NCBI GenBank assembly: GCA_964598995.1
Contig: CAZRDR010000021.1
Coordinates: 537 to 64,536, forward strand
From: an uncultured Gammaproteobacteria bacterium
GTDB taxonomy: Bacteria > Patescibacteriota > Microgenomatia > Levybacterales > UBA12049
Direction of reading: 5' to 3'
DNA: 64,000 nt
A model generated the notes under the pieces. It was not told where the DNA came from. It worked only from the letters and a program-made list of their open reading frames with translations, and made no database searches. Below are positions 1 through 64,000 of the stretch, one piece after another. The position numbers were made by a program, and so were the translations under genes. The number at the start of each line of letters is the position of its first letter. Positions within the stretch are counted from its first letter, which is position 1.

Positions 1-890
1 ATAGTTTTGTAACGGAGTTCTGAAGGAGTCTTACCAGAAAAACTTGATAGAGTTAATTTCTGAACCAACTGTTCCTTACCAGTTCCAGCCTCACCAACGA
101 GTACGACATTATTATTTTCAAGCTTTGCCAGGCTTTCAATTAACTTTTCGTACTCCTTCTCTCTTCCGACAATTGAGACGTCCTTCTCAGTCAAGCTATT
201 GGTGAAATTGCGGGTATATTTCTTTGTCTCAAGCGTCCAGCCATTAACGAGTACTTCACCGATCCCTCCGCCATTCCCTTCGATATGGAACTTACGGAGT
301 TCTTCCTCATACGGGAACTGCAGCCTCGTCCAAACTAAAATCTGCATGATGTCCTCAGGCTTTAGTTTTTTAGTAAACAACAACTTTGATTGGTCTTCCT
401 CAAGTAGTAAGTAAGCAGCTACGAGGTCCATCGTCGTAACTCTCTTACCCCCTACCTCTTTTGCTAATTTATAAGCAAACTCTGGCAATATAGCATTTTT
501 TAGATCAGATTTAGGCAGATCCTCTCTGGTGATATTTGCCCGTTCCAAGAAGAATCGGACTTGTGGATACTGAAGAAGATCGTGGATGACATGAGACGCC
601 TGCGTGTAATGATAGACAGACGCTAAAGCTGGGAATGTCATGACCTGGAGTGCCTCATGTTCGGTAACCTCGTTTACCGTCTGTTTGGATTGAATCCGCG
701 AAATTTTATACCGATAAAAAATCTCACTCATGATGATCACATTGAGAAGAAATAAAGGAATCGTCGGGGTAGAGTCCATCATCCACGCAAGCAGACTCAC
801 GAGCAGTATCAGGAGTACTAAGGTAATGCGTACAGCTTTACTGAGTGGATTTCGATAAAAACGATAAAGCGTAATAAAATGATAGTCCAT
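1..890 (-). CDS. Partial (C-terminus beyond window) membrane-anchored Clp-N / AAA+ ATPase paralog; start ATG at 890; degenerate Walker A GEAGTGKE
   Basis: Manual translation of the minus strand from the ATG at 890 gives MDYHFITLYRFYRNPLSKAVRITLVLLILLVSLLAWMM..., with an N-terminal hydrophobic anchor. This is followed by a Clp_N-like repeat region and then VGREKEYEKLIESLAKLENNNVVLVGEAGTGKEQLVQKL. That stretch aligns to the ClpA/B/C D1 motif IGRDEEIRRxIQVLxRRTKNNPVLIGEPGVGKT. No stop codon occurs before position 1. It is absent from the ORF track because it is truncated by the window edge. Confidence 0.5.
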   Translation of the reverse strand, partial: MDYHFITLYRFYRNPLSKAVRITLVLLILLVSLLAWMMDSTPTIPLFLLNVIIMSEIFYRYKISRIQSKQTVNEVTEHEALQVMTFPALASVYHYTQASHVIHDLLQYPQVRFFLERANITREDLPKSDLKNAILPEFAYKLAKEVGGKRVTTMDLVAAYLLLEEDQSKLLFTKKLKPEDIMQILVWTRLQFPYEEELRKFHIEGNGGGIGEVLVNGWTLETKKYTRNFTNSLTEKDVSIVGREKEYEKLIESLAKLENNNVVLVGEAGTGKEQLVQKLTLSSFSGKTPSELRYKT

Positions 891-901
891 AGTTAGTTAC
901 C

Positions 902-1231
902 TCACCAGATCAACAGCGCAACGGTAAATATCGGAAAGACGATAAACCCAATGATAAGCGCTGCTTCAAGCAAAAAAATCGGAACGAACAAGATGAGTGA
1001 GGTTAGAATCACCGCACTTTTAACAACGATCCCCATGCCGATTGAAAATCCGACGAGGCCTTTACGATATTCATTTTTGATCGGTTGAAAGAATGTCCGA
1101 AGTAAGAGTGATACTGAGAAAAATTGGAAAAAAGCTTTATTTACCTCGTGGAAGTATTTGAGAAGACGAATTGGTGCTTCGCCAAACCAAAAGGCAAGAA
1201 AATAAAACGGTAAGAACAGATAGGCAGCCAT
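902..1231 (-). CDS. Small polytopic membrane protein (109 aa, 3-4 predicted TM helices), hypothetical
   Basis: The ORF-track protein is dominated by hydrophobic stretches (LFLPFYFLAFWF, LVGFSIGMGIVV, ILTSLILFVPIFLLEAALIIGFIVFPIF). It sits between the two Clp-family genes on the same strand with short gaps. Confidence 0.4.
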   Translation of the reverse strand: MAAYLFLPFYFLAFWFGEAPIRLLKYFHEVNKAFFQFFSVSLLLRTFFQPIKNEYRKGLVGFSIGMGIVVKSAVILTSLILFVPIFLLEAALIIGFIVFPIFTVALLIW

Positions 1232-1294
1232 AAAGTAATACCCCCAAACGAAGAGGTACTTTCATCTTAGTATATTAAGAGGAGAAAACTCAAA

Positions 1295-4015
1295 TTAATT
1301 AGTAGATGTCGAGGAAGCACTCATGCCATTGGCCGAAGTTGTAACGCCATTTGCCCCATTAGTCGTCTCTTCCTTTAAGAAAGGTGGGTTAAAATCAGGA
1401 GTTGCGAACTGTTGTGCCTGTGGCGCATCAGGCATCGCGTGAGCGTCCCCTGTATCACTTGGAGCTGGAGTCTGAGGCTGTGGCTGATCAGGCTGGGTCA
1501 AAACGTCTTGTTGCGTAGTTTCATCGGCCTTTGCTTCACCTTGAAGAGGTGTGCCACTCCCCTTACCAAAACTGAAAGCTGATTTGGACTCATCGTAGTC
1601 GACCACGATCGTGTCACCTGGAACGAACTGTTTACTGATCAGGAGCATCGCAACTTGGTTCTCGATTGCTGTCTGGATCAGTCGGCGCAGTGGCCTTGCG
1701 CCATAGACTGGATCATAGCCTTCTTGAGCAAGCTGGGCAAGCGCTTTATCTGTTGCTTGCATATGATAGCCTTGTTCTTCAAGTAACTTTGCCGTCTTAG
1801 CAATACCTAGCTTGGCAATCTGGGCCATATCCTGTCGGCGTAATGGCTTAAAGATCACGACGTCGTCAAAGCGATTGAGGAGTTCTGGTCTGAAGAACTT
1901 GCGTAATTCATTAGTTACCATCCCAGCTAGCTCTGAGAATTTCTGCGCGAACTGAGCATCAGTCTGCGCAGCAGCCTGTGCTTCAGCTCCATCACTTAAC
2001 TGCTGCTGGATGAGTGCACTTCCGATATTTGAGGTACAGATAACAATCGTATTCTTAAAAGAGATCGTGTTCCCTTTATTATCTGTTAGGCGTCCATCCT
2101 CAAGTAACTGGAGAAGGATATTAAAGACATCAGGGTGAGCTTTTTCTACCTCATCCAAAAGCACAATCGAGTATGGCTTAGCTCTGACTGCCTCAGTTAA
2201 TTGTCCGCCTTCTTCATAGCCGACATAGCCTGGAGGTGCTCCAATAAGCTTAGCCACTTCGTGCTTTTCCATATATTCCCTCATATCAAGACGGATGAGT
2301 GCGTCATCACGCCCAAAGAGGATCTCGGCTAAGGTTTTAGCTAATTCTGTTTTACCTACTCCAGTCGGCCCAAGAAAAACAAAAGAGGCAATTGGGCGGT
2401 TAGCTGGCGCTAAACCAATACGGCCGCGACGAACTGCTTCAGAGACTGCAGCGACAGCTTCTTGCTGGTCGATAAGACGATCATGGATACGATCTTCAAG
2501 CTTAAGTAACTTAGCACTCTCATCTTCGGTTAACTTCGTGATAGGAATACCAGTCCAATTACTGACGACTTTCTCGATATCAGATTTAACGACAGTACTT
2601 CCTGTTGCTTGAGAGGTAACCGGAGATTCAGCCATGCCATTATTTTCAAGCTTTTTCTCTCCCTCTTTGGTATCTGCTTTCGTCTCAACTGCCTTCGTCG
2701 GACCAATCCGTCCTAACTTAACATCAGCTGCAGCCTCATCGATCAGATCGACTGCTTTATCAGGGAGGTACCGCTCACCAATATATTTTTTAGACAATTT
2801 AACCGCTGCGACTAAGGTGTCATCTGGGATAGTGACGCTATGAAACTTCTCATATTTCGGACGAAGCACCTTTAGCATCTCAACAGCTGCTTCCTCAGAC
2901 GGCTCGTCACAAAGGATAGGCTGAAAACGTCTTTCAAAAGCTTTATCTTTCTCAAAATACTTTCGGTATTCAGCAGTAGTCGTAGTACCAATGATTTGCA
3001 TCTGACCACGAGCCAGATACGGCTTTACGATATTTGAAGCGTCTAACGCGCCATCGGTATCACCTGCACCGATAAGTGTATGAATCTCATCGATGAAGAG
3101 AATTATTTTGCCCTCACTGGCAGTTGTTTCATTAATAATACTCTTGAGACGCTCCTCAAACTCCCCTCGATGACTCGCACCTGCGACCATTGATGCCAGA
3201 TCTAATTGATAGATCTTTTTGTCTTTCAAATCCGCTGGAACAGAGCCGCTGACGATCGCCTCAGCTAACCCTTCAACGATCGCTGTCTTTCCGACACCAG
3301 CTTCACCGATGATGATGGGATTATTTTTAGTACGGCGTAACAAGACATGGATAAGGCGATCGACTTCTTTTTCTCGTCCAGCAATCGGATCTAATTTGCC
3401 CTGGCGTGCTTGTTCGGTAAGATCAATTGCATAGGTCTCAAGAACAGACTTTTTACCCGTAGTATAGGTCGGATTTTTAGATAGCTTAGTTTGGATTTCT
3501 TCTTTCTTAACCCCTTTCTCATTAAGCATCTTTGAAACATCTGAATTGCTATTACAGAACGCAACTAATAGATCTTCAGGAGAAATGAAGGAAACACCGC
3601 GAGCCTGGACATCTCGGTATGCCTGTTCGAAAAGCTGAGTCGTTGCGTCACTCAAAGTCGCCTGCCCACTGTAGGTCCCTAAGACTTCTTTACCTTGTAC
3701 TTCTTTAGCAAGTGCAGCTACATCGACAGAGAAGCCACTAAGTAACTTATAAATATCCTCATCATACAAAAGACCAAGCAATAACTGCTCTGGATCGATT
3801 TTCTCATGGCGAACGCGTTTCGCTTCATCTTGCGCGTGGTGAAGGACCTGAGTCGTGCGTGCATCTAAGTGAGAGAGTGCTGAGATGTTTTGGCGAGAAA
3901 CAGGATCCATGCGTGAAGTAGGCATGCTTGATGCTTGAGGCTGATCTTGAGGAGGAACCTGCTGTCCTACAGGCGCAACAGGATCCTTATGCTGATTAAA
4001 AAGATTTCCTAACAT
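1295..4015 (-). CDS. clpC: ClpC/ClpB-family two-ring AAA+ chaperone with short middle domain, Q/P-rich N- and C-terminal low-complexity extensions
   Basis: It has a Clp_N-like N-domain, the D1 Walker [16 protein letters not shown] and the D2 Walker [18 protein letters not shown]. Only about 50 aa separate LIDEAAADV from WTGIPITKL, so the M-domain is short (ClpC/ClpA-like, not the long ClpB coiled coil). I could find no [ILV]GF ClpP-docking tripeptide in D2. The C-terminal roughly 110 aa are Q/P/T/A-rich low complexity. Confidence 0.85.
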
Positions 4016-4087
4016 GGGCAGAAAACACGAGTATACTTCGCGCTATAATTATTTAATACAAATTCTCAAGAAAGAGCAAGTGTTAAT

Positions 4088-7000
4088 CTACTCAGGCTTA
4101 TCTAATGGTATTGCTACTGCTTGCTCTTCAGTTTGAGATTTAGCGCAATTAGCTACATTCACGAGCGACTCTGGTTCGTTCGCTCCAGATAGCGTCGCGA
4201 GAGCCATCACAGCTGCTTCTTTTTTCGCTTTGAGATAACCAAGTACTTCATCATGGGAGAAGCCACCCAAAAGTAAGAAAGGTAGGATATCACCAACTAA
4301 CTTCATACCTTGCGTGATATTCTCTTCGGATTCTGATGTGAGGAGATTAATCACATTTTCTGTCTCTGACTTCTCCTCAGTAACCCATTCTTCTCTACTT
4401 TGTTCTTTATTTTCGCGAGTTTTTGGTACATCACCCTTGATAAATCGTTCATAAAACATCTTCTTGATCGCCTCATAGTCATCAAGGGATACTTTCTGCA
4501 CGTTATTCTGCTTAGGTAGTCGAGCCGGCTTAACTTTATGCTGTTGTTTTGCAAGCCTATCGTTAACAAGTTTTACCAGAACCTTAGCAAATGGATCGCC
4601 TTTCTTTTCGAGTTGTTGATAGATAGTGGTTATCTCCTGTTGAGTAGTACTTGGAATAGAGATAAATTGCTGCATAATCTGCGCAGCATTTTCGTTTTGT
4701 GTGCGGTTTTCAAGTAATAACACTCGAGCTTTATTTGCTGCAACAGGAGTGATCTCCCCATGTGCTAATGAAAGCAATGTCGATGAAACATTGTCAGAAG
4801 TTTTTTCTCTTTCGAGCGTTTCTTTAAGCGTAGAATAAACTTCTCTCAACTTGTCATCAGTGATCTGCAGAGGATTATCGAGATACTGTAGAAACTTCAT
4901 AGTACTCTGAGTCTGCTCAGCTGAAACTTTATCCATTACAGTCATGATTGTTGCAGCTGATTCATTGCCTGACTGACGTGACTTTACGAGTTCTTCTCGA
5001 GCAGAACGGAATTCTTGTTGAAGCGGGAGGGCAATAAGAGATGGATCAAGTACTCCCTGAAGTGTGTTCATAATTGCTGTTGGGGTATCCTCAATCAGTG
5101 GAGCCTCTGAACTTGCGGTCAAAGCCATAAGTGTTGCTGCGGATTGGTCACCTTGTGCTGTTCTCGTCTGGAGTGATTTCTTCAGGGAATTGAGTTGTGC
5201 TGACTCATCTGCAGTCAGACTCAAGTTTTGTAGAGACTTACTGAGTACCCGTGCGAGATCTCTCATACTCCCTTGCTGGCTAGACTGAGTCTCAAATGAG
5301 GCAACATCTCTAAGCGTAGGGACTGTGAGCTTAATCTGTGGAGCCGTCTGTAACGTTTGGTCAGCTTCAGATACAGTTACCTCTGCTGCCTGCATCGTCT
5401 GAGTGTTTGCAGTCTTTTGGGCAGTATTCTTCACTGAAAGAAGCGTTTGTTCATCTGACTGCTGAAGTGTCGTGAGGACACTCTTTCCAGCTTCTAATTT
5501 AGCTTTAAGATATCCAGTTATCTCCTCTTTAGAAAAGCCGCCTAAGAGAAGGAATGGTAAGATTTCACCAACTCTATCCATTCCCATTTGGACTTGGTTT
5601 GGATCACTTGAGGCTAGGAGATTAATCGTATCGCTGATATCAGTCGTCTCTTTCGTAATCCAGGCTTCACGAGTGGTATTAGCTGGTGGTTCTGCGCTCG
5701 AATAGTTATCAGACCAAAGTTTCTTTACACTTTCATAATCCTCAAGTGAAACTTGCTGAATTCGATTCTTGGTCGGAATAGTAGCTGAAGTCACACTCGC
5801 TGCTGCTGGATGAAGTTGTTTAGTAAAGGCCCTCAGGAGTGACGTCGCTAACGTATTATTAGTAGACTTTGCCTCGATAAGTTTTTTGTAGAGAGACTCA
5901 AGCCCTGCCTGTGTCTCTGGTTGAACTGAAGCCACTTCATCTTTAAGATAAATTGCTAACTCATCACCATGAGAAGCATTAGTATTGATGACTGCAATCA
6001 AGTTAACAATACTCTCCTGAGTGAGTGGAGCACGTAAAGTCTTGAGTACTAGTTGGGCTGTCGTATTTCTATCTTCACTTGCTTGGGCTACTCGCTCAAC
6101 CAACTTCTTATAATGCATTTGCTCTGATGCTGTAGATAAATTCTCAGGATTACTTAACCTCGTTAACAATGTCTCTGCGTCAGTCTGATAATTAAGCTTT
6201 AGCTTGGTAGCTTCGTTAGTAATCTCAACAGCGAGTGGGTCATTGGATCTCGTTAGTACCGCAAGCTTGTCATGCAGCTCCTGGAAATACTGAACGGTAT
6301 TTTTTTCTCCAGCAATTTCGGGAGTGACAAGAGCAAGCATGGTTGTTGCAAATTGACTACGTTCACTTTCAGACAGCTTACTTGGCAACGTCTCAAGCAA
6401 TTGTGTTGCACTCAGGATCATCGTAGCCAGCGGGTTGTTTTCACTACTTTCCTTGATAACTTCATCGCGAATCTGAACCATTCTTTCTCGCTCTTTAGTA
6501 TCGGTTATCCTTTCAGGATGAGACAGATGCTCAAGGACATTCTTAATACTGGTGATCTGTGATGACTCTTTCGTTTCTGACTTCGTCTCAAAGCGAGCAA
6601 TATCGGTAAGCTTAGGTACAGACAACTCAGTCTTTTTCAGAAGAGTTACATCAAATGGTGCATTTGGAGCAGCTGTCTGATTGACTACCGTATTCGTTTC
6701 ATCATTATTTGTCGTATTCGTAGTTGAGTAATTGTAGTTATTTACCACTGTCGTTGGCGCGCTAATTGAAGTATCTTTCTCATCGATTTCAGCTGAAGCT
6801 GCCAAGTGTTTTGTCTCAGTCTTTACTGCCTGCTTCGTTTCAACAAGAGTATCTTCTTCATCTTGCTGAGTTGTCGTATCCTCAAGAACGTTCTTGCCTG
6901 CTTCTATTTTAGCTTTGAGATAGGCGATCATCTCAGTCTGTGAGAACCCGCCGATGAGTAGGAATGGTAAGATATCTGAGACCTGCTGCATTCCTTGTTC

Positions 7001-9385
7001 AACTTCTTGGGGATTACTCGATGAGAGTAAATTCACTGTCTCTTGGATACTTGCGATGTCACTCTGGATCCATTCTTTACGACCTGATTGGCCGACAGGG
7101 ACTTCAACATTTTTATAATTTTCTTTCCACATCTTCTTAACCGCTTCATAATCCTCCAGGGACACCTGCTGGATACGGTTAACCTGAGGCAGAGTACCTG
7201 ATTTCAATTTGGCTGTGGCAGAGACAGGAGCAACTGCAGCTTTTTGTGATGTCAGCGTCTTTAACAGGAGCGTTGCGAGTGGATCGCCTTTTTTACTTGC
7301 TTCCTCAAGTGTCGTATGAAGTTGCTCCATGTCTTTCTCTGTTGTCTTATCAGAGGTAGAGACTGTCTTGAGAAGCTCTGCAGCTAATGGATTACCCTGT
7401 GCTTTGGCCTCAAGTAGCTGATCCTGGATCTTTCTAACCTGTTCAGGACTTGAAGCGTTATCGAGATTTTGGGCAAGCATCGTTGCTAACGGATTACCTG
7501 ATTTACTCGCAGCCATAATCTTCTCGCGAAGTGTCGTGTAGTTAGCCTTTTCACTTGTATTGGTTACTTTCTCTGGGTGCGAAATTCCCTGTAGAAGCTG
7601 CTGGAGGTTCGTTACTTGGTTAGTCGTGTAGTTATTAACATTATTAAGAATAGTCGTCGCGAACTGATTGCCTTCCTTTGCGGCTTTACCCAACTCTTGT
7701 TTGATCTCAACTATTTTCTGCTGGTCACGCTTAGAGGTGATGAGTGTCGGCTGCGCTAAGTGCTGTACGAGACTCTGCATCTGCTGGGAGACTGAAGAAG
7801 CCGATGACTGCGATGAGTAACTCGTATAGGTCGTGGCTGCATTAAGTATGTTCGTCGCGACAGAATTGCCTTTCTGACTCTCAGTCACTAACTTTTCTTT
7901 GATAACGCGCAGACGATCTCGCTCGGTGCTTGAGGCGACTGTGGTTGGATTCGCGATATTGATAAGAGTCTGCTTCATGCGCTCAATCTCACGCTGTGAG
8001 TTAACGTCATGACTCAGACGAGTCGACTCATAGCGAGCGATATCACGCATCGTCGGAATTGAAAGATTGGTCAGACGTGAAATTTCTGTCTGGTTATTGC
8101 GAGTTACGAGCGTTGGGCGTTCTACCGTTCGGCTGGCTGTAGTAGGAATATCTCTCGCAAGTCCCGTCGTCTTAGGGATTTCAAACCGCTTCGCAAATGG
8201 AAGAGCCCTTGCCAGTCCAGTCGTAGCTGGTGGAGGAGTTCCTGGAGGGAGCGGCGTAAGAGGAGCTACAGGTCTATTATTAAGCATCGTATAGACCTGT
8301 TTGATCAGAGGGTTATTCTGATAATTAAAGGCCATCATGTAGTCTAAAAAGATCTGCAGCAGAATAAATGGCAAAATAATCACCGTCCAGAGCATCAGGA
8401 GCGCAACTAGGTAGAGAGCGAAAGTATCAGGCAAATTCACACTATTATTAAGACCGATGTTCTGACCTGGGCCACCGAGTAAGATGTTAATAGCGGTCGG
8501 GTAGACAGCATCTGCTGGATTATTTACTCCTGAAAAATTAAAAATGAGCGGCAACCCTGAATGCCAGAGGCGAACCAGACCAGATAAAAATACAGCAAAG
8601 AGAGGCGCATAAAGTAACCATCTGAAGAATTCCCCCACCCAAATTTTGGCAGTATTTCGCAGTGGGTAAAACAAGAGAAGTAGTGGGAAGATGGGCGAGA
8701 CGATGATCAAGAACCACAGGATGATTTTACGGAAAATCAGGAGGATGACCATCGCATAATAGGTAAAGGCTGTAAGTTTTACTAGCAGTAATGAGATAAA
8801 GGCAGACTCATCAAAAGATTGGCCGAAAACCCGCAGTCCCTGAAACGACTGGTAATTAAAGCCAACATATAAAAGATCTTTTTGGGAAATAATTTGTCCG
8901 GCCTGGTTACGCAGGAAAAATCCTTGGAAGATATCAATAATTTGATAGAGAAACTGCACCAGCGAGAATGAAAAAGTCACAAGTAATACCACGAGGAAAA
9001 ATCGCGGCAGGAAGCGTTTGGCAGATAGACTTCTGCCTCGCGTTATGATCAAGATAAATGCTGTAACTAAAATAACGAAGAGAAAAAGTGCATAGACTAT
9101 TCGCTGAATCGTCTGCCAGAGTGGAACAAGCGGATTGTTACTATACGCACTATCTGATGCCCATTTATAGTCTCTTAGCGTCCAGTCCAGTAACTGACCA
9201 GAACGAGCAGCATTTTTACCAATAGTCGTAACCTCAGGGTCTTTAATCCATGAGCCCTCTTGAGGCAAATCTTGAGCTTGGACAGTATCGACCGCTGTAG
9301 TGTCAGCAGCGTGAATAATAGCTGTCGATAGCGGGCTGAGTAAAATCCCTAATACCAATAAAATCGAAACTAAATATTTTTTCAT
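4088..9385 (-). CDS. Giant (1765 aa) secreted/polytopic membrane protein: signal peptide + ~6 TM VirB6/TrbL-like N-terminal domain (aa ~1-375) followed by a ~1400-aa hydrophilic region built from three long tandem repeats
   Basis: A single 5.3-kb ORF. The N-terminus is MKKYLVSILLVLGILLSPLSTAIIHA, a signal peptide, followed by multiple long hydrophobic helices (IVYALFLFVILVTAFILII, FLVVLLVTFSFSLVQFLYQII, FISLLLVKLTAFTYYAMVILLIF, ILWFLIIVSPIFPLLLLFYPL, FALYLVALLMLWTVIILPFILLQIF). Next comes a Pro-rich linker (PVAPLTPLPPGTPPPATTG). The rest is three repeats, each beginning (I/V)P(T/K)(M/L)(R/T)D(I/V)A(R/S)(Y/F)E and ending RIQQVSLEDYEAVKKMW...ILPFLL(I/L)GGFS...YLKAK(I/L)EAGK. Its start codon overlaps the stop of the upstream pilin-like gene (TAATG). 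Confidence 0.8.
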   Translation of the reverse strand: MKKYLVSILLVLGILLSPLSTAIIHAADTTAVDTVQAQDLPQEGSWIKDPEVTTIGKNAARSGQLLDWTLRDYKWASDSAYSNNPLVPLWQTIQRIVYALFLFVILVTAFILIITRGRSLSAKRFLPRFFLVVLLVTFSFSLVQFLYQIIDIFQGFFLRNQAGQIISQKDLLYVGFNYQSFQGLRVFGQSFDESAFISLLLVKLTAFTYYAMVILLIFRKIILWFLIIVSPIFPLLLLFYPLRNTAKIWVGEFFRWLLYAPLFAVFLSGLVRLWHSGLPLIFNFSGVNNPADAVYPTAINILLGGPGQNIGLNNSVNLPDTFALYLVALLMLWTVIILPFILLQIFLDYMMAFNYQNNPLIKQVYTMLNNRPVAPLTPLPPGTPPPATTGLARALPFAKRFEIPKTTGLARDIPTTASRTVERPTLVTRNNQTEISRLTNLSIPTMRDIARYESTRLSHDVNSQREIERMKQTLINIANPTTVASSTERDRLRVIKEKLVTESQKGNSVATNILNAATTYTSYSSQSSASSVSQQMQSLVQHLAQPTLITSKRDQQKIVEIKQELGKAAKEGNQFATTILNNVNNYTTNQVTNLQQLLQGISHPEKVTNTSEKANYTTLREKIMAASKSGNPLATMLAQNLDNASSPEQVRKIQDQLLEAKAQGNPLAAELLKTVSTSDKTTEKDMEQLHTTLEEASKKGDPLATLLLKTLTSQKAAVAPVSATAKLKSGTLPQVNRIQQVSLEDYEAVKKMWKENYKNVEVPVGQSGRKEWIQSDIASIQETVNLLSSSNPQEVEQGMQQVSDILPFLLIGGFSQTEMIAYLKAKIEAGKNVLEDTTTQQDEEDTLVETKQAVKTETKHLAASAEIDEKDTSISAPTTVVNNYNYSTTNTTNNDETNTVVNQTAAPNAPFDVTLLKKTELSVPKLTDIARFETKSETKESSQITSIKNVLEHLSHPERITDTKERERMVQIRDEVIKESSENNPLATMILSATQLLETLPSKLSESERSQFATTMLALVTPEIAGEKNTVQYFQELHDKLAVLTRSNDPLAVEITNEATKLKLNYQTDAETLLTRLSNPENLSTASEQMHYKKLVERVAQASEDRNTTAQLVLKTLRAPLTQESIVNLIAVINTNASHGDELAIYLKDEVASVQPETQAGLESLYKKLIEAKSTNNTLATSLLRAFTKQLHPAAASVTSATIPTKNRIQQVSLEDYESVKKLWSDNYSSAEPPANTTREAWITKETTDISDTINLLASSDPNQVQMGMDRVGEILPFLLLGGFSKEEITGYLKAKLEAGKSVLTTLQQSDEQTLLSVKNTAQKTANTQTMQAAEVTVSEADQTLQTAPQIKLTVPTLRDVASFETQSSQQGSMRDLARVLSKSLQNLSLTADESAQLNSLKKSLQTRTAQGDQSAATLMALTASSEAPLIEDTPTAIMNTLQGVLDPSLIALPLQQEFRSAREELVKSRQSGNESAATIMTVMDKVSAEQTQSTMKFLQYLDNPLQITDDKLREVYSTLKETLEREKTSDNVSSTLLSLAHGEITPVAANKARVLLLENRTQNENAAQIMQQFISIPSTTQQEITTIYQQLEKKGDPFAKVLVKLVNDRLAKQQHKVKPARLPKQNNVQKVSLDDYEAIKKMFYERFIKGDVPKTRENKEQSREEWVTEEKSETENVINLLTSESEENITQGMKLVGDILPFLLLGGFSHDEVLGYLKAKKEAAVMALATLSGANEPESLVNVANCAKSQTEEQAVAIPLDKPE

Positions 9386-9798
9386 TAATGACTAACTCCT
9401 GGCAGCTGCAAAATGTCTACCAAGAAGACTTCGATGAATATAAAGCCGAAAATCGCGAGGAGCAGTCCTAAAACTGCATAAAAAATATAACTTTTACCGA
9501 CATTTACTTTTTCTGGTTTACCTTCTGACGTAAGGAGTGTATAGCCGCCGATAATGATAAAGACTAAGGCAACACCGCCGATAAGTCCCAGCCCAATACC
9601 ATAAAAACTCGTGACGAACTGGATAGGATCTGTAGGCAAACACCCAACTTCAGTCATCGCCTGATCTGAGGGACAACTCGGAGTTGGAGTAGGGACATCT
9701 GCAGCATAGGTAAGCTGAGAGGTAAGTACTAATAAGCAGAATGTTACAAGCACAAGGCTTGTGACCATTCGAATGATGTGGGCAGACATCTTTTTCAT
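9385..9798 (-). CDS. VirB2/TrbC-like pilin candidate (137 aa): long signal peptide, two Cys, two hydrophobic helices separated by a short charged loop
   Basis: MKKMSAHIIRMVTSLVLVTFCLLVLTSQLTYA|ADVP looks like a signal peptide with an A-x-A-type cleavage site. The mature part has hydrophobic helix 1 FYGIGLGLIGGVALVFIIIGGYTLL, a loop TSEGKPEKVNVGKS, and helix 2 YIFYAVLGLLLAIFGFIFIEVFLV. This is the classic T4SS VirB2/TrbC pilin topology. It is translationally coupled to the giant VirB6-like gene. Confidence 0.5.
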   Translation of the reverse strand: MKKMSAHIIRMVTSLVLVTFCLLVLTSQLTYAADVPTPTPSCPSDQAMTEVGCLPTDPIQFVTSFYGIGLGLIGGVALVFIIIGGYTLLTSEGKPEKVNVGKSYIFYAVLGLLLAIFGFIFIEVFLVDILQLPGVSH

Positions 9799-9804
9799 AG
9801 CAGG

Positions 9805-9822
9805 AAAAACCCGAAAACGGGC
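9805..9822 (-). terminator. Rho-independent terminator downstream of dnaJ-like gene (minus strand reads GCCCGTTTTCGGGTTTTT)
   Basis: A GC stem CCCG/CGGG with a 4-nt loop, followed by T5 on the minus strand. It lies about 60 nt after the dnaJ stop at 9884 and immediately upstream of the pilin start. Confidence 0.5.
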
Positions 9823-9883
9823 TATACTCCTGTTAAAAGTATATGGAGTTTATAGATAAATTACAATTGAAGAAGATTAGTTC

Positions 9884-10756
9884 TTAAAACCACTTTTTCT
9901 TCGAGGATTCGGTATCGAACTGTTCAAGTAATTCTTTTTGCTTTTTACTCACGGTTTTTGGGATCACGACTTTTATTTTTACATAATGGTCACCCATGCC
10001 TGAGCCGCGGAGTCGCTGGATGCCTTTGCCGCGTAAGCGAATCAAGCTTTCAGGCTGCGTACCGGAAGGAATTTTAATCTTTACTGGACCTTGGACAGTC
10101 TCGACACTAATCTCACTGCCGAGGACTGCCTGTGGGAAGGTAATCTCCTCCTCAGAGATAACATCTGAACCCTCACGCTGAAATTTTTTATCTGATGCGA
10201 CGTCAAACACGATGTCATAAGTATCAAACCTCATCCTCGTTCCAGAATCAACTCCAGCTGGAACTTTGATCTTTTGTTTTTTACCATCGATGGTGACCTC
10301 TTTTTCTGTTCCGCTCACAGCCTCAGTAAATGAAAGCGAAAGAGAGTAGACCGGCCGACGTGATCGTGACCCAAAAGGTGAAGCACCGCCAAAAAACTGC
10401 TCGAAAATTTCAAAAGGATCTGAAAATCCGCCGAAGTCAAAGCCCTGGCCATTAGTCGTGTACGTGTACTGTCCGCCAAAACCACCAAAAGGCCCCTGAC
10501 CACCAAATGGTCCGCCAGCCCCAGCGCCTCCTTGCTCAAATGCTGCAGCTCCGAACTGGTCATACGTCTGACGCTTCTGTGGATCAGACAAGACCTCATA
10601 GGCTTTAGTAATTTCTTTGAACTTCTCTTCGCCTTCTTTAGTCTTATTACGATCAGGATGATACTGAAGCGCTAACTTACGATAGGATTTCTTAATCTCA
10701 TCCTGTGTTGCCGACTTAGTTACACCTAATAATGAATAATAATCTTGATTTGCCAT
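9884..10756 (-). CDS. dnaJ: DnaJ-class co-chaperone, type II / CbpA-like (J-domain + G/F-rich region + C-terminal substrate-binding domains, no CxxCxGxG zinc finger)
   Basis: The N-terminal [32 protein letters not shown] contains the HPD motif. A long Gly/Phe-rich linker follows. The four Cys-rich zinc-finger repeats are absent. It is the last gene of the hrcA-grpE-dnaK operon. Confidence 0.8.
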
Positions 10757-10757
10757 A

Positions 10758-11525
10758 TTATTTTTTAGCTCTTTTACTTAACTGAGTATATCGATCAAAT
10801 GCACGTGGACCGATGACAGTATGAGCAGTGTTTAACCCTTCAAACCTTCCATTTGGGTAGCCAACTGTTACTTTTGTTTCACGCTTAGTAAGAGCGTCTC
10901 TAAGATCATTATTATACCATGTCCTGCCTCCACCTAAGGTATAAAAGTGAGCATCAGATGAACCCACTGCACCACCTAACTTATCTCCGTATGAACTAAG
11001 ATTTGCAGAATAATAAGCGAGCGCTTGGTCGTTATTGCCGTTAAAACGTGGACTGAATTCAAGCCCCGCGTTATAGACCTCAAATCCATCAAAATACACA
11101 TAAGGATTTTTGCTATTTATGACTAGCTGAATACCCGTCTCTCCTATACCCTTAACAAGAACGGCGAATGGATGAACTGCTATTGCCAAACCATCCTGAT
11201 CGTGAATTGCTTCAAGTGTCCAATCGATATCTTTACCTTGAGGAATATCTGATTTGAGGTAAAGCCCAAGGACATGACCACCACTGGTAGAGATCTCTTC
11301 GCCTGGAATCAGTTCAGTTTCAGGAGAATAGACTTGCGCATAACCTTTCCCAAGAATTCCAGGTAAAAGAAAATTGTGATCTGTTACTCCAACAGCGCAG
11401 ATACCAAGTTCCCGAGCCACTTCGGTGATCTCATCGAGATTCATTTTCCCATCAGAAAATACCCCGTGGGTGTGAAGGTCTGCACATTTAGTTACTGTGT
11501 CTACTGATGAATAAATTTCTCTCAT
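10758..11525 (-). CDS. PHP-domain (polymerase/histidinol-phosphatase-like) metal-dependent phosphoesterase
   Basis: The N-terminal [38 protein letters not shown] matches the PHP H-x-H and D-H metal-binding motifs. It sits between dnaK and dnaJ with 1-2 nt gaps. Confidence 0.65.
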
Positions 11526-11590
11526 AAGGAATTAATCATAAAAAAGCCCCGTCACGAACGAGGCATAGTTTTATAGTTATCTATCTATTA

Positions 11591-13486
11591 TTACTCAACG
11601 ACTTCGCCTTCAACAGGCTCGTCTTTGTTTTTATCAGAATCCTTCTTCTCCTCTGATGTTCCTGTATTTTCAGATGAAGCATCGGTCGAAGTATTAGCAG
11701 CATTCATCGCCTCACCAATTTTCATAAGAGTATCTGACAGCTCTTTGGTCTTTGCTTCAATTTCATCTTTACTGCCAGATTCCAAAACATCTTTGAGAGC
11801 TTTAATCTTGTCCTCAACTTCTTTCTTAGTATCCTCTTGTACTTTATCCCCAGCATCTTTGAGAGCTTTCTCGGCTGTAAAGATAAGTGAATCAGCTTGG
11901 TTACGTGCCTCGACCTGAGCTTTTTTCTCTTCATCTTCTTTTGCATGCATCTCGGCTTCTTTCGTCATGCGCTCGACTTCATCCTTAGACAGGCCAGTTG
12001 ACCCCTGGATCTTAATACTCTGTTCCTTACCACTTGCTTTATCCTTAGCTTTAACACTGAGGATTCCACTTGCATCGATATCGAAAGTGACTTCGACCTG
12101 AGGCATACCACGAGGTGCTGGTGGGATACCATCTAAGATAAATCGACCGAGTGACTTGTTATCTGCAGCCATAGGACGCTCTCCCTGGAGAACATTAATT
12201 TCAACTTGTGTCTGGTTATCAGCTGCTGTTGAGAAGACCTGTGACTTACTGGTCGGGATAGTCGTATTGCGTGAGATAAGAGGAGTTGATACGCCGCCTA
12301 GTGTCTCAAGACCAAGAGTTAATGGAGTAACGTCTAGAAGTAACACATCTTTGACGTCTCCTGAGAGAACGCCTCCCTGAACAGCCGCTCCGATTGCGAC
12401 GACTTCATCTGGGTTAACTGATTTGTTAGGCTCTTTACCAAAGAACTTAGATACCGTCTCGACAATCTTTGGCATGCGAGTCATTCCGCCAACGAGTACG
12501 ATTTCATCTATTGCTGACTTCTCAACACCCGCATCTTTGAGCGCTAACTCAACAGGCTTTAATGTCTTTTGGACGAGATCATCGACGAGCTGTTCTAATT
12601 TCGCACGAGTTAAGGTCATCGTGAGATGAAGTGGACCATTTTCACCTTGGGTAATAAATGGCTGATTGATTTGTGCTTCTTGAGAAGTTGAGAGCTCGAT
12701 CTTTGCTTTTTCTGCTGATTCTTTCAGACGCTGAAGAGCCTGGGCATCTTTACGAAGATCGATATTATTTTCTTTCTTAAACTCATCTGCGAGGTAATCG
12801 ATGATGACCTGGTCGAAGTCGTCTCCGCCGAGGTGAGTATCACCATTGGTTGATTTAACTTCATAGACGCCATCACCAAGCTCCAAAATTGAGATATCGA
12901 ATGTTCCGCCTCCAAGGTCATAGACTGCGATCGTATGTGCATTTTGCTTATCGAGTCCGTAGGCGAGTGCTGCAGCGGTAGGCTCATTAATAATTCGCTT
13001 TACATCAAGTCCAGCGATCTCTCCAGCTTGTTTGGTAGCTTGGCGCTGACTGTCGTCAAAGTAGGCGGGAACAGTAATAACTGCTTCAGTAACTTTTTCT
13101 CCTAAATATGCCTCTGCATCAGATTTGATTTTCTGGAGGATCATAGCAGATACTTCTTGAGGAGTGTAGGTCTTACCATCAACTTCAACTACAGCCATAT
13201 CATCACGGCCTGCTTTGACTGTATATGGCAGCCATTTCATATCACGCTGGACTGACTCGTCATGGAACTTCTTACCCATCAGACGTTTTACTGAAAAAAT
13301 CGTCTCTTTAGGCTTTAAGACCATCTGACGCTTGGCCACGTCCCCTACGACATGCGTCTTTGGATCAACAACTGATGGGATAACATTTCTTCCCTCAGCT
13401 GAGTGGATGACCTTTGGTGATCCACCCTCCATCACAGCCATAGCTGAATTTGTTGTACCTAAATCAATTCCAATTATTTTTGCCAT
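11591..13486 (-). CDS. dnaK: Hsp70 chaperone DnaK
   Basis: Hsp70 signatures [18 protein letters not shown] and [10 protein letters not shown] are present. It is 631 aa and lies in an operon with grpE and hrcA. Confidence 0.95.
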
Positions 13487-13487
13487 A

Positions 13488-13994
13488 TTAATTACTTTCT
13501 TTCTGACCGTTTCCTACGACGACTTGCGCCGCGCGTAAGAGTTTGTCATGCAGCAAGTATCCTGTGCGTACTTCCTGTATAACAACTCCATCCTTACCCG
13601 GACCGGTAGTCACGACTTCCATAGTTACTGGATCAAAATCCTTTCCAATAGTCTCGATCTTGGTTACTCCATCAGATTTTAATGTCTGAAGAAATTGATC
13701 GGTAACTATTTTTAAAGTTCTGTTCTCTTCGTGCTGTTGAGCAAGTATTAATGTATCCAAAATTGGTAAAAATCTCAACAGTAATTCCTTGTTACTTGAT
13801 TGAATTAGAACCAATCGTTCTTCCCGTACTCTTTTCTCAAGATTCTGATAATCTGCGATCGCTCTTAAGCGAGCATTCTCAGCAATCTGTAATTTCTCCT
13901 CGCACTCATCGTGACTCTGCTCTTCGCGTTCGACCTCATTTACTGTCTCTCCAATCTCTTCTTCTGGTTTTGTCGTTTTCTTATCCATTACCAT
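13488..13994 (-). CDS. grpE: Nucleotide exchange factor GrpE
   Basis: It is 168 aa with a coiled-coil N-terminus and a GrpE-like C-terminus. Its position between hrcA and dnaK is canonical. Confidence 0.8.
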
Positions 13995-14728
13995 CCTTTT
14001 GCAACTGTCTCGATGAGGTCACCAAAGTAACGAACAGTCGGTACTACCATTGTATAGTTAAGTCGCACTGGACCAATTACACCGATCTGTCCTGCTCCAT
14101 GCATTGGCGTCTCGTACTGGGTATAGACAAAACTATACGGACCATGCAGTCTCTGACCTAAGTCTTCACCCATCAGAACATGAATGTCTTCGCTGTCAGA
14201 ACTAAATCTGCTACAGAGATCGAAGAAATAATCTTCCTCATCAAGTGTCGCTAAGAGCGTCTTGGTGATAACGATATCATAAAATTCAGGCATTTCTAAG
14301 ATATTTGAATAGCATGAGATGAAGACATCTCCTTCACTAGTTGTCGCGATAGCGAGTGTCCTTGTCTTATTTGCTAACGAGCGGGTTGCTTCCTTTAAGA
14401 AGCGCTGCATCTTTTCTCGGTAATCCCAAACTTTTTCTTTAAGCGCTACTTCCTCAACAGTTGATAGCTCTTTTTCCTTCATCAGCTGAGTTACATAGAA
14501 CTTCATACCGATAGGAGTAGGAACACGTCCAGCTGAAGAGTGAGGCTTTTTAAGATAGCCAAACTCAGAGAGTCTGACCATTTCATTTCGAATAGTCGCA
14601 GGAGAAGCACTAAGATTGTATTTCTTCTCAAGCGTCTCCGAACCTACCGGTTCAGCCGTATTGATGTATTCCTCAATAATAGCTTTAAGAATTTCAATCT
14701 GTCGTTGGGTTAGATTGTGCATATGCAT
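13988..14728 (-). CDS. hrcA: Heat-inducible transcription repressor HrcA
   Basis: It has an N-terminal winged-helix region (LTQRQIEILKAIIEEYINTAEPVGSETL) and HrcA length. It is the first gene of the grpE-dnaK operon, with a CIRCE-like operator just upstream. Confidence 0.85.
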   Translation of the reverse strand: MHMHNLTQRQIEILKAIIEEYINTAEPVGSETLEKKYNLSASPATIRNEMVRLSEFGYLKKPHSSAGRVPTPIGMKFYVTQLMKEKELSTVEEVALKEKVWDYREKMQRFLKEATRSLANKTRTLAIATTSEGDVFISCYSNILEMPEFYDIVITKTLLATLDEEDYFFDLCSRFSSDSEDIHVLMGEDLGQRLHGPYSFVYTQYETPMHGAGQIGVIGPVRLNYTMVVPTVRYFGDLIETVAKGW

Positions 14729-14740
14729 TACCGGACAAGA

Positions 14741-14767
14741 TTAGCAGTATGATAACAAGAGTGCTAG
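14741..14767 (-). promoter_or_regulatory. CIRCE-like HrcA operator (TTAGCAgta-N9-GAGTGCTAg vs consensus TTAGCACTC-N9-GAGTGCTAA)
   Basis: An imperfect inverted repeat with a 9-nt spacer, 13-39 nt upstream of the hrcA start codon (14728). Confidence 0.6.
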
Positions 14768-14843
14768 GACTTGTCAAGCCCATAATTGGAATATTTTTGA
14801 AGCTAGTGTTGTAAGAGTACAGTAAATTCTTTATGCTTTATCT

Positions 14844-15188
14844 ATGCGAAAAAATAAAAAAAGAAACATTATTTACCTTATCAGTAGTATTGTCTCACTC
14901 GTCAGTCTTCTGCTGATCATTTTTTTTCTGCCGCCATTTACCACACTCCAACTCTTATTCCTTATCATCCAGCCGGTCATGCTCCTCTTTCTTCCGCTCA
15001 TCGTACTTCTTTTTAGTTTACCAGCATTTATCTTTAAGACTCGAAAGCATGGCATCTTCCTTAGTATTTTTGTCGTTACGTATCTGTTATTCCGTCTCAA
15101 CGGCCTCACGCATCCGATCTTCTTAGTTCTTCTCGTAGGACTCCTCTTGATGCTTGAGTTCCTGTTCAGCAACCGCCAGCCTCAATAA
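14844..15188 (+). CDS. Small hydrophobic membrane protein (114 aa), hypothetical
   Basis: The ORF is almost entirely hydrophobic (LLLIIFFLPPFTTLQLLFLIIQPVMLLFLPLIVLLFSL...). The competing antisense ORF at 14873..15172 is K/R-rich low complexity and less plausible. Confidence 0.3.
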   Translation: MRKNKKRNIIYLISSIVSLVSLLLIIFFLPPFTTLQLLFLIIQPVMLLFLPLIVLLFSLPAFIFKTRKHGIFLSIFVVTYLLFRLNGLTHPIFLVLLVGLLLMLEFLFSNRQPQ

Positions 15189-15363
15189 AGGTTGCTGGAG
15201 GCTCACTCCTCTGGTACAATTCAGTAGCTGTTAATGCTTACAAGTGCTGCATTGGATGCAGTACAAGGAAGAATCGAGCAGCGGAATAAGACGTACTGAT
15301 ATGTACGTTGTTGAGCAACGCAGATTCTGACGCAGGAATGCGCCAACTGCAGAACTTGTACTT

Positions 15364-16779
15364 ATGAATAAGTTTTATCTTACCAGTGCCATTCCTTATG
15401 TAAATGCGCGTCCCCACATCGGTCATGCATTGGAGTTCCTCCAAGCTGACACGATTCGTCGCTATCGAAAGCTTTTAGGTGATGACGTGTTGTATCTATG
15501 TGGTTCAGATGAAAATGCGATAAAAAATGTCCAGGCTGCCGAAAAAGCAGGTCAGCCTATTCAGGAATTTATCGACGAAAATGCCAAGTATTTTGAGGAA
15601 CTGGCAAAGGAGCTGAATGTCGAATTTGATGTCTTCCAGAAAGGTAGTAGTGATGATCATAAAATAGCCAGTCAGCGACTCTGGGAGTTATGCGATAAAA
15701 ATGGTGATATCTATAAAAAGGCCTACAAAGGTCTTTATTGTGTCGGCTGTGAAGAATTTAAGAGTCCAAGCGAACTAAACGAACAAGGCGAGTGCCCTGA
15801 GCATCCTGGCAAACCACTTGAGGAAATTGAAGAGGAAAATTATTTCTTTAAATTATCAAACTATCAGGACCAACTCTTAGAGCTTATCGAATCAGATGAG
15901 TACAAAATTATTCCTGAGTTTAGAAAAAATGAAATAGTCTCGTTTATTAAATCTGGTCTGCAGGACTTTAGTATCTCCCGCAGTAATGAGCGTGCAAAGA
16001 ACTGGGGAGTACCAGTCCCAGGTGACGATTCACAAAGAATTTATGTCTGGTTCGATGCGCTCAACATCTACCAGTCAGGAATTGGCTTTGGTACTAATGA
16101 AGAAAAGTACAACAAATGGTGGCCGGCTAATCTCCATGTCGTTGGTAAAGGTATCATCAGATTCCACGCTGTCTACTGGCCAGCGATTCTATTATCTGCT
16201 GGACTAAAACTCCCTAAAGCACTTTTCGTCCACGAGTATTTCACCGTCAATGGTCAAAAGATGTCCAAGACACTTGGCAATGTGGTTAATCCTATCGATA
16301 TCACCGCCAAATATGGCACTGATGCCCTCAGATATTACTGTCTCGCCAAAATATCACCATTCCAGGACGGTGATTTTTCTGAAGAGAGATTAAAAGAAGT
16401 CTACAACTCAGACCTTGCCAATGGCCTGGGAAATTTAGTCGCGCGTGTCGCCCGATTAGCTGAGAAACACCAAATTAGTCTTAATCAAAAAGATCAAGCC
16501 TTAACTCAAGAAGTTAATGCAGCTTTAACTGATTACAAATTTAACGAGGCACTTGGCGAAGTGTGGCGACTTATCACCAAAGCTGACCAGCAAATCAACG
16601 AGACAAAGCCATGGGAACTTGAGGGAGAGAAGGCTAAAGAAGTATTATCTGATCTTTCGGAACAAATCGCGATTATTGCGTATAATCTCCAGCCTTTCTT
16701 ACCTGCAACAGCAGAAAAAATTCTCAGTCAATTCTCAGGCGAGATTAAAAGCTCAACTCCACTTTTCCCAAGACTTTAG
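15364..16779 (+). CDS. metG: Methionyl-tRNA synthetase, minimal form (no C-terminal tRNA-binding domain)
   Basis: Class I HIGH (ARPHIGHALE) and KMSKS (KMSKTLGN) motifs. The zinc knuckle is CVGCEEF...CPEHPG. Confidence 0.9.
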   Translation: MNKFYLTSAIPYVNARPHIGHALEFLQADTIRRYRKLLGDDVLYLCGSDENAIKNVQAAEKAGQPIQEFIDENAKYFEELAKELNVEFDVFQKGSSDDHKIASQRLWELCDKNGDIYKKAYKGLYCVGCEEFKSPSELNEQGECPEHPGKPLEEIEEENYFFKLSNYQDQLLELIESDEYKIIPEFRKNEIVSFIKSGLQDFSISRSNERAKNWGVPVPGDDSQRIYVWFDALNIYQSGIGFGTNEEKYNKWWPANLHVVGKGIIRFHAVYWPAILLSAGLKLPKALFVHEYFTVNGQKMSKTLGNVVNPIDITAKYGTDALRYYCLAKISPFQDGDFSEERLKEVYNSDLANGLGNLVARVARLAEKHQISLNQKDQALTQEVNAALTDYKFNEALGEVWRLITKADQQINETKPWELEGEKAKEVLSDLSEQIAIIAYNLQPFLPATAEKILSQFSGEIKSSTPLFPRL

Positions 16780-16784
16780 TCACT

Positions 16785-17591
16785 ATGATCGATGTTCACT
16801 GTCATCTTAATTTTCATAGCTTTGAAAAAGACTATGATGAAGTAATCAAGAGTGCGCTTAGTAAAGGTGTTACGCGTATCATTAATACCGGTACCAAACA
16901 TGACTCCAGTCAATGGGCCGTCGATCTAGCTAAAAAGTACGATGAGTTATACGCAATCGTCGGAGTTCACCCACATCACGCGGATAAAGTCGAGTTGGGA
17001 GAAAACTGGATTGAAGAATTAGAAAAAATCGCTCTTCAGGATAAAGTCGTAGGAATTGGCGAGATAGGCCTAGATTATTTTAGCTATCAGTCAAATGGCG
17101 TTGTTGATCCTACATTACAAAAAGAAGTATTTGACGCACAGATAGAGCTAGCACATAAGCTTCACCTACCTCTCCAAATTCATAACCGCTTAGCTGGCGA
17201 GGATGTAATCGCGATGCTGAAAGAGCGTAAGCATCTCCTTGAGGCAGTTCCAGGCATGTTCCATTGTTTTGCAGGTTCTAAAGAGGTCCTCAAAGACGCT
17301 TTAGATATGGGCTTTTTTATTGGGTTTGATGGGAACAGTACCTATCCAGGTCTCGCTCCTAAAGAGACGGTAGAACTGCGAGAGCTAATGCAGCTTACCC
17401 CTCTTGAGCGTATTGTAACCGAGACAGATAGTCCTTATCTCACTCCTGTCCCGCATCGAGGAAAACGTAATATGCCTGAGTATGTTATCTTAGTTGGCAA
17501 GTTCGTAAGCGAGATTAAAGGTGTCTCTTACGATCAAATTGTGGAACAAACGACCAAAAACGTCTATACTATCTTTACTCGGATGAAATAA
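16785..17591 (+). CDS. tatD: TatD-family metal-dependent DNase/hydrolase
   Basis: It begins MIDVHCHLNF and has the later conserved motifs GEIGLDY and FDG of the TatD family. It is 268 aa. Confidence 0.85.
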   Translation: MIDVHCHLNFHSFEKDYDEVIKSALSKGVTRIINTGTKHDSSQWAVDLAKKYDELYAIVGVHPHHADKVELGENWIEELEKIALQDKVVGIGEIGLDYFSYQSNGVVDPTLQKEVFDAQIELAHKLHLPLQIHNRLAGEDVIAMLKERKHLLEAVPGMFHCFAGSKEVLKDALDMGFFIGFDGNSTYPGLAPKETVELRELMQLTPLERIVTETDSPYLTPVPHRGKRNMPEYVILVGKFVSEIKGVSYDQIVEQTTKNVYTIFTRMK

Positions 17592-17600
17592 AGCCGTATC

Positions 17601-19112
17601 GTGCTGCCTATACCCACTATGACAGATCATTTTGATAGATTATTTACCCGCTACCCCATCAAGACCAAGCGTTTTTTAGAACTCATGCCTGGACTTCTCT
17701 CCTGGACTGTCATCCTCTCACCTATCTGGGCCTCACTCTTAGCACCTACGCTCCTTGCCTACTTCATCCTCTTTTTTGATACCTATTGGTTCTACAAATC
17801 ATACTCGCTCGTCATTAATGCCTATCGCGGTGCAAAACGCATCAAGCAAGCAGAAAGAGCTAACTGGCTCGAGAAAGCTAAAAAGTATGACGACTATCGC
17901 AAGGTTCAGCATATTTTGATCATCCCAAGCTACAAAGAAAGTGTGGCAAAGATGCGAACGACCATCGAGAACCTCTCACGCCAAACACTTCCCTTAGACC
18001 AACTTCATGTCGTCCTGGCTATGGAAGAACGCGAAACTGAAGCTCCAGAAAAAGTCAAAGAAATTACTAATGAATTCAAAGGCAAATTCGGCAGCCTTTT
18101 TGCAACGTACCACGTTGATGCGCCTGGGGAGATTAAAGGAAAATCCTCTAACGAAGCCTTTGCCGGCAAAGCTGCCTACCAAAAACTTATTATTGAGGAA
18201 AAACTCGACATCGACTACGTCACGATCTCCAGCGTCGACGTTGATTCTATCTTTGATAAACAGTTCTTCGCCTACCTCACCTATGCATTCTTAAGTGATG
18301 AAAAGCGCTATAACAAATTCTGGCAGTCTGCCACAGTTTTTTATAACAATATTTGGCAAGTACCAGCCCCAATTCGTATCCTCTCATTCTTCGGCAGTCT
18401 TTGGAGGACTTCTATGCTGGTTCAGGGAGATCGTCTAATTACTCAATCCACCTACTCGCTCTCACTTAAACTCTTGCGAGATATTGGCTTCTGGGATGTT
18501 GATGTCATTCCTGAGGACTACCGCGTCTTCTTCAAAGCTTTCTTTAAGATGAAAGGTCAGGTCTGGACTGAGCCGATTTTCCTTAAGACCTCCATGGATG
18601 CAGCTTTCTCGCACGGTTATGTCAATAGTCTGAAGAATAAATACCATCAAGAGCGCAGATGGTCATGGGGAGTCTCAGATGACCCACTCTTCCTTAAATG
18701 GTGGTTCACCGTCCCAGGTGTTCCTTTTATGCGAAAAACGATTATGGTTTATCATGTCGTTCTCGATCATTTCCTCTGGCCGGTTAACTGGTTCGTCGTA
18801 ACGATTGCAGCCAACGTCATGCCTTTTGTAAATCCTGTTTTCTCACGAACTGAACTTGGCTATATCTTACCTCGTGTTGCAGGATCGATCTTAACCTCAA
18901 CGATCTTAGCTATTTTTGCCCTGATGTTCATCGACTATAAGAATCGTCCTGAGAATACGACACTCTCTCTTCGCCGTAAGATATTCTTCCCTTTTGAATT
19001 TATTCTGATGCCTATCGTTGGATTTTTCCTTTCAGCGCTTCCTGCTTTGATATCTCATACGCAACTTATGTTAGGTAAGCGTATGGAGTACAAAGTAACT
19101 GATAAAGCATGA
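17601..19112 (+). CDS. Membrane-embedded processive family-2 glycosyltransferase (cellulose/chitin/hyaluronan-synthase-like)
   Basis: N-terminal TM helices, then the GT-A motifs IIPSYKE, SVDVDS (DxD) and QERRWSWG (a QxxRW-type processivity motif), and several C-terminal TM helices. Confidence 0.65.
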   Translation: MLPIPTMTDHFDRLFTRYPIKTKRFLELMPGLLSWTVILSPIWASLLAPTLLAYFILFFDTYWFYKSYSLVINAYRGAKRIKQAERANWLEKAKKYDDYRKVQHILIIPSYKESVAKMRTTIENLSRQTLPLDQLHVVLAMEERETEAPEKVKEITNEFKGKFGSLFATYHVDAPGEIKGKSSNEAFAGKAAYQKLIIEEKLDIDYVTISSVDVDSIFDKQFFAYLTYAFLSDEKRYNKFWQSATVFYNNIWQVPAPIRILSFFGSLWRTSMLVQGDRLITQSTYSLSLKLLRDIGFWDVDVIPEDYRVFFKAFFKMKGQVWTEPIFLKTSMDAAFSHGYVNSLKNKYHQERRWSWGVSDDPLFLKWWFTVPGVPFMRKTIMVYHVVLDHFLWPVNWFVVTIAANVMPFVNPVFSRTELGYILPRVAGSILTSTILAIFALMFIDYKNRPENTTLSLRRKIFFPFEFILMPIVGFFLSALPALISHTQLMLGKRMEYKVTDKA

Positions 19113-20614
19113 AAGAACATATCAAACGACTTGAGAGGTCACATGAATTCTGGACTGTTATTGGTCTAGGTGTTGTCTTCTTTCTTCTCCGCCTTCCTTC
19201 TCTGTTCGAGCCATACTGGTATGGAGACGAAGGAATATACCAGACACTCGGACTTGCCATAACAAAAGGCCGCATACTCTACACAGGTATTTGGGATAAC
19301 AAACCTCCATTGCTCTACTATACGTATGCCCTCGTTCACAGCAGTCAGTTCGCCATTCGCTCCCTTTCACTCCTCGTCGGACTAGGAGCAATCGCATTAC
19401 TTTTTCTTTTAGCTAAAAAATTATTTAATGATCGGAAGAGTGCGCTTATTGCAACTGGCGTCTTTGTACTTTCTTTTGGCCTCCCGACATTCGAGGGTAA
19501 TATCGCAAATGCTGAGAACTTCATGCTGCTCCCCATTATCGCTGCAGGGTATGTAATCTACAGTCTGGTAACAAAGAACAGAGACTTCACATCAACCACA
19601 TCTTTGAAATTAGTTTCAGTAGCAGGTCTACTCCTAGGCTTTGCGTTCCTCTATAAAATAGTCGCTATCTTTGATTTTGCTGCTTTTTTTGTTTTTTTGA
19701 TTATCAGCACTTATCGCGAGAGATTTACCCGTGAGCAGATATTCTCCTATCTAAACAACGTTTGGAAACTCTTTGGGGTATTCATCGTTGGCTTTATCTT
19801 TCCTTTCTTTCTGACTATTCTCTATTTCGCTCTAAACCACGCGTTAGGGGAGTATATTCGCGCAACTTTCTTAAGTACCGTCGGCTATGTCGGATATAAA
19901 AATGCCTTTATCATCCCGCAAGGCTTACTCATCTCTAAAGTTATTATTCTTGCCATCTTTTGTCTGATACTCTTTATCAAAAGACAGAAGACCTCATCAA
20001 CTACACTATTTATTAGTCTTTGGGTTGCCTTCTCATTGTTTAATAGTTTCTTCTCTCAGCGTCCCTACACCCATTACGTATTAGTGCTCGTTCCTGCTTT
20101 TTCATTACTCGTTGGCAAAACATTTTTGGAAAGAAAATCTCAGCTAGTTAAATATGCAGTTATTACACTTATCGTCGGGTATCTGGGTATTCATTATTTC
20201 GATCACTGGAACATCAGCAAAACGATCCATTACTATACTAACTTTACGAGCTTTACGAGTGGAAACAAATCAGTGAACGCGTATGACACCTTCTTTGATA
20301 GAAGAACTATCCGTGACTATGAAATTATTTCGTATCTCAACCAACATAAACAAAAAGATTCTACACTCTATGTCTGGGGTAATGATGCTCAGATTTATCC
20401 TCTGACTGGTACTATCCCTCCGGGAAGATTTACTGTCGCGTATCACGTTGCAGGCAATCATAAGTATGAAAAGGAAATAGGAGACATCCTGAAGAACAAT
20501 CCTCCCCATTTTCTTGTGATCATGCGCGATGTGCCAGTTTATCCATTCCCGATGTATAATTACCGACAAGTACTAAGCGTACAGAATGCTGATATCTATG
20601 AACGGAACAATTAA
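19109..20614 (+). CDS. GT-C fold polytopic glycosyltransferase (ArnT/PMT, GT39/GT83-like), polyprenyl-phosphate-sugar dependent
   Basis: It has 10+ TM helices. The first extracytoplasmic loop contains YWYGDEGIY, the DE/DD motif typical of ArnT/PMT-like GT-C enzymes. Its start overlaps the GT2 stop (ATGA). Confidence 0.6.
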   Translation: MKEHIKRLERSHEFWTVIGLGVVFFLLRLPSLFEPYWYGDEGIYQTLGLAITKGRILYTGIWDNKPPLLYYTYALVHSSQFAIRSLSLLVGLGAIALLFLLAKKLFNDRKSALIATGVFVLSFGLPTFEGNIANAENFMLLPIIAAGYVIYSLVTKNRDFTSTTSLKLVSVAGLLLGFAFLYKIVAIFDFAAFFVFLIISTYRERFTREQIFSYLNNVWKLFGVFIVGFIFPFFLTILYFALNHALGEYIRATFLSTVGYVGYKNAFIIPQGLLISKVIILAIFCLILFIKRQKTSSTTLFISLWVAFSLFNSFFSQRPYTHYVLVLVPAFSLLVGKTFLERKSQLVKYAVITLIVGYLGIHYFDHWNISKTIHYYTNFTSFTSGNKSVNAYDTFFDRRTIRDYEIISYLNQHKQKDSTLYVWGNDAQIYPLTGTIPPGRFTVAYHVAGNHKYEKEIGDILKNNPPHFLVIMRDVPVYPFPMYNYRQVLSVQNADIYERNN

Positions 20615-20951
20615 ATTTCTCTCATCTGATCGAACAATCTGGCTCTGTATTATTTGCTCTCTGATATTCATCTTACTTAGTCTTTTTTTTACGGGACTTT
20701 TTTATCATAACCTCCCTCCGCTCATTCCAATTTTCAATCAACTGCCATGGGGAACAGATCGCTTGATGAGTAAACTTGGACTCCTTATTCCTATCGCAGT
20801 TTGTCTTGGGATTCTTGTTATCAACGCATTTACGACTCGATATATCTATGAAAAAATGCCAATCACAGCAAGGATGCTCAACATCACGACATTCCTTATC
20901 ACTCTTCTTACCTTAATTTTTGTCTTTCGAACGATTCAATTGATTTTATAA
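20586..20951 (+). CDS. Small 3-4 TM membrane protein (GtrA/ArnE-like flippase candidate), hypothetical
   Basis: 121 aa, hydrophobic, overlapping the 3' end of the GT-C gene. Its size and topology resemble the small flippase subunits that accompany GT2/GT-C pairs. Confidence 0.3.
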   Translation: MLISMNGTIKFLSSDRTIWLCIICSLIFILLSLFFTGLFYHNLPPLIPIFNQLPWGTDRLMSKLGLLIPIAVCLGILVINAFTTRYIYEKMPITARMLNITTFLITLLTLIFVFRTIQLIL

Positions 20952-20952
20952 T

Positions 20953-22023
20953 ATGATTTTTTCTATCATGCTACCGCCGTTATTATTAGCTTTTGTGGTG
21001 ACTGTTGTTGCTACGTATCTTTTATTACCACTCATCACAAAATTAGGTCTCGTTGATGATCCTAAAAAGCATATTCATCCAGCAATTCTTCATTCTAAAG
21101 TTATCCCTCGCGGTGGGGGTATCCCTCTTTTTATAGGCATTCTGCTGGCAAGTCTCATTTTTATTCCTATTAATTCTGTAACAATTGCCATTTTTTTCGC
21201 GGCACTATTAGCGCTTGTGATTGGCATCATCGACGATAAATTTAACGCGATCTCAAAAGACGTCTCACCTTATCTCCGCTTTCTCGTTAATATTCTGTGC
21301 GCTGTTATCGTCGTCGGTTCAGGAGTGACAATCCCTTTTATTACTAATCCTTTAGGAGGGATCATTAATCTAGGACATAATGTTTTACCATTCCTTCCGA
21401 TTACTTTTGGCGATATTATCACTGGTATGTGGATTATCTGGGTGATGACGATGCTTAACTGGAGTAAAGGAGTGGATGGCCAGATGCCGGGAATAGTTGC
21501 TATCTCTGCACTCGTTATTGGTGTACTTAGTTTACGTTTTCCATTTCTAGATAGCACCAGTCTTATCGACGCTAAACTCTCCTTTATCATTACGGGAGCT
21601 GCACTTGGCTTTTTACTCTTCAATTTTTATCCAGCCAAAATATTTCCTGGCTATGGGGCAACGAGTATGTATCTTCTTCTAGCGGTCGTGTCTATCCTCT
21701 CAAGTGCTAAATTAGCCACAGCAATTCTGGTGATGGGTGTACCAACAGTCGATGCTGTTTTTACTATCCTAAGACGACTCCTTGAGGGAAGATCACCCTT
21801 CTGGGGAGATAAAAAACACCTTCATCACCTTCTCCTTAGGCTTGGCTATAGCCAACGGCAAATCGCGTTGTTTTATTGGGCAATCTCTGCTATAGTGGGC
21901 ACAATTGCTCTTACCGTACACAGCGAAAGTAAACCTTTTGCTCTCCTTCTTTTATTTGCTCTAGCTGGAGGCGGACTACTTTTTTTACATTTATTAATGC
22001 GCAATGAAAAAGACAGTTCGTAA
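20953..22023 (+). CDS. MraY/WecA-family (GT4) polyprenyl-phosphate N-acetylhexosamine-1-phosphate transferase
   Basis: 10-11 TM helices. The IIDDKFN Asp-Asp motif sits in the first cytoplasmic loop, with a later NWSKGVDGQ segment in the position of the MraY/WecA DG(L)DGLA motif. It is 356 aa. Confidence 0.6.
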   Translation: MIFSIMLPPLLLAFVVTVVATYLLLPLITKLGLVDDPKKHIHPAILHSKVIPRGGGIPLFIGILLASLIFIPINSVTIAIFFAALLALVIGIIDDKFNAISKDVSPYLRFLVNILCAVIVVGSGVTIPFITNPLGGIINLGHNVLPFLPITFGDIITGMWIIWVMTMLNWSKGVDGQMPGIVAISALVIGVLSLRFPFLDSTSLIDAKLSFIITGAALGFLLFNFYPAKIFPGYGATSMYLLLAVVSILSSAKLATAILVMGVPTVDAVFTILRRLLEGRSPFWGDKKHLHHLLLRLGYSQRQIALFYWAISAIVGTIALTVHSESKPFALLLLFALAGGGLLFLHLLMRNEKDSS

Positions 22024-22951
22024 TTATCTACGTCTACTCAGACCTCGCCAGTGGTCTAAAAATTTCGCGATCTTTGCTGCGATCACTTTCGGCGGGCAGC
22101 TCTTAGTTTGGAACAGCCTAGTTACAGTTGTATTTGGCTTTCTTATCTTTTGTTCACTTTCAAGTGCTATCTACGTTATCAATGATATTTTTGATATTAA
22201 TAAAGACCGGCTGCATCCTTTTAAAAAATTCCGCCCAATTCCCAATGGTGATATCCCAATCCCGACTGCAATCGTGATCGCAATCATCCTTGCATCAGTT
22301 GCTATCATCGGGAGTTCATTTATCTCCCCAGCTTTTTTCCTTTTGACGCTTTCCTATATGCTTCTCCAGATTCTTTATTCAGTTGTAATGAAAAATATCG
22401 CAGTCATTGATATTCTCGCACTTGCGGCAGGATATATCTTGCGAGTATACGCAGGCGAATTTTTAAGCGGTTATCATATCTCTGTCTGGCTTTTACTGAC
22501 TACTATTTCGCTTTCTCTCTTCTTAGCTATTGGAAAAAGACGTCGAGAATTAACATTAGTATCAGAAGATAGTACTAAAAATATTGCACTTATCAGGAAA
22601 ACACTCTCCCACTATTCAGAGAGACTTCTTGATGTTTATACCTCCATCTTTGCAACCTCAACGTTCATCTCTTATTCTCTTTTCACTTTTTTGGAGAACT
22701 CACATCGATATACTATTACTAATGATCTCCTCTTCCCAGATTTCTTACCAACATCACTCAATCAGAGAAAATGGTTAATGCTTACGATTATCCCAGTCGT
22801 CTATGGGCTGATGCGCTATATGCAGGATATTTATGAGAAACACGAAGGCGAAAGTCCAGAGAAAGTACTTTTTTCGGATAAACCACTGCTGGCTACCATC
22901 ATGATCTGGGCGATCATGGTTTTCGTTATTATCTACATCGTCCAGGGGTGA
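22004..22951 (+). CDS. UbiA-superfamily prenyltransferase, decaprenyl-phosphate phosphoribosyltransferase (DPPR synthase)-like subfamily
   Basis: YVINDIFDINKDRLHPFKKFRPIPNG contains the NDxxDxxxD first Asp-rich motif followed by HPxK(R/K)FRPI. From memory this is characteristic of the Rv3806c-type 5-phosphoribosyl transferase subfamily. It has 8-9 TM helices and is 315 aa. Confidence 0.6.
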   Translation: MKKTVRNYLRLLRPRQWSKNFAIFAAITFGGQLLVWNSLVTVVFGFLIFCSLSSAIYVINDIFDINKDRLHPFKKFRPIPNGDIPIPTAIVIAIILASVAIIGSSFISPAFFLLTLSYMLLQILYSVVMKNIAVIDILALAAGYILRVYAGEFLSGYHISVWLLLTTISLSLFLAIGKRRRELTLVSEDSTKNIALIRKTLSHYSERLLDVYTSIFATSTFISYSLFTFLENSHRYTITNDLLFPDFLPTSLNQRKWLMLTIIPVVYGLMRYMQDIYEKHEGESPEKVLFSDKPLLATIMIWAIMVFVIIYIVQG

Positions 22952-23803
22952 TTATTGTTTTTGGGCGTACTGACTGCTTATCCACCCGACTGTCCCATCA
23001 GTGAGTTTTATCTGATACCATCCATCAGCTTCCGTAACAAGGTCAAATGACTGACCTGGCAGGACTTGGCCAACCGCTGCAGCTGCAACACTTGCACTAG
23101 CCCTTACTCGTAAGAAACCTGTTGGTGTCTGGAGAATCGTTACCTTACTCTTAACTGGAGTCGGCGTTGCTGAAGGAGAAGCTGATTTAGTCGGCGTAGG
23201 CGTCGTCTGAGCTCCACTCTCATCATCAACACCTAAATAAACTGAGGCAATAAGCTTATAACCACTTGGTGTACGTATTCTCACTTTTTTATCAGCATAG
23301 CCTGCTTTTTTCAGCGTTAGCTCATGATCCGAATCAGTAATATTCTTAATTAGAAGCGGTGAGTAACCAGAGGAATTATTATCGAGTAACACCTCGACAG
23401 TATCAGGAATAGACGTAATCAAAAGTTGTCTATCATTACCATTTTTTAATGGCTCAAGCGTAATAATACTGCCTTCACTCGCTGCTCCGGCACCGAATTT
23501 TCGATCAACGACTGTGAGAATTGACTTAGAGATACTGATCTTTTCCTGGAACTCACTATAGTTGCCGCTATTAGGGACAACGCGAATTGTATAATCACCT
23601 GTTCCGATCATGTCATTAGTGTTACATTTACACAGAGGTGTTTGGCCGAGATATTTCCCATTCAAATAGACTTTACTCTGCGGCGCAGCAGTTACTTGCA
23701 ACGCACCTTTATCATTTCCCCGAAGGAGAATTGACTGCACCAGGAGAAAAACAATAGCTGCAAAGATGAAAGATGGAATGAGGATTAAAAGAGCTTTCTT
23801 CAT
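22952..23803 (-). CDS. Membrane-anchored PEGA-domain protein with T/P/S-rich linker and C-terminal SH3b-like domain
   Basis: An N-terminal TM anchor is followed by two PEGA-like beta-sandwich repeats (SKVYLNGKYLGQTPL, VEVLLDNNSSGYSPLLIKNITDSDHELTLKKAGY), a TPTPTKSASPSATPTP linker, and a C-terminal GWYQIKLTDGTVGWISSQY segment typical of SH3b. Confidence 0.5.
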   Translation of the reverse strand: MKKALLILIPSFIFAAIVFLLVQSILLRGNDKGALQVTAAPQSKVYLNGKYLGQTPLCKCNTNDMIGTGDYTIRVVPNSGNYSEFQEKISISKSILTVVDRKFGAGAASEGSIITLEPLKNGNDRQLLITSIPDTVEVLLDNNSSGYSPLLIKNITDSDHELTLKKAGYADKKVRIRTPSGYKLIASVYLGVDDESGAQTTPTPTKSASPSATPTPVKSKVTILQTPTGFLRVRASASVAAAAVGQVLPGQSFDLVTEADGWYQIKLTDGTVGWISSQYAQKQ

Positions 23804-23851
23804 GCAAGTGAGATGTTACTATACCACAGAATGAAAGGCCCGACAAACTAA

Positions 23852-26038
23852 TTATGAGGCTGGTTGTACACCCAGGATCTCGACAGTTCCACCGCAGTAT
23901 TTGGTGATAATCTCACAGGTCTCACGTAACACTTTTTCAACCTGAGCAGGTGTAATATCAAAAACTCCATCGACGTTAATCAGCACATTTTTAGTTGTGA
24001 GACTAACAGCTGTCCGCAGACTATCACGATAATTAAGGTCAAGATTATACGGACCTTTTTGATCAAAATAAGCAAGCTCACCATCTTTACAGGTTGTTTT
24101 TTCGTCATCACCTAATAGAAGGATCGAATCAGTTGAGGTTGCGAGACAGAGCTCAGTCGGCAAAGCTATCTCATCCAAATCAAACGCTCCAACCGAGACA
24201 TGATGCTTCATAACAACCAGGTTATATGCATCAACAAGAGTATTAACAGTGTACAAACCTTTTTTTAAGGCAACTCGTCTTAAAAGAGCCTCAGGACTTG
24301 GTCTGCGCGAATGCCAATCAATTCCCATATCCTTATAGAGTTTTCTATAACTCACAATTTCAGGGAATGATCCGATCTGTTCTGTAGTAAGAGTCTCAAA
24401 CGAACTGAGTAATTCCTTTTTTGCTACTTCTAATTCCTTATCTTCTGTCTTAATAGTCACATTTTTAATAATCGCAACTCCAGTTGAGAGGGAAGGAAAT
24501 TTTTCAGCAGCAGCTGAATTAATAGAAAAAATCTCAGGCTTATTAAGTACTGTCAGTTCTTTTTCTTCGTTACGTGCTCCTGTTTGAGGTTTGTTCTCGA
24601 CTTTTAGCGTTGGGAAAAGAACAACTTCTTTAACTGCCCAGGTATTCGTCAAAAACATTGTTAAGCGGTCGATCCCGATACCAATGCCACCTGTTGGTGG
24701 CATACCGTATTCCATCGCCAGTAAGAAATCTTGATCAATCTGCTGGGCTTCCTCGCGGTCTTTGCGAGTTGCGTTGGTATCTTTGGTAAAGCGTTCGCGC
24801 TGGACTTGTGGATCAGTCAGCTCTGACCAGCCGTCAAAAATTTCTTTTCCGCCGACATATCCCTCAAATCGCTCAACCCAGCCTGGTTTGGAACGGTGAG
24901 GTTTGGAAAGTGGACTGATATCTTCTGGATAATCGATGATCCAGGTTGGTTCTTTGAGGGTTTTCGGGATAATATGATCAAAAATCATAAATATCAGCTG
25001 ACCTTTAGTCTCTCCACCTAAGATTTCCATCTGAGGACAGTGCTCTTTCGCAAATGCCAAAAGTGATTCAACTGTCGCTGTCTCAACATCAAGCCCCAGT
25101 CGTTCCTTCAGGATCGTTGCCATCTCAATTCGAGGCCATTTATTACCGATATCTATTGTCTGGTCATCTACTTGTAATTTGGTATCACCGTAAATTTTAG
25201 TTGCCAAATGCTTGAGTAGTCCCTCAGCAACATCCATGACCCGGTTATAGTCAGCATATGCTTCATACCACTCAATCATCGTAAATTCAGGGAAATGTGT
25301 CTGGTCAATACCTTCGTTACGAAAATCTTTACAGATTTCATAAACTCGTTCATAACCGCCGACTATCAGGCGTTTGAGATAAAGCTCATCTGCGATACGT
25401 AAGAATACATCTTGATCAAGAGCATTAAGGTGGGTTTTAAAGGGTTTGGCATTCGCACCGCCATAAAGCGGCTGAAGAGTTGGAGTCTCGACTTCCCAGA
25501 ATCCAAGTCCATCGAGGTACTCTCTAACTCCTCGGACGACTTTAGTACGCACATTAAAGCGTTCACGAACATCAGGGTTAAGTAGAAGATCCAAATAACG
25601 CTGTCGATAGCGAGTCTCAACGTCTTTGACGCCAAACCATGTACTCGGCAGAGTCCGCATCGCTTTAGTAAGAAGGGTATATTCAGTAGGTGCGACTGAG
25701 GTCTCACCAGCAATTGTCTTGACGACTTCACCTTTCACACCAATGATGTCACCAAGATCTAAGAGCTTAAGATTTTTAAAAGCCTCTGCCCCAAGGAGAT
25801 CTTTTTTGAAGAAAAGCTGGATTTTACCTGTCTCATCCTGTAAATCGGCGAAAGCGATATTCCCATGCTCTCGGAAAGACATGAGCTTGCCGGCTGTACT
25901 GACAGTCTCACCCATACTAGACAACGCGTCCTTGACCATGTGAGTCTTTGGATACGACGCAGCATAAGGATTCCAGCCTAGGGCTTTAATTTTCTCTAGT
26001 TTTTCTTTACGAACTTTTATTAATTCTGAATCATCCAT
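23852..26038 (-). CDS. lysS: Class II lysyl-tRNA synthetase with ~230-aa C-terminal B3/4-like (PheT editing-domain-like) extension
   Basis: An N-terminal OB anticodon-binding domain is followed by a class II core (motif 2 FRNEGIDQTHFPEFTMIEWY, motif 3 GIGIGIDRLTMFLT). After about residue 490 there is an extra domain containing LVDAYNLVVMKHHVSVGAFDLDEIA...LGDDEKTTCKDGELAYFD, which matches B3/4-domain hallmarks (AxN..s...g.p.hafDld). Confidence 0.85.
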   Translation of the reverse strand: MDDSELIKVRKEKLEKIKALGWNPYAASYPKTHMVKDALSSMGETVSTAGKLMSFREHGNIAFADLQDETGKIQLFFKKDLLGAEAFKNLKLLDLGDIIGVKGEVVKTIAGETSVAPTEYTLLTKAMRTLPSTWFGVKDVETRYRQRYLDLLLNPDVRERFNVRTKVVRGVREYLDGLGFWEVETPTLQPLYGGANAKPFKTHLNALDQDVFLRIADELYLKRLIVGGYERVYEICKDFRNEGIDQTHFPEFTMIEWYEAYADYNRVMDVAEGLLKHLATKIYGDTKLQVDDQTIDIGNKWPRIEMATILKERLGLDVETATVESLLAFAKEHCPQMEILGGETKGQLIFMIFDHIIPKTLKEPTWIIDYPEDISPLSKPHRSKPGWVERFEGYVGGKEIFDGWSELTDPQVQRERFTKDTNATRKDREEAQQIDQDFLLAMEYGMPPTGGIGIGIDRLTMFLTNTWAVKEVVLFPTLKVENKPQTGARNEEKELTVLNKPEIFSINSAAAEKFPSLSTGVAIIKNVTIKTEDKELEVAKKELLSSFETLTTEQIGSFPEIVSYRKLYKDMGIDWHSRRPSPEALLRRVALKKGLYTVNTLVDAYNLVVMKHHVSVGAFDLDEIALPTELCLATSTDSILLLGDDEKTTCKDGELAYFDQKGPYNLDLNYRDSLRTAVSLTTKNVLINVDGVFDITPAQVEKVLRETCEIITKYCGGTVEILGVQPAS

Positions 26039-26086
26039 ATCTTATTCTCCTTGCATTATAAATGTTTTACCGTCGCTTTAGAAGGT

Positions 26087-26902
26087 CTACCTTTTATTGA
26101 TAAAGCTCGACCCTTGTCTCCCTCCTTGAATCCGAGCTTGAGCTCGCTGTAACGTCTCACCTGACATTTGTGAGAAATCCAGCTCATCAAACTGTCTAAC
26201 TACCTGCCACCGAGAGTTAGGTAATGAAAAATTACGACCACCTTCTACTAGTTGTTGTGATAACAGCTCTTTATCTTCGTGTCGTTGGGGTCGATACCAG
26301 ACATAAGGTACGATAACTACATCACTATTCCCGCCTGTAGCGATCGCTGGCCTGGAAGTCACCCCCCCTGTGAACCCAAAATGAGCACCAGCCCGAGAAG
26401 ACTTTAAGAGAAAACAACTGGAATCCGAACCTACCATATCTGCATTAACCGCACCAGCCAGATAACCCTCCGACTTCTCACAGAATATCTGGTCAGAAAA
26501 TGTATCAATCGCATAGGGAACCCTCGGTAAGTTAGCTACCCTATCTGAAAGAGCAGGCGACATATTCTCTATTGGGAGTTGGGAATGAAGAACGGCCAGA
26601 ACAAATGGGAAATTCCCTCGTTCTCCTCTCTCAACTCTTTGCCATAATTCACCAAGTAACTCCATCGTTTCCTCACGCTGTGCCAACTCTGAGATAACGC
26701 CACTTGGAGTATGACTACTCCCTGCCAACGTTAATTCTGCTTGAAGTGCTGTCGCGAGAGCTTTTGTTCCATTTCCGATCGCTATATAAGGATTCGCCAG
26801 CAGCCTCCTTGCCTCATCTAACAAATGCTGATCTATCCGTTGTTCTTGCCGATCTCGCATTACCGTTGACTCATCTTGATATGTATTAAATTCAGTACTC
26901 AT
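26087..26902 (-). CDS. Hypothetical protein (271 aa), no recognisable domain; R/Q/G/A-rich composition unlike neighbours
   Basis: A long ORF with no motif I can assign. It starts 9 nt after the hairpin and T-tract of the upstream terminator. Confidence 0.45.
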   Translation of the reverse strand: MSTEFNTYQDESTVMRDRQEQRIDQHLLDEARRLLANPYIAIGNGTKALATALQAELTLAGSSHTPSGVISELAQREETMELLGELWQRVERGERGNFPFVLAVLHSQLPIENMSPALSDRVANLPRVPYAIDTFSDQIFCEKSEGYLAGAVNADMVGSDSSCFLLKSSRAGAHFGFTGGVTSRPAIATGGNSDVVIVPYVWYRPQRHEDKELLSQQLVEGGRNFSLPNSRWQVVRQFDELDFSQMSGETLQRAQARIQGGRQGSSFINKR

Positions 26903-26910
26903 ATTCCACT

Positions 26911-26932
26911 AAAAAACCCCTCCTTGGAGGGG
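26911..26932 (-). terminator. Rho-independent terminator after murB (minus strand CCCCTCCAAGGAGGGGTTTTTT)
   Basis: A perfect 6-7 bp GC-rich stem followed by T6 on the minus strand, downstream of the murB stop (27057). Confidence 0.6.
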
Positions 26933-27056
26933 TCTATTCATAAACACGAAAAGAACCCCTCTTACGAGCGGTTCTTCTTAGCATTAGTTAAAACGTTACG
27001 TGTTTGCATAGGTTGTAAGTGCGTATTATTACTGAACAGTTATCTACTGTCAAGAA

Positions 27057-28022
27057 CTAATCATTGATAATGACAACTTCAGGTTCTGGACGAAAACCGA
27101 ACGTCTCGGCAAATTTATCCTGAATTTCTTTGATGAGTGTCTTTACATCTTCTCCTTTAGCGTGATCGATATTAACAATGTAATTGGTGTGTTTTGAAGA
27201 GACCATCGCCCCCCCGACTTGTTTTTGGGAGAACCCCAAGCGATTAATAAGATATCCCATCGAGACCTTGCCGTACCATTTTTGCTCTGATAATTCTCGG
27301 ACCTCTGGCCAAACCTTAAATATTTTTTCCTCTTCTTCTTTATGCGTTATATTCTTAAATACAGAACCACAGGATGGATATTCCATCGGGTGATGCGTCT
27401 GACGATAGTCGATATTTTTTCTGTAGACCTCTTCTGCTTCTTGGACCTCTGCGACGCTCCCTTCTTTTAATTGAAATGTCGCTGAGACGATGAGAAGATT
27501 TGGGTGATGCTTAAAAAAACTGTCACGATAGCCGAAATGTGCTTCAGTATGAGAATAAGTCTTAATCTTGAGTTCAGGATCGGTGATATCGATGACTTCT
27601 GCCTCAAAGAACGTATCTTTCGTCTCTGCGCCAAAGGCACCTGCATTCCCGCGTACTGCCCCTCCGACACTGCTTGGTAGTCCACCAGCCCACTCAAGGC
27701 CTACTAATGACTCACTGATACTTTCTTTAATGAGTGAATCCATCGTCTCCCCTGCGAAAGCTTTTATTTTCGTTCCTTTCCTCTCAAAAGATGTTCCATC
27801 ACCACTTAAAAAAATTACTGCCCCTAAAAAAGGGCTATCTGGGAGAATGACATTTGAGCCAAGTCCGAGGATCAATATATCGTTGATGTCTTTCTGTCTG
27901 CAAAAGTCCAAGGCTTCTTTAACTTCCGCAACATTACTGACTTCAAGGACGAAGCGCGCCTTGCCGCCAATTTTATAATAAACTAACTCAGACAAAGGAA
28001 AATCTTCACGGATAAGCATCAT
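27057..28022 (-). CDS. murB: UDP-N-acetylenolpyruvoylglucosamine reductase MurB
   Basis: It has an FAD-binding PCMH domain (ILGLGSNVILPDSPFLGAVIFL) and a C-terminal MurB domain. It is 321 aa. Confidence 0.85.
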   Translation of the reverse strand: MMLIREDFPLSELVYYKIGGKARFVLEVSNVAEVKEALDFCRQKDINDILILGLGSNVILPDSPFLGAVIFLSGDGTSFERKGTKIKAFAGETMDSLIKESISESLVGLEWAGGLPSSVGGAVRGNAGAFGAETKDTFFEAEVIDITDPELKIKTYSHTEAHFGYRDSFFKHHPNLLIVSATFQLKEGSVAEVQEAEEVYRKNIDYRQTHHPMEYPSCGSVFKNITHKEEEEKIFKVWPEVRELSEQKWYGKVSMGYLINRLGFSQKQVGGAMVSSKHTNYIVNIDHAKGEDVKTLIKEIQDKFAETFGFRPEPEVVIIND

Positions 28023-28040
28023 GAGGAGAGTATACGGCTT

Positions 28041-28511
28041 TTAGTTAACCGAAACAATGGTATAGTGGATCTTACCAGCTGGTGCCTCGACTTCGATACT
28101 TTCACCAATTTGTTTACCGATAAGAGCTTTACCTAATGGAGATTCATGTGAAATTTTCTTTTCGGCAGGATCTGCTTCCCATTCGCCAACGACTCGATAA
28201 ACTTCCTGTTTGTCATTGATCTTAAGGGTAACTTCTGAGCCAAGAGCAACAGCACTGCCATTTTTGGAACCGCCTTCTTCAATGAGTGAAACCTGCTTGA
28301 GTAACTCTTCAAGTTCATCGATACGTCCATCAATAAATGAAAGCTCTTCACGTGCAGCAACGTACTCAGCGTTCTCTGAGAGGTCACCTTGATTGCGAGC
28401 ATCAGATACGCGAGTGACAACTTCAGGACGTTTTACCTTAGTTAATTCTTCGTATTCCTTTTTAAGATCTGCTAACCCGTCTTTTGTAAGATATATTTTC
28501 TTTGTATCCAT
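28041..28511 (-). CDS. greA: Transcription elongation factor GreA
   Basis: It has an N-terminal coiled-coil (LTKDGLADLKKEYEELTKVKRPEVV) and a C-terminal FKBP-like domain. It is 156 aa. Confidence 0.9.
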   Translation of the reverse strand: MDTKKIYLTKDGLADLKKEYEELTKVKRPEVVTRVSDARNQGDLSENAEYVAAREELSFIDGRIDELEELLKQVSLIEEGGSKNGSAVALGSEVTLKINDKQEVYRVVGEWEADPAEKKISHESPLGKALIGKQIGESIEVEAPAGKIHYTIVSVN

Positions 28512-28517
28512 ATTTAT

Positions 28518-28550
28518 CTAAAAAATCCCTCCTTTTCTGTAAGAGAGGGG
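28518..28550 (-). terminator. Hairpin + T6 in the greA 5' leader (minus strand CCCTC-N13-GAGGGATTTTTTAG), candidate leader attenuator/terminator
   Basis: A GC stem with a T6 run sits between the predicted greA promoter and the greA ATG (28511). Confidence 0.4.
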
Positions 28551-28579
28551 AAGTATTTGGTATATGTAAACCAGAGAAA

Positions 28580-28609
28580 GTATAGATAAAAATTAGTCAA
28601 TTTGTCAAT
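28580..28609 (-). promoter_or_regulatory. Sigma70-like promoter for greA (minus strand TTGACA-N18-TATACT)
   Basis: A perfect -35 hexamer and a near-consensus -10, about 70-100 nt upstream of the greA start. Confidence 0.45.
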
Positions 28610-28677
28610 GATATTTAACCACGACCTGTAGTTGAGTTATCCAAGTATATTGGTAAATAATTAGAAGGTGTATAGTA

Positions 28678-29535
28678 TTATTTTTGGTCATGTAAGCGTT
28701 CGTGGAATTGTGATATGACAGTCTTTCTAGCATCATTCGGATGAAAAGCCAGACGATCATTACCAATAGTTTCAGTCGTTTTATGAGAAGAAATAATCAG
28801 CAGTTCGAGTGATCTGACAATCGGTTCAAAAAATACTAATAATTTGTAAGGACGTTTTTTAAGCTGCCTAAAGTTAACAGCTCTCCCTTTAGCATTCGGT
28901 AGTATCTTGTGTGTCCAACTATTTACTTCCAAAAATCTTTCGTAGGTTTTATCCCTATCAAATAAAGGATACAGTTGCATGATTTCCCTAGCAGTGTAAA
29001 TATCCTGAAATTTTTTAGGGAATGCCATCCCTGACTCAGTTACTAGCATGTTGAGACAGAATTTATTATTAGGGTGAGCGTCCTGACGTTTACGTCTTTT
29101 GCCGCTTAATTGTAAGAGCAGTAATAATAAGAGGCGTGAAGAAAAAAGTGTCCGATCAGCTGTAATAACAAAAAGGTCGATATCATCATCCTGCGCTGCA
29201 TTCATTGCTGCGACACTTCCACTCACACCTACGAATAACACGCTTGGGATTAACGACAAATAACGCCCAACGGTTATAGCTAAACGTAGTTTTGTATCTG
29301 AAAATTCTCTCTTTTCTTGCGATACATCTATCGTCTGTGGATAGTTCTTCAAGGCTACATATCCGTTCTTCATGATAATAGTATCTCGATATGAGGAAAG
29401 AGCATCTTTTACTTCTTGCAAAGTAGCAGGATGTGCGCTTTGCCAGAAATAATGAAGCTCTTCTATCGTTAATGCTGCGTTAAAAAGGTGAGAATAAAGA
29501 AGTGTGTGGATTACTGCTTTTTTATTACTGCCCAT
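28678..29535 (-). CDS. Pol-beta-superfamily nucleotidyltransferase domain protein with ~90-aa N-terminal domain
   Basis: GVSGSVAAMNAAQDDDIDLFVIT fits the G[SG]-x9-13-DxD minimal nucleotidyltransferase signature. No partner genes (HEPN, effector, etc.) are adjacent. Confidence 0.5.
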   Translation of the reverse strand: MGSNKKAVIHTLLYSHLFNAALTIEELHYFWQSAHPATLQEVKDALSSYRDTIIMKNGYVALKNYPQTIDVSQEKREFSDTKLRLAITVGRYLSLIPSVLFVGVSGSVAAMNAAQDDDIDLFVITADRTLFSSRLLLLLLLQLSGKRRKRQDAHPNNKFCLNMLVTESGMAFPKKFQDIYTAREIMQLYPLFDRDKTYERFLEVNSWTHKILPNAKGRAVNFRQLKKRPYKLLVFFEPIVRSLELLIISSHKTTETIGNDRLAFHPNDARKTVISQFHERLHDQK

Positions 29536-31051
29536 ATTTGCTTAAAACTTGGTTTACGCCTTGGGCGAGCGTCTGAATAGCTGTCTGACCGGATGTACTT
29601 CCATTTGAACGGACTGCATTACCTAAGTATCCGTTCATTTGATCATTAATGCCATCGTCATACGTATTGCTCACGAAATAAGATGAGACAGCATAATTTG
29701 CCTGTTCTAAGAAAGGCGCTAAGAGTGGATTACTCTTAACAGTCTGGGCAAGATCACGACGGGGATATGGCTCTCCAAATAATCTCGTCTTGGCTGTCTC
29801 GGTATAGAGTTTTTGAAGCGTCTCTTTCTGAGCCAGATACTTCATAAATAACATTGCTTCTTTTTGATGAGGGGAACGAGATGATACGCCTTCTACCCAG
29901 TAACTCGCGAGTGTCTTCTGACCTCCCGGAAGATTTGGGACAGGGTGAACGCTAAAATTTAGCGTTGGGTTAAGAGCTTTTATAGCAAAGATATCCCAGG
30001 AGTAACCAAAGTACATCGCTAAATTACCTTTAGCAAAAGCTGTCTGGGTCGGATCAAGAGTACTATCCCAGACACTCCCCTCGTCTTTAGCGAAGGCTGT
30101 ATAGAATTCGAGAGCTTGTGCAGCATTATTCTGTGTTTTGGAGAAGTTGGTAAAATCAGTTCCATTTTGCGCCATCAGAAGGGCTATGATATCGGGAGCA
30201 TGTGTAACATTATCATAAGTTCCTAAACCTGCACCTGCCGTTAAAATCTTGCCATCAGCATCTTTAACAACTCTATCTTTAGCTACCTTTATGAATTCAT
30301 CCCACGTCTTTGGCACACTATTACCCCCTGCGCTCAACGCATCATTATTTACAAAAAGTGCGAGAGTGTCTATTTCTAACGGGACGCCATAAAGTCCACC
30401 ATTACGAACGAGATCCTGCTGAATGACTGGATAAAAATTGGCTTTAAAATCTGTCGGCGACATAACATCTGCGGTCATAGTCGAAAGATATGGCTTCATC
30501 ATCCCTACCCATGAATTGTGGAACCTATACATATCGGGACCGTTGCCATTGGTTATTTGTGTAACTAAGCTTTTACGATAATCTTTAATGTCTTTCTGAA
30601 TATAATTAATAGTGATGAGCGGATGCTGAAGATGGAAATCATCTATAAGTGTCTGCATTACTTGCTTGTTTTCAAAAAGTCCCCAGTACGTAAGCGTTAC
30701 TGGTTGATCCTTAGGAGTTGATTTGAATCGCGGCAGAACGAGAAATATGATAGCAAGGACTATAAGAAGTACCCCAACTACGATCCCTGCAATTTTTAGA
30801 ATACCCCCAAATCCAGATGATGAAGGAGGTTTAGGTAAGACGGTATCTGTTGGCGGAGGCGGTGTACCTACTGTTGCGGCAGGCTGGGCAGGTGGTGGAG
30901 GTGGTGTCTGAGGCACGACCGGAGCTGCCACCGGTTGTTGCGGTGGTGTCGTGGGCGTAACAGGTGGAGGTGACTGTTGGGAATCTTTGGAAAAGATAAC
31001 ATTTTCGTCCATAAGGGCGTTATGTATAGTATAATACGTGCTATACACCAT
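29525..31051 (-). CDS. Membrane-anchored extracellular solute-binding protein (ABC transporter SBP family 1-like) with Pro-rich N-terminal stalk; no cognate permease/ATPase nearby
   Basis: A cytoplasmic N-terminus and PPPVTPTTPPQQP...PPPPAQP stalk are followed by a TM helix (GILKIAGIVVGVLLIVLAIIFLVL) and an SBP_bac_1-like body (LTYWGLFENKQVMQTLIDDF..., many W/Y residues). Confidence 0.65.
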   Translation of the reverse strand: MVYSTYYTIHNALMDENVIFSKDSQQSPPPVTPTTPPQQPVAAPVVPQTPPPPPAQPAATVGTPPPPTDTVLPKPPSSSGFGGILKIAGIVVGVLLIVLAIIFLVLPRFKSTPKDQPVTLTYWGLFENKQVMQTLIDDFHLQHPLITINYIQKDIKDYRKSLVTQITNGNGPDMYRFHNSWVGMMKPYLSTMTADVMSPTDFKANFYPVIQQDLVRNGGLYGVPLEIDTLALFVNNDALSAGGNSVPKTWDEFIKVAKDRVVKDADGKILTAGAGLGTYDNVTHAPDIIALLMAQNGTDFTNFSKTQNNAAQALEFYTAFAKDEGSVWDSTLDPTQTAFAKGNLAMYFGYSWDIFAIKALNPTLNFSVHPVPNLPGGQKTLASYWVEGVSSRSPHQKEAMLFMKYLAQKETLQKLYTETAKTRLFGEPYPRRDLAQTVKSNPLLAPFLEQANYAVSSYFVSNTYDDGINDQMNGYLGNAVRSNGSTSGQTAIQTLAQGVNQVLSKYGQ

Positions 31052-31065
31052 AGCAATTCATCTAT

Positions 31066-32502
31066 ATGATTAACCCCTCTCCTCTTCACCACTTACGAAA
31101 AAAGCCGAAGCTTTTTGCGTGGTTAAAAACCACACTTTGGTTCTTCTTAGGCGCTATCATCGGCATTTTTTTCTTCAGCAGCTTCGTCTATATTTACTAT
31201 AAGCAGACCTACCACGATAAAGTCTATCCAGGTGTCATTATTAATAACGTCGAATTCGGTGGCAAATCAAAAGATGACGTCAGACGCTACTTCGCGTCCC
31301 AAAATGCCATTATCAGGAGTAAGCAATTCCAATTTAAGAGTGGAACACTCGTCGCAACTGTCTCAGCCAAACAATTAGGCCTCGGCTACGACGAGGGAAT
31401 GCTTGCATCGCAAGCCTTTAGCATCGCTAGAAGCGGAAATTTCTTTTCAGATATCTATCTCAGCTTTGAAGCCTACTTACACGGAGTAAAACTCCCACCT
31501 GCCTCTCATTACTCTGATACTGCTCTCAATAAAACACTCAAACAATTCCAATCTGCCCTCAACGTCGCTCCGATTGATGCTCGCTTCACGTATACCAATG
31601 GGAGAGTAACTGAGTTCAGAACTGCCAAAGATGGACAACAGGTCGATACTGACCAGCTCATTAATTACATGCAAAATGAAAGTGTCCCAGCACTTTTAGC
31701 GACTTCCAACTCGACACTCGCAGTAGCAATTCCTATTGTTACGCTCAAACCAACTGCCAGTAGCAGTATCCAAGCAAGCAACATGGGTATTGTTGAGCGA
31801 ATTGGCGTCGGGACATCACTTTTCCATGGATCAATTCCAAATCGTATTTATAATATTCAGCTCGCTGCATCACGCTTAAATGGAATTCTTATTAAGCCTG
31901 GTGAGACCTTTTCATTTGATAAAGCAGTTGGTGATGTCTCATCATTAACTGGTTACAAGCAAGCCTATGTTATCCAAAATGGGAAAACTGTACTCGGAGA
32001 CGGCGGCGGTGTGTGTCAGGTCTCAACCACATTCTTCAGAGCTGCTCTTGATGCCGGTATGCCTATCGTTGAACGTCACCCACATGCCTACCGTGTTCAT
32101 TATTATGAGGAAGATACTCCACCAGGAATTGATGCAGCCATTTATACACCTAATGTCGATCTGAAATTCAAAAATGATACAGGGCATTATATCCTTGTTC
32201 AGTCATATGTCGATCCGGATAACGAACAGCTCACGTTCGAACTCTACGGTACATCAGATGGCAGGGTATCCCATGTCTCAACACCTGTCATTGTCTCTCA
32301 GACCCCAGCACCTGAACCACTCTACCAGGATGATCCGACTCTTCCACAAGGACAGGTTAAACAAGTTGATTTCGCAGCCGCTGGTGCTAAAGTTTATTTT
32401 GATTACTCAGTCACCAAGGATGGAAAAGAAATCATTTCCGATCGTTTTACTTCTAACTATCAGCCATGGCAAGCAGTCTTTTTACGCGGCACGAAAGTCT
32501 AA
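31066..32502 (+). CDS. VanW-domain protein (membrane-anchored)
   Basis: An N-terminal TM is followed by PGETFSFDKAVGDVSSLTGYKQAYVIQNGKTVLGDGGGVCQVSTTFFRAA, a strong VanW-family signature. Confidence 0.75.
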   Translation: MINPSPLHHLRKKPKLFAWLKTTLWFFLGAIIGIFFFSSFVYIYYKQTYHDKVYPGVIINNVEFGGKSKDDVRRYFASQNAIIRSKQFQFKSGTLVATVSAKQLGLGYDEGMLASQAFSIARSGNFFSDIYLSFEAYLHGVKLPPASHYSDTALNKTLKQFQSALNVAPIDARFTYTNGRVTEFRTAKDGQQVDTDQLINYMQNESVPALLATSNSTLAVAIPIVTLKPTASSSIQASNMGIVERIGVGTSLFHGSIPNRIYNIQLAASRLNGILIKPGETFSFDKAVGDVSSLTGYKQAYVIQNGKTVLGDGGGVCQVSTTFFRAALDAGMPIVERHPHAYRVHYYEEDTPPGIDAAIYTPNVDLKFKNDTGHYILVQSYVDPDNEQLTFELYGTSDGRVSHVSTPVIVSQTPAPEPLYQDDPTLPQGQVKQVDFAAAGAKVYFDYSVTKDGKEIISDRFTSNYQPWQAVFLRGTKV

Positions 32503-32975
32503 TGGATCAGTTGTTACTACCAACTCAGGCAGCAAATCTCTCAGCATTCCTTACCCAACAGAATAAATCGGTGGTTCTCGTCGGCGGCTGCTTTGATATT
32601 ATCCACCCTGGCCATCTAGCTTTTTTAGAAAAAGCCAAGAAAGAAGGGGATGTCCTCATCTTACTTCTTGAATCAGATCAAGCAGTTACCTCGCGAAAAG
32701 GCGAGGGGCGACCAGTTAACACAGAACAAATACGAGCGAAGAATTTATTGGAACGAACACCAGTCGACTATATCATCTTTCTGCCTTTTCCCTTTGAAAA
32801 TAATGACTATGACGAACTTGTAAGTTCATTAAAACCTGCTATAATCGCAACAACGAAAGGTGATCCGTATCTCGTGCATAAAAAACGCCAAGCCGAGATG
32901 CTAGGTGCAACAGTTGTTGAGGTAATCGATAGATTACCAGATCACTCGACAACTGCTATTATTACTAAACAATGA
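32502..32975 (+). CDS. Cytidylyl/adenylyl-transferase-like nucleotidyltransferase (HIGH superfamily; RfaE-domain-II/TagD-like)
   Basis: VVLVGGCFDIIHPGHLAFLEKAKKEGDVLIL matches the (H/T)xGH nucleotidyltransferase fold. I chose the ATG at 32502, which overlaps the VanW stop (TAATG), over the upstream ATG at 32466. Confidence 0.6.
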   Translation: MDQLLLPTQAANLSAFLTQQNKSVVLVGGCFDIIHPGHLAFLEKAKKEGDVLILLLESDQAVTSRKGEGRPVNTEQIRAKNLLERTPVDYIIFLPFPFENNDYDELVSSLKPAIIATTKGDPYLVHKKRQAEMLGATVVEVIDRLPDHSTTAIITKQ

Positions 32976-33430
32976 CCAAATATATTTTAGGCTTTATCAT
33001 TTTTGTTATCGTCGGAGCACTTATTATCGTGCTTTTAAGCTCAAGTGGCATTCTTGGCAAAAAAGCTACCGCAACACTTAATGGTCAGAAAGTAACTCTT
33101 GATGTAGCCAATACTGAAAAGCTCCGTGAGACTGGACTCTCAGGGCGAAACAACTTAAACGATAACCAAGGTATGCTTTTCCTTTTCGATGAGCCTGGAA
33201 TTCCTACGTTCTGGATGAAGGGAATGAAATTCCCAATCGATATTATTTTCTTAAATAGTAATAAGATCGTCACTATCTATAAAAATGTCCCAGCGCCTAA
33301 GACTACAACTGAGACACCGAATACCTACTACCAGCCAACCTATCCATCAGATAAAGTTATCGAATTAAAGGCTGGTGCAAGTGACAAATACAATCTTCAC
33401 CAAGGTGACACCATCAATCTGTCTCTATGA
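32972..33430 (+). CDS. DUF192 (COG1430) family secreted protein
   Basis: An N-terminal TM/signal is followed by GLSGRNNLNDNQGMLFLFDEPGIPTFWMKGMKFPIDIIFLNSNKIVTI, the characteristic DUF192 core. Confidence 0.55.
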   Translation: MTKYILGFIIFVIVGALIIVLLSSSGILGKKATATLNGQKVTLDVANTEKLRETGLSGRNNLNDNQGMLFLFDEPGIPTFWMKGMKFPIDIIFLNSNKIVTIYKNVPAPKTTTETPNTYYQPTYPSDKVIELKAGASDKYNLHQGDTINLSL

Positions 33431-34470
33431 CGATACTCGGCATCGAAACCTCTTGCGATGAGACAGGGGTTGCCCTCCTCAAAAAAGAAGGTACTACTAT
33501 CTCTATTCTTTCTAATATCGTTGCATCATCACTCTCTTTCCATGCTAGAACTGGTGGTATTATCCCTGAAGTCGCTGCACGTGAACAGGTAAAAGTTATG
33601 CTGCCGACACTCACTGGGGCATTAAAACAAGGATTAGATTTCGATATTACGTCAAAGCAAATTCCTGACATCGATGCTATTGCTGTTACATATGGCCCAG
33701 GTCTCATCGGCTCACTATTAGTTGGTGTCGAGACAGCTAAAACGCTCTCACTCCTCTGGGACAAACCTTTAATTCCTGTTAATCATATGCACGGACACCT
33801 CTATGCTAACTGGATAGAAAACACTGATATTCAGTTCCCATCCCTCGTTCTCATCGTATCTGGCGGCCATACTGATCTCCTTTTACTCAAAAACCATGGC
33901 GATATTGAGGTAATCGGAGGTACTCGAGATGACGCAGCTGGTGAGGCATTTGATAAAATCGGCAGACTGCTTAACTTTCCCTATCCTGCTGGTCCTAAGA
34001 TCTCACAACTTGCAAAAAAAGGAAATCCAAAAGCTTATGCTCTCCCTCGTCCGATGCTAAGTAGTGACGATTTCGACTTTAGTTTTAGTGGTCTTAAAAC
34101 CTCTGTTCTCAATCTCATTAAGAAAAATGGCTGGGATTTCTCAGATGAGAATTTCAGACAACAGAACGAACAACTCCTCTCAGATCTCTGCGCGAGTGTC
34201 GAGCAGGCAATTGTCGATGTCTTAGTCAAAAAAACACTCAAAGCAGCCGAGAAATACCAAGTCAAATCACTTCTTCTTGGTGGAGGCGTCAGTGCTAATA
34301 AGAAATTACGGGATACATTTACTAACCAAACACCAGAGAATATCAAGCTCGCTGCTCCATCACCTAAGCTCTGTACTGACAATGGTGCGATGATAGCCGC
34401 CGACGCATTTTTTGCTAAGCCAGCAGCAAGTTGGAAGGACGTCGACGCAGATCCTAGCCTCTATTACTGA
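33427..34470 (+). CDS. tsaD: tRNA N6-adenosine threonylcarbamoyltransferase TsaD (Kae1/Gcp)
   Basis: It begins ILGIETSCDETGVALL, has a conserved HMHGH metal site and an ASKH-fold. It is 347 aa. Confidence 0.9.
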   Translation: MTILGIETSCDETGVALLKKEGTTISILSNIVASSLSFHARTGGIIPEVAAREQVKVMLPTLTGALKQGLDFDITSKQIPDIDAIAVTYGPGLIGSLLVGVETAKTLSLLWDKPLIPVNHMHGHLYANWIENTDIQFPSLVLIVSGGHTDLLLLKNHGDIEVIGGTRDDAAGEAFDKIGRLLNFPYPAGPKISQLAKKGNPKAYALPRPMLSSDDFDFSFSGLKTSVLNLIKKNGWDFSDENFRQQNEQLLSDLCASVEQAIVDVLVKKTLKAAEKYQVKSLLLGGGVSANKKLRDTFTNQTPENIKLAAPSPKLCTDNGAMIAADAFFAKPAASWKDVDADPSLYY

Positions 34471-34507
34471 TTTGTAATTCTATCTGCTCGTTGTATAATT
34501 TGAACAA

Positions 34508-34984
34508 ATGAATAACCTTACCGAAAAAGCGAAAGACATTATTCAAAATATCCTCTATATTACAATTGCTACTTCTTCAACAGATGGACAACCTTGGAAT
34601 ACTCCAGTGTATGCAGCTTATGATGACGAGTTCAACTTCTATTGGGCATCTGACAAAAATGGAAAACATTCAAAGAATATTGCAGAGAATAATAAAATTT
34701 TTATTGTAATTTATGATTCAAATGCACCTCTAGGTACGGGTGAAGGTGTCTACATCCTCGCCAAAGCACATAGTCTTTCACAAGAAGATGAAATCAAAAA
34801 GGGTCTTGAATTATTAGACACAAGGGCAGGAAATGCTCCTGTCAGCAAACCCAATGAATTCCTTGAAGTTTATCCACGACGAATATATAAAGCTATTCCT
34901 GAGAAAATATGGCTTAACGGCGATGGAGAAGTAGATGGAAATTATATCGATATACGAATGGCTGTGGACTTACTTCATAAATAA
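34508..34984 (+). CDS. Pyridoxamine-5'-phosphate-oxidase-like FMN-binding split-barrel protein (general stress protein 26-like)
   Basis: It is 158 aa. The N-terminal YITIATSSTDGQPWNTPVYAAYDDEFNFYW pattern is typical of the PNPOx-like fold. Confidence 0.5.
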   Translation: MNNLTEKAKDIIQNILYITIATSSTDGQPWNTPVYAAYDDEFNFYWASDKNGKHSKNIAENNKIFIVIYDSNAPLGTGEGVYILAKAHSLSQEDEIKKGLELLDTRAGNAPVSKPNEFLEVYPRRIYKAIPEKIWLNGDGEVDGNYIDIRMAVDLLHK

Positions 34985-34999
34985 GCATCTTGCCTCGGT

Positions 35000-36061
35000 G
35001 TGATACAATACCTCTCAACTATGGAAAACCTGCTCATTCTCCTTATCGTTATCATCCTCGGCTTTGGCATAATTATTTATATCCTCAACCGCAAGCTCTC
35101 CGCTCTCTCAAAAAACTCTGCCGACAGCACGATGCTCGAGTGGCTCAAATCCATGCAGACCTCACTTGAGTCGACGAACAAGACGCTCAATTCTGCGATG
35201 CAGCACAATTCATCTGAGATGGTACGAACGCTCCAGGAAAATTCCAAACAACTTAACGAACGACTCGATAAAGCTGCAGCAGTTATTCGTGATGTCGGAG
35301 TTGAAGTCGGACATATGAGTGAAATCGGACGCTCGATGAAAGAATTACAGGAATTCCTCAAAAGTCCAAAAATGCGCGGAAATATCGGTGAGGAAATCTT
35401 AAAAGATCTCATCGCTCAACTCTTCCCTAAGAATAGTTTTCACCTCCAGTACCAATTTAAATCAGGTGAAAAAGTCGATGCGGCTATTAAGACTGATGCA
35501 GGTATCCTGCCAATTGATAGTAAATTCCCGATGGAAAATTATCAGAAGATGATCAAATCAGAAGACGTGAAAGAAAAAGAAGATTACCAAAAAGAATTTA
35601 CCAGAGACGTGAAAAAGCATATCGATACGATTGCTAAAAAATACATTTTGCCTGATGAAGGCACGATGGATTTTGCCCTCATGTATGTCCCGAGCGAATC
35701 AGTCTTTTATGAGTTATGTAATATGTCAGAACTCATGACGTATGCACGTAAAGAACGTGTCTATATAGTGAGTCCCTCAACACTTTATGTACATTTACAA
35801 ACTATCCTCCTCTCATTTGAAGGCAAAAAAATTGAGTCTCGTTCTAAAGAAGTCTTTAGATTACTTCGCGCAATTCAAATAGAGTACGATAAAGTTAATG
35901 AAAATATGGGAGTACTTGGTAAGCATTTGGGTAATGCGTCAGCACAATTCGCTAATGTTACGACAGGTTTTAATCAAATAGGTAACAAATTAGCAGCGAC
36001 GAAGAATCTCGAGGAGCAAGTAGTAGAAGATATCGAACAAACATCTCTCCTCAATAATTAA
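35000..36061 (+). CDS. rmuC: DNA recombination protein RmuC
   Basis: An N-terminal TM and coiled-coil are followed by an RmuC-like C-terminal domain (FALMYVPSESVFYEL...). It is 353 aa. Confidence 0.7.
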   Translation: MIQYLSTMENLLILLIVIILGFGIIIYILNRKLSALSKNSADSTMLEWLKSMQTSLESTNKTLNSAMQHNSSEMVRTLQENSKQLNERLDKAAAVIRDVGVEVGHMSEIGRSMKELQEFLKSPKMRGNIGEEILKDLIAQLFPKNSFHLQYQFKSGEKVDAAIKTDAGILPIDSKFPMENYQKMIKSEDVKEKEDYQKEFTRDVKKHIDTIAKKYILPDEGTMDFALMYVPSESVFYELCNMSELMTYARKERVYIVSPSTLYVHLQTILLSFEGKKIESRSKEVFRLLRAIQIEYDKVNENMGVLGKHLGNASAQFANVTTGFNQIGNKLAATKNLEEQVVEDIEQTSLLNN

Positions 36062-36762
36062 TATCCTGTAAACTGCTCTTTCTTTAATTGTTCTTTAGCT
36101 ACTCCCATCTCTTCTAACATTTCAGCAATTGTTTCAACACCGCTTGTCGGTCCGCTGATGTAATAGAGTGGCTCCTCAATTTTGTTAACTTGCTTGTTAA
36201 TAATTTTTTCGGTTAGTCTGCCGTGGATAGATGTTGTTAGATAATTAATCGAGATTTTGTTACTCACAGGTGCCTTTAATTCATCATAAAAAACTTCATC
36301 TTCTTTCGTTCTAAAAAATGAGAGAAGTGTAATAGCTGAAGGATAATCTTTCGCAGATAGCAAGATACTGCGGAATGGTGTTATGCCAATACCTAACGAG
36401 ATGAAAACCAATTCATGTTTTTTATCACTCGGCAAAACGAAATTACCAAGTGGTCCCCAAAAATTAACCTCCTCACCTTTGTCTAAACTCATTAACTTTT
36501 TTTTAAAGGGACTGGGGTATGAATCTATTTTTAGCGTGAACATTAGTATATTCTTTTCATGAGGTGATGAAGATATAGACAGGAGACGACTTCTGCCGCG
36601 CATATCGTGCTCGCTAAATTCTAATAATACCCGCATGTACTGACCTGCCTGGAAGGCAAATGTATCATTCTGAGATCTATCAAAATAAAATGAATAGACG
36701 TTGTGAGTAAGTTGCTCTTTCTTAAGAAATGGCAGAGTGAATTCTACCTGAGGCATTAGCAT
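36058..36762 (-). CDS. Ferredoxin-NADP reductase-family FAD/NAD(P)-binding oxidoreductase (no iron-sulfur domain)
   Basis: An FAD-binding R-x-(Y/L)-S motif (RLLSISSS) is followed by a nucleotide-binding GxGxxP segment (FISLGIGITPFRSIL). It is 234 aa. Confidence 0.6.
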   Translation of the reverse strand: MLMPQVEFTLPFLKKEQLTHNVYSFYFDRSQNDTFAFQAGQYMRVLLEFSEHDMRGRSRLLSISSSPHEKNILMFTLKIDSYPSPFKKKLMSLDKGEEVNFWGPLGNFVLPSDKKHELVFISLGIGITPFRSILLSAKDYPSAITLLSFFRTKEDEVFYDELKAPVSNKISINYLTTSIHGRLTEKIINKQVNKIEEPLYYISGPTSGVETIAEMLEEMGVAKEQLKKEQFTGY

Positions 36763-36810
36763 GCAAGGATCATAACAAATTCATAAGCCCTTGTGCTAGA
36801 ATAGTCTCCC

Positions 36811-39720
36811 ATGCCCGATACATCAAATCTCAATCCAGAACAATTAGCAGCCGTTACTCATGGCGAAGGTCCTCTTTTAATTATCGCTGGTGCTGGAACT
36901 GGTAAGACAACAGTTGTTACCAAAAGAGTTGAGCACTTAATCCTTGAGAAAAAAATAGATCCAAGTAACATCCTCGCGCTCACCTTCACTGAAAAAGCAG
37001 CCAGTGAGATGGAGACGAGAGTTGATGAGATTCTTCCATATGGCTATAGCTCGCTTTGGATCGAGACATTCCATGCTTTTTGTGACCGTATACTGCGGAG
37101 TGAGGCCATCCATGTTGGTTTGACACCAAATTATGAACTGATGACTGAGACCGAAGCGCTGATGTTCATGCGTAAGCATCTTTTCTCTTTCGACCTCAAC
37201 TACTTTAGACCAATGGGTAATCCGATGAAATTCCTTCAAGGAATGCTCAATCATTTTAGTCGCCTTAAAGATGACGATATTACACCGAGTCAGTACTTAG
37301 ATTATGCCGAAAGACTAAAAGACAAAGACGTCGAGGATGAAGAAAAAATTAAGACCATAGAACTCGCCAAAGCCTTTAAGGTTTATGAGGAGCTAAAAGC
37401 AAAAGAAGGTGTCATGGATTTCTCAGATCTTATTAGTAACGTCCTCCATCTCTTCAGATCTCGAAAAAATATCTTAAAAAAATACCAAGAACAATTTAAA
37501 TATATTTTAGTTGATGAGTTCCAGGACACTAACTATGCCCAAAATGAAATGGCGATCTTACTCGCGGGGAACACTCAGAACATCACCGTCGTTGGCGATG
37601 ATGATCAGAGTATCTATCGTTGGCGTGGTGCAGCCCTTGCTAATATGCTGCAATTTCGCAATCACTTCCCCAAAGCCAAAATCGTAACGCTTAATAAAAA
37701 TTATCGTTCAACCCAAGTCATCTTAGATAGTGCACATCGTATGATCCAGAACAATAACCCTGATCGCTTAGAGGCGAAGGAAGGGATTGATAAAAAACTC
37801 ATCGCAAGTCGAACCGAAAAAGGTGAAGAAATTAAATTTCTCTTTGCTGATAATGCAGAGGATGAAGCGGAATTAGTTGCGAAAGCCATTAAGGATGAAA
37901 TGAAGAAAAATAAACGATCTTTTAATGATTTTGCGATATTAGTTCGTGCCAATGATCATGCACTTCCATTCCAAAAAGTCTTAGAGCGCCAAAAAATTCC
38001 GTCACAATTTTTAGGACCAAGTCATCTTTTTGAGCAAGAGGAAATTAAAGATCTTATCGCATACCTTAAAGTCTTAGCTAACTTTGATGACAATGCATCT
38101 TTCTACCGGGTTATCACGATGCCGATTTTTGATATAGCAGCGCGTGATGTCGCAACAGTTCTTAATTTCGTTAAGAAAAATAACTGTACCATCTTTGAAG
38201 CGATCGAGCAGATCGAAAGTGTTACCGTAACTGATGAAGGTAAAGCGAAGTTCCAACATATTGAGGAAATGATCAAAAAACATCTGAAAGTGATCTCAAC
38301 AGAAGCCGCAGGACAGATACTTTACTATTTCTTCGAAGACTCAGGGCTGTTGGGTTATTATTTAGACCCCAAGACAGTCCGTACTGAAAGAGAAGCACAA
38401 AATGTCTCCAAGTTTTTTAATAAACTCCAGACATTCGCCTCTAATAGAGAGGATGCTTCAGTCTTTGCCGTTGTTGATTGGATCGAACTCTCCATGGAGT
38501 TAGGCGAAAGTCCAATGGCAGCTGAAGTTGATTGGTCACAAGAAGATGCAGTTAACATCCTCACCGTCCACTCAAGTAAAGGCCTCGAGTTCCCAGTCGT
38601 CTTCGTCGTTAATCTCGTGACACAGCGCTTCCCAAGTCGAGACCGAAAAGAACAAATCCCAGTCCCTGGGGATATCATCCGTGAAGAATTACCAACAGGA
38701 GATGAAAATCTTCAAGAAGAACGACGACTTTTCTATGTCGCAATGACACGCGCTCGCGATAACTTATATTTGTCAGCTGCACGATTTTATGGTGAAGGTC
38801 GCCGTGAACGAAAACTATCACCATTCATTGCCGAAGCACTTGGTAGTGAGGTCATCGAGAAAATTGTTAAGAACAAACAAGCTGTCCAAAACACCCAACA
38901 GTTGACGCTACTAGACTTTTTTAATACCAATCATGTTGAGGATAAGAAGGAAGAAGAAATTCCCCAGCCGACTATTCCTCCACTCACCTATCTTTCCTAT
39001 TCTCAACTGCAAACATTTGAGAGTTGCCCACTTCACTATAAACTCCGCTATATCCTCAATGTGCCTACTAGCCCCAGTCCGGCACTCAGTTATGGCGTCA
39101 GTGTACATAGTGCTCTACGTGATTTTATGATATCACTTAAAAGTGATAGATCTACAAAAGCTGAAAGTATGCATGACTTCTTAGAAAAAAATTGGGTCAA
39201 GCAAGGTTATGTCAGTAAAAGCCATGAGCAAAAAGCATTTGACCAAGCCGACAAAATGCTTAAGTCCTTTGCCGAGAATGCCATAGTCGTTCCCCCCCAG
39301 ACACTCGCTATAGAGTTGCCATTTAATTTTTGGCTGAACAAAATAAAAATTGGTGGACGCATCGACCGTATCGATACACTTTCTGATGGCCGCATAGAAA
39401 TTATCGATTACAAAACAGGCGCTAACGTTCCTGATGAGAAAAAGCTCAAAGAGGATTTCCAGTTAACGTTCTATGCACTCGCTGCGACCAATGTTCGTAA
39501 TGAAATCTTTACCAAATCCTGTGATGAGATCGTCCTAACACTTTACTACTTGGAAGCGAATAAAAAACTCTCAACAGTGAGGACTAAGGAAGAACTAGAA
39601 ATCGCCAAAGAAAAGATAATTAAAAAAGCTGAAGAAATTCAGTACAGTGACTTTAAGTGTAGTGGTGCTATTTTCTGTCGGAAATGTGAATATAAAATGG
39701 TCTGCCGCATCCCCAATTGA
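36811..39720 (+). CDS. UvrD/PcrA-type SF1 helicase fused to a C-terminal PD-(D/E)XK Cas4/AddB-like nuclease domain with 4-Cys cluster
   Basis: The N-terminus has Walker A AGAGTGKTTV and the UvrD motifs (LTFTEKAASEM, VDEFQDTN, VGDDDQSIYRWRGA). The C-terminal roughly 250 aa carry CPLHY...GRIDRIDTLSDGRIEIIDYKTG (a D...E-x-K nuclease core) and CSGAIFCRKCEYKMVC. Together these give a C-x(n)-C-x6-C-x2-C(-x5-C) Cas4/AddB-type Fe-S pattern. Confidence 0.8.
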   Translation: MPDTSNLNPEQLAAVTHGEGPLLIIAGAGTGKTTVVTKRVEHLILEKKIDPSNILALTFTEKAASEMETRVDEILPYGYSSLWIETFHAFCDRILRSEAIHVGLTPNYELMTETEALMFMRKHLFSFDLNYFRPMGNPMKFLQGMLNHFSRLKDDDITPSQYLDYAERLKDKDVEDEEKIKTIELAKAFKVYEELKAKEGVMDFSDLISNVLHLFRSRKNILKKYQEQFKYILVDEFQDTNYAQNEMAILLAGNTQNITVVGDDDQSIYRWRGAALANMLQFRNHFPKAKIVTLNKNYRSTQVILDSAHRMIQNNNPDRLEAKEGIDKKLIASRTEKGEEIKFLFADNAEDEAELVAKAIKDEMKKNKRSFNDFAILVRANDHALPFQKVLERQKIPSQFLGPSHLFEQEEIKDLIAYLKVLANFDDNASFYRVITMPIFDIAARDVATVLNFVKKNNCTIFEAIEQIESVTVTDEGKAKFQHIEEMIKKHLKVISTEAAGQILYYFFEDSGLLGYYLDPKTVRTEREAQNVSKFFNKLQTFASNREDASVFAVVDWIELSMELGESPMAAEVDWSQEDAVNILTVHSSKGLEFPVVFVVNLVTQRFPSRDRKEQIPVPGDIIREELPTGDENLQEERRLFYVAMTRARDNLYLSAARFYGEGRRERKLSPFIAEALGSEVIEKIVKNKQAVQNTQQLTLLDFFNTNHVEDKKEEEIPQPTIPPLTYLSYSQLQTFESCPLHYKLRYILNVPTSPSPALSYGVSVHSALRDFMISLKSDRSTKAESMHDFLEKNWVKQGYVSKSHEQKAFDQADKMLKSFAENAIVVPPQTLAIELPFNFWLNKIKIGGRIDRIDTLSDGRIEIIDYKTGANVPDEKKLKEDFQLTFYALAATNVRNEIFTKSCDEIVLTLYYLEANKKLSTVRTKEELEIAKEKIIKKAEEIQYSDFKCSGAIFCRKCEYKMVCRIPN

Positions 39721-39745
39721 TCTTATAGTAATATAGTGGTATAAT
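39717..39745 (+). promoter_or_regulatory. Sigma70-like promoter for rnpB (TTGATC-N17-TATAAT)
   Basis: A consensus -10 at 39740-39745 with a 17-nt spacer. The predicted TSS falls about 7-9 nt downstream, at the P1 5' end of the RNase P RNA. Confidence 0.5.
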
Positions 39746-39753
39746 ACTGATAT

Positions 39754-40108
39754 CCCAGGAAGAAGGACCACTACGGTAGGTCGCAAGACTTGTCGAGGAA
39801 AGTCCAGACAGCGCCTATACATGGGATGGAGCGTAAGCTCTGACTAGTAATAGCTAGTGATGATAGATCTTCCCCACATATGGTCTATCAGACGGATCCT
39901 GAATTGACAGGATTTGAGAGCAACAGAGACGAGTGGGTGTGAAACGGGCAATCCTCCCAGCTGCAACTTCCGAGAACTGCGTTACTACTTGTATAGAGGA
40001 GCAGTAAAGTTCGAAGGCATTCCGCCTAAAGCGGAACGACGTGGTAGAAAGCATCACGACGAGAGAGATTGTGGTCTAAAACAGAATCTGGCTTACTACC
40101 TTCCTGGG
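39754..40108 (+). ncRNA. rnpB: RNase P RNA (bacterial type A), M1 RNA
   Basis: The 5' segment CCCAGGAAGAAGG pairs with the 3' CCTTCCTGGG to form P1. The universally conserved P4 strand CGAGGAAAGTCCAGAC (cf. GAGGAAAGUCCGGGC) is present, as is the 3' P4 strand ACAGAATCTGGCTTA (cf. ACAGAACCCGGCUUA). Length is about 355 nt. The ORF-track ORFs at 39854..40057 and 39914..40171 are artefacts inside this RNA. Confidence 0.8.
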
Positions 40109-40114
40109 ATACAA

Positions 40115-40897
40115 TTAACTACTAGCGCTGCTATACCGCTTCAACGCCCCTCTCCACGCGTAAAGACTTAACGCTAAAAGCCCTATACTAAAGCCAAAGG
40201 CTATCATGACTCCAGATGGTGTAAGTATTCCTAAAATCGCGTGAGTTGGTAATGTAATCATCGCGGCAACTGGAAGAATAAAAGTAAAGACGAGAGTTAG
40301 CGGTTTGGGATAAATCTGTAAAGGCAGTCTGCCTAACTGGGTTAATTCACGAAACATCCAGATGGCATTATCGACTTCAGTTGTGACGATGCCTAATGCT
40401 AATACCAAAATATGCATGGACATCGCTGTCACTAACCCATTAATAACCATCAAAATATAAAGAATAATCTCTCCAAGTGTTATATGTCCTATGTGCGAAA
40501 TGACATAACCGATAAATATCCCTAAAGGCACCAATGTAATTAGATCTAAGATATCACTCCCCCCGAAAAGAGAACGAAGTAAAGGAGATAATGGTTTGGT
40601 CAGAACCATATCAAAATTACCTGAGACGATATAACTTCTAAAACGATATACATCCCGCCATAAAAACTGCGAAATAATATCGATAAGATTAAAGGTAAGG
40701 AAAAACATCATTACCTGCCACAGACTAAATCCCGCAATTAATTTCGTTCTAGAAATAAGAAGATACAGAAAGACAATAAAGAATATAAAACGAATTATTT
40801 TCCCTAGCGTAAATAAGACGACGCCAAGTCGAGAAGCAAAAGCGATCTGTGTTAGCTGGGTGGTTACTTTGAACCAAAGATAAAGATATTTTTTCAT
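40115..40897 (-). CDS. ABC-2 family transporter permease (DUF990/COG4587-3694-like), type 'SASS' C-terminus, copy 2
   Basis: It has 6 TM helices, a conserved LTKPLSPL loop and a C-terminal WRGALKRYSSASS. It is paralogous to 41690..42478. Confidence 0.55.
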   Translation of the reverse strand: MKKYLYLWFKVTTQLTQIAFASRLGVVLFTLGKIIRFIFFIVFLYLLISRTKLIAGFSLWQVMMFFLTFNLIDIISQFLWRDVYRFRSYIVSGNFDMVLTKPLSPLLRSLFGGSDILDLITLVPLGIFIGYVISHIGHITLGEIILYILMVINGLVTAMSMHILVLALGIVTTEVDNAIWMFRELTQLGRLPLQIYPKPLTLVFTFILPVAAMITLPTHAILGILTPSGVMIAFGFSIGLLALSLYAWRGALKRYSSASS

Positions 40898-41724
40898 ATG
40901 CCTTGAGCCGTGTATTCTTTAAGACCTCTCGCCCATACCTGCTTTACGAGTAAATACATAAGACCTATCCAAATCACTAAAATAGCAAAGCCTCGCATCG
41001 TATCACTCGCACTCACCTCACCAAGATATAATTTCGTTGGGAAATAAATGAGGTAGGAAAAAGGCAAATATTGCAGAATTGTATAGAGTGATTTAGGTAA
41101 AATATCAAGCGGTAACAGACTCCCAGCGAGAAAGCCTACGGTTTGGTAAAAAATAAAACGCGGACCCCACGTCTCATTACTCCAAAAACCGATAAAACTA
41201 ATCGCAACGCTTATAAAAAAATACAGAATAATTCCTAAGATGAGACTAAACAAACATAAAGTAATAGAAAGGATATTCGTCTGGATCATAAATGGCGGAT
41301 GGAAGATGAGGAAAAATAGTAATAGTTCAGAGATTGAGAAAATAATATTCATGACTTTATCACCAATGTCCCGCGCAAAGTAATAAGATAGATAAGACAA
41401 TGGGCGAAGGAGAAATGTCGTCAATCCCCCTTCGTTGATCTCACTTGCGATATTTGTCGTCCGAGTTGAGAAGACTACATCTGATACGAAAGCAGAAATA
41501 AGAACATACGTTATCAGTGAGATTTGTGAATATGATGCAAAACTTCCAGTTCTACCAGACACATAAAACCAAAGAAAATAAAGCGAGAGTAACTGGAGAA
41601 CTTCCCGTAACCTGTAGACGATAAAACTTGTTCTATACGTTAACGTCTCGATCCAGGTATTTTTAGCAACTATCCAATACTTTTCCATCTTAACTGCTAG
41701 CACTCGTATATGATCGTAAAGCAA
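40894..41724 (-). CDS. ABC-2 family transporter permease (partner type, C-terminal EYTAQGI), copy 2
   Basis: It has 6 TM helices, an LLRPLSYL loop and a C-terminal ARGLKEYTAQGI. It is paralogous to the frameshifted gene at 42480..43275. The likely start is the internal Met (MEKYWIV) that overlaps the upstream stop. Confidence 0.55.
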   Translation of the reverse strand: MLYDHIRVLAVKMEKYWIVAKNTWIETLTYRTSFIVYRLREVLQLLSLYFLWFYVSGRTGSFASYSQISLITYVLISAFVSDVVFSTRTTNIASEINEGGLTTFLLRPLSYLSYYFARDIGDKVMNIIFSISELLLFFLIFHPPFMIQTNILSITLCLFSLILGIILYFFISVAISFIGFWSNETWGPRFIFYQTVGFLAGSLLPLDILPKSLYTILQYLPFSYLIYFPTKLYLGEVSASDTMRGFAILVIWIGLMYLLVKQVWARGLKEYTAQGI

Positions 41725-42478
41725 ATTTCCAGTAAAGCCTCGTGAGGATTAAGCAGACCACTGCAAAGCTAAAAAAGAATAAACCATTTAATAATGAAAG
41801 CTTGCCTAAAAATCCGTCAAGCGGTGTCACTCCGAGAATTGTCATAGAAAAAACAACTAAAAAGACGATAAAGCCTAATTCCTGATAAATCTGTGGTGGA
41901 TACCTCGTCACACTATTTAAGTTATAGAGAATCTCAGGCAGATTAGTCAGTCGTGTAAACCAAATAGACAGGACACAGACAACAAACCAAATACTGTAAA
42001 GAATAAACAATCCAATCAGCATTAACGGTATACTCATGATCACGTTAATAAGGCTGATATGAATATCAAAAGTAACACTGACATACCATAAAAAAACCAG
42101 CGCTATTAAAATTCGTGACAGGCTAATGATGCGGATGAACCAGACACTAACTAATACCTGTGAATCAATTGGTTTGAGGAGGTAGGTATCGAGTTTTCCT
42201 TGTTGGACATAGAGTGGGAATCGTTCTAAGTTACTTGAAAAAAGAGCATGAAAAATAGCGATAATAAATTGATTCACGATGGTAAGCAAAAGTATCTCTG
42301 CACGACTCCACCCCAAGACAGTATTTACTCGCGAAGTAATTAGGAGCGTAGAAAAAATTGAAAAGATTCCCCAGATAGTTCCCGATATTAAAAAATTAAT
42401 AAAGTTTGCTCGATACGCAGTTATCTGAGAAAAATTAATAATTAATAATCTTTTGTAGACATTGAGATAATGTTTCAT
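41690..42478 (-). CDS. ABC-2 family transporter permease, 'SASS' type, copy 1
   Basis: It has a YLLKPIDSQ loop and a C-terminal ALRSYTSASS, with six hydrophobic helices. Confidence 0.55.
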   Translation of the reverse strand: MKHYLNVYKRLLIINFSQITAYRANFINFLISGTIWGIFSIFSTLLITSRVNTVLGWSRAEILLLTIVNQFIIAIFHALFSSNLERFPLYVQQGKLDTYLLKPIDSQVLVSVWFIRIISLSRILIALVFLWYVSVTFDIHISLINVIMSIPLMLIGLFILYSIWFVVCVLSIWFTRLTNLPEILYNLNSVTRYPPQIYQELGFIVFLVVFSMTILGVTPLDGFLGKLSLLNGLFFFSFAVVCLILTRLYWKFALRSYTSASS

Positions 42479-42479
42479 C

Positions 42480-43275
42480 TTATTGACCTACGCCAGTATA
42501 CCCAGCAACTCCTCTCTTCCAAAGAACGTTATAAATAAATCCAAGTACGAGTATCCAAAGGATTTGTAACATAAGATACATAAACGCCGTCGGGAAATTA
42601 TATTTCCCTTCCAAAATTGTTAACGGGTAATACACCATATACGCGAACGGTAATAATTTACTGACGATCTGCAAACTCTGGAAAAAACTCAAGCGGCATA
42701 ATAAATCCTGCCAAGACGAGTAGTATGATATCTGAAATATTTTGGATACCACGAAAATCTGTAAACCAAAATGCACTAATTCCTAAAAGCATTTTAAAAA
42801 GGAATGAAATACAAAAACCACACAGTAATGAGATAATAGCGAGGATAAAAATCAATGGATCGCTGGTTATAGAAAAGAATGAACCAAAAAATCTCGTTAA
42901 TACAATGACGACCAAAACGCTAAATACCCCTTGAAGTAATCGCCAACTGATCTCTCCTACAAAGTGATTCCAAAAGTAGGAAAATGGGCGCATCAGATAC
43001 GTACTCAACTGCCCTTCCTGAATATCTCGCACCGCGACATCTTCCTCACTATGAGCGATAAGAAACGAACCCGCAATAACGAGTAAGAAATAATACGATG
43101 TTACCGATGGGAGTGACCACCCAACGATAGTGTGATTACTACTCCCGTAGACTGCAATCCAATAAGCAAGACTTATTAACGGACCAATGATTGCTAAAAG
43201 TAACCAGACAAATGATCGGCCACGGTTCTCAAATGCATCTTGAAAGTGGAGGAGAAATATTCGGAAGTAGCGCAT
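42480..43275 (-). pseudogene. ABC-2 family transporter permease (partner type, copy 1) interrupted by a frameshift: ORFs 42658..43275 and 42480..42776 overlap in different frames
   Basis: The upstream ORF contains the YLMRPFSYF loop motif. The downstream ORF ends VLWKRGVAGYTGVGQ, like the C-terminus of 40894..41724. Together they reconstitute one permease of about 265 aa. The overlap region contains an A6 homopolymer (42677-42682), a plausible indel site. Confidence 0.5.
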
Positions 43276-43280
43276 AGATG

Positions 43281-44270
43281 TTATTTAGCTTCTTGTTTAT
43301 TAGCCACAAAGAAGCCGGCAATAACATCTTCCATCTGCGGATCTTCTATAGTTATATCTTGAACTGGTAACTCTTTCAGAATTTTAGATGCGATTTCATT
43401 TGCCTCATGCTGCTTGATGCGTACTTCCCATTCTGGGAAAGTAAAGTTCCTCGTCTCCCCAAAATGAGCTAACTTTTTCTCATCAACTTTCTCTGAGAAC
43501 ACGACTTTAATAATTTTATACGGTGCATGTTTTTTAACCAGGTCTGAGAGGAGTCCATCATAAAGAATCTGTCCAAAATTAATAACAATAACTCTTTTAC
43601 ATAATGCCTCCACGTCTCCCATGTAATGAGATGTAAGGATGATAGTTGCGTTATATGTCTCGTTATATTCCTTCAAAAAATCTCTGATCGTTTTCTGCAT
43701 CACGACATCAAGTCCGATTGTCGGTTCATCAAGAAATAATACTTTGGGTGAATGGATAAGCGCTGCGATGAGTTCCATCTTCATACGCTGGCCAAGCGAT
43801 AATTTGCGAACCGGAACATGGAGAAAATCTTTTACCGCAAGTCGAGTCGAAAGATCTTCAACTACTTCGTTAAACTTGTCCGTCGGGACTTCATAGATTT
43901 CTTTATTAAGCAGGAAAGTGTCCATTGCAGGCAAATCCCACCATAATTGATTTTTCTGACCCATAACTAAGGAGATTTGCTTAAGAAATTGTGACTTACG
44001 ATCAAATGGCGTAAAGCCTAAGACTTGAACTTTACCCTTAGTCGGATAGAGGAGTCCCGAAAGACATTTCAGAGTCGTTGTTTTGCCTGCGCCATTTGGT
44101 CCGATAAAGCCAATAATTTCTCCTTCATCAATTTCAAATGAGATATTCTCAACAGCTTTAACTGTTTCATACTTACGAGCAAAAAGAGACTTAATTGACC
44201 CCGTAAAGCCAGGCTCTTTCTTGTGGACTGAGTAATATTTAGAGAGGTGATCGATGTTGATGACTGCCAT
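43281..44270 (-). CDS. ABC transporter ATP-binding protein (COG4586-like ATPase of ABC-2 system)
   Basis: Walker A GPNGAGKTT, signature LSLGQRMK, Walker B LFLDEPTIGLD, and a C-terminal extension of about 100 aa. Confidence 0.85.
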   Translation of the reverse strand: MAVINIDHLSKYYSVHKKEPGFTGSIKSLFARKYETVKAVENISFEIDEGEIIGFIGPNGAGKTTTLKCLSGLLYPTKGKVQVLGFTPFDRKSQFLKQISLVMGQKNQLWWDLPAMDTFLLNKEIYEVPTDKFNEVVEDLSTRLAVKDFLHVPVRKLSLGQRMKMELIAALIHSPKVLFLDEPTIGLDVVMQKTIRDFLKEYNETYNATIILTSHYMGDVEALCKRVIVINFGQILYDGLLSDLVKKHAPYKIIKVVFSEKVDEKKLAHFGETRNFTFPEWEVRIKQHEANEIASKILKELPVQDITIEDPQMEDVIAGFFVANKQEAK

Positions 44271-44285
44271 ACACAGCCATTATAG

Positions 44286-44314
44286 CAAAAAGAGGCTCCA
44301 TACCTGGAACCTCT
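44286..44314 (-). terminator. Rho-independent terminator downstream of hup (minus strand AGAGGTTCCAGGTATGGAGCCTCTTTTT)
   Basis: An imperfect 8-9 bp stem followed by T5-6, about 20 nt after the HU stop codon. Confidence 0.5.
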
Positions 44315-44335
44315 TTCACAGCAACACAATCAAGG

Positions 44336-44608
44336 TTATCTAATAACCTTCTTAAAGGTTTTACCAGGGGTAAAACCAGGTGCTTTACGCGCACTTAACG
44401 TAATGCGTTCACCTGTTTTGGGATTTCTTCCAACACGTTGTGCGCGACTGCGTACACTAAAAGTCCCAAAGCCTGTGAGAACTACCTTCTCACCCCTTTT
44501 TAAGGAGTCTCTTATCGTATTCAGCGTAGTTTGGACTGCATCACGAGCAGCTTTGTTCGTGAGATTTGATTTCTTAGCAACGACTTCAATAAGATCTTTT
44601 TTCGTCAT
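44336..44608 (-). CDS. hup: HU/IHF-family nucleoid DNA-binding protein
   Basis: MTKKDLIEVVAKKSNLTNKAARDAVQ...VVLTGFGTFSVRSRAQRVGRNPKTGERITL has the HU arm motif. I take the ATG at 44608, which is preceded by GGAGGTGA at 6 nt. The ORF-track start at 44617 is a GTG that would add MIF. Confidence 0.85.
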   Translation of the reverse strand: MTKKDLIEVVAKKSNLTNKAARDAVQTTLNTIRDSLKRGEKVVLTGFGTFSVRSRAQRVGRNPKTGERITLSARKAPGFTPGKTFKKVIR

Positions 44609-44706
44609 AAAAATCACCTCCTAAAGGAGAAATGAAAAAATTATTTCTTAGATTTAAGGTACAGGGAATAGAGGTGCTTGTCAAGAGATCACATTGATAC
44701 ATCAAG

Positions 44707-46002
44707 CTATTTTAATGATTCGTAAGAGGCAAGAAGAAATTTACCTTGATAAGATCCAAGCGGGATAAGCCCTTCCGGTATCCCAAAGGCAGTGTTTGCA
44801 ATTTCATGTTCCTCTCCAGATTTAACATTAAATATTTTGTAGTTTTTTGACTCATAATCAATTCCAAATAACTTGTCTCCTACAAAAATACTATAGTCGG
44901 TAAAACCACTATTTGGCAATGCAGGATCCAAAGTTGAGGTAGGTATGTGAAAGAGATATATAGAATCTTTGGTGAGAATAGCTAGAATATCCTTATTATC
45001 ATTCAGTAGGATATTCTTAACTTTCCCCTTAATTTGGCTAAGGTCAAACAATGGAGTAGTTACCTTTGAAGTCACTTTCATCAAATTGATTTTACCATCG
45101 GCAAAAGTGTAATCTTCAAAGGAGTACTCCTCAGGTGTTTGTTTAAGCTCTGCGAGAATAATGCTATCTTCCTTTGGTAAGGATCCTATAAATCGCGGGT
45201 TGTTATTACATCCCATTCCTGTCTTAGTCAACTCTTGATTACCAGATGTGGTAACTCGATAAATCTCACCATAGCCACCGCAGCCATCTCCCCCAAATGA
45301 CCCGATAATCTGACCTGCACTAGACGTAAACAGATACTCAGCATCCCCATAAATAACTGGATCTATCGTCGTAAGTTCTGTCTCTTTATTTGATGTTGTA
45401 TCAAAAAGACGTACTGATACTTTCTGGCTATGCTCATAATCTAAGGCTTTGGTTGTGTAAAAGACTTCATTATTGTCACTTATTACAGAACCGGGTCCAT
45501 AACCCGAGGCAAAAGTAACTGGTGAGACTCTAGCTTGGCTAGATGTTCTAAGGTCAAATTTATATAGCGTATTCTCACTAATAAAGTAAATGCTGTTATT
45601 ATTATCCCACGTATGAAATAATCTGGGATTACTTTCGGATTTATAACCTCCTAAGAGGATAAATTTCTCACCATCAAATGAATAGATCTTCATATTTGCA
45701 TCCTTAGGTACGGTAACGGTTGGGACTACTGTTGGAGTTATTTCTTTACTGACTTGAGTTGGAATAGGCACCGTAGCTGACTTCAATTTCTGAGAAGCCG
45801 TATTTACTATAAGGAGCATGCCTGCAATTCCAAGTATTAACACTGCCACAAATCCGATTAAGAGAAATTTCTTTCGTGACCTATGAGGAGGTGGCGGTAC
45901 AGAAGGCTGAGAAGGAATTTGAGCTATTTGAGGCTGCTGTTCTAATGAAGGTTGAGGTTGCTCCACATACTCATCTTTACAGACATTAACAGGTAAAGTC
46001 AA
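44707..46002 (-). CDS. Membrane-anchored hypothetical protein with Pro/Gln-rich cytoplasmic N-terminus and large extracytoplasmic domain (possible beta-propeller)
   Basis: QPQPSLEQQPQIAQIPSQPSVPPPPHRSRKK, then a TM helix (FLLIGFVAVLILGIAGMLLIV), then a 370-aa domain with repeated YxF/D-G segments. Confidence 0.4.
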   Translation of the reverse strand: MTLPVNVCKDEYVEQPQPSLEQQPQIAQIPSQPSVPPPPHRSRKKFLLIGFVAVLILGIAGMLLIVNTASQKLKSATVPIPTQVSKEITPTVVPTVTVPKDANMKIYSFDGEKFILLGGYKSESNPRLFHTWDNNNSIYFISENTLYKFDLRTSSQARVSPVTFASGYGPGSVISDNNEVFYTTKALDYEHSQKVSVRLFDTTSNKETELTTIDPVIYGDAEYLFTSSAGQIIGSFGGDGCGGYGEIYRVTTSGNQELTKTGMGCNNNPRFIGSLPKEDSIILAELKQTPEEYSFEDYTFADGKINLMKVTSKVTTPLFDLSQIKGKVKNILLNDNKDILAILTKDSIYLFHIPTSTLDPALPNSGFTDYSIFVGDKLFGIDYESKNYKIFNVKSGEEHEIANTAFGIPEGLIPLGSYQGKFLLASYESLK

Positions 46003-46007
46003 GAATA

Positions 46008-47279
46008 TTAGATCGTATGTTCAGGATAGACTGAGCGGAACTCTCGGATAGCTGTTACTTTCACTCCACCTGCGACAGCTAGTGCCTTACTGACTTCTTC
46101 TTGGATCTTTTTAGAAAGAATGACTGTCTGAGCATCATCTAAACGTCCTGGATTAATAATGACGCGTAACTCACGACCAGCTTCGAATGCATACGCATCT
46201 TCGACTCCATCATATCGCTTGGCAATTTCTTCCATTTCCTTAAGTCTCTTACCATAGTTCTCGATATCTTCAAAACGAGCACCAGGCCGAGCACCTGAGA
46301 TCGAATCTGCGATATGAACGATGACTGACTCAACACTTGAGAATGGCTTATCTTCATGATGTTCTGCGACACAATTAACGACTGTCTCAGGAAGGTTAAA
46401 GCGCTTGAGGTATTCAACGCCTAACTTAACGTGACTTCCCTCTCCTTCAATGACTTTTCCGATATCATGGAAAAGACAGCCTAAGCGAACGACGTTTACA
46501 TCTGCTCCAATTTCATGAGCGATTTGGATACCAATTTTTGTCTCTTCAAGGGTATGAACAACTAAATTCTGGCCAAATGACGTTCGGAATTTAAAGCGGC
46601 CACGCGTCTGATAAATTTCACTTGGAAGGTTATACACACCGACTTCAGCAGCTAATTTCTGTCCTTCCTCAAACATAATCTTCTCAACTTCTTTACGAGT
46701 CTGTTCGACGATCTCCTCGATGCGGAATGGCTGAATACGGGTATCTTTAAGAAGTTTTTCAAGAGACTGACGAGCGATCTCGCGACGGACACTATCAAAT
46801 GACGAAAGTCTGATGACTCCTTCTTCGTCTAAATCAACATCAACACCAGTTGCTTGTTCAAAGGCGCGAATATTGCGTCCTTCTTTACCGATGATGCGAC
46901 CTTTCATCTCTTCATCAGGGACTTTAACAACAGTAACGGTGTACTCAGCGATATAATCGAGAGCTCCATGACGCATACTGTCAACGAGGATCTCACGAGC
47001 TTTCTGATCACCAGTTGTTTTTGCCTCTTCTTCTTTTTCTTTAATGATTCTCGCGATCATCGCAGCTGAATCACGTTCTGTTTCCTCAAGGAGTGCTTGT
47101 CTTGCTTCTTCACGAGTTAAGCCAGAAGCTTGCTCAAGTTTTTTGAGGTAATCTTGTCGTTTTTTCTCAAGGTCTTCTTTATCTTGTTCGAAACGCTCTA
47201 ACTTTTCTTCAAGTTTTTCTTGACGTTCAAGAAGCTTTTTCTCAAGTAAAATTAAATCTTGTTGTGTAGAATCTGCCAT
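46008..47279 (-). CDS. rny: Ribonuclease Y (KH + HD domains), N-terminal coiled coil, no obvious TM anchor
   Basis: A KH GXXG loop (IIGKEGRNIRAFE) and an HD domain (LFHDIGK...EHHED). It is 423 aa and lies downstream of recA-recX, as in Firmicutes. Confidence 0.8.
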   Translation of the reverse strand: MADSTQQDLILLEKKLLERQEKLEEKLERFEQDKEDLEKKRQDYLKKLEQASGLTREEARQALLEETERDSAAMIARIIKEKEEEAKTTGDQKAREILVDSMRHGALDYIAEYTVTVVKVPDEEMKGRIIGKEGRNIRAFEQATGVDVDLDEEGVIRLSSFDSVRREIARQSLEKLLKDTRIQPFRIEEIVEQTRKEVEKIMFEEGQKLAAEVGVYNLPSEIYQTRGRFKFRTSFGQNLVVHTLEETKIGIQIAHEIGADVNVVRLGCLFHDIGKVIEGEGSHVKLGVEYLKRFNLPETVVNCVAEHHEDKPFSSVESVIVHIADSISGARPGARFEDIENYGKRLKEMEEIAKRYDGVEDAYAFEAGRELRVIINPGRLDDAQTVILSKKIQEEVSKALAVAGGVKVTAIREFRSVYPEHTI

Positions 47280-47382
47280 AAATGTTTGAAGAGTAGGAGA
47301 GGACAGCGATTGCTCGCTTATACTTAGTTTCTAAATAATAGAGACGAAACGTAGTGCATATAACTTTGTAACACTTCTCTTG

Positions 47383-47871
47383 CTACTCTTGGTCATTATT
47401 ATAACCCGTTTTGAGGATATCGTCAATTACACGGCGAATTATATCAAAGTCAAATCCTCGTCTTCCTAGATATGCACCCATCCGTCGATATTGATCCTGG
47501 CGCGGAAGAGCTGTAACTTTTTTGTGATACTTCCGGGCAAGATCTAACGCCTTCTCATAATCAGTCTTTGAGTCTTCTGTTTTTTCACTCATTACTTGCT
47601 CAATAATCTCGTCCTTAATTCCTTTTTGTCGTAGTTCAAGCTTTATGACTCGATCACTTTTGGATTTAAATCTCGTCCTACTTTCTTTCCACCACCTCGC
47701 AAATTGCTCATCATCCTGAAATCTTTGCTCTTGGACTTTTTCGATGACTGCTTCGATAACATCTAGTGGAGCTTTCTTCTTCGTTAAATAATCACGTAAC
47801 TCTTTCTCAGAGCGAAACCGACGAGAAAGCTGGAGGAGGACTAACGTATAATACTTTTCAAATTGGTCCAT
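47383..47871 (-). CDS. recX: RecA regulator RecX
   Basis: It is 162 aa with three-helix repeats (LLQLSRRFRSEKELRDYLTKK...). It sits immediately downstream of recA. Confidence 0.75.
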   Translation of the reverse strand: MDQFEKYYTLVLLQLSRRFRSEKELRDYLTKKKAPLDVIEAVIEKVQEQRFQDDEQFARWWKESRTRFKSKSDRVIKLELRQKGIKDEIIEQVMSEKTEDSKTDYEKALDLARKYHKKVTALPRQDQYRRMGAYLGRRGFDFDIIRRVIDDILKTGYNNDQE

Positions 47872-47895
47872 GGAGACTACTGAGAGTAGTAAAGA

Positions 47896-49005
47896 TTATG
47901 GGGTTGGGACTGCTTCATCTTCTGCATCTTCATCTTCTTCAACGCCAACCGCAACCGGCATACCCCCATCTTTACTCCTACTCATAATCTCTTGTACGAT
48001 TTTTTTCGTATCATCAGGATTTTCTTTCAGCCAATCGATAGCTGCTGCTTTTCCTTGACCTATTAACTGTTCGTTATACCTAAAGAATGCGCCTGATTTA
48101 GAAATAACATTCATCTCAACACCGACATCTAAGACACCGCCCTCACGTGAGATACCTTGCTCGAAGACATCAAACTCCGCGAGTCTAAAAGGTGTCGAAA
48201 CTTTATTTTTGACGACTTTAACACGATGCCTCGAACCGATCACTTTATCACCATCTTTAATCGTCTCAATCTTTCTGATGTCCATACGAACTGAGGCATA
48301 GAACTTAAGCGCGAGTCCACCTGTCGTTGTCTCTGGATTACCAAACATAACGCCGATTTTTTGACGGAGCTGGTTAGTAAAGATAACAACTGTTTTTGAC
48401 TTAGAAATAACAGCTGTTAATTTGCGAAGTGCCTGGGACATCAGACGGGCCTGGAGTCCGACAACCGCATCGCCCATCTCTCCTTCAATTTCTGCACGAG
48501 GAACCAAAGCTGCAACTGAGTCGATAACAAGAACATCAATACCACCACTGCGAACGAGACTCTCAGCAATTTCAAGAGCTTGCTCTCCAGTATCTGGCTG
48601 AGAAATAAGTAATTCGTCAAGCTTTACACCTATTCGCTCTGCCCAGAGTGGGTCGAGTGCATGCTCTGCATCAATAAAAGCTGCAATTCCGCCATGCTTT
48701 TGGGCTTGCGCAATTGTTGAAAGACAAACAGTCGTTTTTCCTGAAGATTCTGGTCCATAGACTTCGATAATTCTTCCGCGGGGCAGGCCTCCGACGCCAA
48801 GCGCGAGGTCTAGCGGAAGACAACCTGTACTAACAACTGAAATATCTAATTTCCCCGCAGCATCGCCAAAGCGCATGATAGACCCTCGACCATACTGTTT
48901 TTCGATCTGATCCATTGCCATACGGATGGATTCGAGTTTTTGTGATGCGTCTGTCTGAGGCTGAATAACTGCAGAAGATTTTGCGTTATTTGAAGACCTT
49001 GCCAT
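47896..49005 (-). CDS. recA: Recombinase RecA
   Basis: Walker [10 protein letters not shown], and L1/L2 DNA-binding loops ([14 protein letters not shown]). It is 369 aa, with a D/E-rich C-terminal tail. Confidence 0.95.
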
Positions 49006-49308
49006 AAAGTAGGATCATAATACCGTTGTTTCGTATTTTTTACAAGCCATCATACTGCCTCTTTCTATATCACTTTTTAGCCTCAAAATTAGCCTTAAAC
49101 GTAACGATTATAAGCTTTAAGGATTGGTAAAGTAGAGATAACTTTGGTAGAATCTTTTCAAGCTTGTAAACAGGATATAAAACACAAAATCGCTGGCTCT
49201 TGAGTCCCGATTTTGTGATCCTTAAAGGGAAATCGTTGGGACGGACTGAAAGGAGTCCACTTGCTGGACAAGTGATAAAATAAATCGTGAGGTTTGTCCC
49301 ATTTGTCG

Positions 49309-49379
49309 CGGGGATTAGTTTAACGGTAGAATGCGCGGATGGGGTCCGTGTGACCGGAGTTCAATTCTCCGATCCCCGA
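49309..49379 (+). tRNA. tRNA-Pro (anticodon GGG), 71 nt, no encoded CCA
   Basis: Hand-folded. Acceptor stem CGGGGAT/ATCCCCG (7 bp). D-arm GTTT-AACGGTA-GAAT, including GG in the loop. Anticodon stem CGCGG/CCGTG with loop AT-GGG-GT (U33 present, anticodon GGG). T-arm CGGAG-TTCAATT-CTCCG. Discriminator A. Confidence 0.8.
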
Positions 49380-49404
49380 CTAAAAAATGCTAAACTAAAT
49401 TTAT

Positions 49405-49935
49405 ATGCCTTGGAAACAACTCAGTCGTAAAACGATAATAGATAACAAATTCCTTAAAGTCTATGAAGATGAGGTAGAACTCCCAAATGGTCATATCATC
49501 CCCGATTACAGTGTCATTGAAAAACAAAGTTTCTCGATGGTAGTGGCTTTAGATAAAGACAATAACGTTATAACGATTGATGAATATAAATATGCTATCG
49601 GTAAGACGATTCATACGCTTCCGGCTGGATGCTTTAACACTGGCGAGTCACCACTTGAGACAGCAAAGCGTGAACTCATGGAAGAAACAGGATACAGTGG
49701 AGGGATATGGGAAGACCTCGGTGAGTATTATGAATATCCTTCTAAAGACTCACATGTTGTTCGCTTTTTTAAAGCAACTGGTGTTGAAAGAACAAGTCAT
49801 ATGAGCCATGAAACAACAGAAAATATTGCGCTGCGAGTTATTAATCTTGAAAAATTAAAAGAAGAAATAAAAAATCACGAATGGCCAGCTAACGCAACAC
49901 TTGCTGCCTTCGTAGCAGCTGGTTTACTCAATTGA
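49405..49935 (+). CDS. NUDIX hydrolase (ADP-ribose pyrophosphatase-like)
   Basis: The Nudix box is GCFNTGESPLETAKRELMEETGY (GX5EX7REUXEEXGU). Confidence 0.8.
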   Translation: MPWKQLSRKTIIDNKFLKVYEDEVELPNGHIIPDYSVIEKQSFSMVVALDKDNNVITIDEYKYAIGKTIHTLPAGCFNTGESPLETAKRELMEETGYSGGIWEDLGEYYEYPSKDSHVVRFFKATGVERTSHMSHETTENIALRVINLEKLKEEIKNHEWPANATLAAFVAAGLLN

Positions 49936-49960
49936 ATAAATCTTTGCACATATTCCTCAA

Positions 49961-50665
49961 TTGGCATATACTTTATACGTGCTAATAAAGAGACTAACGA
50001 CTTTTTTCCCTCACGTTCAAATAATACTGATTCGCTCAGGATTGATTAGTAAAATCTTCGTCGTCCTTTTATTTTTAATTGTGTTTCTCACAGCTCTTGT
50101 CATGAAAGACCTTAGTAGTAAATCAGAAATTCCATCTGCTCAGGATAATAACCCTGAATCAAATTTTATTATTGATCAAGTTGTAACACCTACTCAACTT
50201 CAAAAATCTAATCCTATTACTGTTATCCCTTCTGTCACTACAGCACAACCAACTACTAACGCGATAAATTCACCCACTTCTACTCCCACCCCTGTATCAA
50301 ACTCCTCTCAACAGCCAACTGCTACCCCGACACCAGGAGTAGCCGATACAGAATCTCCTCATACAAATATTTATTTCCCTCAAGAAGGAGGAACTATTAC
50401 GTTTAGCTACCAACCTTCGTCTGGTAATTATCCTTGTATAGCACTTAACCCTCCATCTGATAATGTCTCCTCAACTTCAGATATAATGACTGAATACGCC
50501 GTCGATGGCGGTTCATGGTCAGGCTATGCTAGTGCTGACTCACGTGCATTTATCTGTATGGCGATACCGAATGGTTCACATAGCATACAAATAAGATCAA
50601 AAGATAAAGCTGGAAATGTTGAATCGCCACAGACCCTTCACTTTATTGTCAACATACCTAATTAG
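49961..50665 (+). CDS. Membrane-anchored/secreted hypothetical protein with T/P/S-rich linker
   Basis: An N-terminal hydrophobic segment (IFVVLLFLIVFLTALVM), a TPTPVSNSSQQPTATPTPG linker, and a C-terminal beta-rich domain. Confidence 0.4.
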   Translation: MAYTLYVLIKRLTTFFPHVQIILIRSGLISKIFVVLLFLIVFLTALVMKDLSSKSEIPSAQDNNPESNFIIDQVVTPTQLQKSNPITVIPSVTTAQPTTNAINSPTSTPTPVSNSSQQPTATPTPGVADTESPHTNIYFPQEGGTITFSYQPSSGNYPCIALNPPSDNVSSTSDIMTEYAVDGGSWSGYASADSRAFICMAIPNGSHSIQIRSKDKAGNVESPQTLHFIVNIPN

Positions 50666-51525
50666 GCTGACCAACGTGCGAAAATCCCAGTTGAGAGGGG
50701 ACGCTTATGTGTTTTTTCTTCAAGCACCAGTTCCCCGACTTGTATATTTCCTTTTTTCAAATAATCTCGCATGACGTTTTCAAGCATCAGGCTAGAAGCA
50801 GATAGAGCATAAGCGTTGACGATAACAAATAGTGGTTGAGGAGAAAGGACTTGGGAACAGGCTTTCATCAGTTCAGGAAAACTTTTAGGGAAGTCCCAAA
50901 CCTCGCCAGTTGGACCATGACCATAGACTGGAGGATCCATAATAATTCCCTCATACGTATTGCCTCGACGAATCTCTCGCTCAACAAATTTGAGAGCGTC
51001 GTCTAAAATCCATCTAATCGGTTTATCTGAAAGACTAGAAAGTTCTTGGTTCTCACGTGCCCACGTAATAGCAGGTCGAGACGCATCAACATGGGTGACC
51101 TGTGCGCCAGCTGCTGCTGCCACTAAACTCGCGATACCTGTATAGCCGAATAAGTTGAGCACTTTTACAGATCGATTACTTTTTGTAATCGAACTCCTGA
51201 TAAATTCCCAGTGGAGGTGCTGTTCAGGAAATAGTCCAGTGTGCTTAAAAGGAGTCAACTTCGCATAGAAGGAAATATCTTCATATTTCAAAAGCCATTT
51301 CTCAGGGAGATCAGTCTTTTTAACCCATGTATCTTTGTCAAACGTAGCGTCAGCTTTTTCCCACTCTACTTGAGACAGTTGAGGTAACCAGATAGCTTGT
51401 GGATCAGGTTTGGCGATGGTGTAGGAGCCAAAGCGTTCTAAACGATAGCCATTTCCACTATCTAATAATTCATAATCGCTCCAGCCTCGAGTTGTTAGGA
51501 TTTCCATGGATGTATGATACCACAA
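50662..51525 (-). CDS. Class I SAM-dependent methyltransferase, RlmI/RlmK/L-like rRNA methyltransferase catalytic domain
   Basis: Motif I is [28 protein letters not shown] and motif IV is IIMDPPVYG (a DPPxF/Y type). It is 287 aa. Confidence 0.65.
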
Positions 51526-51550
51526 GTCGTGTCTACACTTTTATCTTTTT

Positions 51551-52081
51551 TTGCGCTACAATAGGCAAATAATGAAGCGCATTATTATTTTCTGCAGTGT
51601 TATCATCGTCATATATGTCTTGGGAGTTATATCCCTTAACTTGCCACAGAAAAACACCAGTAACACTGATACCTCCTTTACTGTTCCATCTCCGACATCA
51701 GCTCAACCTTCAGCAAACCTTAAGTTGGAGGATGAAAAAGTAGGAACTGGTACAGAGGCAAAAGCTGGTGACACGGTAACCGTTAATTATGTTGGAACGC
51801 TAACGAATGGTAAAAAATTCGACAGTTCCTATGATCGTAAAAAACCATTTACCTTTACCTTAGGTACAGGACAAGTCATCCAAGGATGGGACCAAGGCGT
51901 AGCAGGAATGAAAGTTGGCGGTAAGCGCAAACTGACAATCCCACCTGAATTAGGGTATGGCGCATCTCCTCAAGGCGCTATTCCAGCTAATTCAACCTTA
52001 ATATTTGATGTCGAACTAGTAAGTGTCACGGCAGGAACGCCTCAGCCAGCAAATTCACAAAACCCTAATATCAACCTGTAA
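51551..52081 (+). CDS. FKBP-type peptidyl-prolyl cis-trans isomerase with N-terminal signal/anchor
   Basis: [65 protein letters not shown] is a canonical FKBP_C domain. Confidence 0.85.
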
Positions 52082-52755
52082 TGGAGATCATTGCCCTTTT
52101 CTTCGTCGAGCTCTTCGTTTTATTTCTCCTTTCACGCGAACTCCAGAAAAATTTATCCTCTTTTCTTTTCAGTATCACTAAAAGTCATAAATGGACAGTG
52201 ACACTTCTTTCGTTTATTTTCCTCCCCGGAACTGTTATTCATGAAGTTGCGCATTACCTGATGGCTCATCTGATGTTCGTACCTGTAGGGAAAATGGAAC
52301 TCATCCCCAAGCTTGAGGGAACAAGTCTTAAGTTAGGCAGTGTTGCAATTGGCAGATCTGATCCATTTCGCAGACTCCTCATCGGAGTTGCACCTTTTCT
52401 AGTAGGCACCAGCCTCATTATCCTGACTCTTTATATCGCTGAGAAACAAGCTCTCTGGAGCATAACATACGCTGTAATAATTATTTTTTATGTCTTATTT
52501 GAGGTAGGTAACAGTATGTTCTCAAGTAAAAAGGACCTCGAAGGAGCTCTTTTTGTAATTATCTTCTTTATGCTGATCGCTGTTGCACTCTATATCTTCG
52601 GACTTCGCATTTCACTTGAAGATATTCGGACGAGATTAGATCCACGAACAGTTCATCTTTTCTATCAAGGAGTAATTTATCAGATTTTTCCACTTTCTAT
52701 TGATGTGATCCTTATTTTTATCCTCACCATCTCAAATAGATTACTTCGCCGCTGA
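52081..52755 (+). CDS. Polytopic membrane protein with intramembrane HExxH (putative zinc metalloprotease, M50/site-2-protease-like or DUF3267-like)
   Basis: VIHEVAHYLMAHLMF contains HEVAH within a hydrophobic segment, and 5-6 TM helices are predicted. Its start overlaps the FKBP stop (TAATG). Confidence 0.4.
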   Translation: MEIIALFFVELFVLFLLSRELQKNLSSFLFSITKSHKWTVTLLSFIFLPGTVIHEVAHYLMAHLMFVPVGKMELIPKLEGTSLKLGSVAIGRSDPFRRLLIGVAPFLVGTSLIILTLYIAEKQALWSITYAVIIIFYVLFEVGNSMFSSKKDLEGALFVIIFFMLIAVALYIFGLRISLEDIRTRLDPRTVHLFYQGVIYQIFPLSIDVILIFILTISNRLLRR

Positions 52756-53436
52756 GGTAGCAGTCTTTATTGATCCACTCGTTGAACTTGTTTTAGATGG
52801 CACAAGAACTGTTGATTTTTGAGGTAAGGTGAGAGTTTGTAATATCGCTTTGAGATCAGATTCACTGTCTATCATCTCAGAAAATCCTTCTTGATAAAAT
52901 ATGAGGAGTGTGTGGGTTGAGTTCGCTAGGGGGAGTTCGAATACATACACTGGACCCTTTACTTCAGTTGTTAACTTACCACTTAGTGATGCTTCCTTAA
53001 AAAAGTATTTGTTACCGGTAAAGCCACTCTCATTGGTATAAACAGTTTGACTATCAATAATACACGTCGATTTCAGCTCAGTTCTACAAAAAGTAAGTAT
53101 TCCTCCTCTCACAGACAAAGTTGTTTGCATTATTTTTATATAAAACGTTACTTGGTCTCCTACTAGACGGAGTTTGTTGCTGTCTCTATGTAAATCGTAG
53201 TGCGAAGGATAGGAAAAACTAAAATGATACTGAGGATCAGTATAACTACTTGAGCTCGCAGGTAAAGTCTTTTTTGTGGGCGTAGTACTTTTTGAGGACA
53301 AGTGTAATTGATTGAGGATAATAAACCCTGCTATAGAAATACTCAATATAAGAATCCCGACAATAAATACCACTGCCTTCATGAGGATGTCTATTCTGTC
53401 ATAAACAGTCTCATCTGACAAGTGAATCTCAATCAT
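52741..53436 (-). CDS. Membrane-anchored hypothetical protein (231 aa)
   Basis: An N-terminal TM (AVVFIVGILILSISIAGFIIL) and an S/T-rich linker. No recognisable domain. Confidence 0.4.
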   Translation of the reverse strand: MIEIHLSDETVYDRIDILMKAVVFIVGILILSISIAGFIILNQLHLSSKSTTPTKKTLPASSSSYTDPQYHFSFSYPSHYDLHRDSNKLRLVGDQVTFYIKIMQTTLSVRGGILTFCRTELKSTCIIDSQTVYTNESGFTGNKYFFKEASLSGKLTTEVKGPVYVFELPLANSTHTLLIFYQEGFSEMIDSESDLKAILQTLTLPQKSTVLVPSKTSSTSGSIKTATSAAK

Positions 53437-53452
53437 ATATAATTGAGCGCAT

Positions 53453-54589
53453 ATGTATTCAGCCGTTAATCCTGAAGAACAGCAAAAAAGATTTATTATT
53501 GCCAGTATCCTCCCGCATAGGGTATCTGAACAGGATGCCTTTTTAGATCTGAAAGAGCTAAAAGAGTTAGTTGATGCCTTTCATGGAGAGGTAGTCGATT
53601 ATGTTATCCAGAACCGTGAAGTTCATGATAAAGGTCTCTATCTCGGCAGCGGGAAAATTGACGAGATAAAGACTATGGTCAAAGCACAAGAAATTGATGT
53701 TGTTGTTCTTAATGCAGTTGTAAAACCTGGACACCTTTTTGATATTAAACAAACGCTTGAGAAAGCGAATCCACAAATTGAAGTCTGGGATAGAGTCGAC
53801 CTTATCCTCCACATCTTTTCGCAGCATGCAAATACGACCGAGTCACGCTTGCAGATTGAGTTAGCAGCTATGCATCATATGGGTCCGAGAATTTACGGCA
53901 TGGGATATGTTCTTTCTCGCCAGGGAGGAAGTATTGGTACTCGCGGCATTGGAGAAACAAATACAGAACTTATGAAACGTCACTGGAGAAACCAAATTAA
54001 AAAAGTCCAGGAAAAACTTGAAAAGTTATCAAATGACCGCATGCGTCAACTCGAGAGACGGCAACGAATGGGATTAAAAACAGTCTCACTGATTGGCTAC
54101 ACCAATGCCGGCAAAACATCATTATTCAATCTTTTGACAGGTAAGAATCAGCTTGTAGAGAATGCATTATTTGCCACACTTGATAGTCATGTCGGGAAAC
54201 TGTATCTACCTGAGTTAAACGAACAAATTGTTGTCTCGGATACCATTGGATTTATTCGTAATCTGCCTACATCACTCATTGATGCGTTTCGTTCAACGCT
54301 CATGGAGTCAATTTATGCTGATCTTCTCATCCATGTTATCGACTGTTCAGACCCCGATATCAAACGTAAAATTCGTTCAGTTCAGGCAGTTCTCCATGAA
54401 CTTAATCTCGTAAAAAAACCTCAGCTCTTTGTATTTAATAAATCAGATCTCATCACGAAAAAAGATAAAGAACTGATTTCTACACAATTCTCGACACATC
54501 AGTCGGTCTTTATCTCAGTAAAAAATGGAAATGGCATTGATACACTTCAGACAACGATTACAAGATTTTTCAAAGGAGGAGATCTATGA
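53453..54589 (+). CDS. hflX: GTPase HflX
   Basis: An HflX N-domain, then G1 GYTNAGKTSLFN, G3 DTIGF and G4 NKSD. It is 378 aa. Confidence 0.85.
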   Translation: MYSAVNPEEQQKRFIIASILPHRVSEQDAFLDLKELKELVDAFHGEVVDYVIQNREVHDKGLYLGSGKIDEIKTMVKAQEIDVVVLNAVVKPGHLFDIKQTLEKANPQIEVWDRVDLILHIFSQHANTTESRLQIELAAMHHMGPRIYGMGYVLSRQGGSIGTRGIGETNTELMKRHWRNQIKKVQEKLEKLSNDRMRQLERRQRMGLKTVSLIGYTNAGKTSLFNLLTGKNQLVENALFATLDSHVGKLYLPELNEQIVVSDTIGFIRNLPTSLIDAFRSTLMESIYADLLIHVIDCSDPDIKRKIRSVQAVLHELNLVKKPQLFVFNKSDLITKKDKELISTQFSTHQSVFISVKNGNGIDTLQTTITRFFKGGDL

Positions 54590-55077
54590 CTCAACAAGCA
54601 ATTCTCTGCTTCCTCATAAAAGATGACCAGATCCTCTTAGCAGAAAGCGATTATAGACTCGATCGAAAAACATGGAATGGGATAACTGGATTTATTACCA
54701 ATCAGCAAAAAATTGAATTTGAAACTGCAAAAATAATCTATGACGCCATAAAGGTACAGATCAACCCACGAGACTTAGAGAAAGTTGCTGTCCAACATGT
54801 ATTCCAGAAAAACTCGGACGAAAGTATACAAGAGACTGTAACTATTTCTATCTTTTTCTGTGACCGATTTATTGGTGAACCTCACTTAACTGGGAACTTC
54901 CGCCCTCGCTGGTTCTCACTAGATGACATACCTTATGAAGAAATGTTTGAGGATACAAAAGACTGGTTACCTCGTTTACTGTCTGGAGAAAAATTAATAA
55001 TTGAGATTCTAACTGAAGAAAATACAAATAATCAGATAGTGATAAAAGACGTTACAGTTCGGAATATTTTTAGCTAA
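54586..55077 (+). CDS. Hypothetical protein (163 aa), possibly degenerate Nudix-fold
   Basis: It is co-oriented with, and overlaps, the hflX stop. It has no intact Nudix box. Confidence 0.35.
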   Translation: MTQQAILCFLIKDDQILLAESDYRLDRKTWNGITGFITNQQKIEFETAKIIYDAIKVQINPRDLEKVAVQHVFQKNSDESIQETVTISIFFCDRFIGEPHLTGNFRPRWFSLDDIPYEEMFEDTKDWLPRLLSGEKLIIEILTEENTNNQIVIKDVTVRNIFS

Positions 55078-55089
55078 AATATAAATAGT

Positions 55090-55482
55090 ATGGAAGAACA
55101 ACGAGTAGCAGTCTATGGATGTATCCTTAATGATCAAAAGAAAATATTAGTTGTTAAGAGGTCACCCAATGAGTCCTCCCCTAATTTCTGGGAAATGCCT
55201 GGTGGGAAATTAGAATCTGGTGAAAAAATTGAACAGGGAATTATACGAGAAGTTAAGGAAGAGACTGGGCTAGATGTAATCCCACTATCACTTTTATCTT
55301 CGTTACACGATCCAATCAAACAAGTTAATCGGATCGCTTATCTTTGTAAATTAGAGAATCAATCACAAGAGATACGTCTTAGTGCAGAACATAGCACCTA
55401 TGCCTGGATTGACACTACCGATAAATCACATACTCCTCTCTCTGATCTGTTAATTAAAACACTGGCGGAACTGAATAAGTAG
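55090..55482 (+). CDS. NUDIX hydrolase (MutT-like, 130 aa)
   Basis: The Nudix box is GGKLESGEKIEQGIIREVKEETGLDV. Confidence 0.75.
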   Translation: MEEQRVAVYGCILNDQKKILVVKRSPNESSPNFWEMPGGKLESGEKIEQGIIREVKEETGLDVIPLSLLSSLHDPIKQVNRIAYLCKLENQSQEIRLSAEHSTYAWIDTTDKSHTPLSDLLIKTLAELNK

Positions 55483-55489
55483 TTAGAAA

Positions 55490-56362
55490 TTATCGAGGAA
55501 GATAATCAAAATTACTTAATTTTGTCGGTTCATTATCTAGACAAACCATGCCTAATTTATTATCAGCTGATGACCAGAGGAAAAAGTATCCGCTATCAAC
55601 ACAGATATCATTATCGGCTGGACTATCAAGTCGAACATAGATGATTGAGTTCTGACCATCTGTCTGATAGCAGTAGCCTGTCTGAGTAACTGTCCCACAA
55701 TATGAAACGGGTGATGTCGTCTCTAAGACGTACTCGTAAACACCTGACACTTCATTCTTATCAACCATTTCTTTAATCCAATCATAACTCATAGAATCTG
55801 ATGCTGGAAATTTAGTATATGAGACATAATACCGAGAGACGGCATCAACCAATTTGATAAGCGTTGTCTGCTTATTATTATTCATATATCCTGAGGTAAA
55901 AGAATAACTAAGTTTCTGGACAGCTGTTATTGGATTTTTAAGTAGTTCTGATAAAAAACTCTCATGCGAATTCCTGCTTCCTGAAGTTGACGTCTGGGAT
56001 CCACCTGGTGAATATTGATTCTCTTTTACATATGAATCAAGTTGCTCGTTAATATAACTTGAACCTTTTAATGGCACCGGACCAAAATAAACATCATGTG
56101 CTTTTTGAGGTGTAGCAACAGGATCACCATTTACTTGATCTACTTCGTTTTCTGTGTTTGTTAAATCGGATCTCTCAGAAAAAGATTTGTTAAGAGGATT
56201 TCGCTCTGAGAGTTTGTCCTGATTATTACTTATGTTGAGAAAATATGATGGTATAGCCACCAACAATATAAGGAGAGTTACCAAGATAATTAATTTCTTC
56301 TTTGTGAAGGAAAATCTTTTTCGCTTTATAGTTACTTGGACAGGTTTGGAGGAAGGAGGCAT
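55490..56362 (-). CDS. Membrane-anchored secreted hypothetical protein (290 aa)
   Basis: An N-terminal TM (LIILVTLLILLVAIPSYFL). The C-terminal domain has several Cys (CGTVTQTGYCYQ, CVDSGYF) that may form disulfides. No known domain. Confidence 0.4.
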   Translation of the reverse strand: MPPSSKPVQVTIKRKRFSFTKKKLIILVTLLILLVAIPSYFLNISNNQDKLSERNPLNKSFSERSDLTNTENEVDQVNGDPVATPQKAHDVYFGPVPLKGSSYINEQLDSYVKENQYSPGGSQTSTSGSRNSHESFLSELLKNPITAVQKLSYSFTSGYMNNNKQTTLIKLVDAVSRYYVSYTKFPASDSMSYDWIKEMVDKNEVSGVYEYVLETTSPVSYCGTVTQTGYCYQTDGQNSIIYVRLDSPADNDICVDSGYFFLWSSADNKLGMVCLDNEPTKLSNFDYLPR

Positions 56363-56402
56363 ACTATTATTTACTATACATCATCAGACTAATGAAACAT
56401 AG

Positions 56403-56693
56403 TTATGATATCTGCCCTACCGCATCAATTTTAGGGAAAAGCCTTCTTATAGCTTCCCAATATTTTTCAGAAAGCGTTGTGGAGAACTTACCATATTTTC
56501 CGCTTTCAGACTTACCACAGAGAATATTCTCATAGCGTCGAATTATTCTCAGAACTTTTTCTCCTTCAGTATTAAATTCTTCTTGGTACGTCTTTGGATC
56601 TGATACGTATTTATCATGCAACTCACGAAACGCATCAAAAACCTCCTTATTATACTTGAGCATGTCTTGGATAACTTCTGTATATTTTGCCAT
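56403..56693 (-). CDS. Small hypothetical protein (96 aa), translationally coupled to upstream zinc-ribbon gene
   Basis: Its start overlaps the stop of 56693..57247. It is helical and charged. Confidence 0.4.
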   Translation of the reverse strand: MAKYTEVIQDMLKYNKEVFDAFRELHDKYVSDPKTYQEEFNTEGEKVLRIIRRYENILCGKSESGKYGKFSTTLSEKYWEAIRRLFPKIDAVGQIS

Positions 56694-57247
56694 TATTCTT
56701 CAGGTTCTGGAGGGAGGAACTCTTCCCCTGTATCTTGGGAGGAAGAAGGGTATTCTGATGGTTTAAGCCAATAGACATACGTGCAGCCAGTTGCTTTTCT
56801 CTTAACCTTATCCCAACCCGCAGTCGAACACTTCTTCATCTTCTTGCCACTATTTGTGGTAAAGAGTACGAGCTTTGCACCGCACTCAGGACAATTCTCG
56901 TCGAGTTGTTCTGTTGTGCCATTAATCCACTCAACATAGTCGCAGCCTATTGCTTTTTTCGCTTCTTTATCCCAAGACGAAGTGGAGCATTTTTTCATTT
57001 TTTTGCCAAAGCGCGTCACTGCTAAGATCAATGGGGCACCACATTTAGGACATTTTTCATCAAGTGCCTCTGGCTCAACTTCAAGCCACTTCACATAATC
57101 ACAGCCTGTATTTGAGCGAGTCGTAGGATCCCAGATAGATGTTGAGCAGCGCTGAAGTTTTCTGCCTGTTGCAGTAGTTACGATCTCAGAAAGAGGACTG
57201 CCACACTTTGGACATACATCAGAAGTAACTGGTTGAGTATCTGCCAT
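56693..57247 (-). CDS. Topoisomerase-type C4 zinc-ribbon repeat protein (three zf-C4_Topoisom-like repeats; YrdD-like ssDNA-binding protein)
   Basis: There are three repeats of CPKCG(S/A)PL...GKK(L/M)(Q/K)(R/K)CST(S/A)xWD...GCDYV(K/E)W, each with 4 Cys. This matches the Topo I C-terminal zinc-ribbon pattern (CPxCG...C..Y..C). Confidence 0.55.
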   Translation of the reverse strand: MADTQPVTSDVCPKCGSPLSEIVTTATGRKLQRCSTSIWDPTTRSNTGCDYVKWLEVEPEALDEKCPKCGAPLILAVTRFGKKMKKCSTSSWDKEAKKAIGCDYVEWINGTTEQLDENCPECGAKLVLFTTNSGKKMKKCSTAGWDKVKRKATGCTYVYWLKPSEYPSSSQDTGEEFLPPEPEE

Positions 57248-57292
57248 ATAGAATAACTATAGTAAATTATTTTTGATTAGCGCGTCAAGAGA

Positions 57293-59062
57293 TCAATAAA
57301 TATCGTATTTCTCCAAGAGCTTTTTATTTCCTTCTACTTGATAGTGGAGAAGATCTCGATAAAGTCCCGGCTTCTCAGCGAGCTCTTTCGGACTGCCATT
57401 ATCAACTATCGTTCCTGAGTCAATCACAATGATTCGATCAACATTTTGAATAGTTGAAAATCTATGCGCAATAATAATGACTAATTTATCCTTCATCAGT
57501 TTATCTAATGCATCTTGTACTTCTCGTTCTGACTTAGCGTCAAGTGATGACGTCGCTTCATCAAGAATGAGAATAGGCGCTTTCTTAAGGATAGCTCTGG
57601 CGATTTGAATTCTCTGCTTTTGACCACCTGATAACCGTACTCCTCGTTCACCAACTTCACTGTCTAATTTTTTAGGCAGTTTCATGACGAAATCATAGGC
57701 ATTAGCCATTTTAAGCGCTTCTATGATTTCTTTTTCAGTTGCATCGTCTTTTCCATAAGCTACATTCTCACGAATTGTTGAGGAGAACAGCTCATTTTCC
57801 TGGAATACTAAAGCGATATTTTGCCTTATGAGCTGATGATTTAATTCTTTATAGTCTTTATCTTTCAGCATTACTCTGCCACCCGTCGGGTTATAGAATT
57901 TCAAAATAAGATTAACAATTGTTGATTTACCTGCACCACTATGGCCTACCAATGCTACTGCCTGATTTTTCTGAAGAGAGAAAGAAACATTTCTCAAGAC
58001 AGGATTTTCTTCGTTGTAATAAAATGAAACATCGTCAAATGTAATTGTCGGATCTTTAATCTTCTCAACAGGAGTCTTCTTACGGAAGTCCTCAGACGAT
58101 GGAAGATTAAGTATCTCAAAGAATTCCTTTGAGCCAGCTTCGGCGGTCTGAACCTGAGTTAGAATATATGACATAGCAAAAAGTGGTATACGTGCTTGAT
58201 TTACTAGTTGCAGGATAAGTACCATTTCACCTAATGTCAGATGGCGTTGAAAAGTGTTATAGAAGACCAAAATATTTATGGCAAAGAGGATAATATTTAA
58301 CGAAAGTCCTCTGAAGAAATCGAACTTATGAAAAGTCGTACTTTGACGAGCATAAATCTTATTCGAAGCTTCTAAGTTATCAGAGACTAAGTCATACTCT
58401 CTTTTTTCATTAGTAAAACTTTTTACCAGTGTAATATTACTAATGACTTCATGCATCCTTCCTCTTGTTCTATCTTCTATAGCGTTTTTCTTGACCTCTT
58501 CTTTTCCCCATTTAACTGTTGAGTAATAACTCAATATCAAATAAATTGGAAATAGGATAAAGGTAAAGAGAGCAATTGGGATGTTGTAATAAGCTAATAT
58601 CGCAACCGTAAATATACTCTGCAGGAAAGTTGGGAGGATAAAATTAGTCGTAGAATTGAGGAATCCCTGAATCGTGACAATCCCCCGATTTAATTGATTA
58701 AGAATTTTCCCTGATACCTCTGAATCAAAATATGATTGGGGAAGAGTTAATACTTTATCATAATATTTCTCAGTGAGGAATTTTCTAATTCTTCCAGAAA
58801 AATGGTCACCAATGCGATCACTAATCGTTGAGGTGATTAAGCCAAGGAGATTACTTGCAAATGCAATTACTATTAAGAGTATGAGATATGATACATTGCC
58901 GCCCTTTCCTTGCAGTTGCCTAACAATCTCATCAACAATGAATTTTGAGAATAACGGAGCGATCAGCTGAAGTACTGCTGATAAGAGAATCAGGCCAGCT
59001 AATATCCCAACTAAGTGATATAGCGGACGAGACAATTTAACAATTTTAAAGATATTCTGCAT
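57293..59062 (-). CDS. ABC exporter, fused 6-TM permease + ATPase (multidrug/lipid exporter type)
   Basis: An N-terminal TMD, then Walker A GHSGAGKST, signature LSGGQKQR and Walker B LILDEATSSLD. Confidence 0.85.
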   Translation of the reverse strand: MQNIFKIVKLSRPLYHLVGILAGLILLSAVLQLIAPLFSKFIVDEIVRQLQGKGGNVSYLILLIVIAFASNLLGLITSTISDRIGDHFSGRIRKFLTEKYYDKVLTLPQSYFDSEVSGKILNQLNRGIVTIQGFLNSTTNFILPTFLQSIFTVAILAYYNIPIALFTFILFPIYLILSYYSTVKWGKEEVKKNAIEDRTRGRMHEVISNITLVKSFTNEKREYDLVSDNLEASNKIYARQSTTFHKFDFFRGLSLNIILFAINILVFYNTFQRHLTLGEMVLILQLVNQARIPLFAMSYILTQVQTAEAGSKEFFEILNLPSSEDFRKKTPVEKIKDPTITFDDVSFYYNEENPVLRNVSFSLQKNQAVALVGHSGAGKSTIVNLILKFYNPTGGRVMLKDKDYKELNHQLIRQNIALVFQENELFSSTIRENVAYGKDDATEKEIIEALKMANAYDFVMKLPKKLDSEVGERGVRLSGGQKQRIQIARAILKKAPILILDEATSSLDAKSEREVQDALDKLMKDKLVIIIAHRFSTIQNVDRIIVIDSGTIVDNGSPKELAEKPGLYRDLLHYQVEGNKKLLEKYDIY

Positions 59063-59118
59063 GAGATAAGTATAGCAAAATCTCTTTAAGATTAACAGTT
59101 AAGAGTTTTGAGTGCTAA

Positions 59119-59301
59119 TTAGCGAGGATCGTCATCATGACCTTCATCAGTAGATGAAGACTGATTCCACTCACCTTTTAATTTATCAACAGCTCCTTTA
59201 ACTTTGTCATCAACATGTGGAGATTTCATTTCGATATCACCTTTGATTTTTTGAACTGTTCCTTTAATGTTCTGTCCAATATTATCTGCCATTCGTCTCA
59301 C
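59119..59301 (-). CDS. CsbD-family general stress protein (60 aa)
   Basis: NIKGTVQKIKGDIEMKSP...VKGAVDKLKGEW matches the CsbD repeat (G-x-x-K-x-x-x-G). Confidence 0.55.
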   Translation of the reverse strand: MRRMADNIGQNIKGTVQKIKGDIEMKSPHVDDKVKGAVDKLKGEWNQSSSTDEGHDDDPR

Positions 59302-59397
59302 CTCCTTTTGAAGGTACTCTACGCCAATGAGTTAGGATTAAAAATAATTTTGGGTAAGACAAAAGTAATAACTACTCTTTGGGTGCTCGAGGAATAA

Positions 59398-60375
59398 TTA
59401 AGCTGATAGTTCTTTTTGGTAGCGAACAATGAGTTCTTGTTTGAAAGCTTCAATTGCTGTATCGTCAAAAGCTGATAATGGAAAAATCTGATTATTCAAG
59501 GGGCTAAGCGACTCGATCTTCTTCGCAAGTTCTTCTGGACTGACAAGATCTGTCTTGGTAAGTACGATAATTTCAGGTTTGGTCAGAAGTTCTGTATTAA
59601 ACTTCTCGAACTCACGTCTTACTACCTGATAATTTTTCGGTAAATCATCTTGTGATGCATCAATACAATGGACTAAGAGATATGTCTTCTCAATATGCTT
59701 AAGGAATGTTAATCCAAGTCCTCGTCCTTCACTTGCTCCTTCGATAAGTCCTGGGATATCAGCTAACATGACTCGACCTAACATACCAACATTGGGCTCA
59801 AGTGTCGTGAAGGGGTAATCACCAATTTTTGGTTTGGCACTGGTGAGTAATGAGAGTAACGTACTTTTACCCGCATTTGGTAGACCAATAAGACCAATAT
59901 TGGCGATTAATCTAAGGACAAGATGGAGCTGTTTTTCCTCACCCATCTCGCCTTTTTCGGCAAAGCGAGGTGCTTGATTGGTAGCTGACTTGAATTCGTT
60001 GTTGCCTCTGCCGCCTTTACCACCTCGCGCGATGAGGTGACGAGTGATAGTATCAGTAATTTCATATGTCTCATCTGTCTCCTCTACATGAACGCTTGTC
60101 CCTACTGGTAGCAAAATGATCAAATCTTCGGCATTTTTCCCAAATAAATTGTTACGCTTTCCTGGTATCCCATCCTCTGCCTTCCAAACTTTTTTGTATT
60201 GAAATTTTGACAGAGCCGTCAAATCATCTACTCCTTGGAGATAGACTGATCCGCCATTTCCACCATTACCTCCATCTGGACCACCTTTAGGGTTACCTTC
60301 ACGAGTACGGAATGAGACAGCACCATTGCCTCCTTTACCAGCATGAATTGTAACTATAACATCATCGATTAGCAT
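59398..60375 (-). CDS. obg: GTPase Obg (short form lacking C-terminal OCT/TGS domain)
   Basis: An Obg fold N-domain with Gly-rich segments (GGNGAVSF, GGPDGGNGGNGG), then G1 GLPNAGKST, G3 DIPG and G4 TKTD. It is 325 aa. Confidence 0.85.
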   Translation of the reverse strand: MLIDDVIVTIHAGKGGNGAVSFRTREGNPKGGPDGGNGGNGGSVYLQGVDDLTALSKFQYKKVWKAEDGIPGKRNNLFGKNAEDLIILLPVGTSVHVEETDETYEITDTITRHLIARGGKGGRGNNEFKSATNQAPRFAEKGEMGEEKQLHLVLRLIANIGLIGLPNAGKSTLLSLLTSAKPKIGDYPFTTLEPNVGMLGRVMLADIPGLIEGASEGRGLGLTFLKHIEKTYLLVHCIDASQDDLPKNYQVVRREFEKFNTELLTKPEIIVLTKTDLVSPEELAKKIESLSPLNNQIFPLSAFDDTAIEAFKQELIVRYQKELSA

Positions 60376-60428
60376 ACGCGCATTATATCATTTCTCACAG
60401 CTATTGAAGTTTTGCTTTTTCTGTTAGT

Positions 60429-61361
60429 ATGAATTACGTGAAATTACTCAAAGCTCTCGTCTTTATCCTCTTCTCTTTTATAGTTCTCATTTCGCTTGTA
60501 GTAGTCTTATTGTATTCAATTCGTGAGAAGCAGACGACAGAACTGATTAACCCTATCGTGTCAAATGTCGTTAAACGTGCATATTCGATCCATTCACTCT
60601 TCACATCCGGAATTGAAAAAGTTGTTGACCAATCTCTTTCAAAGACAGATGGTACCTACAGCATCGTTGTTCGTAATATGAAAACAGGTGAATCCTACAG
60701 TCAAAACCCTGATCGTGTTTATGAGAGTGCCAGTCTCTATAAATTGTGGGTTATGGCATGTGTCTATCAGCAACTGAATTCTGGAAAATTAAAAAAATCT
60801 GACACGCTCACGGGGACTGTCGAGGATTTGAATCTATCATTTGGCATAGCCTCAACTGATGCAGAACTCACAACTGGGAAGATATCCTATACCGTAGGAG
60901 ATGCATTAACGAATATGATTACTGTTTCGGATAACTATTCAGCACTCCTTCTAGCCAAAAAAATTGGGATGAGTAATATAGCAAAGTTCCTCAATAGTCA
61001 GGGTCTTTCGTCCTCTCAAACGGGTAACCCTCCGACAACCACTGCATCAGATATTATGCAATTTTATTCCAAGCTCTATCATCATGAACTGATAAATTAC
61101 GAGAGTTCTGAGGAAATGATAGCTCTTCTCAGGGGACAAGCCATCAATGACCGTATTCCTAAATATTTACCAACTGGGATAAGTGTTGCTCATAAGACTG
61201 GGGAATTAGATGACTTTAAGCATGATGCAGGAATTGTTTATACCCCAAAAGGAGATTACATTATTGTTCTGCTTTCGCAAACCGATGACCCAGATCAAGC
61301 TTCAGAAATCATGGCAGAATTATCAAAGCAGATCTATCTTCACTTCATCTCATCCACTTAA
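60429..61361 (+). CDS. Class A beta-lactamase-like / PBP-like serine hydrolase with N-terminal membrane anchor
   Basis: The SxxK, SDN and KTG active-site triad motifs are present in order: ASLYK, VSDNYS and HKTGELDD. Confidence 0.6.
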   Translation: MNYVKLLKALVFILFSFIVLISLVVVLLYSIREKQTTELINPIVSNVVKRAYSIHSLFTSGIEKVVDQSLSKTDGTYSIVVRNMKTGESYSQNPDRVYESASLYKLWVMACVYQQLNSGKLKKSDTLTGTVEDLNLSFGIASTDAELTTGKISYTVGDALTNMITVSDNYSALLLAKKIGMSNIAKFLNSQGLSSSQTGNPPTTTASDIMQFYSKLYHHELINYESSEEMIALLRGQAINDRIPKYLPTGISVAHKTGELDDFKHDAGIVYTPKGDYIIVLLSQTDDPDQASEIMAELSKQIYLHFISST

Positions 61362-62368
61362 TGGACAGTAGATGGTTTGACATTCTCTTCTTGATCTAAC
61401 GCATAATCAACGACAGCAAGTAAGAGAAGATTAATGGATAATCCAATAAGTGCCCTAAACTGTTCCTCATAAAAGGTGAAGAACTGCGTTACCAGAAGAA
61501 GGATAAGAATCGCAATTTTGAATATACGAAATCCTTGCTTCCGAGATTTACTCATCATAATGGCACCGATAAGAGCCACTATTAACGCAGCGCCGGATGA
61601 TAATATCTCTCCTGTTTCAGAAAACGACAATGTAGTTCTTGTTAATAGATACGAAAGAGAAGATAAGATAGTTAAAACTGATTCGATAGCAACGATAGCA
61701 ATTAACCCTCCTGTGAGAACCTTATTACGAAGTACCCTCGCATAAAGATCAGAAAGAAAGTGTTTTAACCTATTCAGCAGTGACGGCTGAGGAGCAGGAA
61801 TTGACTGTACTTGAGAAAAAAACTCTCGCAATGATTTCACTAACGGATCTTTCTGGTCACTTTTTTGGAGATATAACAGCGCTCTCTTTTTTTCTTCACT
61901 ATCTAAGTCGTTCATGACAGCTTCAGCGACCATCTCTAACGTATTAACGAGATATTCTTTAGGTGTGATCTTTTTATCTTTTGCTAAGGCTTTAGAAATA
62001 ATATAAATAAAGATAAAAATTACATATACGATTGCGATTGTTGGTTGAAAAAAATAATTATTATCACTTGTTACGAACTTACCTAGTTCATCGATAAACG
62101 CACCAAATCCTATTCCACCTAATATAGAAGCAAGACCCAGAATTCCCCGTCCGAGGAATGACAGAAGGAGGAGAAGTGACGTCAGCATAAAAAAACCACC
62201 CCATAACAGGTGGGCAATATGTAATCCAGAACCACTAAGCTGAGGATAATCAGTGATTTTCAGGAAGAACCGAATCACAAATATTGTAACAATTGATGCA
62301 ATAAGGAAATTCTCTCGTAAAAAATAACCATCGAGATTCTGAATAAAGTATTTTGAGAGTGGTCTCAT
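61358..62368 (-). CDS. Polytopic membrane hypothetical protein (336 aa)
   Basis: About 7 hydrophobic helices, with a central cytoplasmic region. No identifiable domain. Confidence 0.4.
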   Translation of the reverse strand: MRPLSKYFIQNLDGYFLRENFLIASIVTIFVIRFFLKITDYPQLSGSGLHIAHLLWGGFFMLTSLLLLLSFLGRGILGLASILGGIGFGAFIDELGKFVTSDNNYFFQPTIAIVYVIFIFIYIISKALAKDKKITPKEYLVNTLEMVAEAVMNDLDSEEKKRALLYLQKSDQKDPLVKSLREFFSQVQSIPAPQPSLLNRLKHFLSDLYARVLRNKVLTGGLIAIVAIESVLTILSSLSYLLTRTTLSFSETGEILSSGAALIVALIGAIMMSKSRKQGFRIFKIAILILLLVTQFFTFYEEQFRALIGLSINLLLLAVVDYALDQEENVKPSTVH

Positions 62369-62451
62369 GCCCTCCTAGTATATCGCAAAATGCATTGCTG
62401 TGCTTGCATTCCGTGAAGTATTCTGTGTATGCTAATTATTAGATAACGACT

Positions 62452-63018
62452 ATGAGAAGACTGCCCGACAAAGAAGAACAAGTTATTGATCCTGCTGTTC
62501 AACGCATTTGGGAAGAAATCATCTATTCGATGGATCAATATACTCACGACAGTAGTCTATCTAAATTTTATCTGCCTGAGGAAATTCTTTCTCACTGCCG
62601 CTCAGCTGCAAATATTTTTACTCAGTTACTCTATACACCTATTCCTTCTCCAACTGAAGTCCAAAAAACTCGCCTTTATGGCATGCTTCATTTATCAATG
62701 ACCTGTGGTGTCCAAATTTATCTTAAGGAGCGCGCGCTCACTAAAGGTTACCTCCCGTATCGCATAACAACTGATGACAAAACAATTCGATCAGCTCGAA
62801 ATAAAATAGGGAGACTTCTTTCTGAAGGAATTAAAGTCCAGCCACCTGTGAGTCAGGTAATGGAATTATTTATCACTCAGCTCAATACTGATCACTATAT
62901 TAGGCGTTTTTCAATGAAAGGACGCGAATTTAACGCTGAGAAATTTGAAAATCTTCTCCCTGCAGCCATTATGTGGGGATATCTCCTCGCGCAAGAACTC
63001 ATCATTAATGAGAACTAA
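62452..63018 (+). CDS. Hypothetical cytoplasmic protein (188 aa)
   Basis: An ORF with a mixed charged composition. No motif recognised. Confidence 0.4.
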   Translation: MRRLPDKEEQVIDPAVQRIWEEIIYSMDQYTHDSSLSKFYLPEEILSHCRSAANIFTQLLYTPIPSPTEVQKTRLYGMLHLSMTCGVQIYLKERALTKGYLPYRITTDDKTIRSARNKIGRLLSEGIKVQPPVSQVMELFITQLNTDHYIRRFSMKGREFNAEKFENLLPAAIMWGYLLAQELIINEN

Positions 63019-63021
63019 CCT

Positions 63022-63363
63022 TTATCTATTCTTAACAAGAGCGTTAAGAAATGAGGATATAACTGCAATCACTAAGCTAAAGGCTAACGCCCACCAAAAT
63101 CCATCCACCGCAAAGCCTCGTACGACGTGACTAACGAGAAGAACAAGTAACGCATTAATAACAAAAGAAAAAAGCCCAAAGGTCAGAACAGTCAAAGGCA
63201 GCGTCAGAATAATAAGAAGCGGCTTAATTAATGTATTCACGACACCTAATACGATTGCAACGATCAGGGCTGTGACAAAACCATCCACATGAACTCCTGA
63301 GAGGACCTGAGATGCGACAAATATAGCTAAACCATTAACCAATAGATAGGTAATAATCCCCAT
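63022..63363 (-). CDS. DUF360 / YvlD-like 4-TM membrane protein (phage-holin-4_2 superfamily)
   Basis: The 113 aa contain GFxVDGF segments (GVHVDGFVTALIVAIVLGVVNTLIKP and RGFAVDGFWWALAFSLVIAVISSFLNALV), the hallmark duplicated motif of the DUF360 family. Confidence 0.55.
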   Translation of the reverse strand: MGIITYLLVNGLAIFVASQVLSGVHVDGFVTALIVAIVLGVVNTLIKPLLIILTLPLTVLTFGLFSFVINALLVLLVSHVVRGFAVDGFWWALAFSLVIAVISSFLNALVKNR

Positions 63364-63469
63364 AGCTCTACCTTAACATAGCATATCCATACAGTCAAAC
63401 ATGGCTACCTCACATGAAATTTACTATTTTCATACGCTGTACACACTCTCATATGTTAGTGGTGGTAGT

Positions 63470-64000
63470 ATGGCATTGAGTCTCTATAACGATCATGTCC
63501 AACAGACCAAGCCCATTCCTCAGACATTACGTGTAAAATTACCTCCAACGTCTGTACAAAAGAATAAGCAAGATGGTCTCAAAGATGCGGCAAAAGAAAG
63601 TGTAAAAATTGAGCAGATCAACAATGATCGATTTAAGAATCTTGTTAGAGCATCAAATCAAACGCTTTATAAAGTGAAGACGGTCTTCCCTTTTGATTTT
63701 TTCCCAGACGAGATGAGTATTGAGATCACGCAAATTAATGTGATTAAACGCTATTTCTTCGCAACTGCTCATCTCCAAACGATTCCTATAAAAAATGTGG
63801 CTGATGTCTTTCTCGAGACGAGCCTCTTTTTCGCTTCGATAAAGATTATCGATAGTAGCTATATCGAGAACTCTATCCAGGTAGAGTACCTTAAAAAAGC
63901 TGATGCTTGTCGAGCACGCAAAGTTATCCAAGGCTTAGTTATCGCCAATAAAGAAGGAATTGATCTAGCAAAAGTTCCGCCAAAGTCTCTCCTTGATAAC
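63470..64000 (+). CDS. Partial hypothetical protein (N-terminal 177 aa; continues beyond window)
   Basis: The ORF from the ATG at 63470 (MALSLYNDHVQQTKPIPQ...) is open to the window end. The competing 92-aa antisense ORF at 63653..63931 is shorter. It is not in the ORF track because it is truncated by the edge. Confidence 0.4.
   Translation, partial: MALSLYNDHVQQTKPIPQTLRVKLPPTSVQKNKQDGLKDAAKESVKIEQINNDRFKNLVRASNQTLYKVKTVFPFDFFPDEMSIEITQINVIKRYFFATAHLQTIPIKNVADVFLETSLFFASIKIIDSSYIENSIQVEYLKKADACRARKVIQGLVIANKEGIDLAKVPPKSLLDN

Follow-up and report, generated by a model that had tools for sequence, protein, structure and literature searches.

What does a cluster of five membrane-protein genes build in a CPR bacterium, and does it use a lipid-linked pentose to do so? 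We addressed this question in a 64-kb stretch of DNA (hereafter, the window) that carries the five genes, g1 to g5, together with their neighbours.

Organisation and conservation of the operon

The ORF list places g1 to g5 as five co-directional genes on the + strand, predicted to encode a membrane-embedded GT2 enzyme (g1, 17619..19112, 497 aa), a GT-C glycosyltransferase (g2, 19109..20614, 501 aa), a small membrane protein with three TMs (g3, 20598..20951, 117 aa), a WecA-like membrane enzyme of the PNPT family (g4, 20953..22023, 356 aa) and a PPPRS/DPPR synthase (g5, 22004..22951, 315 aa). Gene callers and homologues prefer ATG 17619 to the alternative GTG 17601 for g1, and ATG 20598 (117 aa) to ATG 20586 for g3; an alternative g4 start, ATG 20968, would yield 351 aa. 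In the DNA, g1 and g2 share an ATGA stop/start overlap (19109-19112), g2 and g3 overlap by 17 nt (29 nt with ATG 20586), g3 and g4 are separated by 1 nt (TAA-T-ATG), and g4 and g5 overlap by 20 nt. The tight five-gene packing reported in the preliminary description is therefore confirmed from both ORFs and junctions, as are its three overlaps, and only its 2-nt gap between g3 and g4 has to be corrected to 1 nt. Upstream, a gene for a TatD-family hydrolase (16785..17591, + strand; Pfam TatD_DNase, E=2.7e-77) is spaced 9-27 nt from the g1 start. Downstream, the convergent gene of a membrane-anchored PEGA + SH3b wall-binding protein (22952..23803, - strand; PEGA, E=3.9e-14; SH3_3, E=4.5e-11) leaves 0 nt between its stop codon and that of g5. 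The GC content of the operon matches the rest of the window, indicating that the operon is native and not an island.

Among the related metagenomic loci, 46 extend 4 kb or more past g1 on its downstream side, and in every one of them g2-g3-g4-g5 follow g1 contiguously and on the same strand; the arrangement recurs in five genome loci and in four additional contigs. TatD is the immediate upstream neighbour of g1 in 53 of the 55 related loci, including 30 without MetRS directly upstream, and in 36 of 41 loci g5 is followed within 1.5 kb by the PEGA/SH3 gene. The conserved block is thus larger than five genes, with TatD upstream and PEGA/SH3 downstream as further members, and the operon arrangement is far beyond chance. 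We conclude that a Levybacteria-like CPR/Patescibacteria bacterium carries this block as a native operon, one found throughout its lineage. Since the related loci all come from one fairly syntenic lineage, conserved gene order speaks less strongly for functional coupling here than conservation between phyla would. The genes could adjoin merely through the generally conserved gene order of the lineage, sharing no pathway, and the flanking HrcA-GrpE-DnaK, MetRS, TatD, LysRS and MurB genes are indeed also largely syntenic in related loci. We nevertheless regard this explanation as very improbable, because overlaps or a 1-nt spacer at four junctions imply translational coupling, g1-g5 remain contiguous and in order even next to rearranged or interrupted flanks, and each of the five products is a membrane enzyme or a protein of lipid-linked glycan metabolism.

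A predicted lipid-phosphoribose synthase and its putative GT-C partner

The g5 product scores 216.9 bits against NCBIfam NF008978, above the equivalog cutoff of 207, whereas the heme-O, UbiA and MqnP models reach 17-35 bits. Its best solved relative is Rv3806c of Mtb (PDB 8j8j, E=3.3e-36 over residues 6-306). The 14 Rv3806c residues defined experimentally as contacting PRPP (pyrophosphate, ribose and 5-phosphate), Mg2+ and the phosphate of decaprenyl-P (PMC10994848) are all identical in g5, and 12 of them are invariant among 59 orthologues. The peptide NDIFDINKDRLHPFKKFRPIPNG, from which a resemblance to the Rv3806c subfamily had initially been suggested, is located in g5. Of the NF006088 profile (482 aa), g5 covers the UbiA half only. 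By sequence, g5 is a predicted PRPP-dependent polyprenyl-phosphate 5-phosphoribosyltransferase (PPPRS/DPPR synthase); the suggested resemblance holds, and g5 sides with the PRPP-dependent enzymes and not with the heme-O, UbiA or MqnP families.

The g2 product carries PMT_2/PMT domains (Pfam; GT39-GT83-like) with an invariant DE motif, and its structure model is a high-confidence GT-C. In fold comparisons, many GT-C families lie at equal distance from it: ALG3, PIG-M, ArnT and PimE score at least as high as PMTs, and AftA/AftB/AftD/Emb are further away than other GT-Cs. Sequence and model together make g2 a confident GT-C, predicted to be nearest to the users of polyprenyl-P-monosaccharide donors, which act on the outer side of the membrane, and not to Emb/Aft, in keeping with its earlier classification as ArnT/PMT-like. 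A plain ArnT orthologue was rejected: g2 has no ArnT NCBIfam match, and the window holds no ArnC/E/F genes. Within the window, g2 is the sole GT-C, and we infer that it is a putative extracytoplasmic pentofuranosyltransferase.

Which pentose would g2 transfer? The genome search for DprE1/DprE2-like genes advised in the preliminary description was carried out over the 64-kb window, some 6% of a genome of roughly 1 Mb, and found none. Neither the window, MurB excepted, nor the annotated flanks of related loci contain FAD_binding_4/ALO or short-chain-dehydrogenase candidates. As a detection control, a DprE1-type FAD oxidase was seen right beside a distant PPPRS on a viral contig, showing that such partners are detectable when present. 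With no epimerase nearby, ribofuranose is the default sugar, and arabinose would need genes elsewhere, where epimerases could be encoded given the share of the genome that the window represents. In such a mycobacterium-like pathway, polyprenyl-P-ribose would become polyprenyl-P-arabinose through a phosphatase and DprE1/DprE2-type epimerases with genes elsewhere in the genome, and g2 would add or polymerise Araf. This scenario appears unlikely to us, even if g5 is by sequence a close functional homologue of Rv3806c, the inspected DNA amounts to 64 kb of the genome, and in mycobacteria dprE1/E2 are likewise not adjacent to Rv3806c. The lack of oxidase or dehydrogenase candidates in the window and related flanks argues against it, as do the structural distance of g2 from the Aft and Emb enzymes and the in-cluster position of the epimerases in the non-actinobacterial systems surveyed in PMC11127046.

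The GT2, PNPT and small membrane proteins

The GT2 enzyme g1 has the invariant motifs D207xD209, E299-D300 and Q344ERRW348, and 2+4 TM helices, as in hyaluronan synthases. It has no Pfam match itself (PF13632 is found in its relatives) and no sequence-level PDB match by profile search. The top Foldseek PDB matches of its AF2 model (pLDDT 71.5, pTM 0.74, with low confidence in the QxxRW region) are PcManGT, BcsA and hyaluronan synthases (E~2e-6, TM 0.4-0.52); this fold is also found in non-processive enzymes. Motifs and model point to a hyaluronan/cellulose-synthase-like enzyme with a BcsA/hyaluronan-synthase-like fold and the synthase motif set, a candidate backbone polymerase/exporter; the earlier description as a QxxRW-type GT2 is upheld, its processivity being predicted. 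Alternatively, g1 might be a DPMS/GtrB/PcManGT-type polyprenyl-phosphate hexosyltransferase and supply the donor of g2, with g5 serving another, unlinked GT-C or role. We find this decidedly unlikely, since g1 combines the invariant ED and QxxRW motifs with a hyaluronan synthase-like helix arrangement and has no short C-terminal anchor of the kind seen in GtrB/ArnC-type enzymes. Moreover, the window offers the g5 product no GT-C other than g2, and we know of no use of a PPPRS product other than as a GT-C donor.

The g4 product (Pfam Glycos_transf_4, 69.8 bits) shares 27% identity with E. coli WecA and shows an HLHH motif of the WecA type; the NCBIfam WecA and MraY models give 93.7 and 40.2 bits, each under its cutoff. 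K172 occupies the place of WecA D156, and Y234 that of the Mg2+-binding Asp (AaMraY D265), both substitutions being kept in 62 orthologues. By homology, g4 is a WecA-like PNPT in which the uracil pocket is kept and the Mg2+ ligand is not. The loss of two catalytic aspartates makes a priming role doubtful; of the MraY/WecA-like initiator initially proposed, the WecA-like family assignment stands, while the standard role as primer-maker is uncertain in view of the non-canonical active site.

The g3 gene sits between the GT-C and PPPRS genes in 46 of 46 loci. At E<=1e-3, its family counts 1105 cluster representatives, each a stand-alone protein of about 117 aa. The g3 protein has an invariant loop motif, LPPxxPxFNQLPWGxxRL, and no significant Pfam match (DUF1648, E=0.26). 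The 64-kb window contains no recognisable SMR/MATE/GtrA flippase, and g3, which occupies the slot of the small flippase in known systems, is by analogy a positional flippase candidate. Comparison with EmrE by hhalign gives a probability of 0.15%; g3 has three TMs instead of the four of such a flippase.

Proposed pathway and related systems

In the three-component systems of Kelly et al. (PNAS 2024, PMC11127046), a PPPRS, a small flippase and a GT-C add Ribf to glycans, or Xylf/Araf if epimerases are present, and the modification survives loss of the dedicated phosphatase domain; in Citrobacter youngae O1/O2, the components are ORF15 (PPPRS), ORF14 (flippase) and ORF12 (GT-C/GT136). As in these systems, a UbiA-type PRPP-dependent synthase is clustered here with a GT-C and a small (~110-120 aa) membrane protein, epimerase absence predicts Ribf, and a WecA-type enzyme would start the acceptor glycan. 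Unlike them, the operon has a g5 without a fused HAD phosphatase domain, a g3 unrelated to EmrE/ArnE and a PMT_2-like GT-C; its backbone would be made by a synthase-type GT2 instead of an ABC-transporter pathway, and it belongs, strongly conserved, to the core of a CPR lineage instead of being a variable serotype module.

Taken together, sequence, models and analogy suggest that the operon most likely builds a pentofuranose-bearing envelope glycan, as a CPR variant of the three-component systems combined with a synthase-type glycan pathway, a reading that we hold to be reasonably probable. On the cytoplasmic face, g5 would convert polyprenyl-P and PRPP into polyprenyl-P-ribofuranose-5-P, whose 5-phosphate would then be removed enzymatically; the 64-kb window contains no PAP2 or HAD phosphoribose 5-phosphatase. 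The lipid-linked sugar would be flipped outward, possibly by g3, and g2 would move the pentofuranose, by default ribofuranose, onto an extracellular acceptor. Most simply, this acceptor would be the glycan from g1, possibly on a g4-made lipid primer, resembling the WecA-primed, synthase-dependent O-antigen route. The proposal of a polyprenyl-phospho-pentose donor pathway for extracytoplasmic glycosylation in a non-actinobacterial lineage thus gains support from g5 as PPPRS and g2 as GT-C. With the donor, acceptor and product that we infer, the operon points to an undescribed ribose- or arabinose-type envelope sugar in uncultivated ultra-small bacteria.

The mycobacterial DPR/DPA pathway comprises the Rv3806c synthase, the Rv3807c phosphatase, DprE1/DprE2, Rv3789 and Emb/Aft GT-Cs, which act on a WecA-/GlfT2-built galactan acceptor. 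Functionally, the operon would be a variant of this pathway as well. It is similar in its Rv3806c homologue with identical substrate-contact residues, and in joining a PNPT primer and a GT2 polymerase with a GT-C and a lipid-linked pentofuranose. It differs in that the 64-kb window has no DprE1/E2 or PAP2 phosphatase, g2 is small (501 aa) and structurally closer to ALG3/PMT/ArnT, g1, unlike the soluble GlfT2, is a membrane-embedded, synthase-like enzyme, and the g4 active site is altered. The ArnT/ArnC/ArnEF system likewise has a PMT_2-superfamily GT-C with a DE motif, and its undecaprenyl-P-pentose donor is flipped by small membrane proteins. That donor is made from UDP-Ara4FN by a GT2 (ArnC), in contrast to the UbiA/PRPP enzyme here, and g2 has neither an ArnT equivalog match nor Arn partners in the window; to our knowledge, CPR bacteria do not have lipid A. 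WecA also takes part in the synthase-dependent O-antigen of Salmonella O:54 (WecA + WbbE + WbbF). There, WecA makes a lipid primer, and one membrane-embedded GT2 synthase both extends and exports it (for WbbF, see PMC2841628), a pair to which g4 and g1 may be likened. Unlike this operon, the O:54 route has no lipid-linked pentose decoration, and between g1 and characterised synthases no sequence similarity is detectable.

The acceptor could instead be a protein: the PMT-like g2 would place g5-derived pentofuranose on Ser/Thr-rich segments of surface proteins, with g1 and g4 engaged in making a glycan of their own. By analogy with TfpW pilin arabinosylation and PMT mannosylation, candidate acceptors would be pilins or the adjacent PEGA/SH3 protein, which has an S/T/P-rich linker (~aa 190-220) retained in orthologues and is a possible acceptor or associated envelope protein. 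We rate protein O-glycosylation as rather unlikely, because such linkers are widespread in extracellular proteins and hence unspecific, the enzymes that match g2 at least as well as PMTs use glycan or lipid acceptors, and a tight operon with a synthase-type GT2 and a PNPT better fits a shared glycan product. In the arabinosylation of Pseudomonas aeruginosa group IV pilin, as cited in PMC11127046, a non-actinobacterial PPPRS also feeds a GT-C, namely TfpW, with PsPA7_6246-6249 as PPPRS/phosphatase/DprE1-E2 homologues. In contrast to the operon, that cluster, as far as it is described there, is without a GT2 synthase or PNPT, has epimerases and a phosphatase alongside, and serves a protein acceptor. 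Outside actinobacteria, a PPPRS paired with a GT-C is by now an established concept (PMC11127046; Pseudomonas pilin arabinosylation), which makes the idea less new than the preliminary description implied.

The five-gene block and its genomic setting

The co-directional cluster proposed in the preliminary description was recovered when we read the ORFs from the window, where all five lie at the positions assigned to them on the forward strand. They encode a GT2 glycosyltransferase (g1, 17619-19112), a GT-C glycosyltransferase (g2, 19109-20614), a small membrane protein (g3, 20598-20951), a WecA-like enzyme of the PNPT family (g4, 20953-22023) and a predicted polyprenyl-phosphate 5-phosphoribosyltransferase (PPPRS; g5, 22004-22951). 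Inspection of the DNA confirmed most of the tight packing described earlier, with an ATGA overlap between g1 and g2 at 19109, an overlap of 29 nt (from ATG 20586) or 17 nt (from ATG 20598) between g2 and g3, and a 20-nt overlap between g4 and g5; the g3/g4 spacer is 1 nt rather than 2. Homologues and public gene calls prefer ATG 17619 as the start of g1 (497 aa) and ATG 20598 as that of g3 (117 aa). At the other end of the block, the stop codons of g5 and of the convergent downstream gene directly abut.

To place the block in its lineage, we used two scans. A genome-contig scan with a single protein returned five loci, all of them close, and the order TatD-g1-g2-g3-g4-g5, followed by a convergent PEGA/SH3 gene, is kept in five species-level genomes, with g5 identities of 53-74%. 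When metagenomes were scanned with a profile of g1, the best 80 loci all had g1 identities of 61-83%. Among these, g2, g3, g4 and g5 follow g1 contiguously and on the same strand at every locus with at least 4 kb of downstream sequence (46/46), all compared loci belonging to one rather syntenic lineage. Median identity to the proteins of the window was 65% for g1, 64% for g5, 61% for g4, 45% for g2 and 38% for g3. The same block was present at the most divergent homologues that we looked up, and it is unbroken where the flanks vary, as in the related locus L012, where an extra hydrolase gene separates g5 from the PEGA gene. Close relatives carry the source label Candidatus Levybacteria/Patescibacteria, and several public assemblies contain the identical contig; exact-sequence look-up returned no source-given name for the operon proteins. 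The surrounding genes are housekeeping genes (ClpB, DnaJ/DnaK/GrpE/HrcA, MetRS, TatD, LysRS, MurB, GreA, RecA, Obg and one tRNA). The even GC content of the region and its conserved genomic context ruled out a horizontally acquired island.

The immediate neighbours are also recurrent. TatD (16785-17591, +) lies directly upstream of g1 in 53/55 loci, including 30 in which MetRS is not directly upstream, and possibly shares a transcript with the glycan genes. Downstream, within 1.5 kb in 36/41 loci, lies a gene for a membrane-anchored protein with PEGA and SH3b domains (22952-23803, -). Its S/T/P-rich linker (~aa 190-220) is conserved in composition, not in sequence, among 43 orthologues.

Further along the flanks, the window encodes a class II LysRS (PF00152) with a C-terminal B3_4 fusion (23852-26038, -). 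In two related loci, L014 (16638-18884, -) and L015, the syntenic gene encodes a LysRS of class I (PF01921) that is likewise joined to B3_4, so that the synthetase seems to have been displaced by a non-orthologous one while the fusion persisted. Upstream of MetRS, a 114-aa multi-TM ORF (14844-15188, +) with no Pfam match recurs in 27 related loci. In the region 4088-9798 (-), a protein of 1765 aa that weakly matches TrbL/VirB6 is followed by a T4SS-pilin-like protein of 137 aa; L014 and another related locus, L097, carry T4SS_pilin genes close to HrcA.

The predicted phosphoribosyltransferase and its GT-C neighbour

The assignment of g5 as a predicted PRPP-dependent PPPRS is solid at the sequence level. 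The protein scored 216.9 bits with the NCBIfam DPPR-synthase equivalog NF008978, above its cutoff of 207, and 211.5 bits with NF008977, under its cutoff of 234. Other UbiA-superfamily models of NCBIfam scored 17-35 bits (heme O synthase, 34.8; UbiA, 26.3; MqnP, 17.2; chlorophyll synthase, also within this range). The closest solved structure is that of Mycobacterium tuberculosis Rv3806c (8j8j), which aligned over nearly the full length with E=3.3e-36. In Rv3806c, N73 and D77 are Mg2+ ligands, N73 and Q135 contact the ribose, K28, Y70 and Y157 contact the 5-phosphate, and a K/R cluster (R22, K87, R90, K143, Y138, K208) holds the pyrophosphate, the phosphoribose sites not being conserved among ordinary UbiA prenyltransferases (PMC10994848). 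We compared 14 Rv3806c positions involved in PRPP, Mg2+ and lipid-phosphate binding, and g5 proved identical at all of them (R22, K28, Y70, N73, D74, D77, D81, K87, R90, Q135, Y138, K143, Y157 and K208); 12 of the 14 are invariant across 59 g5 orthologues. The low scores with the other models and the retention of the PRPP residues rule out a menaquinone or heme-O prenyltransferase. These data bear out the DPPR-synthase type suggested in the preliminary description, and NCBIfam scores place g5, as far as they can test it, with PRPP-dependent enzymes and not with the MenA, UbiA or CtaB types.

The neighbouring g2 exceeded the Pfam gathering scores for both PMT_2 and PMT. Since no NCBIfam equivalog matched it, ArnT included, g2 is not ArnT, and none of the Arn partner genes (ArnC/ArnE/ArnF) was found in the 64-kb window, two differences from the ArnT (GT83) system that rule out an ArnT orthologue. 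Directly after the first transmembrane helix (TM1), g2 carries the motif WYGDEG (D40-E41), which is invariant in 53 homologues. The acidic catalytic motif of PMT and ArnT occupies the same position, after TM1. The prototype of family GT136, which by sequence is nearest to ArnT, likewise has an acidic motif at the equivalent position (PMC11127046). Single-sequence and profile searches of g2 against the PDB returned no match, and it was the fold search that proved informative: the AlphaFold model is confident (pLDDT 88, pTM 0.89), and the structures nearest to it are mostly users of polyprenyl- or dolichyl-monophosphate monosaccharide donors. Fold comparison also ruled out an Emb/Aft-type arabinosyltransferase. 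The GT-C membership claimed for this gene is thus upheld by the PMT_2/PMT match, the invariant DE motif and the multi-TM GT-C fold, for a protein that is neither a plain ArnT nor Emb/Aft-like. Motif and model together indicate that g2 is a GT-C enzyme of the PMT_2 (GT39/GT83-like) clan; the transferred sugar is not readable from the fold. The two assignments and the shared operon support the earlier proposal of a lipid-linked pentose donor synthase beside a GT-C enzyme in a non-actinobacterial lineage, and a PPPRS/GT-C pairing of g5 with g2 is probable.

The GT2, the WecA-like enzyme and the small membrane protein

The g1 protein itself had no Pfam, NCBIfam or PDB sequence match in single-sequence or profile searches. 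Some relatives match PF13632 weakly, and source names call them GT2 or cellulose/PNAG-synthase-like. The family is large (>3,000 matches) and strongly conserved, with D207xD209, E299-D300 and Q344ERRW348 as invariant columns. The structural model is of moderate quality (pLDDT 71.5, pTM 0.74), confident in the GT-A core and weak in the interfacial QxxRW region; it has two TM helices before the GT-A domain and three to four after it. Foldseek ranked PcManGT, BcsA and hyaluronan synthases of viral and vertebrate origin highest (E~2e-6); against CvHAS (9yq4), the TM-score over the full length was 0.52. The synthase motif set and fold expected of a QxxRW-type GT2 were thus found, and g1 is predicted to be a membrane-embedded synthase-type GT2. 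Because of the invariant motifs, the TM layout and the synthase fold matches, the label "processive" is reasonable, processivity itself being what we infer from them.

The g4 protein matched Pfam Glycos_transf_4 (PF00953) with 69.8 bits. It scored higher with the NCBIfam model for WecA (93.7 bits, cutoff 326) than with that for MraY (40.2 bits), both scores being under cutoff, and its H289-L-H291-H292 aligns with the HIHH of WecA and departs from the HHH/PxHHHxE pattern of MraY, so that g4 is not an MraY. Alignment with WecA and MraY of E. coli showed that g4 retains DDxxD (D94, D95, D103), N169 and D175, the second Asp of NxxDGxDG (WecA D159). Two active-site aspartates are replaced. Lys172 stands at the first Asp of NxxDGxDG (WecA D156, AaMraY D193) and is conserved as K in 60 of the 62 orthologues; Tyr234 stands at the Asp of FMGDxGS (AaMraY D265, EcMraY D267), a position that is aromatic in 62/62 (58 Y, 3 F, 1 W). 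In WecA, D156 belongs to the active site and function is lost when it is replaced (PMC5843353); in MraY, D265 is essential and coordinates Mg2+ (PMC5039524, PMC6606608). The uracil pocket of MraY is formed by G194, L195, D196 and F262 (PMC6606608), the equivalents of which are kept in g4 as G173, V174, D175 and F231. We infer that g4 may still bind a uridine nucleotide while its metal site is remodelled, with Lys possibly substituting for Mg2+; alternatively, it could have a different or non-catalytic role. Of the MraY/WecA-like initiator proposed earlier, the WecA-type PNPT stands and MraY does not, and the replaced aspartates lower our confidence in g4 as a standard primer-maker. The protein may represent a metal-independent or re-purposed PNPT subfamily, and a subfamily with a replaced Mg2+ ligand is of mechanistic interest in an enzyme family that is a major antibiotic target.

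The third protein, g3, is 117 aa long, is predicted to span the membrane three times and has LPPxxPxFNQLPWGxxRL as an invariant motif in a loop. All 1,105 cluster representatives collected by an exhaustive profile search are stand-alone proteins of ~117 aa, and no fusion among them offers a clue to function. With Pfam at E<=1, the matches were insignificant (DUF1648, E=0.26), hhalign gave a probability of 0.15% against EmrE (with an approximate query sequence for EmrE), and neither method revealed kinship with SMR, GtrA or MATE proteins. In the Citrobacter three-component system, a small EmrE/ArnE-like flippase holds the operon position that g3 holds here; by contrast with the SMR/"MATE"-type 4-TM flippases of such systems (PMC11127046), g3 has three TM helices and is not homologous. 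Since it is not homologous to the EmrE/ArnE-like flippase, a flippase role for g3 is a guess by analogy.

A proposed pentofuranosylation route and its relatives

To find partner genes, we compared virtually all ORFs of 110 aa or more in the 64-kb window with Pfam. The DprE1/DprE2-like epimerase genes, for which a search had been advised in the preliminary description, did not appear in the window, neither as a DprE1-type oxidase (FAD_binding_4 + ALO) nor as DprE2 (short-chain dehydrogenase), MurB being the sole FAD_binding_4 protein. The window contained no PAP2 or HAD phosphatase and no Pfam match to a MATE/SMR/GtrA flippase, and the annotated flanks of related loci held no epimerase, phosphatase or flippase gene. 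No extra domain is fused to g5, whose 315 aa cover positions 189-382 of the 482-position profile NF006088. A phosphoribose 5-phosphatase could be encoded outside the window. The putative viral contig IMGVR_UViG_3300039668_000014 from IMG/VR (L098, 7965-9610) served as a positive control: there, a FAD_binding_4 (DprE1-like) gene comes immediately downstream of a distant PPPRS (29% identical to g5), reminiscent of the pentofuranosylation system on a phage to which PMC11127046 refers. A rhamnosyl O-methyltransferase-like gene also lies near the PPPRS of this contig.

In the route that we propose, g5 would use PRPP to form polyprenyl-phosphate-ribofuranose-5-phosphate at the cytoplasmic face, and a phosphatase encoded outside g1-g5 would take off the 5-phosphate; in the Citrobacter system, the modification persists after inactivation of the dedicated phosphatase domain (PMC11127046). 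The lipid-linked sugar would then be flipped to the outer face, a step for which g3 is the candidate by position, and g2 would move the pentofuranose onto an acceptor outside the membrane. The default sugar would be ribofuranose, since no epimerase is at hand and this is the rule in PMC11127046. The simplest acceptor would be a glycan that g1 polymerises and exports, possibly on a lipid primer made by g4. Such acceptor synthesis would resemble the synthase-dependent O-antigen route, as with WecA priming in Salmonella O:54. Alternatively, g2 could act in protein O-glycosylation with the PEGA/SH3 wall-binding protein, which has the S/T/P-rich linker, as acceptor. Returning to a glycan acceptor, we regard as unlikely the joint reading in which g1-g5 would be a complete, minimal set of genes for making a core wall polymer specific to CPR. 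Its product would be a glycan that the synthase extrudes and that carries, or is lengthened by, ribofuranose, functionally a miniature mycobacterial arabinogalactan in an ultra-small genome; g3 would found a new family of 3-TM polyprenyl-phosphate-pentose flippases or accessory subunits, g4 would be a metal-independent or re-purposed WecA-like PNPT with Lys and Tyr in place of catalytic/Mg2+ aspartates, and TatD would possibly be the missing 5-phosphatase.

The nearest known systems are the three-component extracytoplasmic pentofuranosylation systems (PMC11127046), then the mycobacterial DPR/DPA pathway, then Pseudomonas pilin arabinosylation. With the first, the block shares a PPPRS clustered with a GT-C enzyme. 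Unlike them, it has no phosphatase, fused or separate, in the 64-kb window, its small membrane protein is non-homologous, its GT-C is of the PMT_2 type and its single operon also holds a synthase-type GT2 and an atypical PNPT; moreover, it belongs to the conserved core of a CPR lineage and is not a variable serotype module. Unlike the mycobacterial DPA/arabinan pathway, it lacks a DprE1/DprE2 pair in the window and an Emb/Aft-type GT-C. CPR is not mentioned in PMC11127046, and we found no description of a comparable system in Patescibacteria in the literature.

Since the operon is strongly conserved and native to a genome stripped of most biosynthesis, a lipid-linked pentofuranose, probably ribofuranose, is implied as a core envelope constituent of this lineage. 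The pentofuranosylation paradigm, itself of recent date, would thereby reach a new superphylum, in which the accessory parts are not homologous. To our knowledge, the envelope chemistry of CPR/Patescibacteria is almost wholly unknown, as very few members are cultivated. The implied sugar is a concrete prediction that glycan analysis can address, and it may offer targets for labelling or enriching such cells.

Elsewhere in the window, four consecutive ABC2_membrane_6 permease genes adjoin one ABC ATPase gene (40115-44270, -), a member of the class A beta-lactamase family (PF13354, E=1.6e-49) is encoded at 60429-61361 (+), and a Phage_holin_4_2 family membrane protein at 63022-63363 (-).

Follow-up and report, generated by a model that had tools for sequence, protein, structure and literature searches.

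Lysyl-tRNA synthetase (LysRS) is one of the textbook cases of a synthetase that lacks a post-transfer editing domain. The class II enzyme clears homocysteine, homoserine and ornithine before transfer by cyclising them in its synthetic active site, and Ser-tRNA-Lys and Thr-tRNA-Lys are trans-edited by ProXp-ST1/ST2, free-standing proteins of the INS/YbaK superfamily (PMC7373986). Neither route involves a B3/4 fold, nor does either depend on the fusion of a domain to LysRS. A second domain does occur in LysX, the LysRS-MprF lysyl-phosphatidylglycerol synthase, where a class II LysRS is joined to a domain that acts on the aminoacyl-tRNA product; the domain in question lies N-terminally, is a membrane transferase and has no relation to B3/4.

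Two B3/4 systems are well described. In PheT, the beta subunit of PheRS, the B3/4 editing domain is embedded between B1/B2 and B5 in a rigid multidomain subunit, and N254 of the E. coli protein positions the catalytic water (PMC12449066). CtdA, the canavanyl-tRNA-Arg deacylase (PDB 9f7e, 9mkl), is a free-standing B3/4 protein of ~230 aa with proven stand-alone aminoacyl-tRNA deacylase activity (PMC10018355, PMC12449066). It is inactivated by N105A and by G116H or G116W (PMC12449066), its specificity and activity are set by the strictly conserved C166 and by Q173, and its selection is chiefly on the aminoacyl moiety. The Asn is the sole pocket residue common to all B3/4 deacylases. According to the 2023 CtdA paper, no editing domain of ArgRS had been described to date. 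Canavanine and thialysine are described as natural antimetabolites, the former for Arg and the latter for Lys, with the parallel exporters ArgO and LysO (PMC8498466).

Here, we describe a class II LysRS gene with a C-terminal CtdA-like B3/4 module, found in a 64-kb stretch of DNA (the window). The sequence-only reading had held that this architecture was not a described LysRS form, and our search agreed: no description of a LysRS-B3/4 fusion was found in the literature, where 'B3/4' itself is not usable as a query string.

A class II LysRS fused to a CtdA-like B3/4 module

The open reading frame starts with ATG and encodes 728 aa, including both peptides quoted in the sequence-only reading, whose call of a real class II LysRS with a C-terminal extension was borne out. 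The features of the gene are as follows.

23852..26038, minus strand: complete gene, 728 aa and a stop codon, encoding a class II LysRS that carries a CtdA-like B3/4 module at its C-terminus (ORF list, Pfam, NCBIfam)
25670..25903, minus strand: N-terminal OB-fold anticodon-binding domain, aa 46-123 (PF01336, tRNA_anti-codon, E 1.6e-15)
24605..25621, minus strand: class II catalytic core, aa 140-478 (PF00152, tRNA-synt_2, E 1.2e-84)
24554..24604, minus strand: charged low-complexity linker KVENKPQTGARNEEKEL, aa 479-495 (AlphaFold2 pLDDT, sequence variability)
23855..24553, minus strand: complete CtdA-like B3/4 module, aa 496-728, 233 aa, beginning at the conserved LNKPEIFSI and equal to a whole free-standing family member of ~230 aa
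24275..24310, minus strand: SRRPSPEALLRR, aa 577-588, which hardly varies within the family and is shared by CtdA (SAEALRKR), from alignments A1 and A2
24221..24235, minus strand: VDAYN, aa 602-606; its N606, unchanged throughout A1 and A2, matches N105 of CtdA and N254 of E. coli PheT
24179..24196, minus strand: SVGAFD, aa 615-620, with G617 equivalent to CtdA G116 and F619 in place of CtdA E118 (residue mapping)
24023..24049, minus strand: YNLDLNYRD, aa 664-672, with N665 for CtdA C166, D667 for a CtdA Arg and D672 for CtdA Q173 (residue mapping)

Membership in class II LysRS was supported both by family scores and by the OB domain and motifs 1-3. Over aa 5-480, the protein scored 523 bits against lysS_bact (TIGR00499, cutoff 427.6) and 598 bits against PRK00484 (cutoff 468), and the core contains motif 1 (FWEVETP, aa 180-186), motif 2 (FRNEG...HFPEFTMIEWY, aa 239-258) and motif 3 (GGIGIGIDRL, aa 450-459). 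The alignment with Geobacillus stearothermophilus LysRS (3a74_A) paired query residues 5-479 with residues 7-491 of 493 (E 4.5e-132). Because it stops at residue 479, the core ends there approximately rather than near residue 490 as previously read, and 249 residues follow. Beside B3/4, the LysRS OB domain and catalytic core were the only Pfam domains in the protein. The LysX model NF002821 matched over the LysRS part only and scored 500 bits, below its cutoff of 742, which ruled out LysX. Public databases label such fusion proteins 'lysine--tRNA ligase'.

The gene occupies the housekeeping lysS position in a conserved greA-murB-lysS-PEGA-ubiA-mraY locus, and its product presumably lysylates tRNA-Lys, judging from homology and this syntenic position. 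The 64-kb window contains no tRNA-Lys gene, and neither LysRS nor B3/4 occurs in it a second time. Around the gene, an Rfam scan returned no riboswitch or T-box, and a scan for promoters and terminators gave nothing specific, with about as many sites as in shuffled sequence.

The B3_4 profile (PF03483) matched aa 564-716 at positions 2-174 of 174 with 75 bits against a gathering cutoff of 29.3 (E 7.3e-21), and the earlier B3/4 call therefore passed this check. The likeness to PheT that had come with it needs refining: the module is of the CtdA type rather than the PheT type. Its nearest solved relative is CtdA, at 16% sequence identity, and it shows the B3/B4 fold with the CtdA-specific helical insert; the model is very confident, with a pLDDT of 96.4. 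PheT aligns with the module over ~169 residues, but helices specific to PheT are missing, as are the B1, B2 and B5 domains that surround B3/4 there, and the pheT_bact score was 18.8 bits against a cutoff of 402. The PheRS-beta editing-site residues (E. coli H265, G318, E334 and others) were likewise not found: H265 is replaced by Gly (G617) and the Asn alone is common. The module fold also ruled out an EMAPII- or OB-type tRNA-binding appendage, which the sequence-only reading had named as the fold that would undercut editing.

In the full-length AlphaFold2 model, aa 476-493 had a pLDDT below 50, and the linker sequence is unconserved among relatives. The model indicated a disordered linker but, as a check suggested in the sequence-only reading, provided no confident inter-domain geometry, and with a pTM of 0.47 the orientation of the domains is not fixed. 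Core and module are thus predicted to be joined by a flexible, disordered tether of ~18 residues, in contrast to the rigid setting of B3/4 in PheT and to CtdA, which is not attached to any synthetase.

A conserved pocket that differs from that of CtdA

N606 and G617, the counterparts of CtdA N105 and G116, were invariant in A1, in A2 and in a cross-group comparison. On the other hand, the residues associated with CtdA specificity (E118, C166, and Q173 or Glu) are F619, N665 and D672 in the module, and D667 stands in place of an Arg. The signature of F619, N665, D667 and D672 persists among family members that are 55-68% identical overall and does not change between class I and class II LysRS partners, and the window module carries the consensus residue at 33 of the 33 conserved sites checked. 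As judged from the residue mapping, YNLDLNYRD is a family-specific and more acidic pocket wall.

The same signature was found in the free-standing orthologues P0039 and P0040, whose existence indicates that the module is a self-contained functional unit. The gene neighborhoods of the free-standing homologues P0039, P0040 and P0250 held no metabolic clue to the substrate.

Distribution and conservation of the fusion

The survey of related genomes proposed in the sequence-only reading showed that the fusion is not a one-off. Among 80 GTDB species-representative loci of Microgenomates (CPR), 71 had an orthologous module on class I LysRS and 8 had one on class II LysRS. LysRS of Microgenomates as a rule carries the B3/4 fusion, most often in its class I form. 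The syntenic greA-murB-lysS locus of relatives encodes class II LysRS with B3/4, plain class II LysRS or class I LysRS with B3/4. The continuous class II architecture recurred in ~50 independent 90%-identity clusters (53-81% identical), and the fused architecture as a whole, counting both classes and both topologies, in hundreds of genomes. Within the best 150 representatives of the family, no synthetase other than LysRS (40) and ArgRS (5) was a partner; the ArgRS-fused copies retain the CtdA pocket, whereas the LysRS-fused copies do not.

All four attachment topologies of the module on LysRS were found, including N-terminal fusions to class I LysRS (P0362) and class II LysRS (P0287). A PheT-like tRNA_bind domain sits between core and B3_4 in P0238. 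In class I fusions, it is the anticodon-binding domain that bears the module, a long way from the acceptor end.

The module was more conserved than the class I core to which it is attached (66.6% versus 52.0%) and co-diverges with the class II core, its identity following that of the core across pairs, which indicates purifying selection on the module. Between the window and its closest relative, P0105, the module is 67% identical and the core 90%. Module loss is frequent, and the module is wholly absent from close relatives whose cores are 72-80% identical, indicating that it is dispensable. In a comparison of 51 fused with 59 plain class II cores, no position differed at ≥80% consensus; co-adaptation of the core was thus not detected, and a relaxed lysine pocket in fused cores was rejected. 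A neighbor-joining tree of the modules did not resolve the branching order (bootstrap of 30% for the window with P0105 and 10% for the window with L025 and L042), and class II-attached modules were monophyletic in 0 of 200 replicates.

Proposed function and alternative explanations

The analysis shows the identity of the domain, its fold, the conservation of pocket positions and recurrent fusions that are specific to LysRS and ArgRS. Editing has the best support as a function, since CtdA, the closest relative of solved structure, is a proven stand-alone deacylase. That the module hydrolyzes, that tRNA-Lys is its target and which amino acid it edits are inferences. It is probably a deacylase, tethered to LysRS, for the post-transfer editing of tRNA-Lys that wrongly carries a cationic analogue of lysine, with thialysine as the leading candidate. 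After LysRS has charged tRNA-Lys, an acceptor end bearing a near-cognate would be captured by the tethered pocket, formed by the invariant N606 and G617 together with the family-specific F619, N665, D667 and D672, and its ester bond would be hydrolyzed; Lys-tRNA-Lys would be rejected and handed to EF-Tu. The four attachment topologies and the disordered linker make a tethered trans-editor resampling the product the probable mode, and a fixed CCA-translocation channel less likely. The acidity of the pocket indicates a cationic substrate. If the case of CtdA, canavanine and arginine is a guide, this may be an antimetabolite of lysine that occurs in nature, for instance thialysine (S-aminoethyl-cysteine). 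A conditionally useful antimetabolite defense like CtdA would fit the frequent loss and the absence of compensating change in the core. The presumed tRNA would be tRNA-Lys where that of CtdA is tRNA-Arg, and the proposed role, like known LysRS quality control, would address LysRS errors (PMC7373986). Ornithine and homoserine, suggested in the sequence-only reading, are not the most likely targets, since class II LysRS handles both by pre-transfer cyclisation (PMC7373986).

Several points count against editing. The clearance of homocysteine, homoserine and ornithine before transfer is one, and others are the distance of the module from the acceptor end in class I fusions and its dispensability in module-free close relatives. 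An acidic pocket would also suit cognate lysine. We know of no need of LysRS for post-transfer editing. Thialysine is discriminated against far more effectively by class I LysRS than by the class II enzyme, but most of the fusions are to class I, which weakens thialysine as a universal substrate.

Loss of hydrolysis, leaving a non-catalytic appendage that only raises tRNA-Lys binding or holds the acceptor end, seems unlikely. Appended tRNA-binding modules do occur in the lineage, as in P0238, and CtdA E118, C166 and Q173 are all replaced, but conservation falls on pocket positions, including the Asn essential in CtdA, and the replacement residues are nearly invariant, as expected of a pocket that was retuned rather than decayed. 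A tRNA-affinity tag would moreover have no partner enzyme in the free-standing orthologues, and the module has been lost without compensating change between fused and plain cores. It is improbable that the module is an active deacylase with another target (canavanyl-tRNA-Arg, or many substrates as a broad trans-editor) for which LysRS is only an abundant carrier. The closest characterized relative does work on tRNA-Arg and selects mainly the aminoacyl moiety, and a flexible tether would permit action in trans; the partner, however, is LysRS in both unrelated classes, in N- and C-terminal topologies and in hundreds of genomes, and the CtdA pocket is held by the ArgRS-fused copies while the LysRS-fused copies share a different conserved signature.

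We regard as very improbable a user of cognate Lys-tRNA-Lys, in which the lysyl group would be bound in the acidic pocket and lysine then transferred, or Lys-tRNA hydrolyzed under regulation. D667 and D672, replacing the Arg and Gln of CtdA, would suit a terminal ammonium group, and LysX, whose NCBIfam model matches the core, is a precedent for fusing LysRS to a Lys-tRNA consumer, but hydrolysis of the cognate product beside its own synthetase would be futile and no acceptor-related genes are conserved near the locus. Transferase activity is not known for any B3/4 domain. A false join of two genes in sequencing or assembly, or a decaying remnant drifting to loss, might be suspected from the lower identity of module than core with P0105 and from the frequent module loss in the lineage. 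Both are effectively refuted by the same continuous frame in dozens of independent assemblies, the intact conserved sites and the confident module model, and module identity also tracks core identity across pairs.

Implications

The presence of the same domain on both unrelated LysRS classes, in a wide range of uncultured bacteria, suggests an undescribed lysine proofreading step. Going further, we propose tentatively that the module is the first dedicated tRNA-Lys post-transfer editing domain, a deacylase for lysine analogues on tRNA-Lys (e.g. thialysine) that would do for lysine what CtdA does for arginine. Microgenomates would have kept it while class I and class II bodies replaced one another at a single locus, and it would belong to a wider undescribed CtdA-like set hard-wired to LysRS and ArgRS. 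A CtdA-type module on both LysRS classes at phylum scale, together with a CtdA-pocket version on ArgRS, would extend cis-editing to basic amino acids, and the poorly understood CtdA-like superfamily would gain a second predicted specificity. This reading is directly testable with existing CtdA-style assays, and the module could yield a tool for controlling lysine-analogue incorporation in engineered translation. One genomic position is occupied by class I with module, by class II with module or by class II without it, a natural experiment that bears on the reasons for the gain and loss of editing domains. If the reading is true, natural cationic antimetabolites would be a major selective pressure on such amino-acid-scavenging bacteria.

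A class II lysyl-tRNA synthetase carrying a CtdA-type module

The protein encoded by lysS::B3/4 is a genuine class II LysRS and at the same time a true member of PF03483. Both peptides quoted in the sequence-only reading were present in its 728-aa product, in which the following features were identified (domains by Pfam).

23852-26038, minus strand: lysS::B3/4 open reading frame, 728 aa
aa 46-123: OB anticodon-binding domain
aa 140-478: class II D/K/N catalytic core (E 1e-84)
aa 564-716: B3_4 domain (PF03483), full-length match (E 7e-21; 75 bits versus a gathering score of 29.3)

The region of aa 5-480 was assigned to bacterial lysine--tRNA ligase over the curated cutoffs of NCBIfam. The alignment with solved LysRS structures ran end to end and stopped at query residue 479, the point at which the G. 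stearothermophilus LysRS (493 aa) is complete, so the core ends at around residue 479 and is followed by 249 residues. The sequence-only reading was therefore right about an extension beyond the core but had placed the boundary at around residue 490, and its B3/4 call on the extension was upheld by the PF03483 match well over the gathering score.

That reading had further likened the extension to the editing domain of PheT (PheRS-beta), whereas its type was that of CtdA, the experimentally characterised stand-alone canavanyl-tRNA-Arg deacylase (PMC10018355). The best PDB sequence matches were the free-standing B3/4 proteins 9mkl_A and CtdA 9f7e_A with only a marginal match to PheRS-beta, and the gap widened when the family profile was used in place of the single sequence (1e-14 and 6e-14 for CtdA structures; 3e-6 for the best PheT). 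CtdA (9f7e_A) scored 25.2 over 216/231 against the extension, PheRS-beta B3/4 domains 13-16 over ~150-170 and the next best, the TilS C-terminal domain, below 8 over ~100. We concluded that the extension is a complete CtdA-type module including CtdA's own helical insert. The far closer CtdA match over 216/231 ruled out a PheT fragment, and the CtdA-type match ruled out an OB/EMAPII-type tRNA-binding domain, the appendage that the sequence-only reading had named as the case against its own interpretation. While the module is alike to CtdA in fold and catalytic core, its specificity residues differ and it is not free-standing, so the window protein is not a CtdA; it also differs from PheT in both context and editing residues.

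In the full-length AlphaFold2 model (pTM 0.47), the two halves were each folded and aa 476-493 had pLDDT <50, which indicates a flexible tether between the LysRS core and the B3/4 module with no predicted fixed orientation. The motif 1-2 region of LysRS (aa 181-253; window 25280-25498, minus strand) also had pLDDT <50, despite its canonical motifs and clean alignment to solved LysRS structures, probably because the alignment was shallow and an enzyme that is dimeric was modelled as a monomer.

Distribution and architectures of the module family

Among CPR bacteria, the module family was common in those of Microgenomates type (Levy-, Davies-, Gottesman-, Roizman- and Woesebacteria), and 456 encoding stretches were found when GTDB species representatives were scanned with a sequence pattern. 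Among the best 80 loci, the module was C-terminal in an ORF of 720-790 aa (959-985 aa in three cases), and the N-terminal body was a class I LysRS (PF01921 plus Anticodon_2) in 71 and a class II LysRS in 8, with one locus truncated at a contig end. These class II bodies represented two core lineages with a mutual identity of only ~40%. The window's own lineage consisted of ~50 clusters with 53-81% identity that were annotated, if named, only as "lysine--tRNA ligase" or "hypothetical protein".

When 1.84 billion representatives were searched with a profile, 4,611 relatives were detected, of which 461 had E-values of 1e-30 or better. The best 150 of the 4,611 included 100 stand-alone proteins (270 aa or less), 25 fusions with class I LysRS, 15 with class II LysRS (an HD domain was also present in two and DUF2000 in one), 5 with ArgRS and 5 other or partial architectures, and no synthetase partner other than LysRS or ArgRS was found among them. 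N-terminal modules were confirmed by Pfam and NCBIfam on class II LysRS (P0287), class I LysRS (P0362) and ArgRS (P0256, with two B3/4 copies, P0275, P0313, P0315 and P0338). These five ArgRS proteins look like cis-editing enzymes for canavanine. According to the CtdA paper of 2023, an ArgRS editing domain had not previously been described (PMC10018355). P0287 was encoded on contigs L089-L091 with PriA, lipocalin and ankyrin-repeat genes, and its different, non-CPR-looking organism indicates an independent fusion event.

An HD/HDIG domain was found on some LysRS of both classes, located behind the B3/4 module or, in 692-aa forms, immediately behind the core (proteins P0147, P0169, P0232 and P0238; loci L007:4670-5347, L019 and L024; proteins P0163, P0191 and P0216). 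Its best PDB sequence matches were YqeK-type symmetrical Ap4A hydrolases, although weak (E 0.03-0.075). Given that LysRS is a classic Ap4A producer, we note these proteins as a lead to a candidate LysRS-Ap4A hydrolase fusion. DUF2000 (PF09391), with a faint PTH2-like match (E 0.063), followed the LysRS core or the B3/4 module in P0217, P0233, P0079 and P0085, and represents a second candidate for a tRNA-ester hydrolase module in this C-terminal position. P0238 (1072 aa) combined class II LysRS, a PheT-like tRNA_bind domain (PF01588), B3_4 and HD, recreating on LysRS the B2-B3/4 arrangement of PheT.

Neither a LysRS nor an ArgRS fusion was mentioned in the CtdA papers, an aaRS review or the literature searched on LysRS, CtdA, canavanyl, CPR and editing, a search made imperfect by "B3/4" not being searchable. 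The LysRS-B3/4 architecture is visible in public databases yet appears to be undescribed, as the sequence-only reading had supposed.

Pocket residues

The aminoacyl pocket of CtdA consists of N105, G116, E118, C166, Q173 and I189, of which N105 is essential and the sole residue common to CtdA and the PheRS editing site, C166 tunes specificity, and G116H/W and Q173G are inactivating (PMC12449066). When mapped through alignments, N105 and G116 corresponded to window N606 and G617, both invariant in the family, and E118, C166, a neighbouring Arg and Q173 were replaced by F619, N665, D667 and D672, respectively. The replacement residues were near-invariant across the module family (motifs SVGAFD and YNxDxNYRD) against a background mean column identity of 52-57%, and family alignments gave the same signature on either LysRS class. 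From these alignments, the window pocket looks retuned and more acidic, not degraded. Free-standing orthologues with this signature were found inside long contigs (P0039 and P0040), and the module start L(N/K)KPE(I/L)FSI, common to both fusion types, was the N-terminus of the free-standing proteins. ArgRS-fused modules keep the CtdA pocket (E118, C166 and "CRRWNWRE/Q"), whereas Microgenomates LysRS-fused modules do not.

The lysS locus

Three states of the lysS locus were compared using flanking syntenic genes as anchors.

19109-23803 and 27057-31051: lysS-flanking cell-envelope genes, syntenic across Levybacteria
26087-26902, minus strand: 271-aa ORF between murB and lysS, no Pfam match
49309-49380, plus strand: tRNA-Pro(GGG), the sole RNA gene that ARAGORN and Rfam detected across the 64 kb

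The flanking set encodes a PMT-like glycosyltransferase, a 121-aa membrane ORF, an MraY-like Glycos_transf_4, a UbiA prenyltransferase, a PEGA+SH3 protein, MurB, GreA and a solute-binding protein, and the window order is sbp - unknown - greA - murB - variable ORF - lysS::B3/4 - PEGA/SH3 - ubiA - mraY - 121-aa ORF - PMT. The same order was found in loci L025, L042 and L032 with a class I LysRS-B3/4 as the central gene (identity to the window: greA 86-90%, mraY 85%, PEGA 76%), and in the Levybacteria genome L084/L085 with a plain 486-aa class II LysRS, 79% identical to the window core. In syntenic relatives, other, unrelated genes occupied the murB-lysS slot (L025, a 290-aa ORF; L084, a 356-aa ORF and a histone-deacetylase-like gene), and a strong sigma-70-like site (27053-27025, 11/12 matches) was found just upstream of the 271-aa ORF.

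Fused and plain forms were interleaved on the class II core tree, and no core position was found to separate 51 fused from 59 plain class II sequences. Module identity co-varied with the core (54, 61, 70 and 84% across class II core-identity bins) and, at 66.6%, exceeded the 52.0% of class I cores carrying the module. From this interleaving and identity pattern, we infer that the module is under purifying selection, is inherited along with its partner and has been lost repeatedly. The module's bootstrap trees lacked the resolution to separate a LysRS-body swap under a resident module from whole-cassette replacement.

Proposed function

With moderate confidence, we favour the module as a tethered post-transfer editor of mischarged tRNA-Lys. 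It would capture the 3' end of a tRNA-Lys bearing a near-cognate amino acid, and the ester would then be hydrolysed via the conserved Asn-centred site. All four module-LysRS attachment topologies occur, which, together with the disordered linker, points to a tethered trans-editor that would resample the product, and makes a fixed path for CCA translocation seem less likely.

From its acidity, the pocket would suit an edited amino acid with a cationic side chain. Class II LysRS clears ornithine and homoserine pre-transfer (PMC7373986), and thialysine is a natural lysine antimetabolite, the counterpart of canavanine for arginine (PMC8498466). By this parallel, thialysine would be the leading candidate substrate.

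Several points stand against a tethered editor. Most fusions are on class I LysRS, an enzyme that by itself discriminates well against thialysine. Close relatives can dispense with the module, and the pocket might be equally suited to lysine itself. The alternatives are a function consuming Lys-tRNA, a non-catalytic tRNA-binding role, an artefact, and a trans-deacylase acting on another tRNA. Set against the last of these, the occurrence of the CtdA pocket on ArgRS and of a different pocket on LysRS argues most strongly that the module, as proposed for the tethered editor, would act on its partner's own aminoacyl-tRNA.
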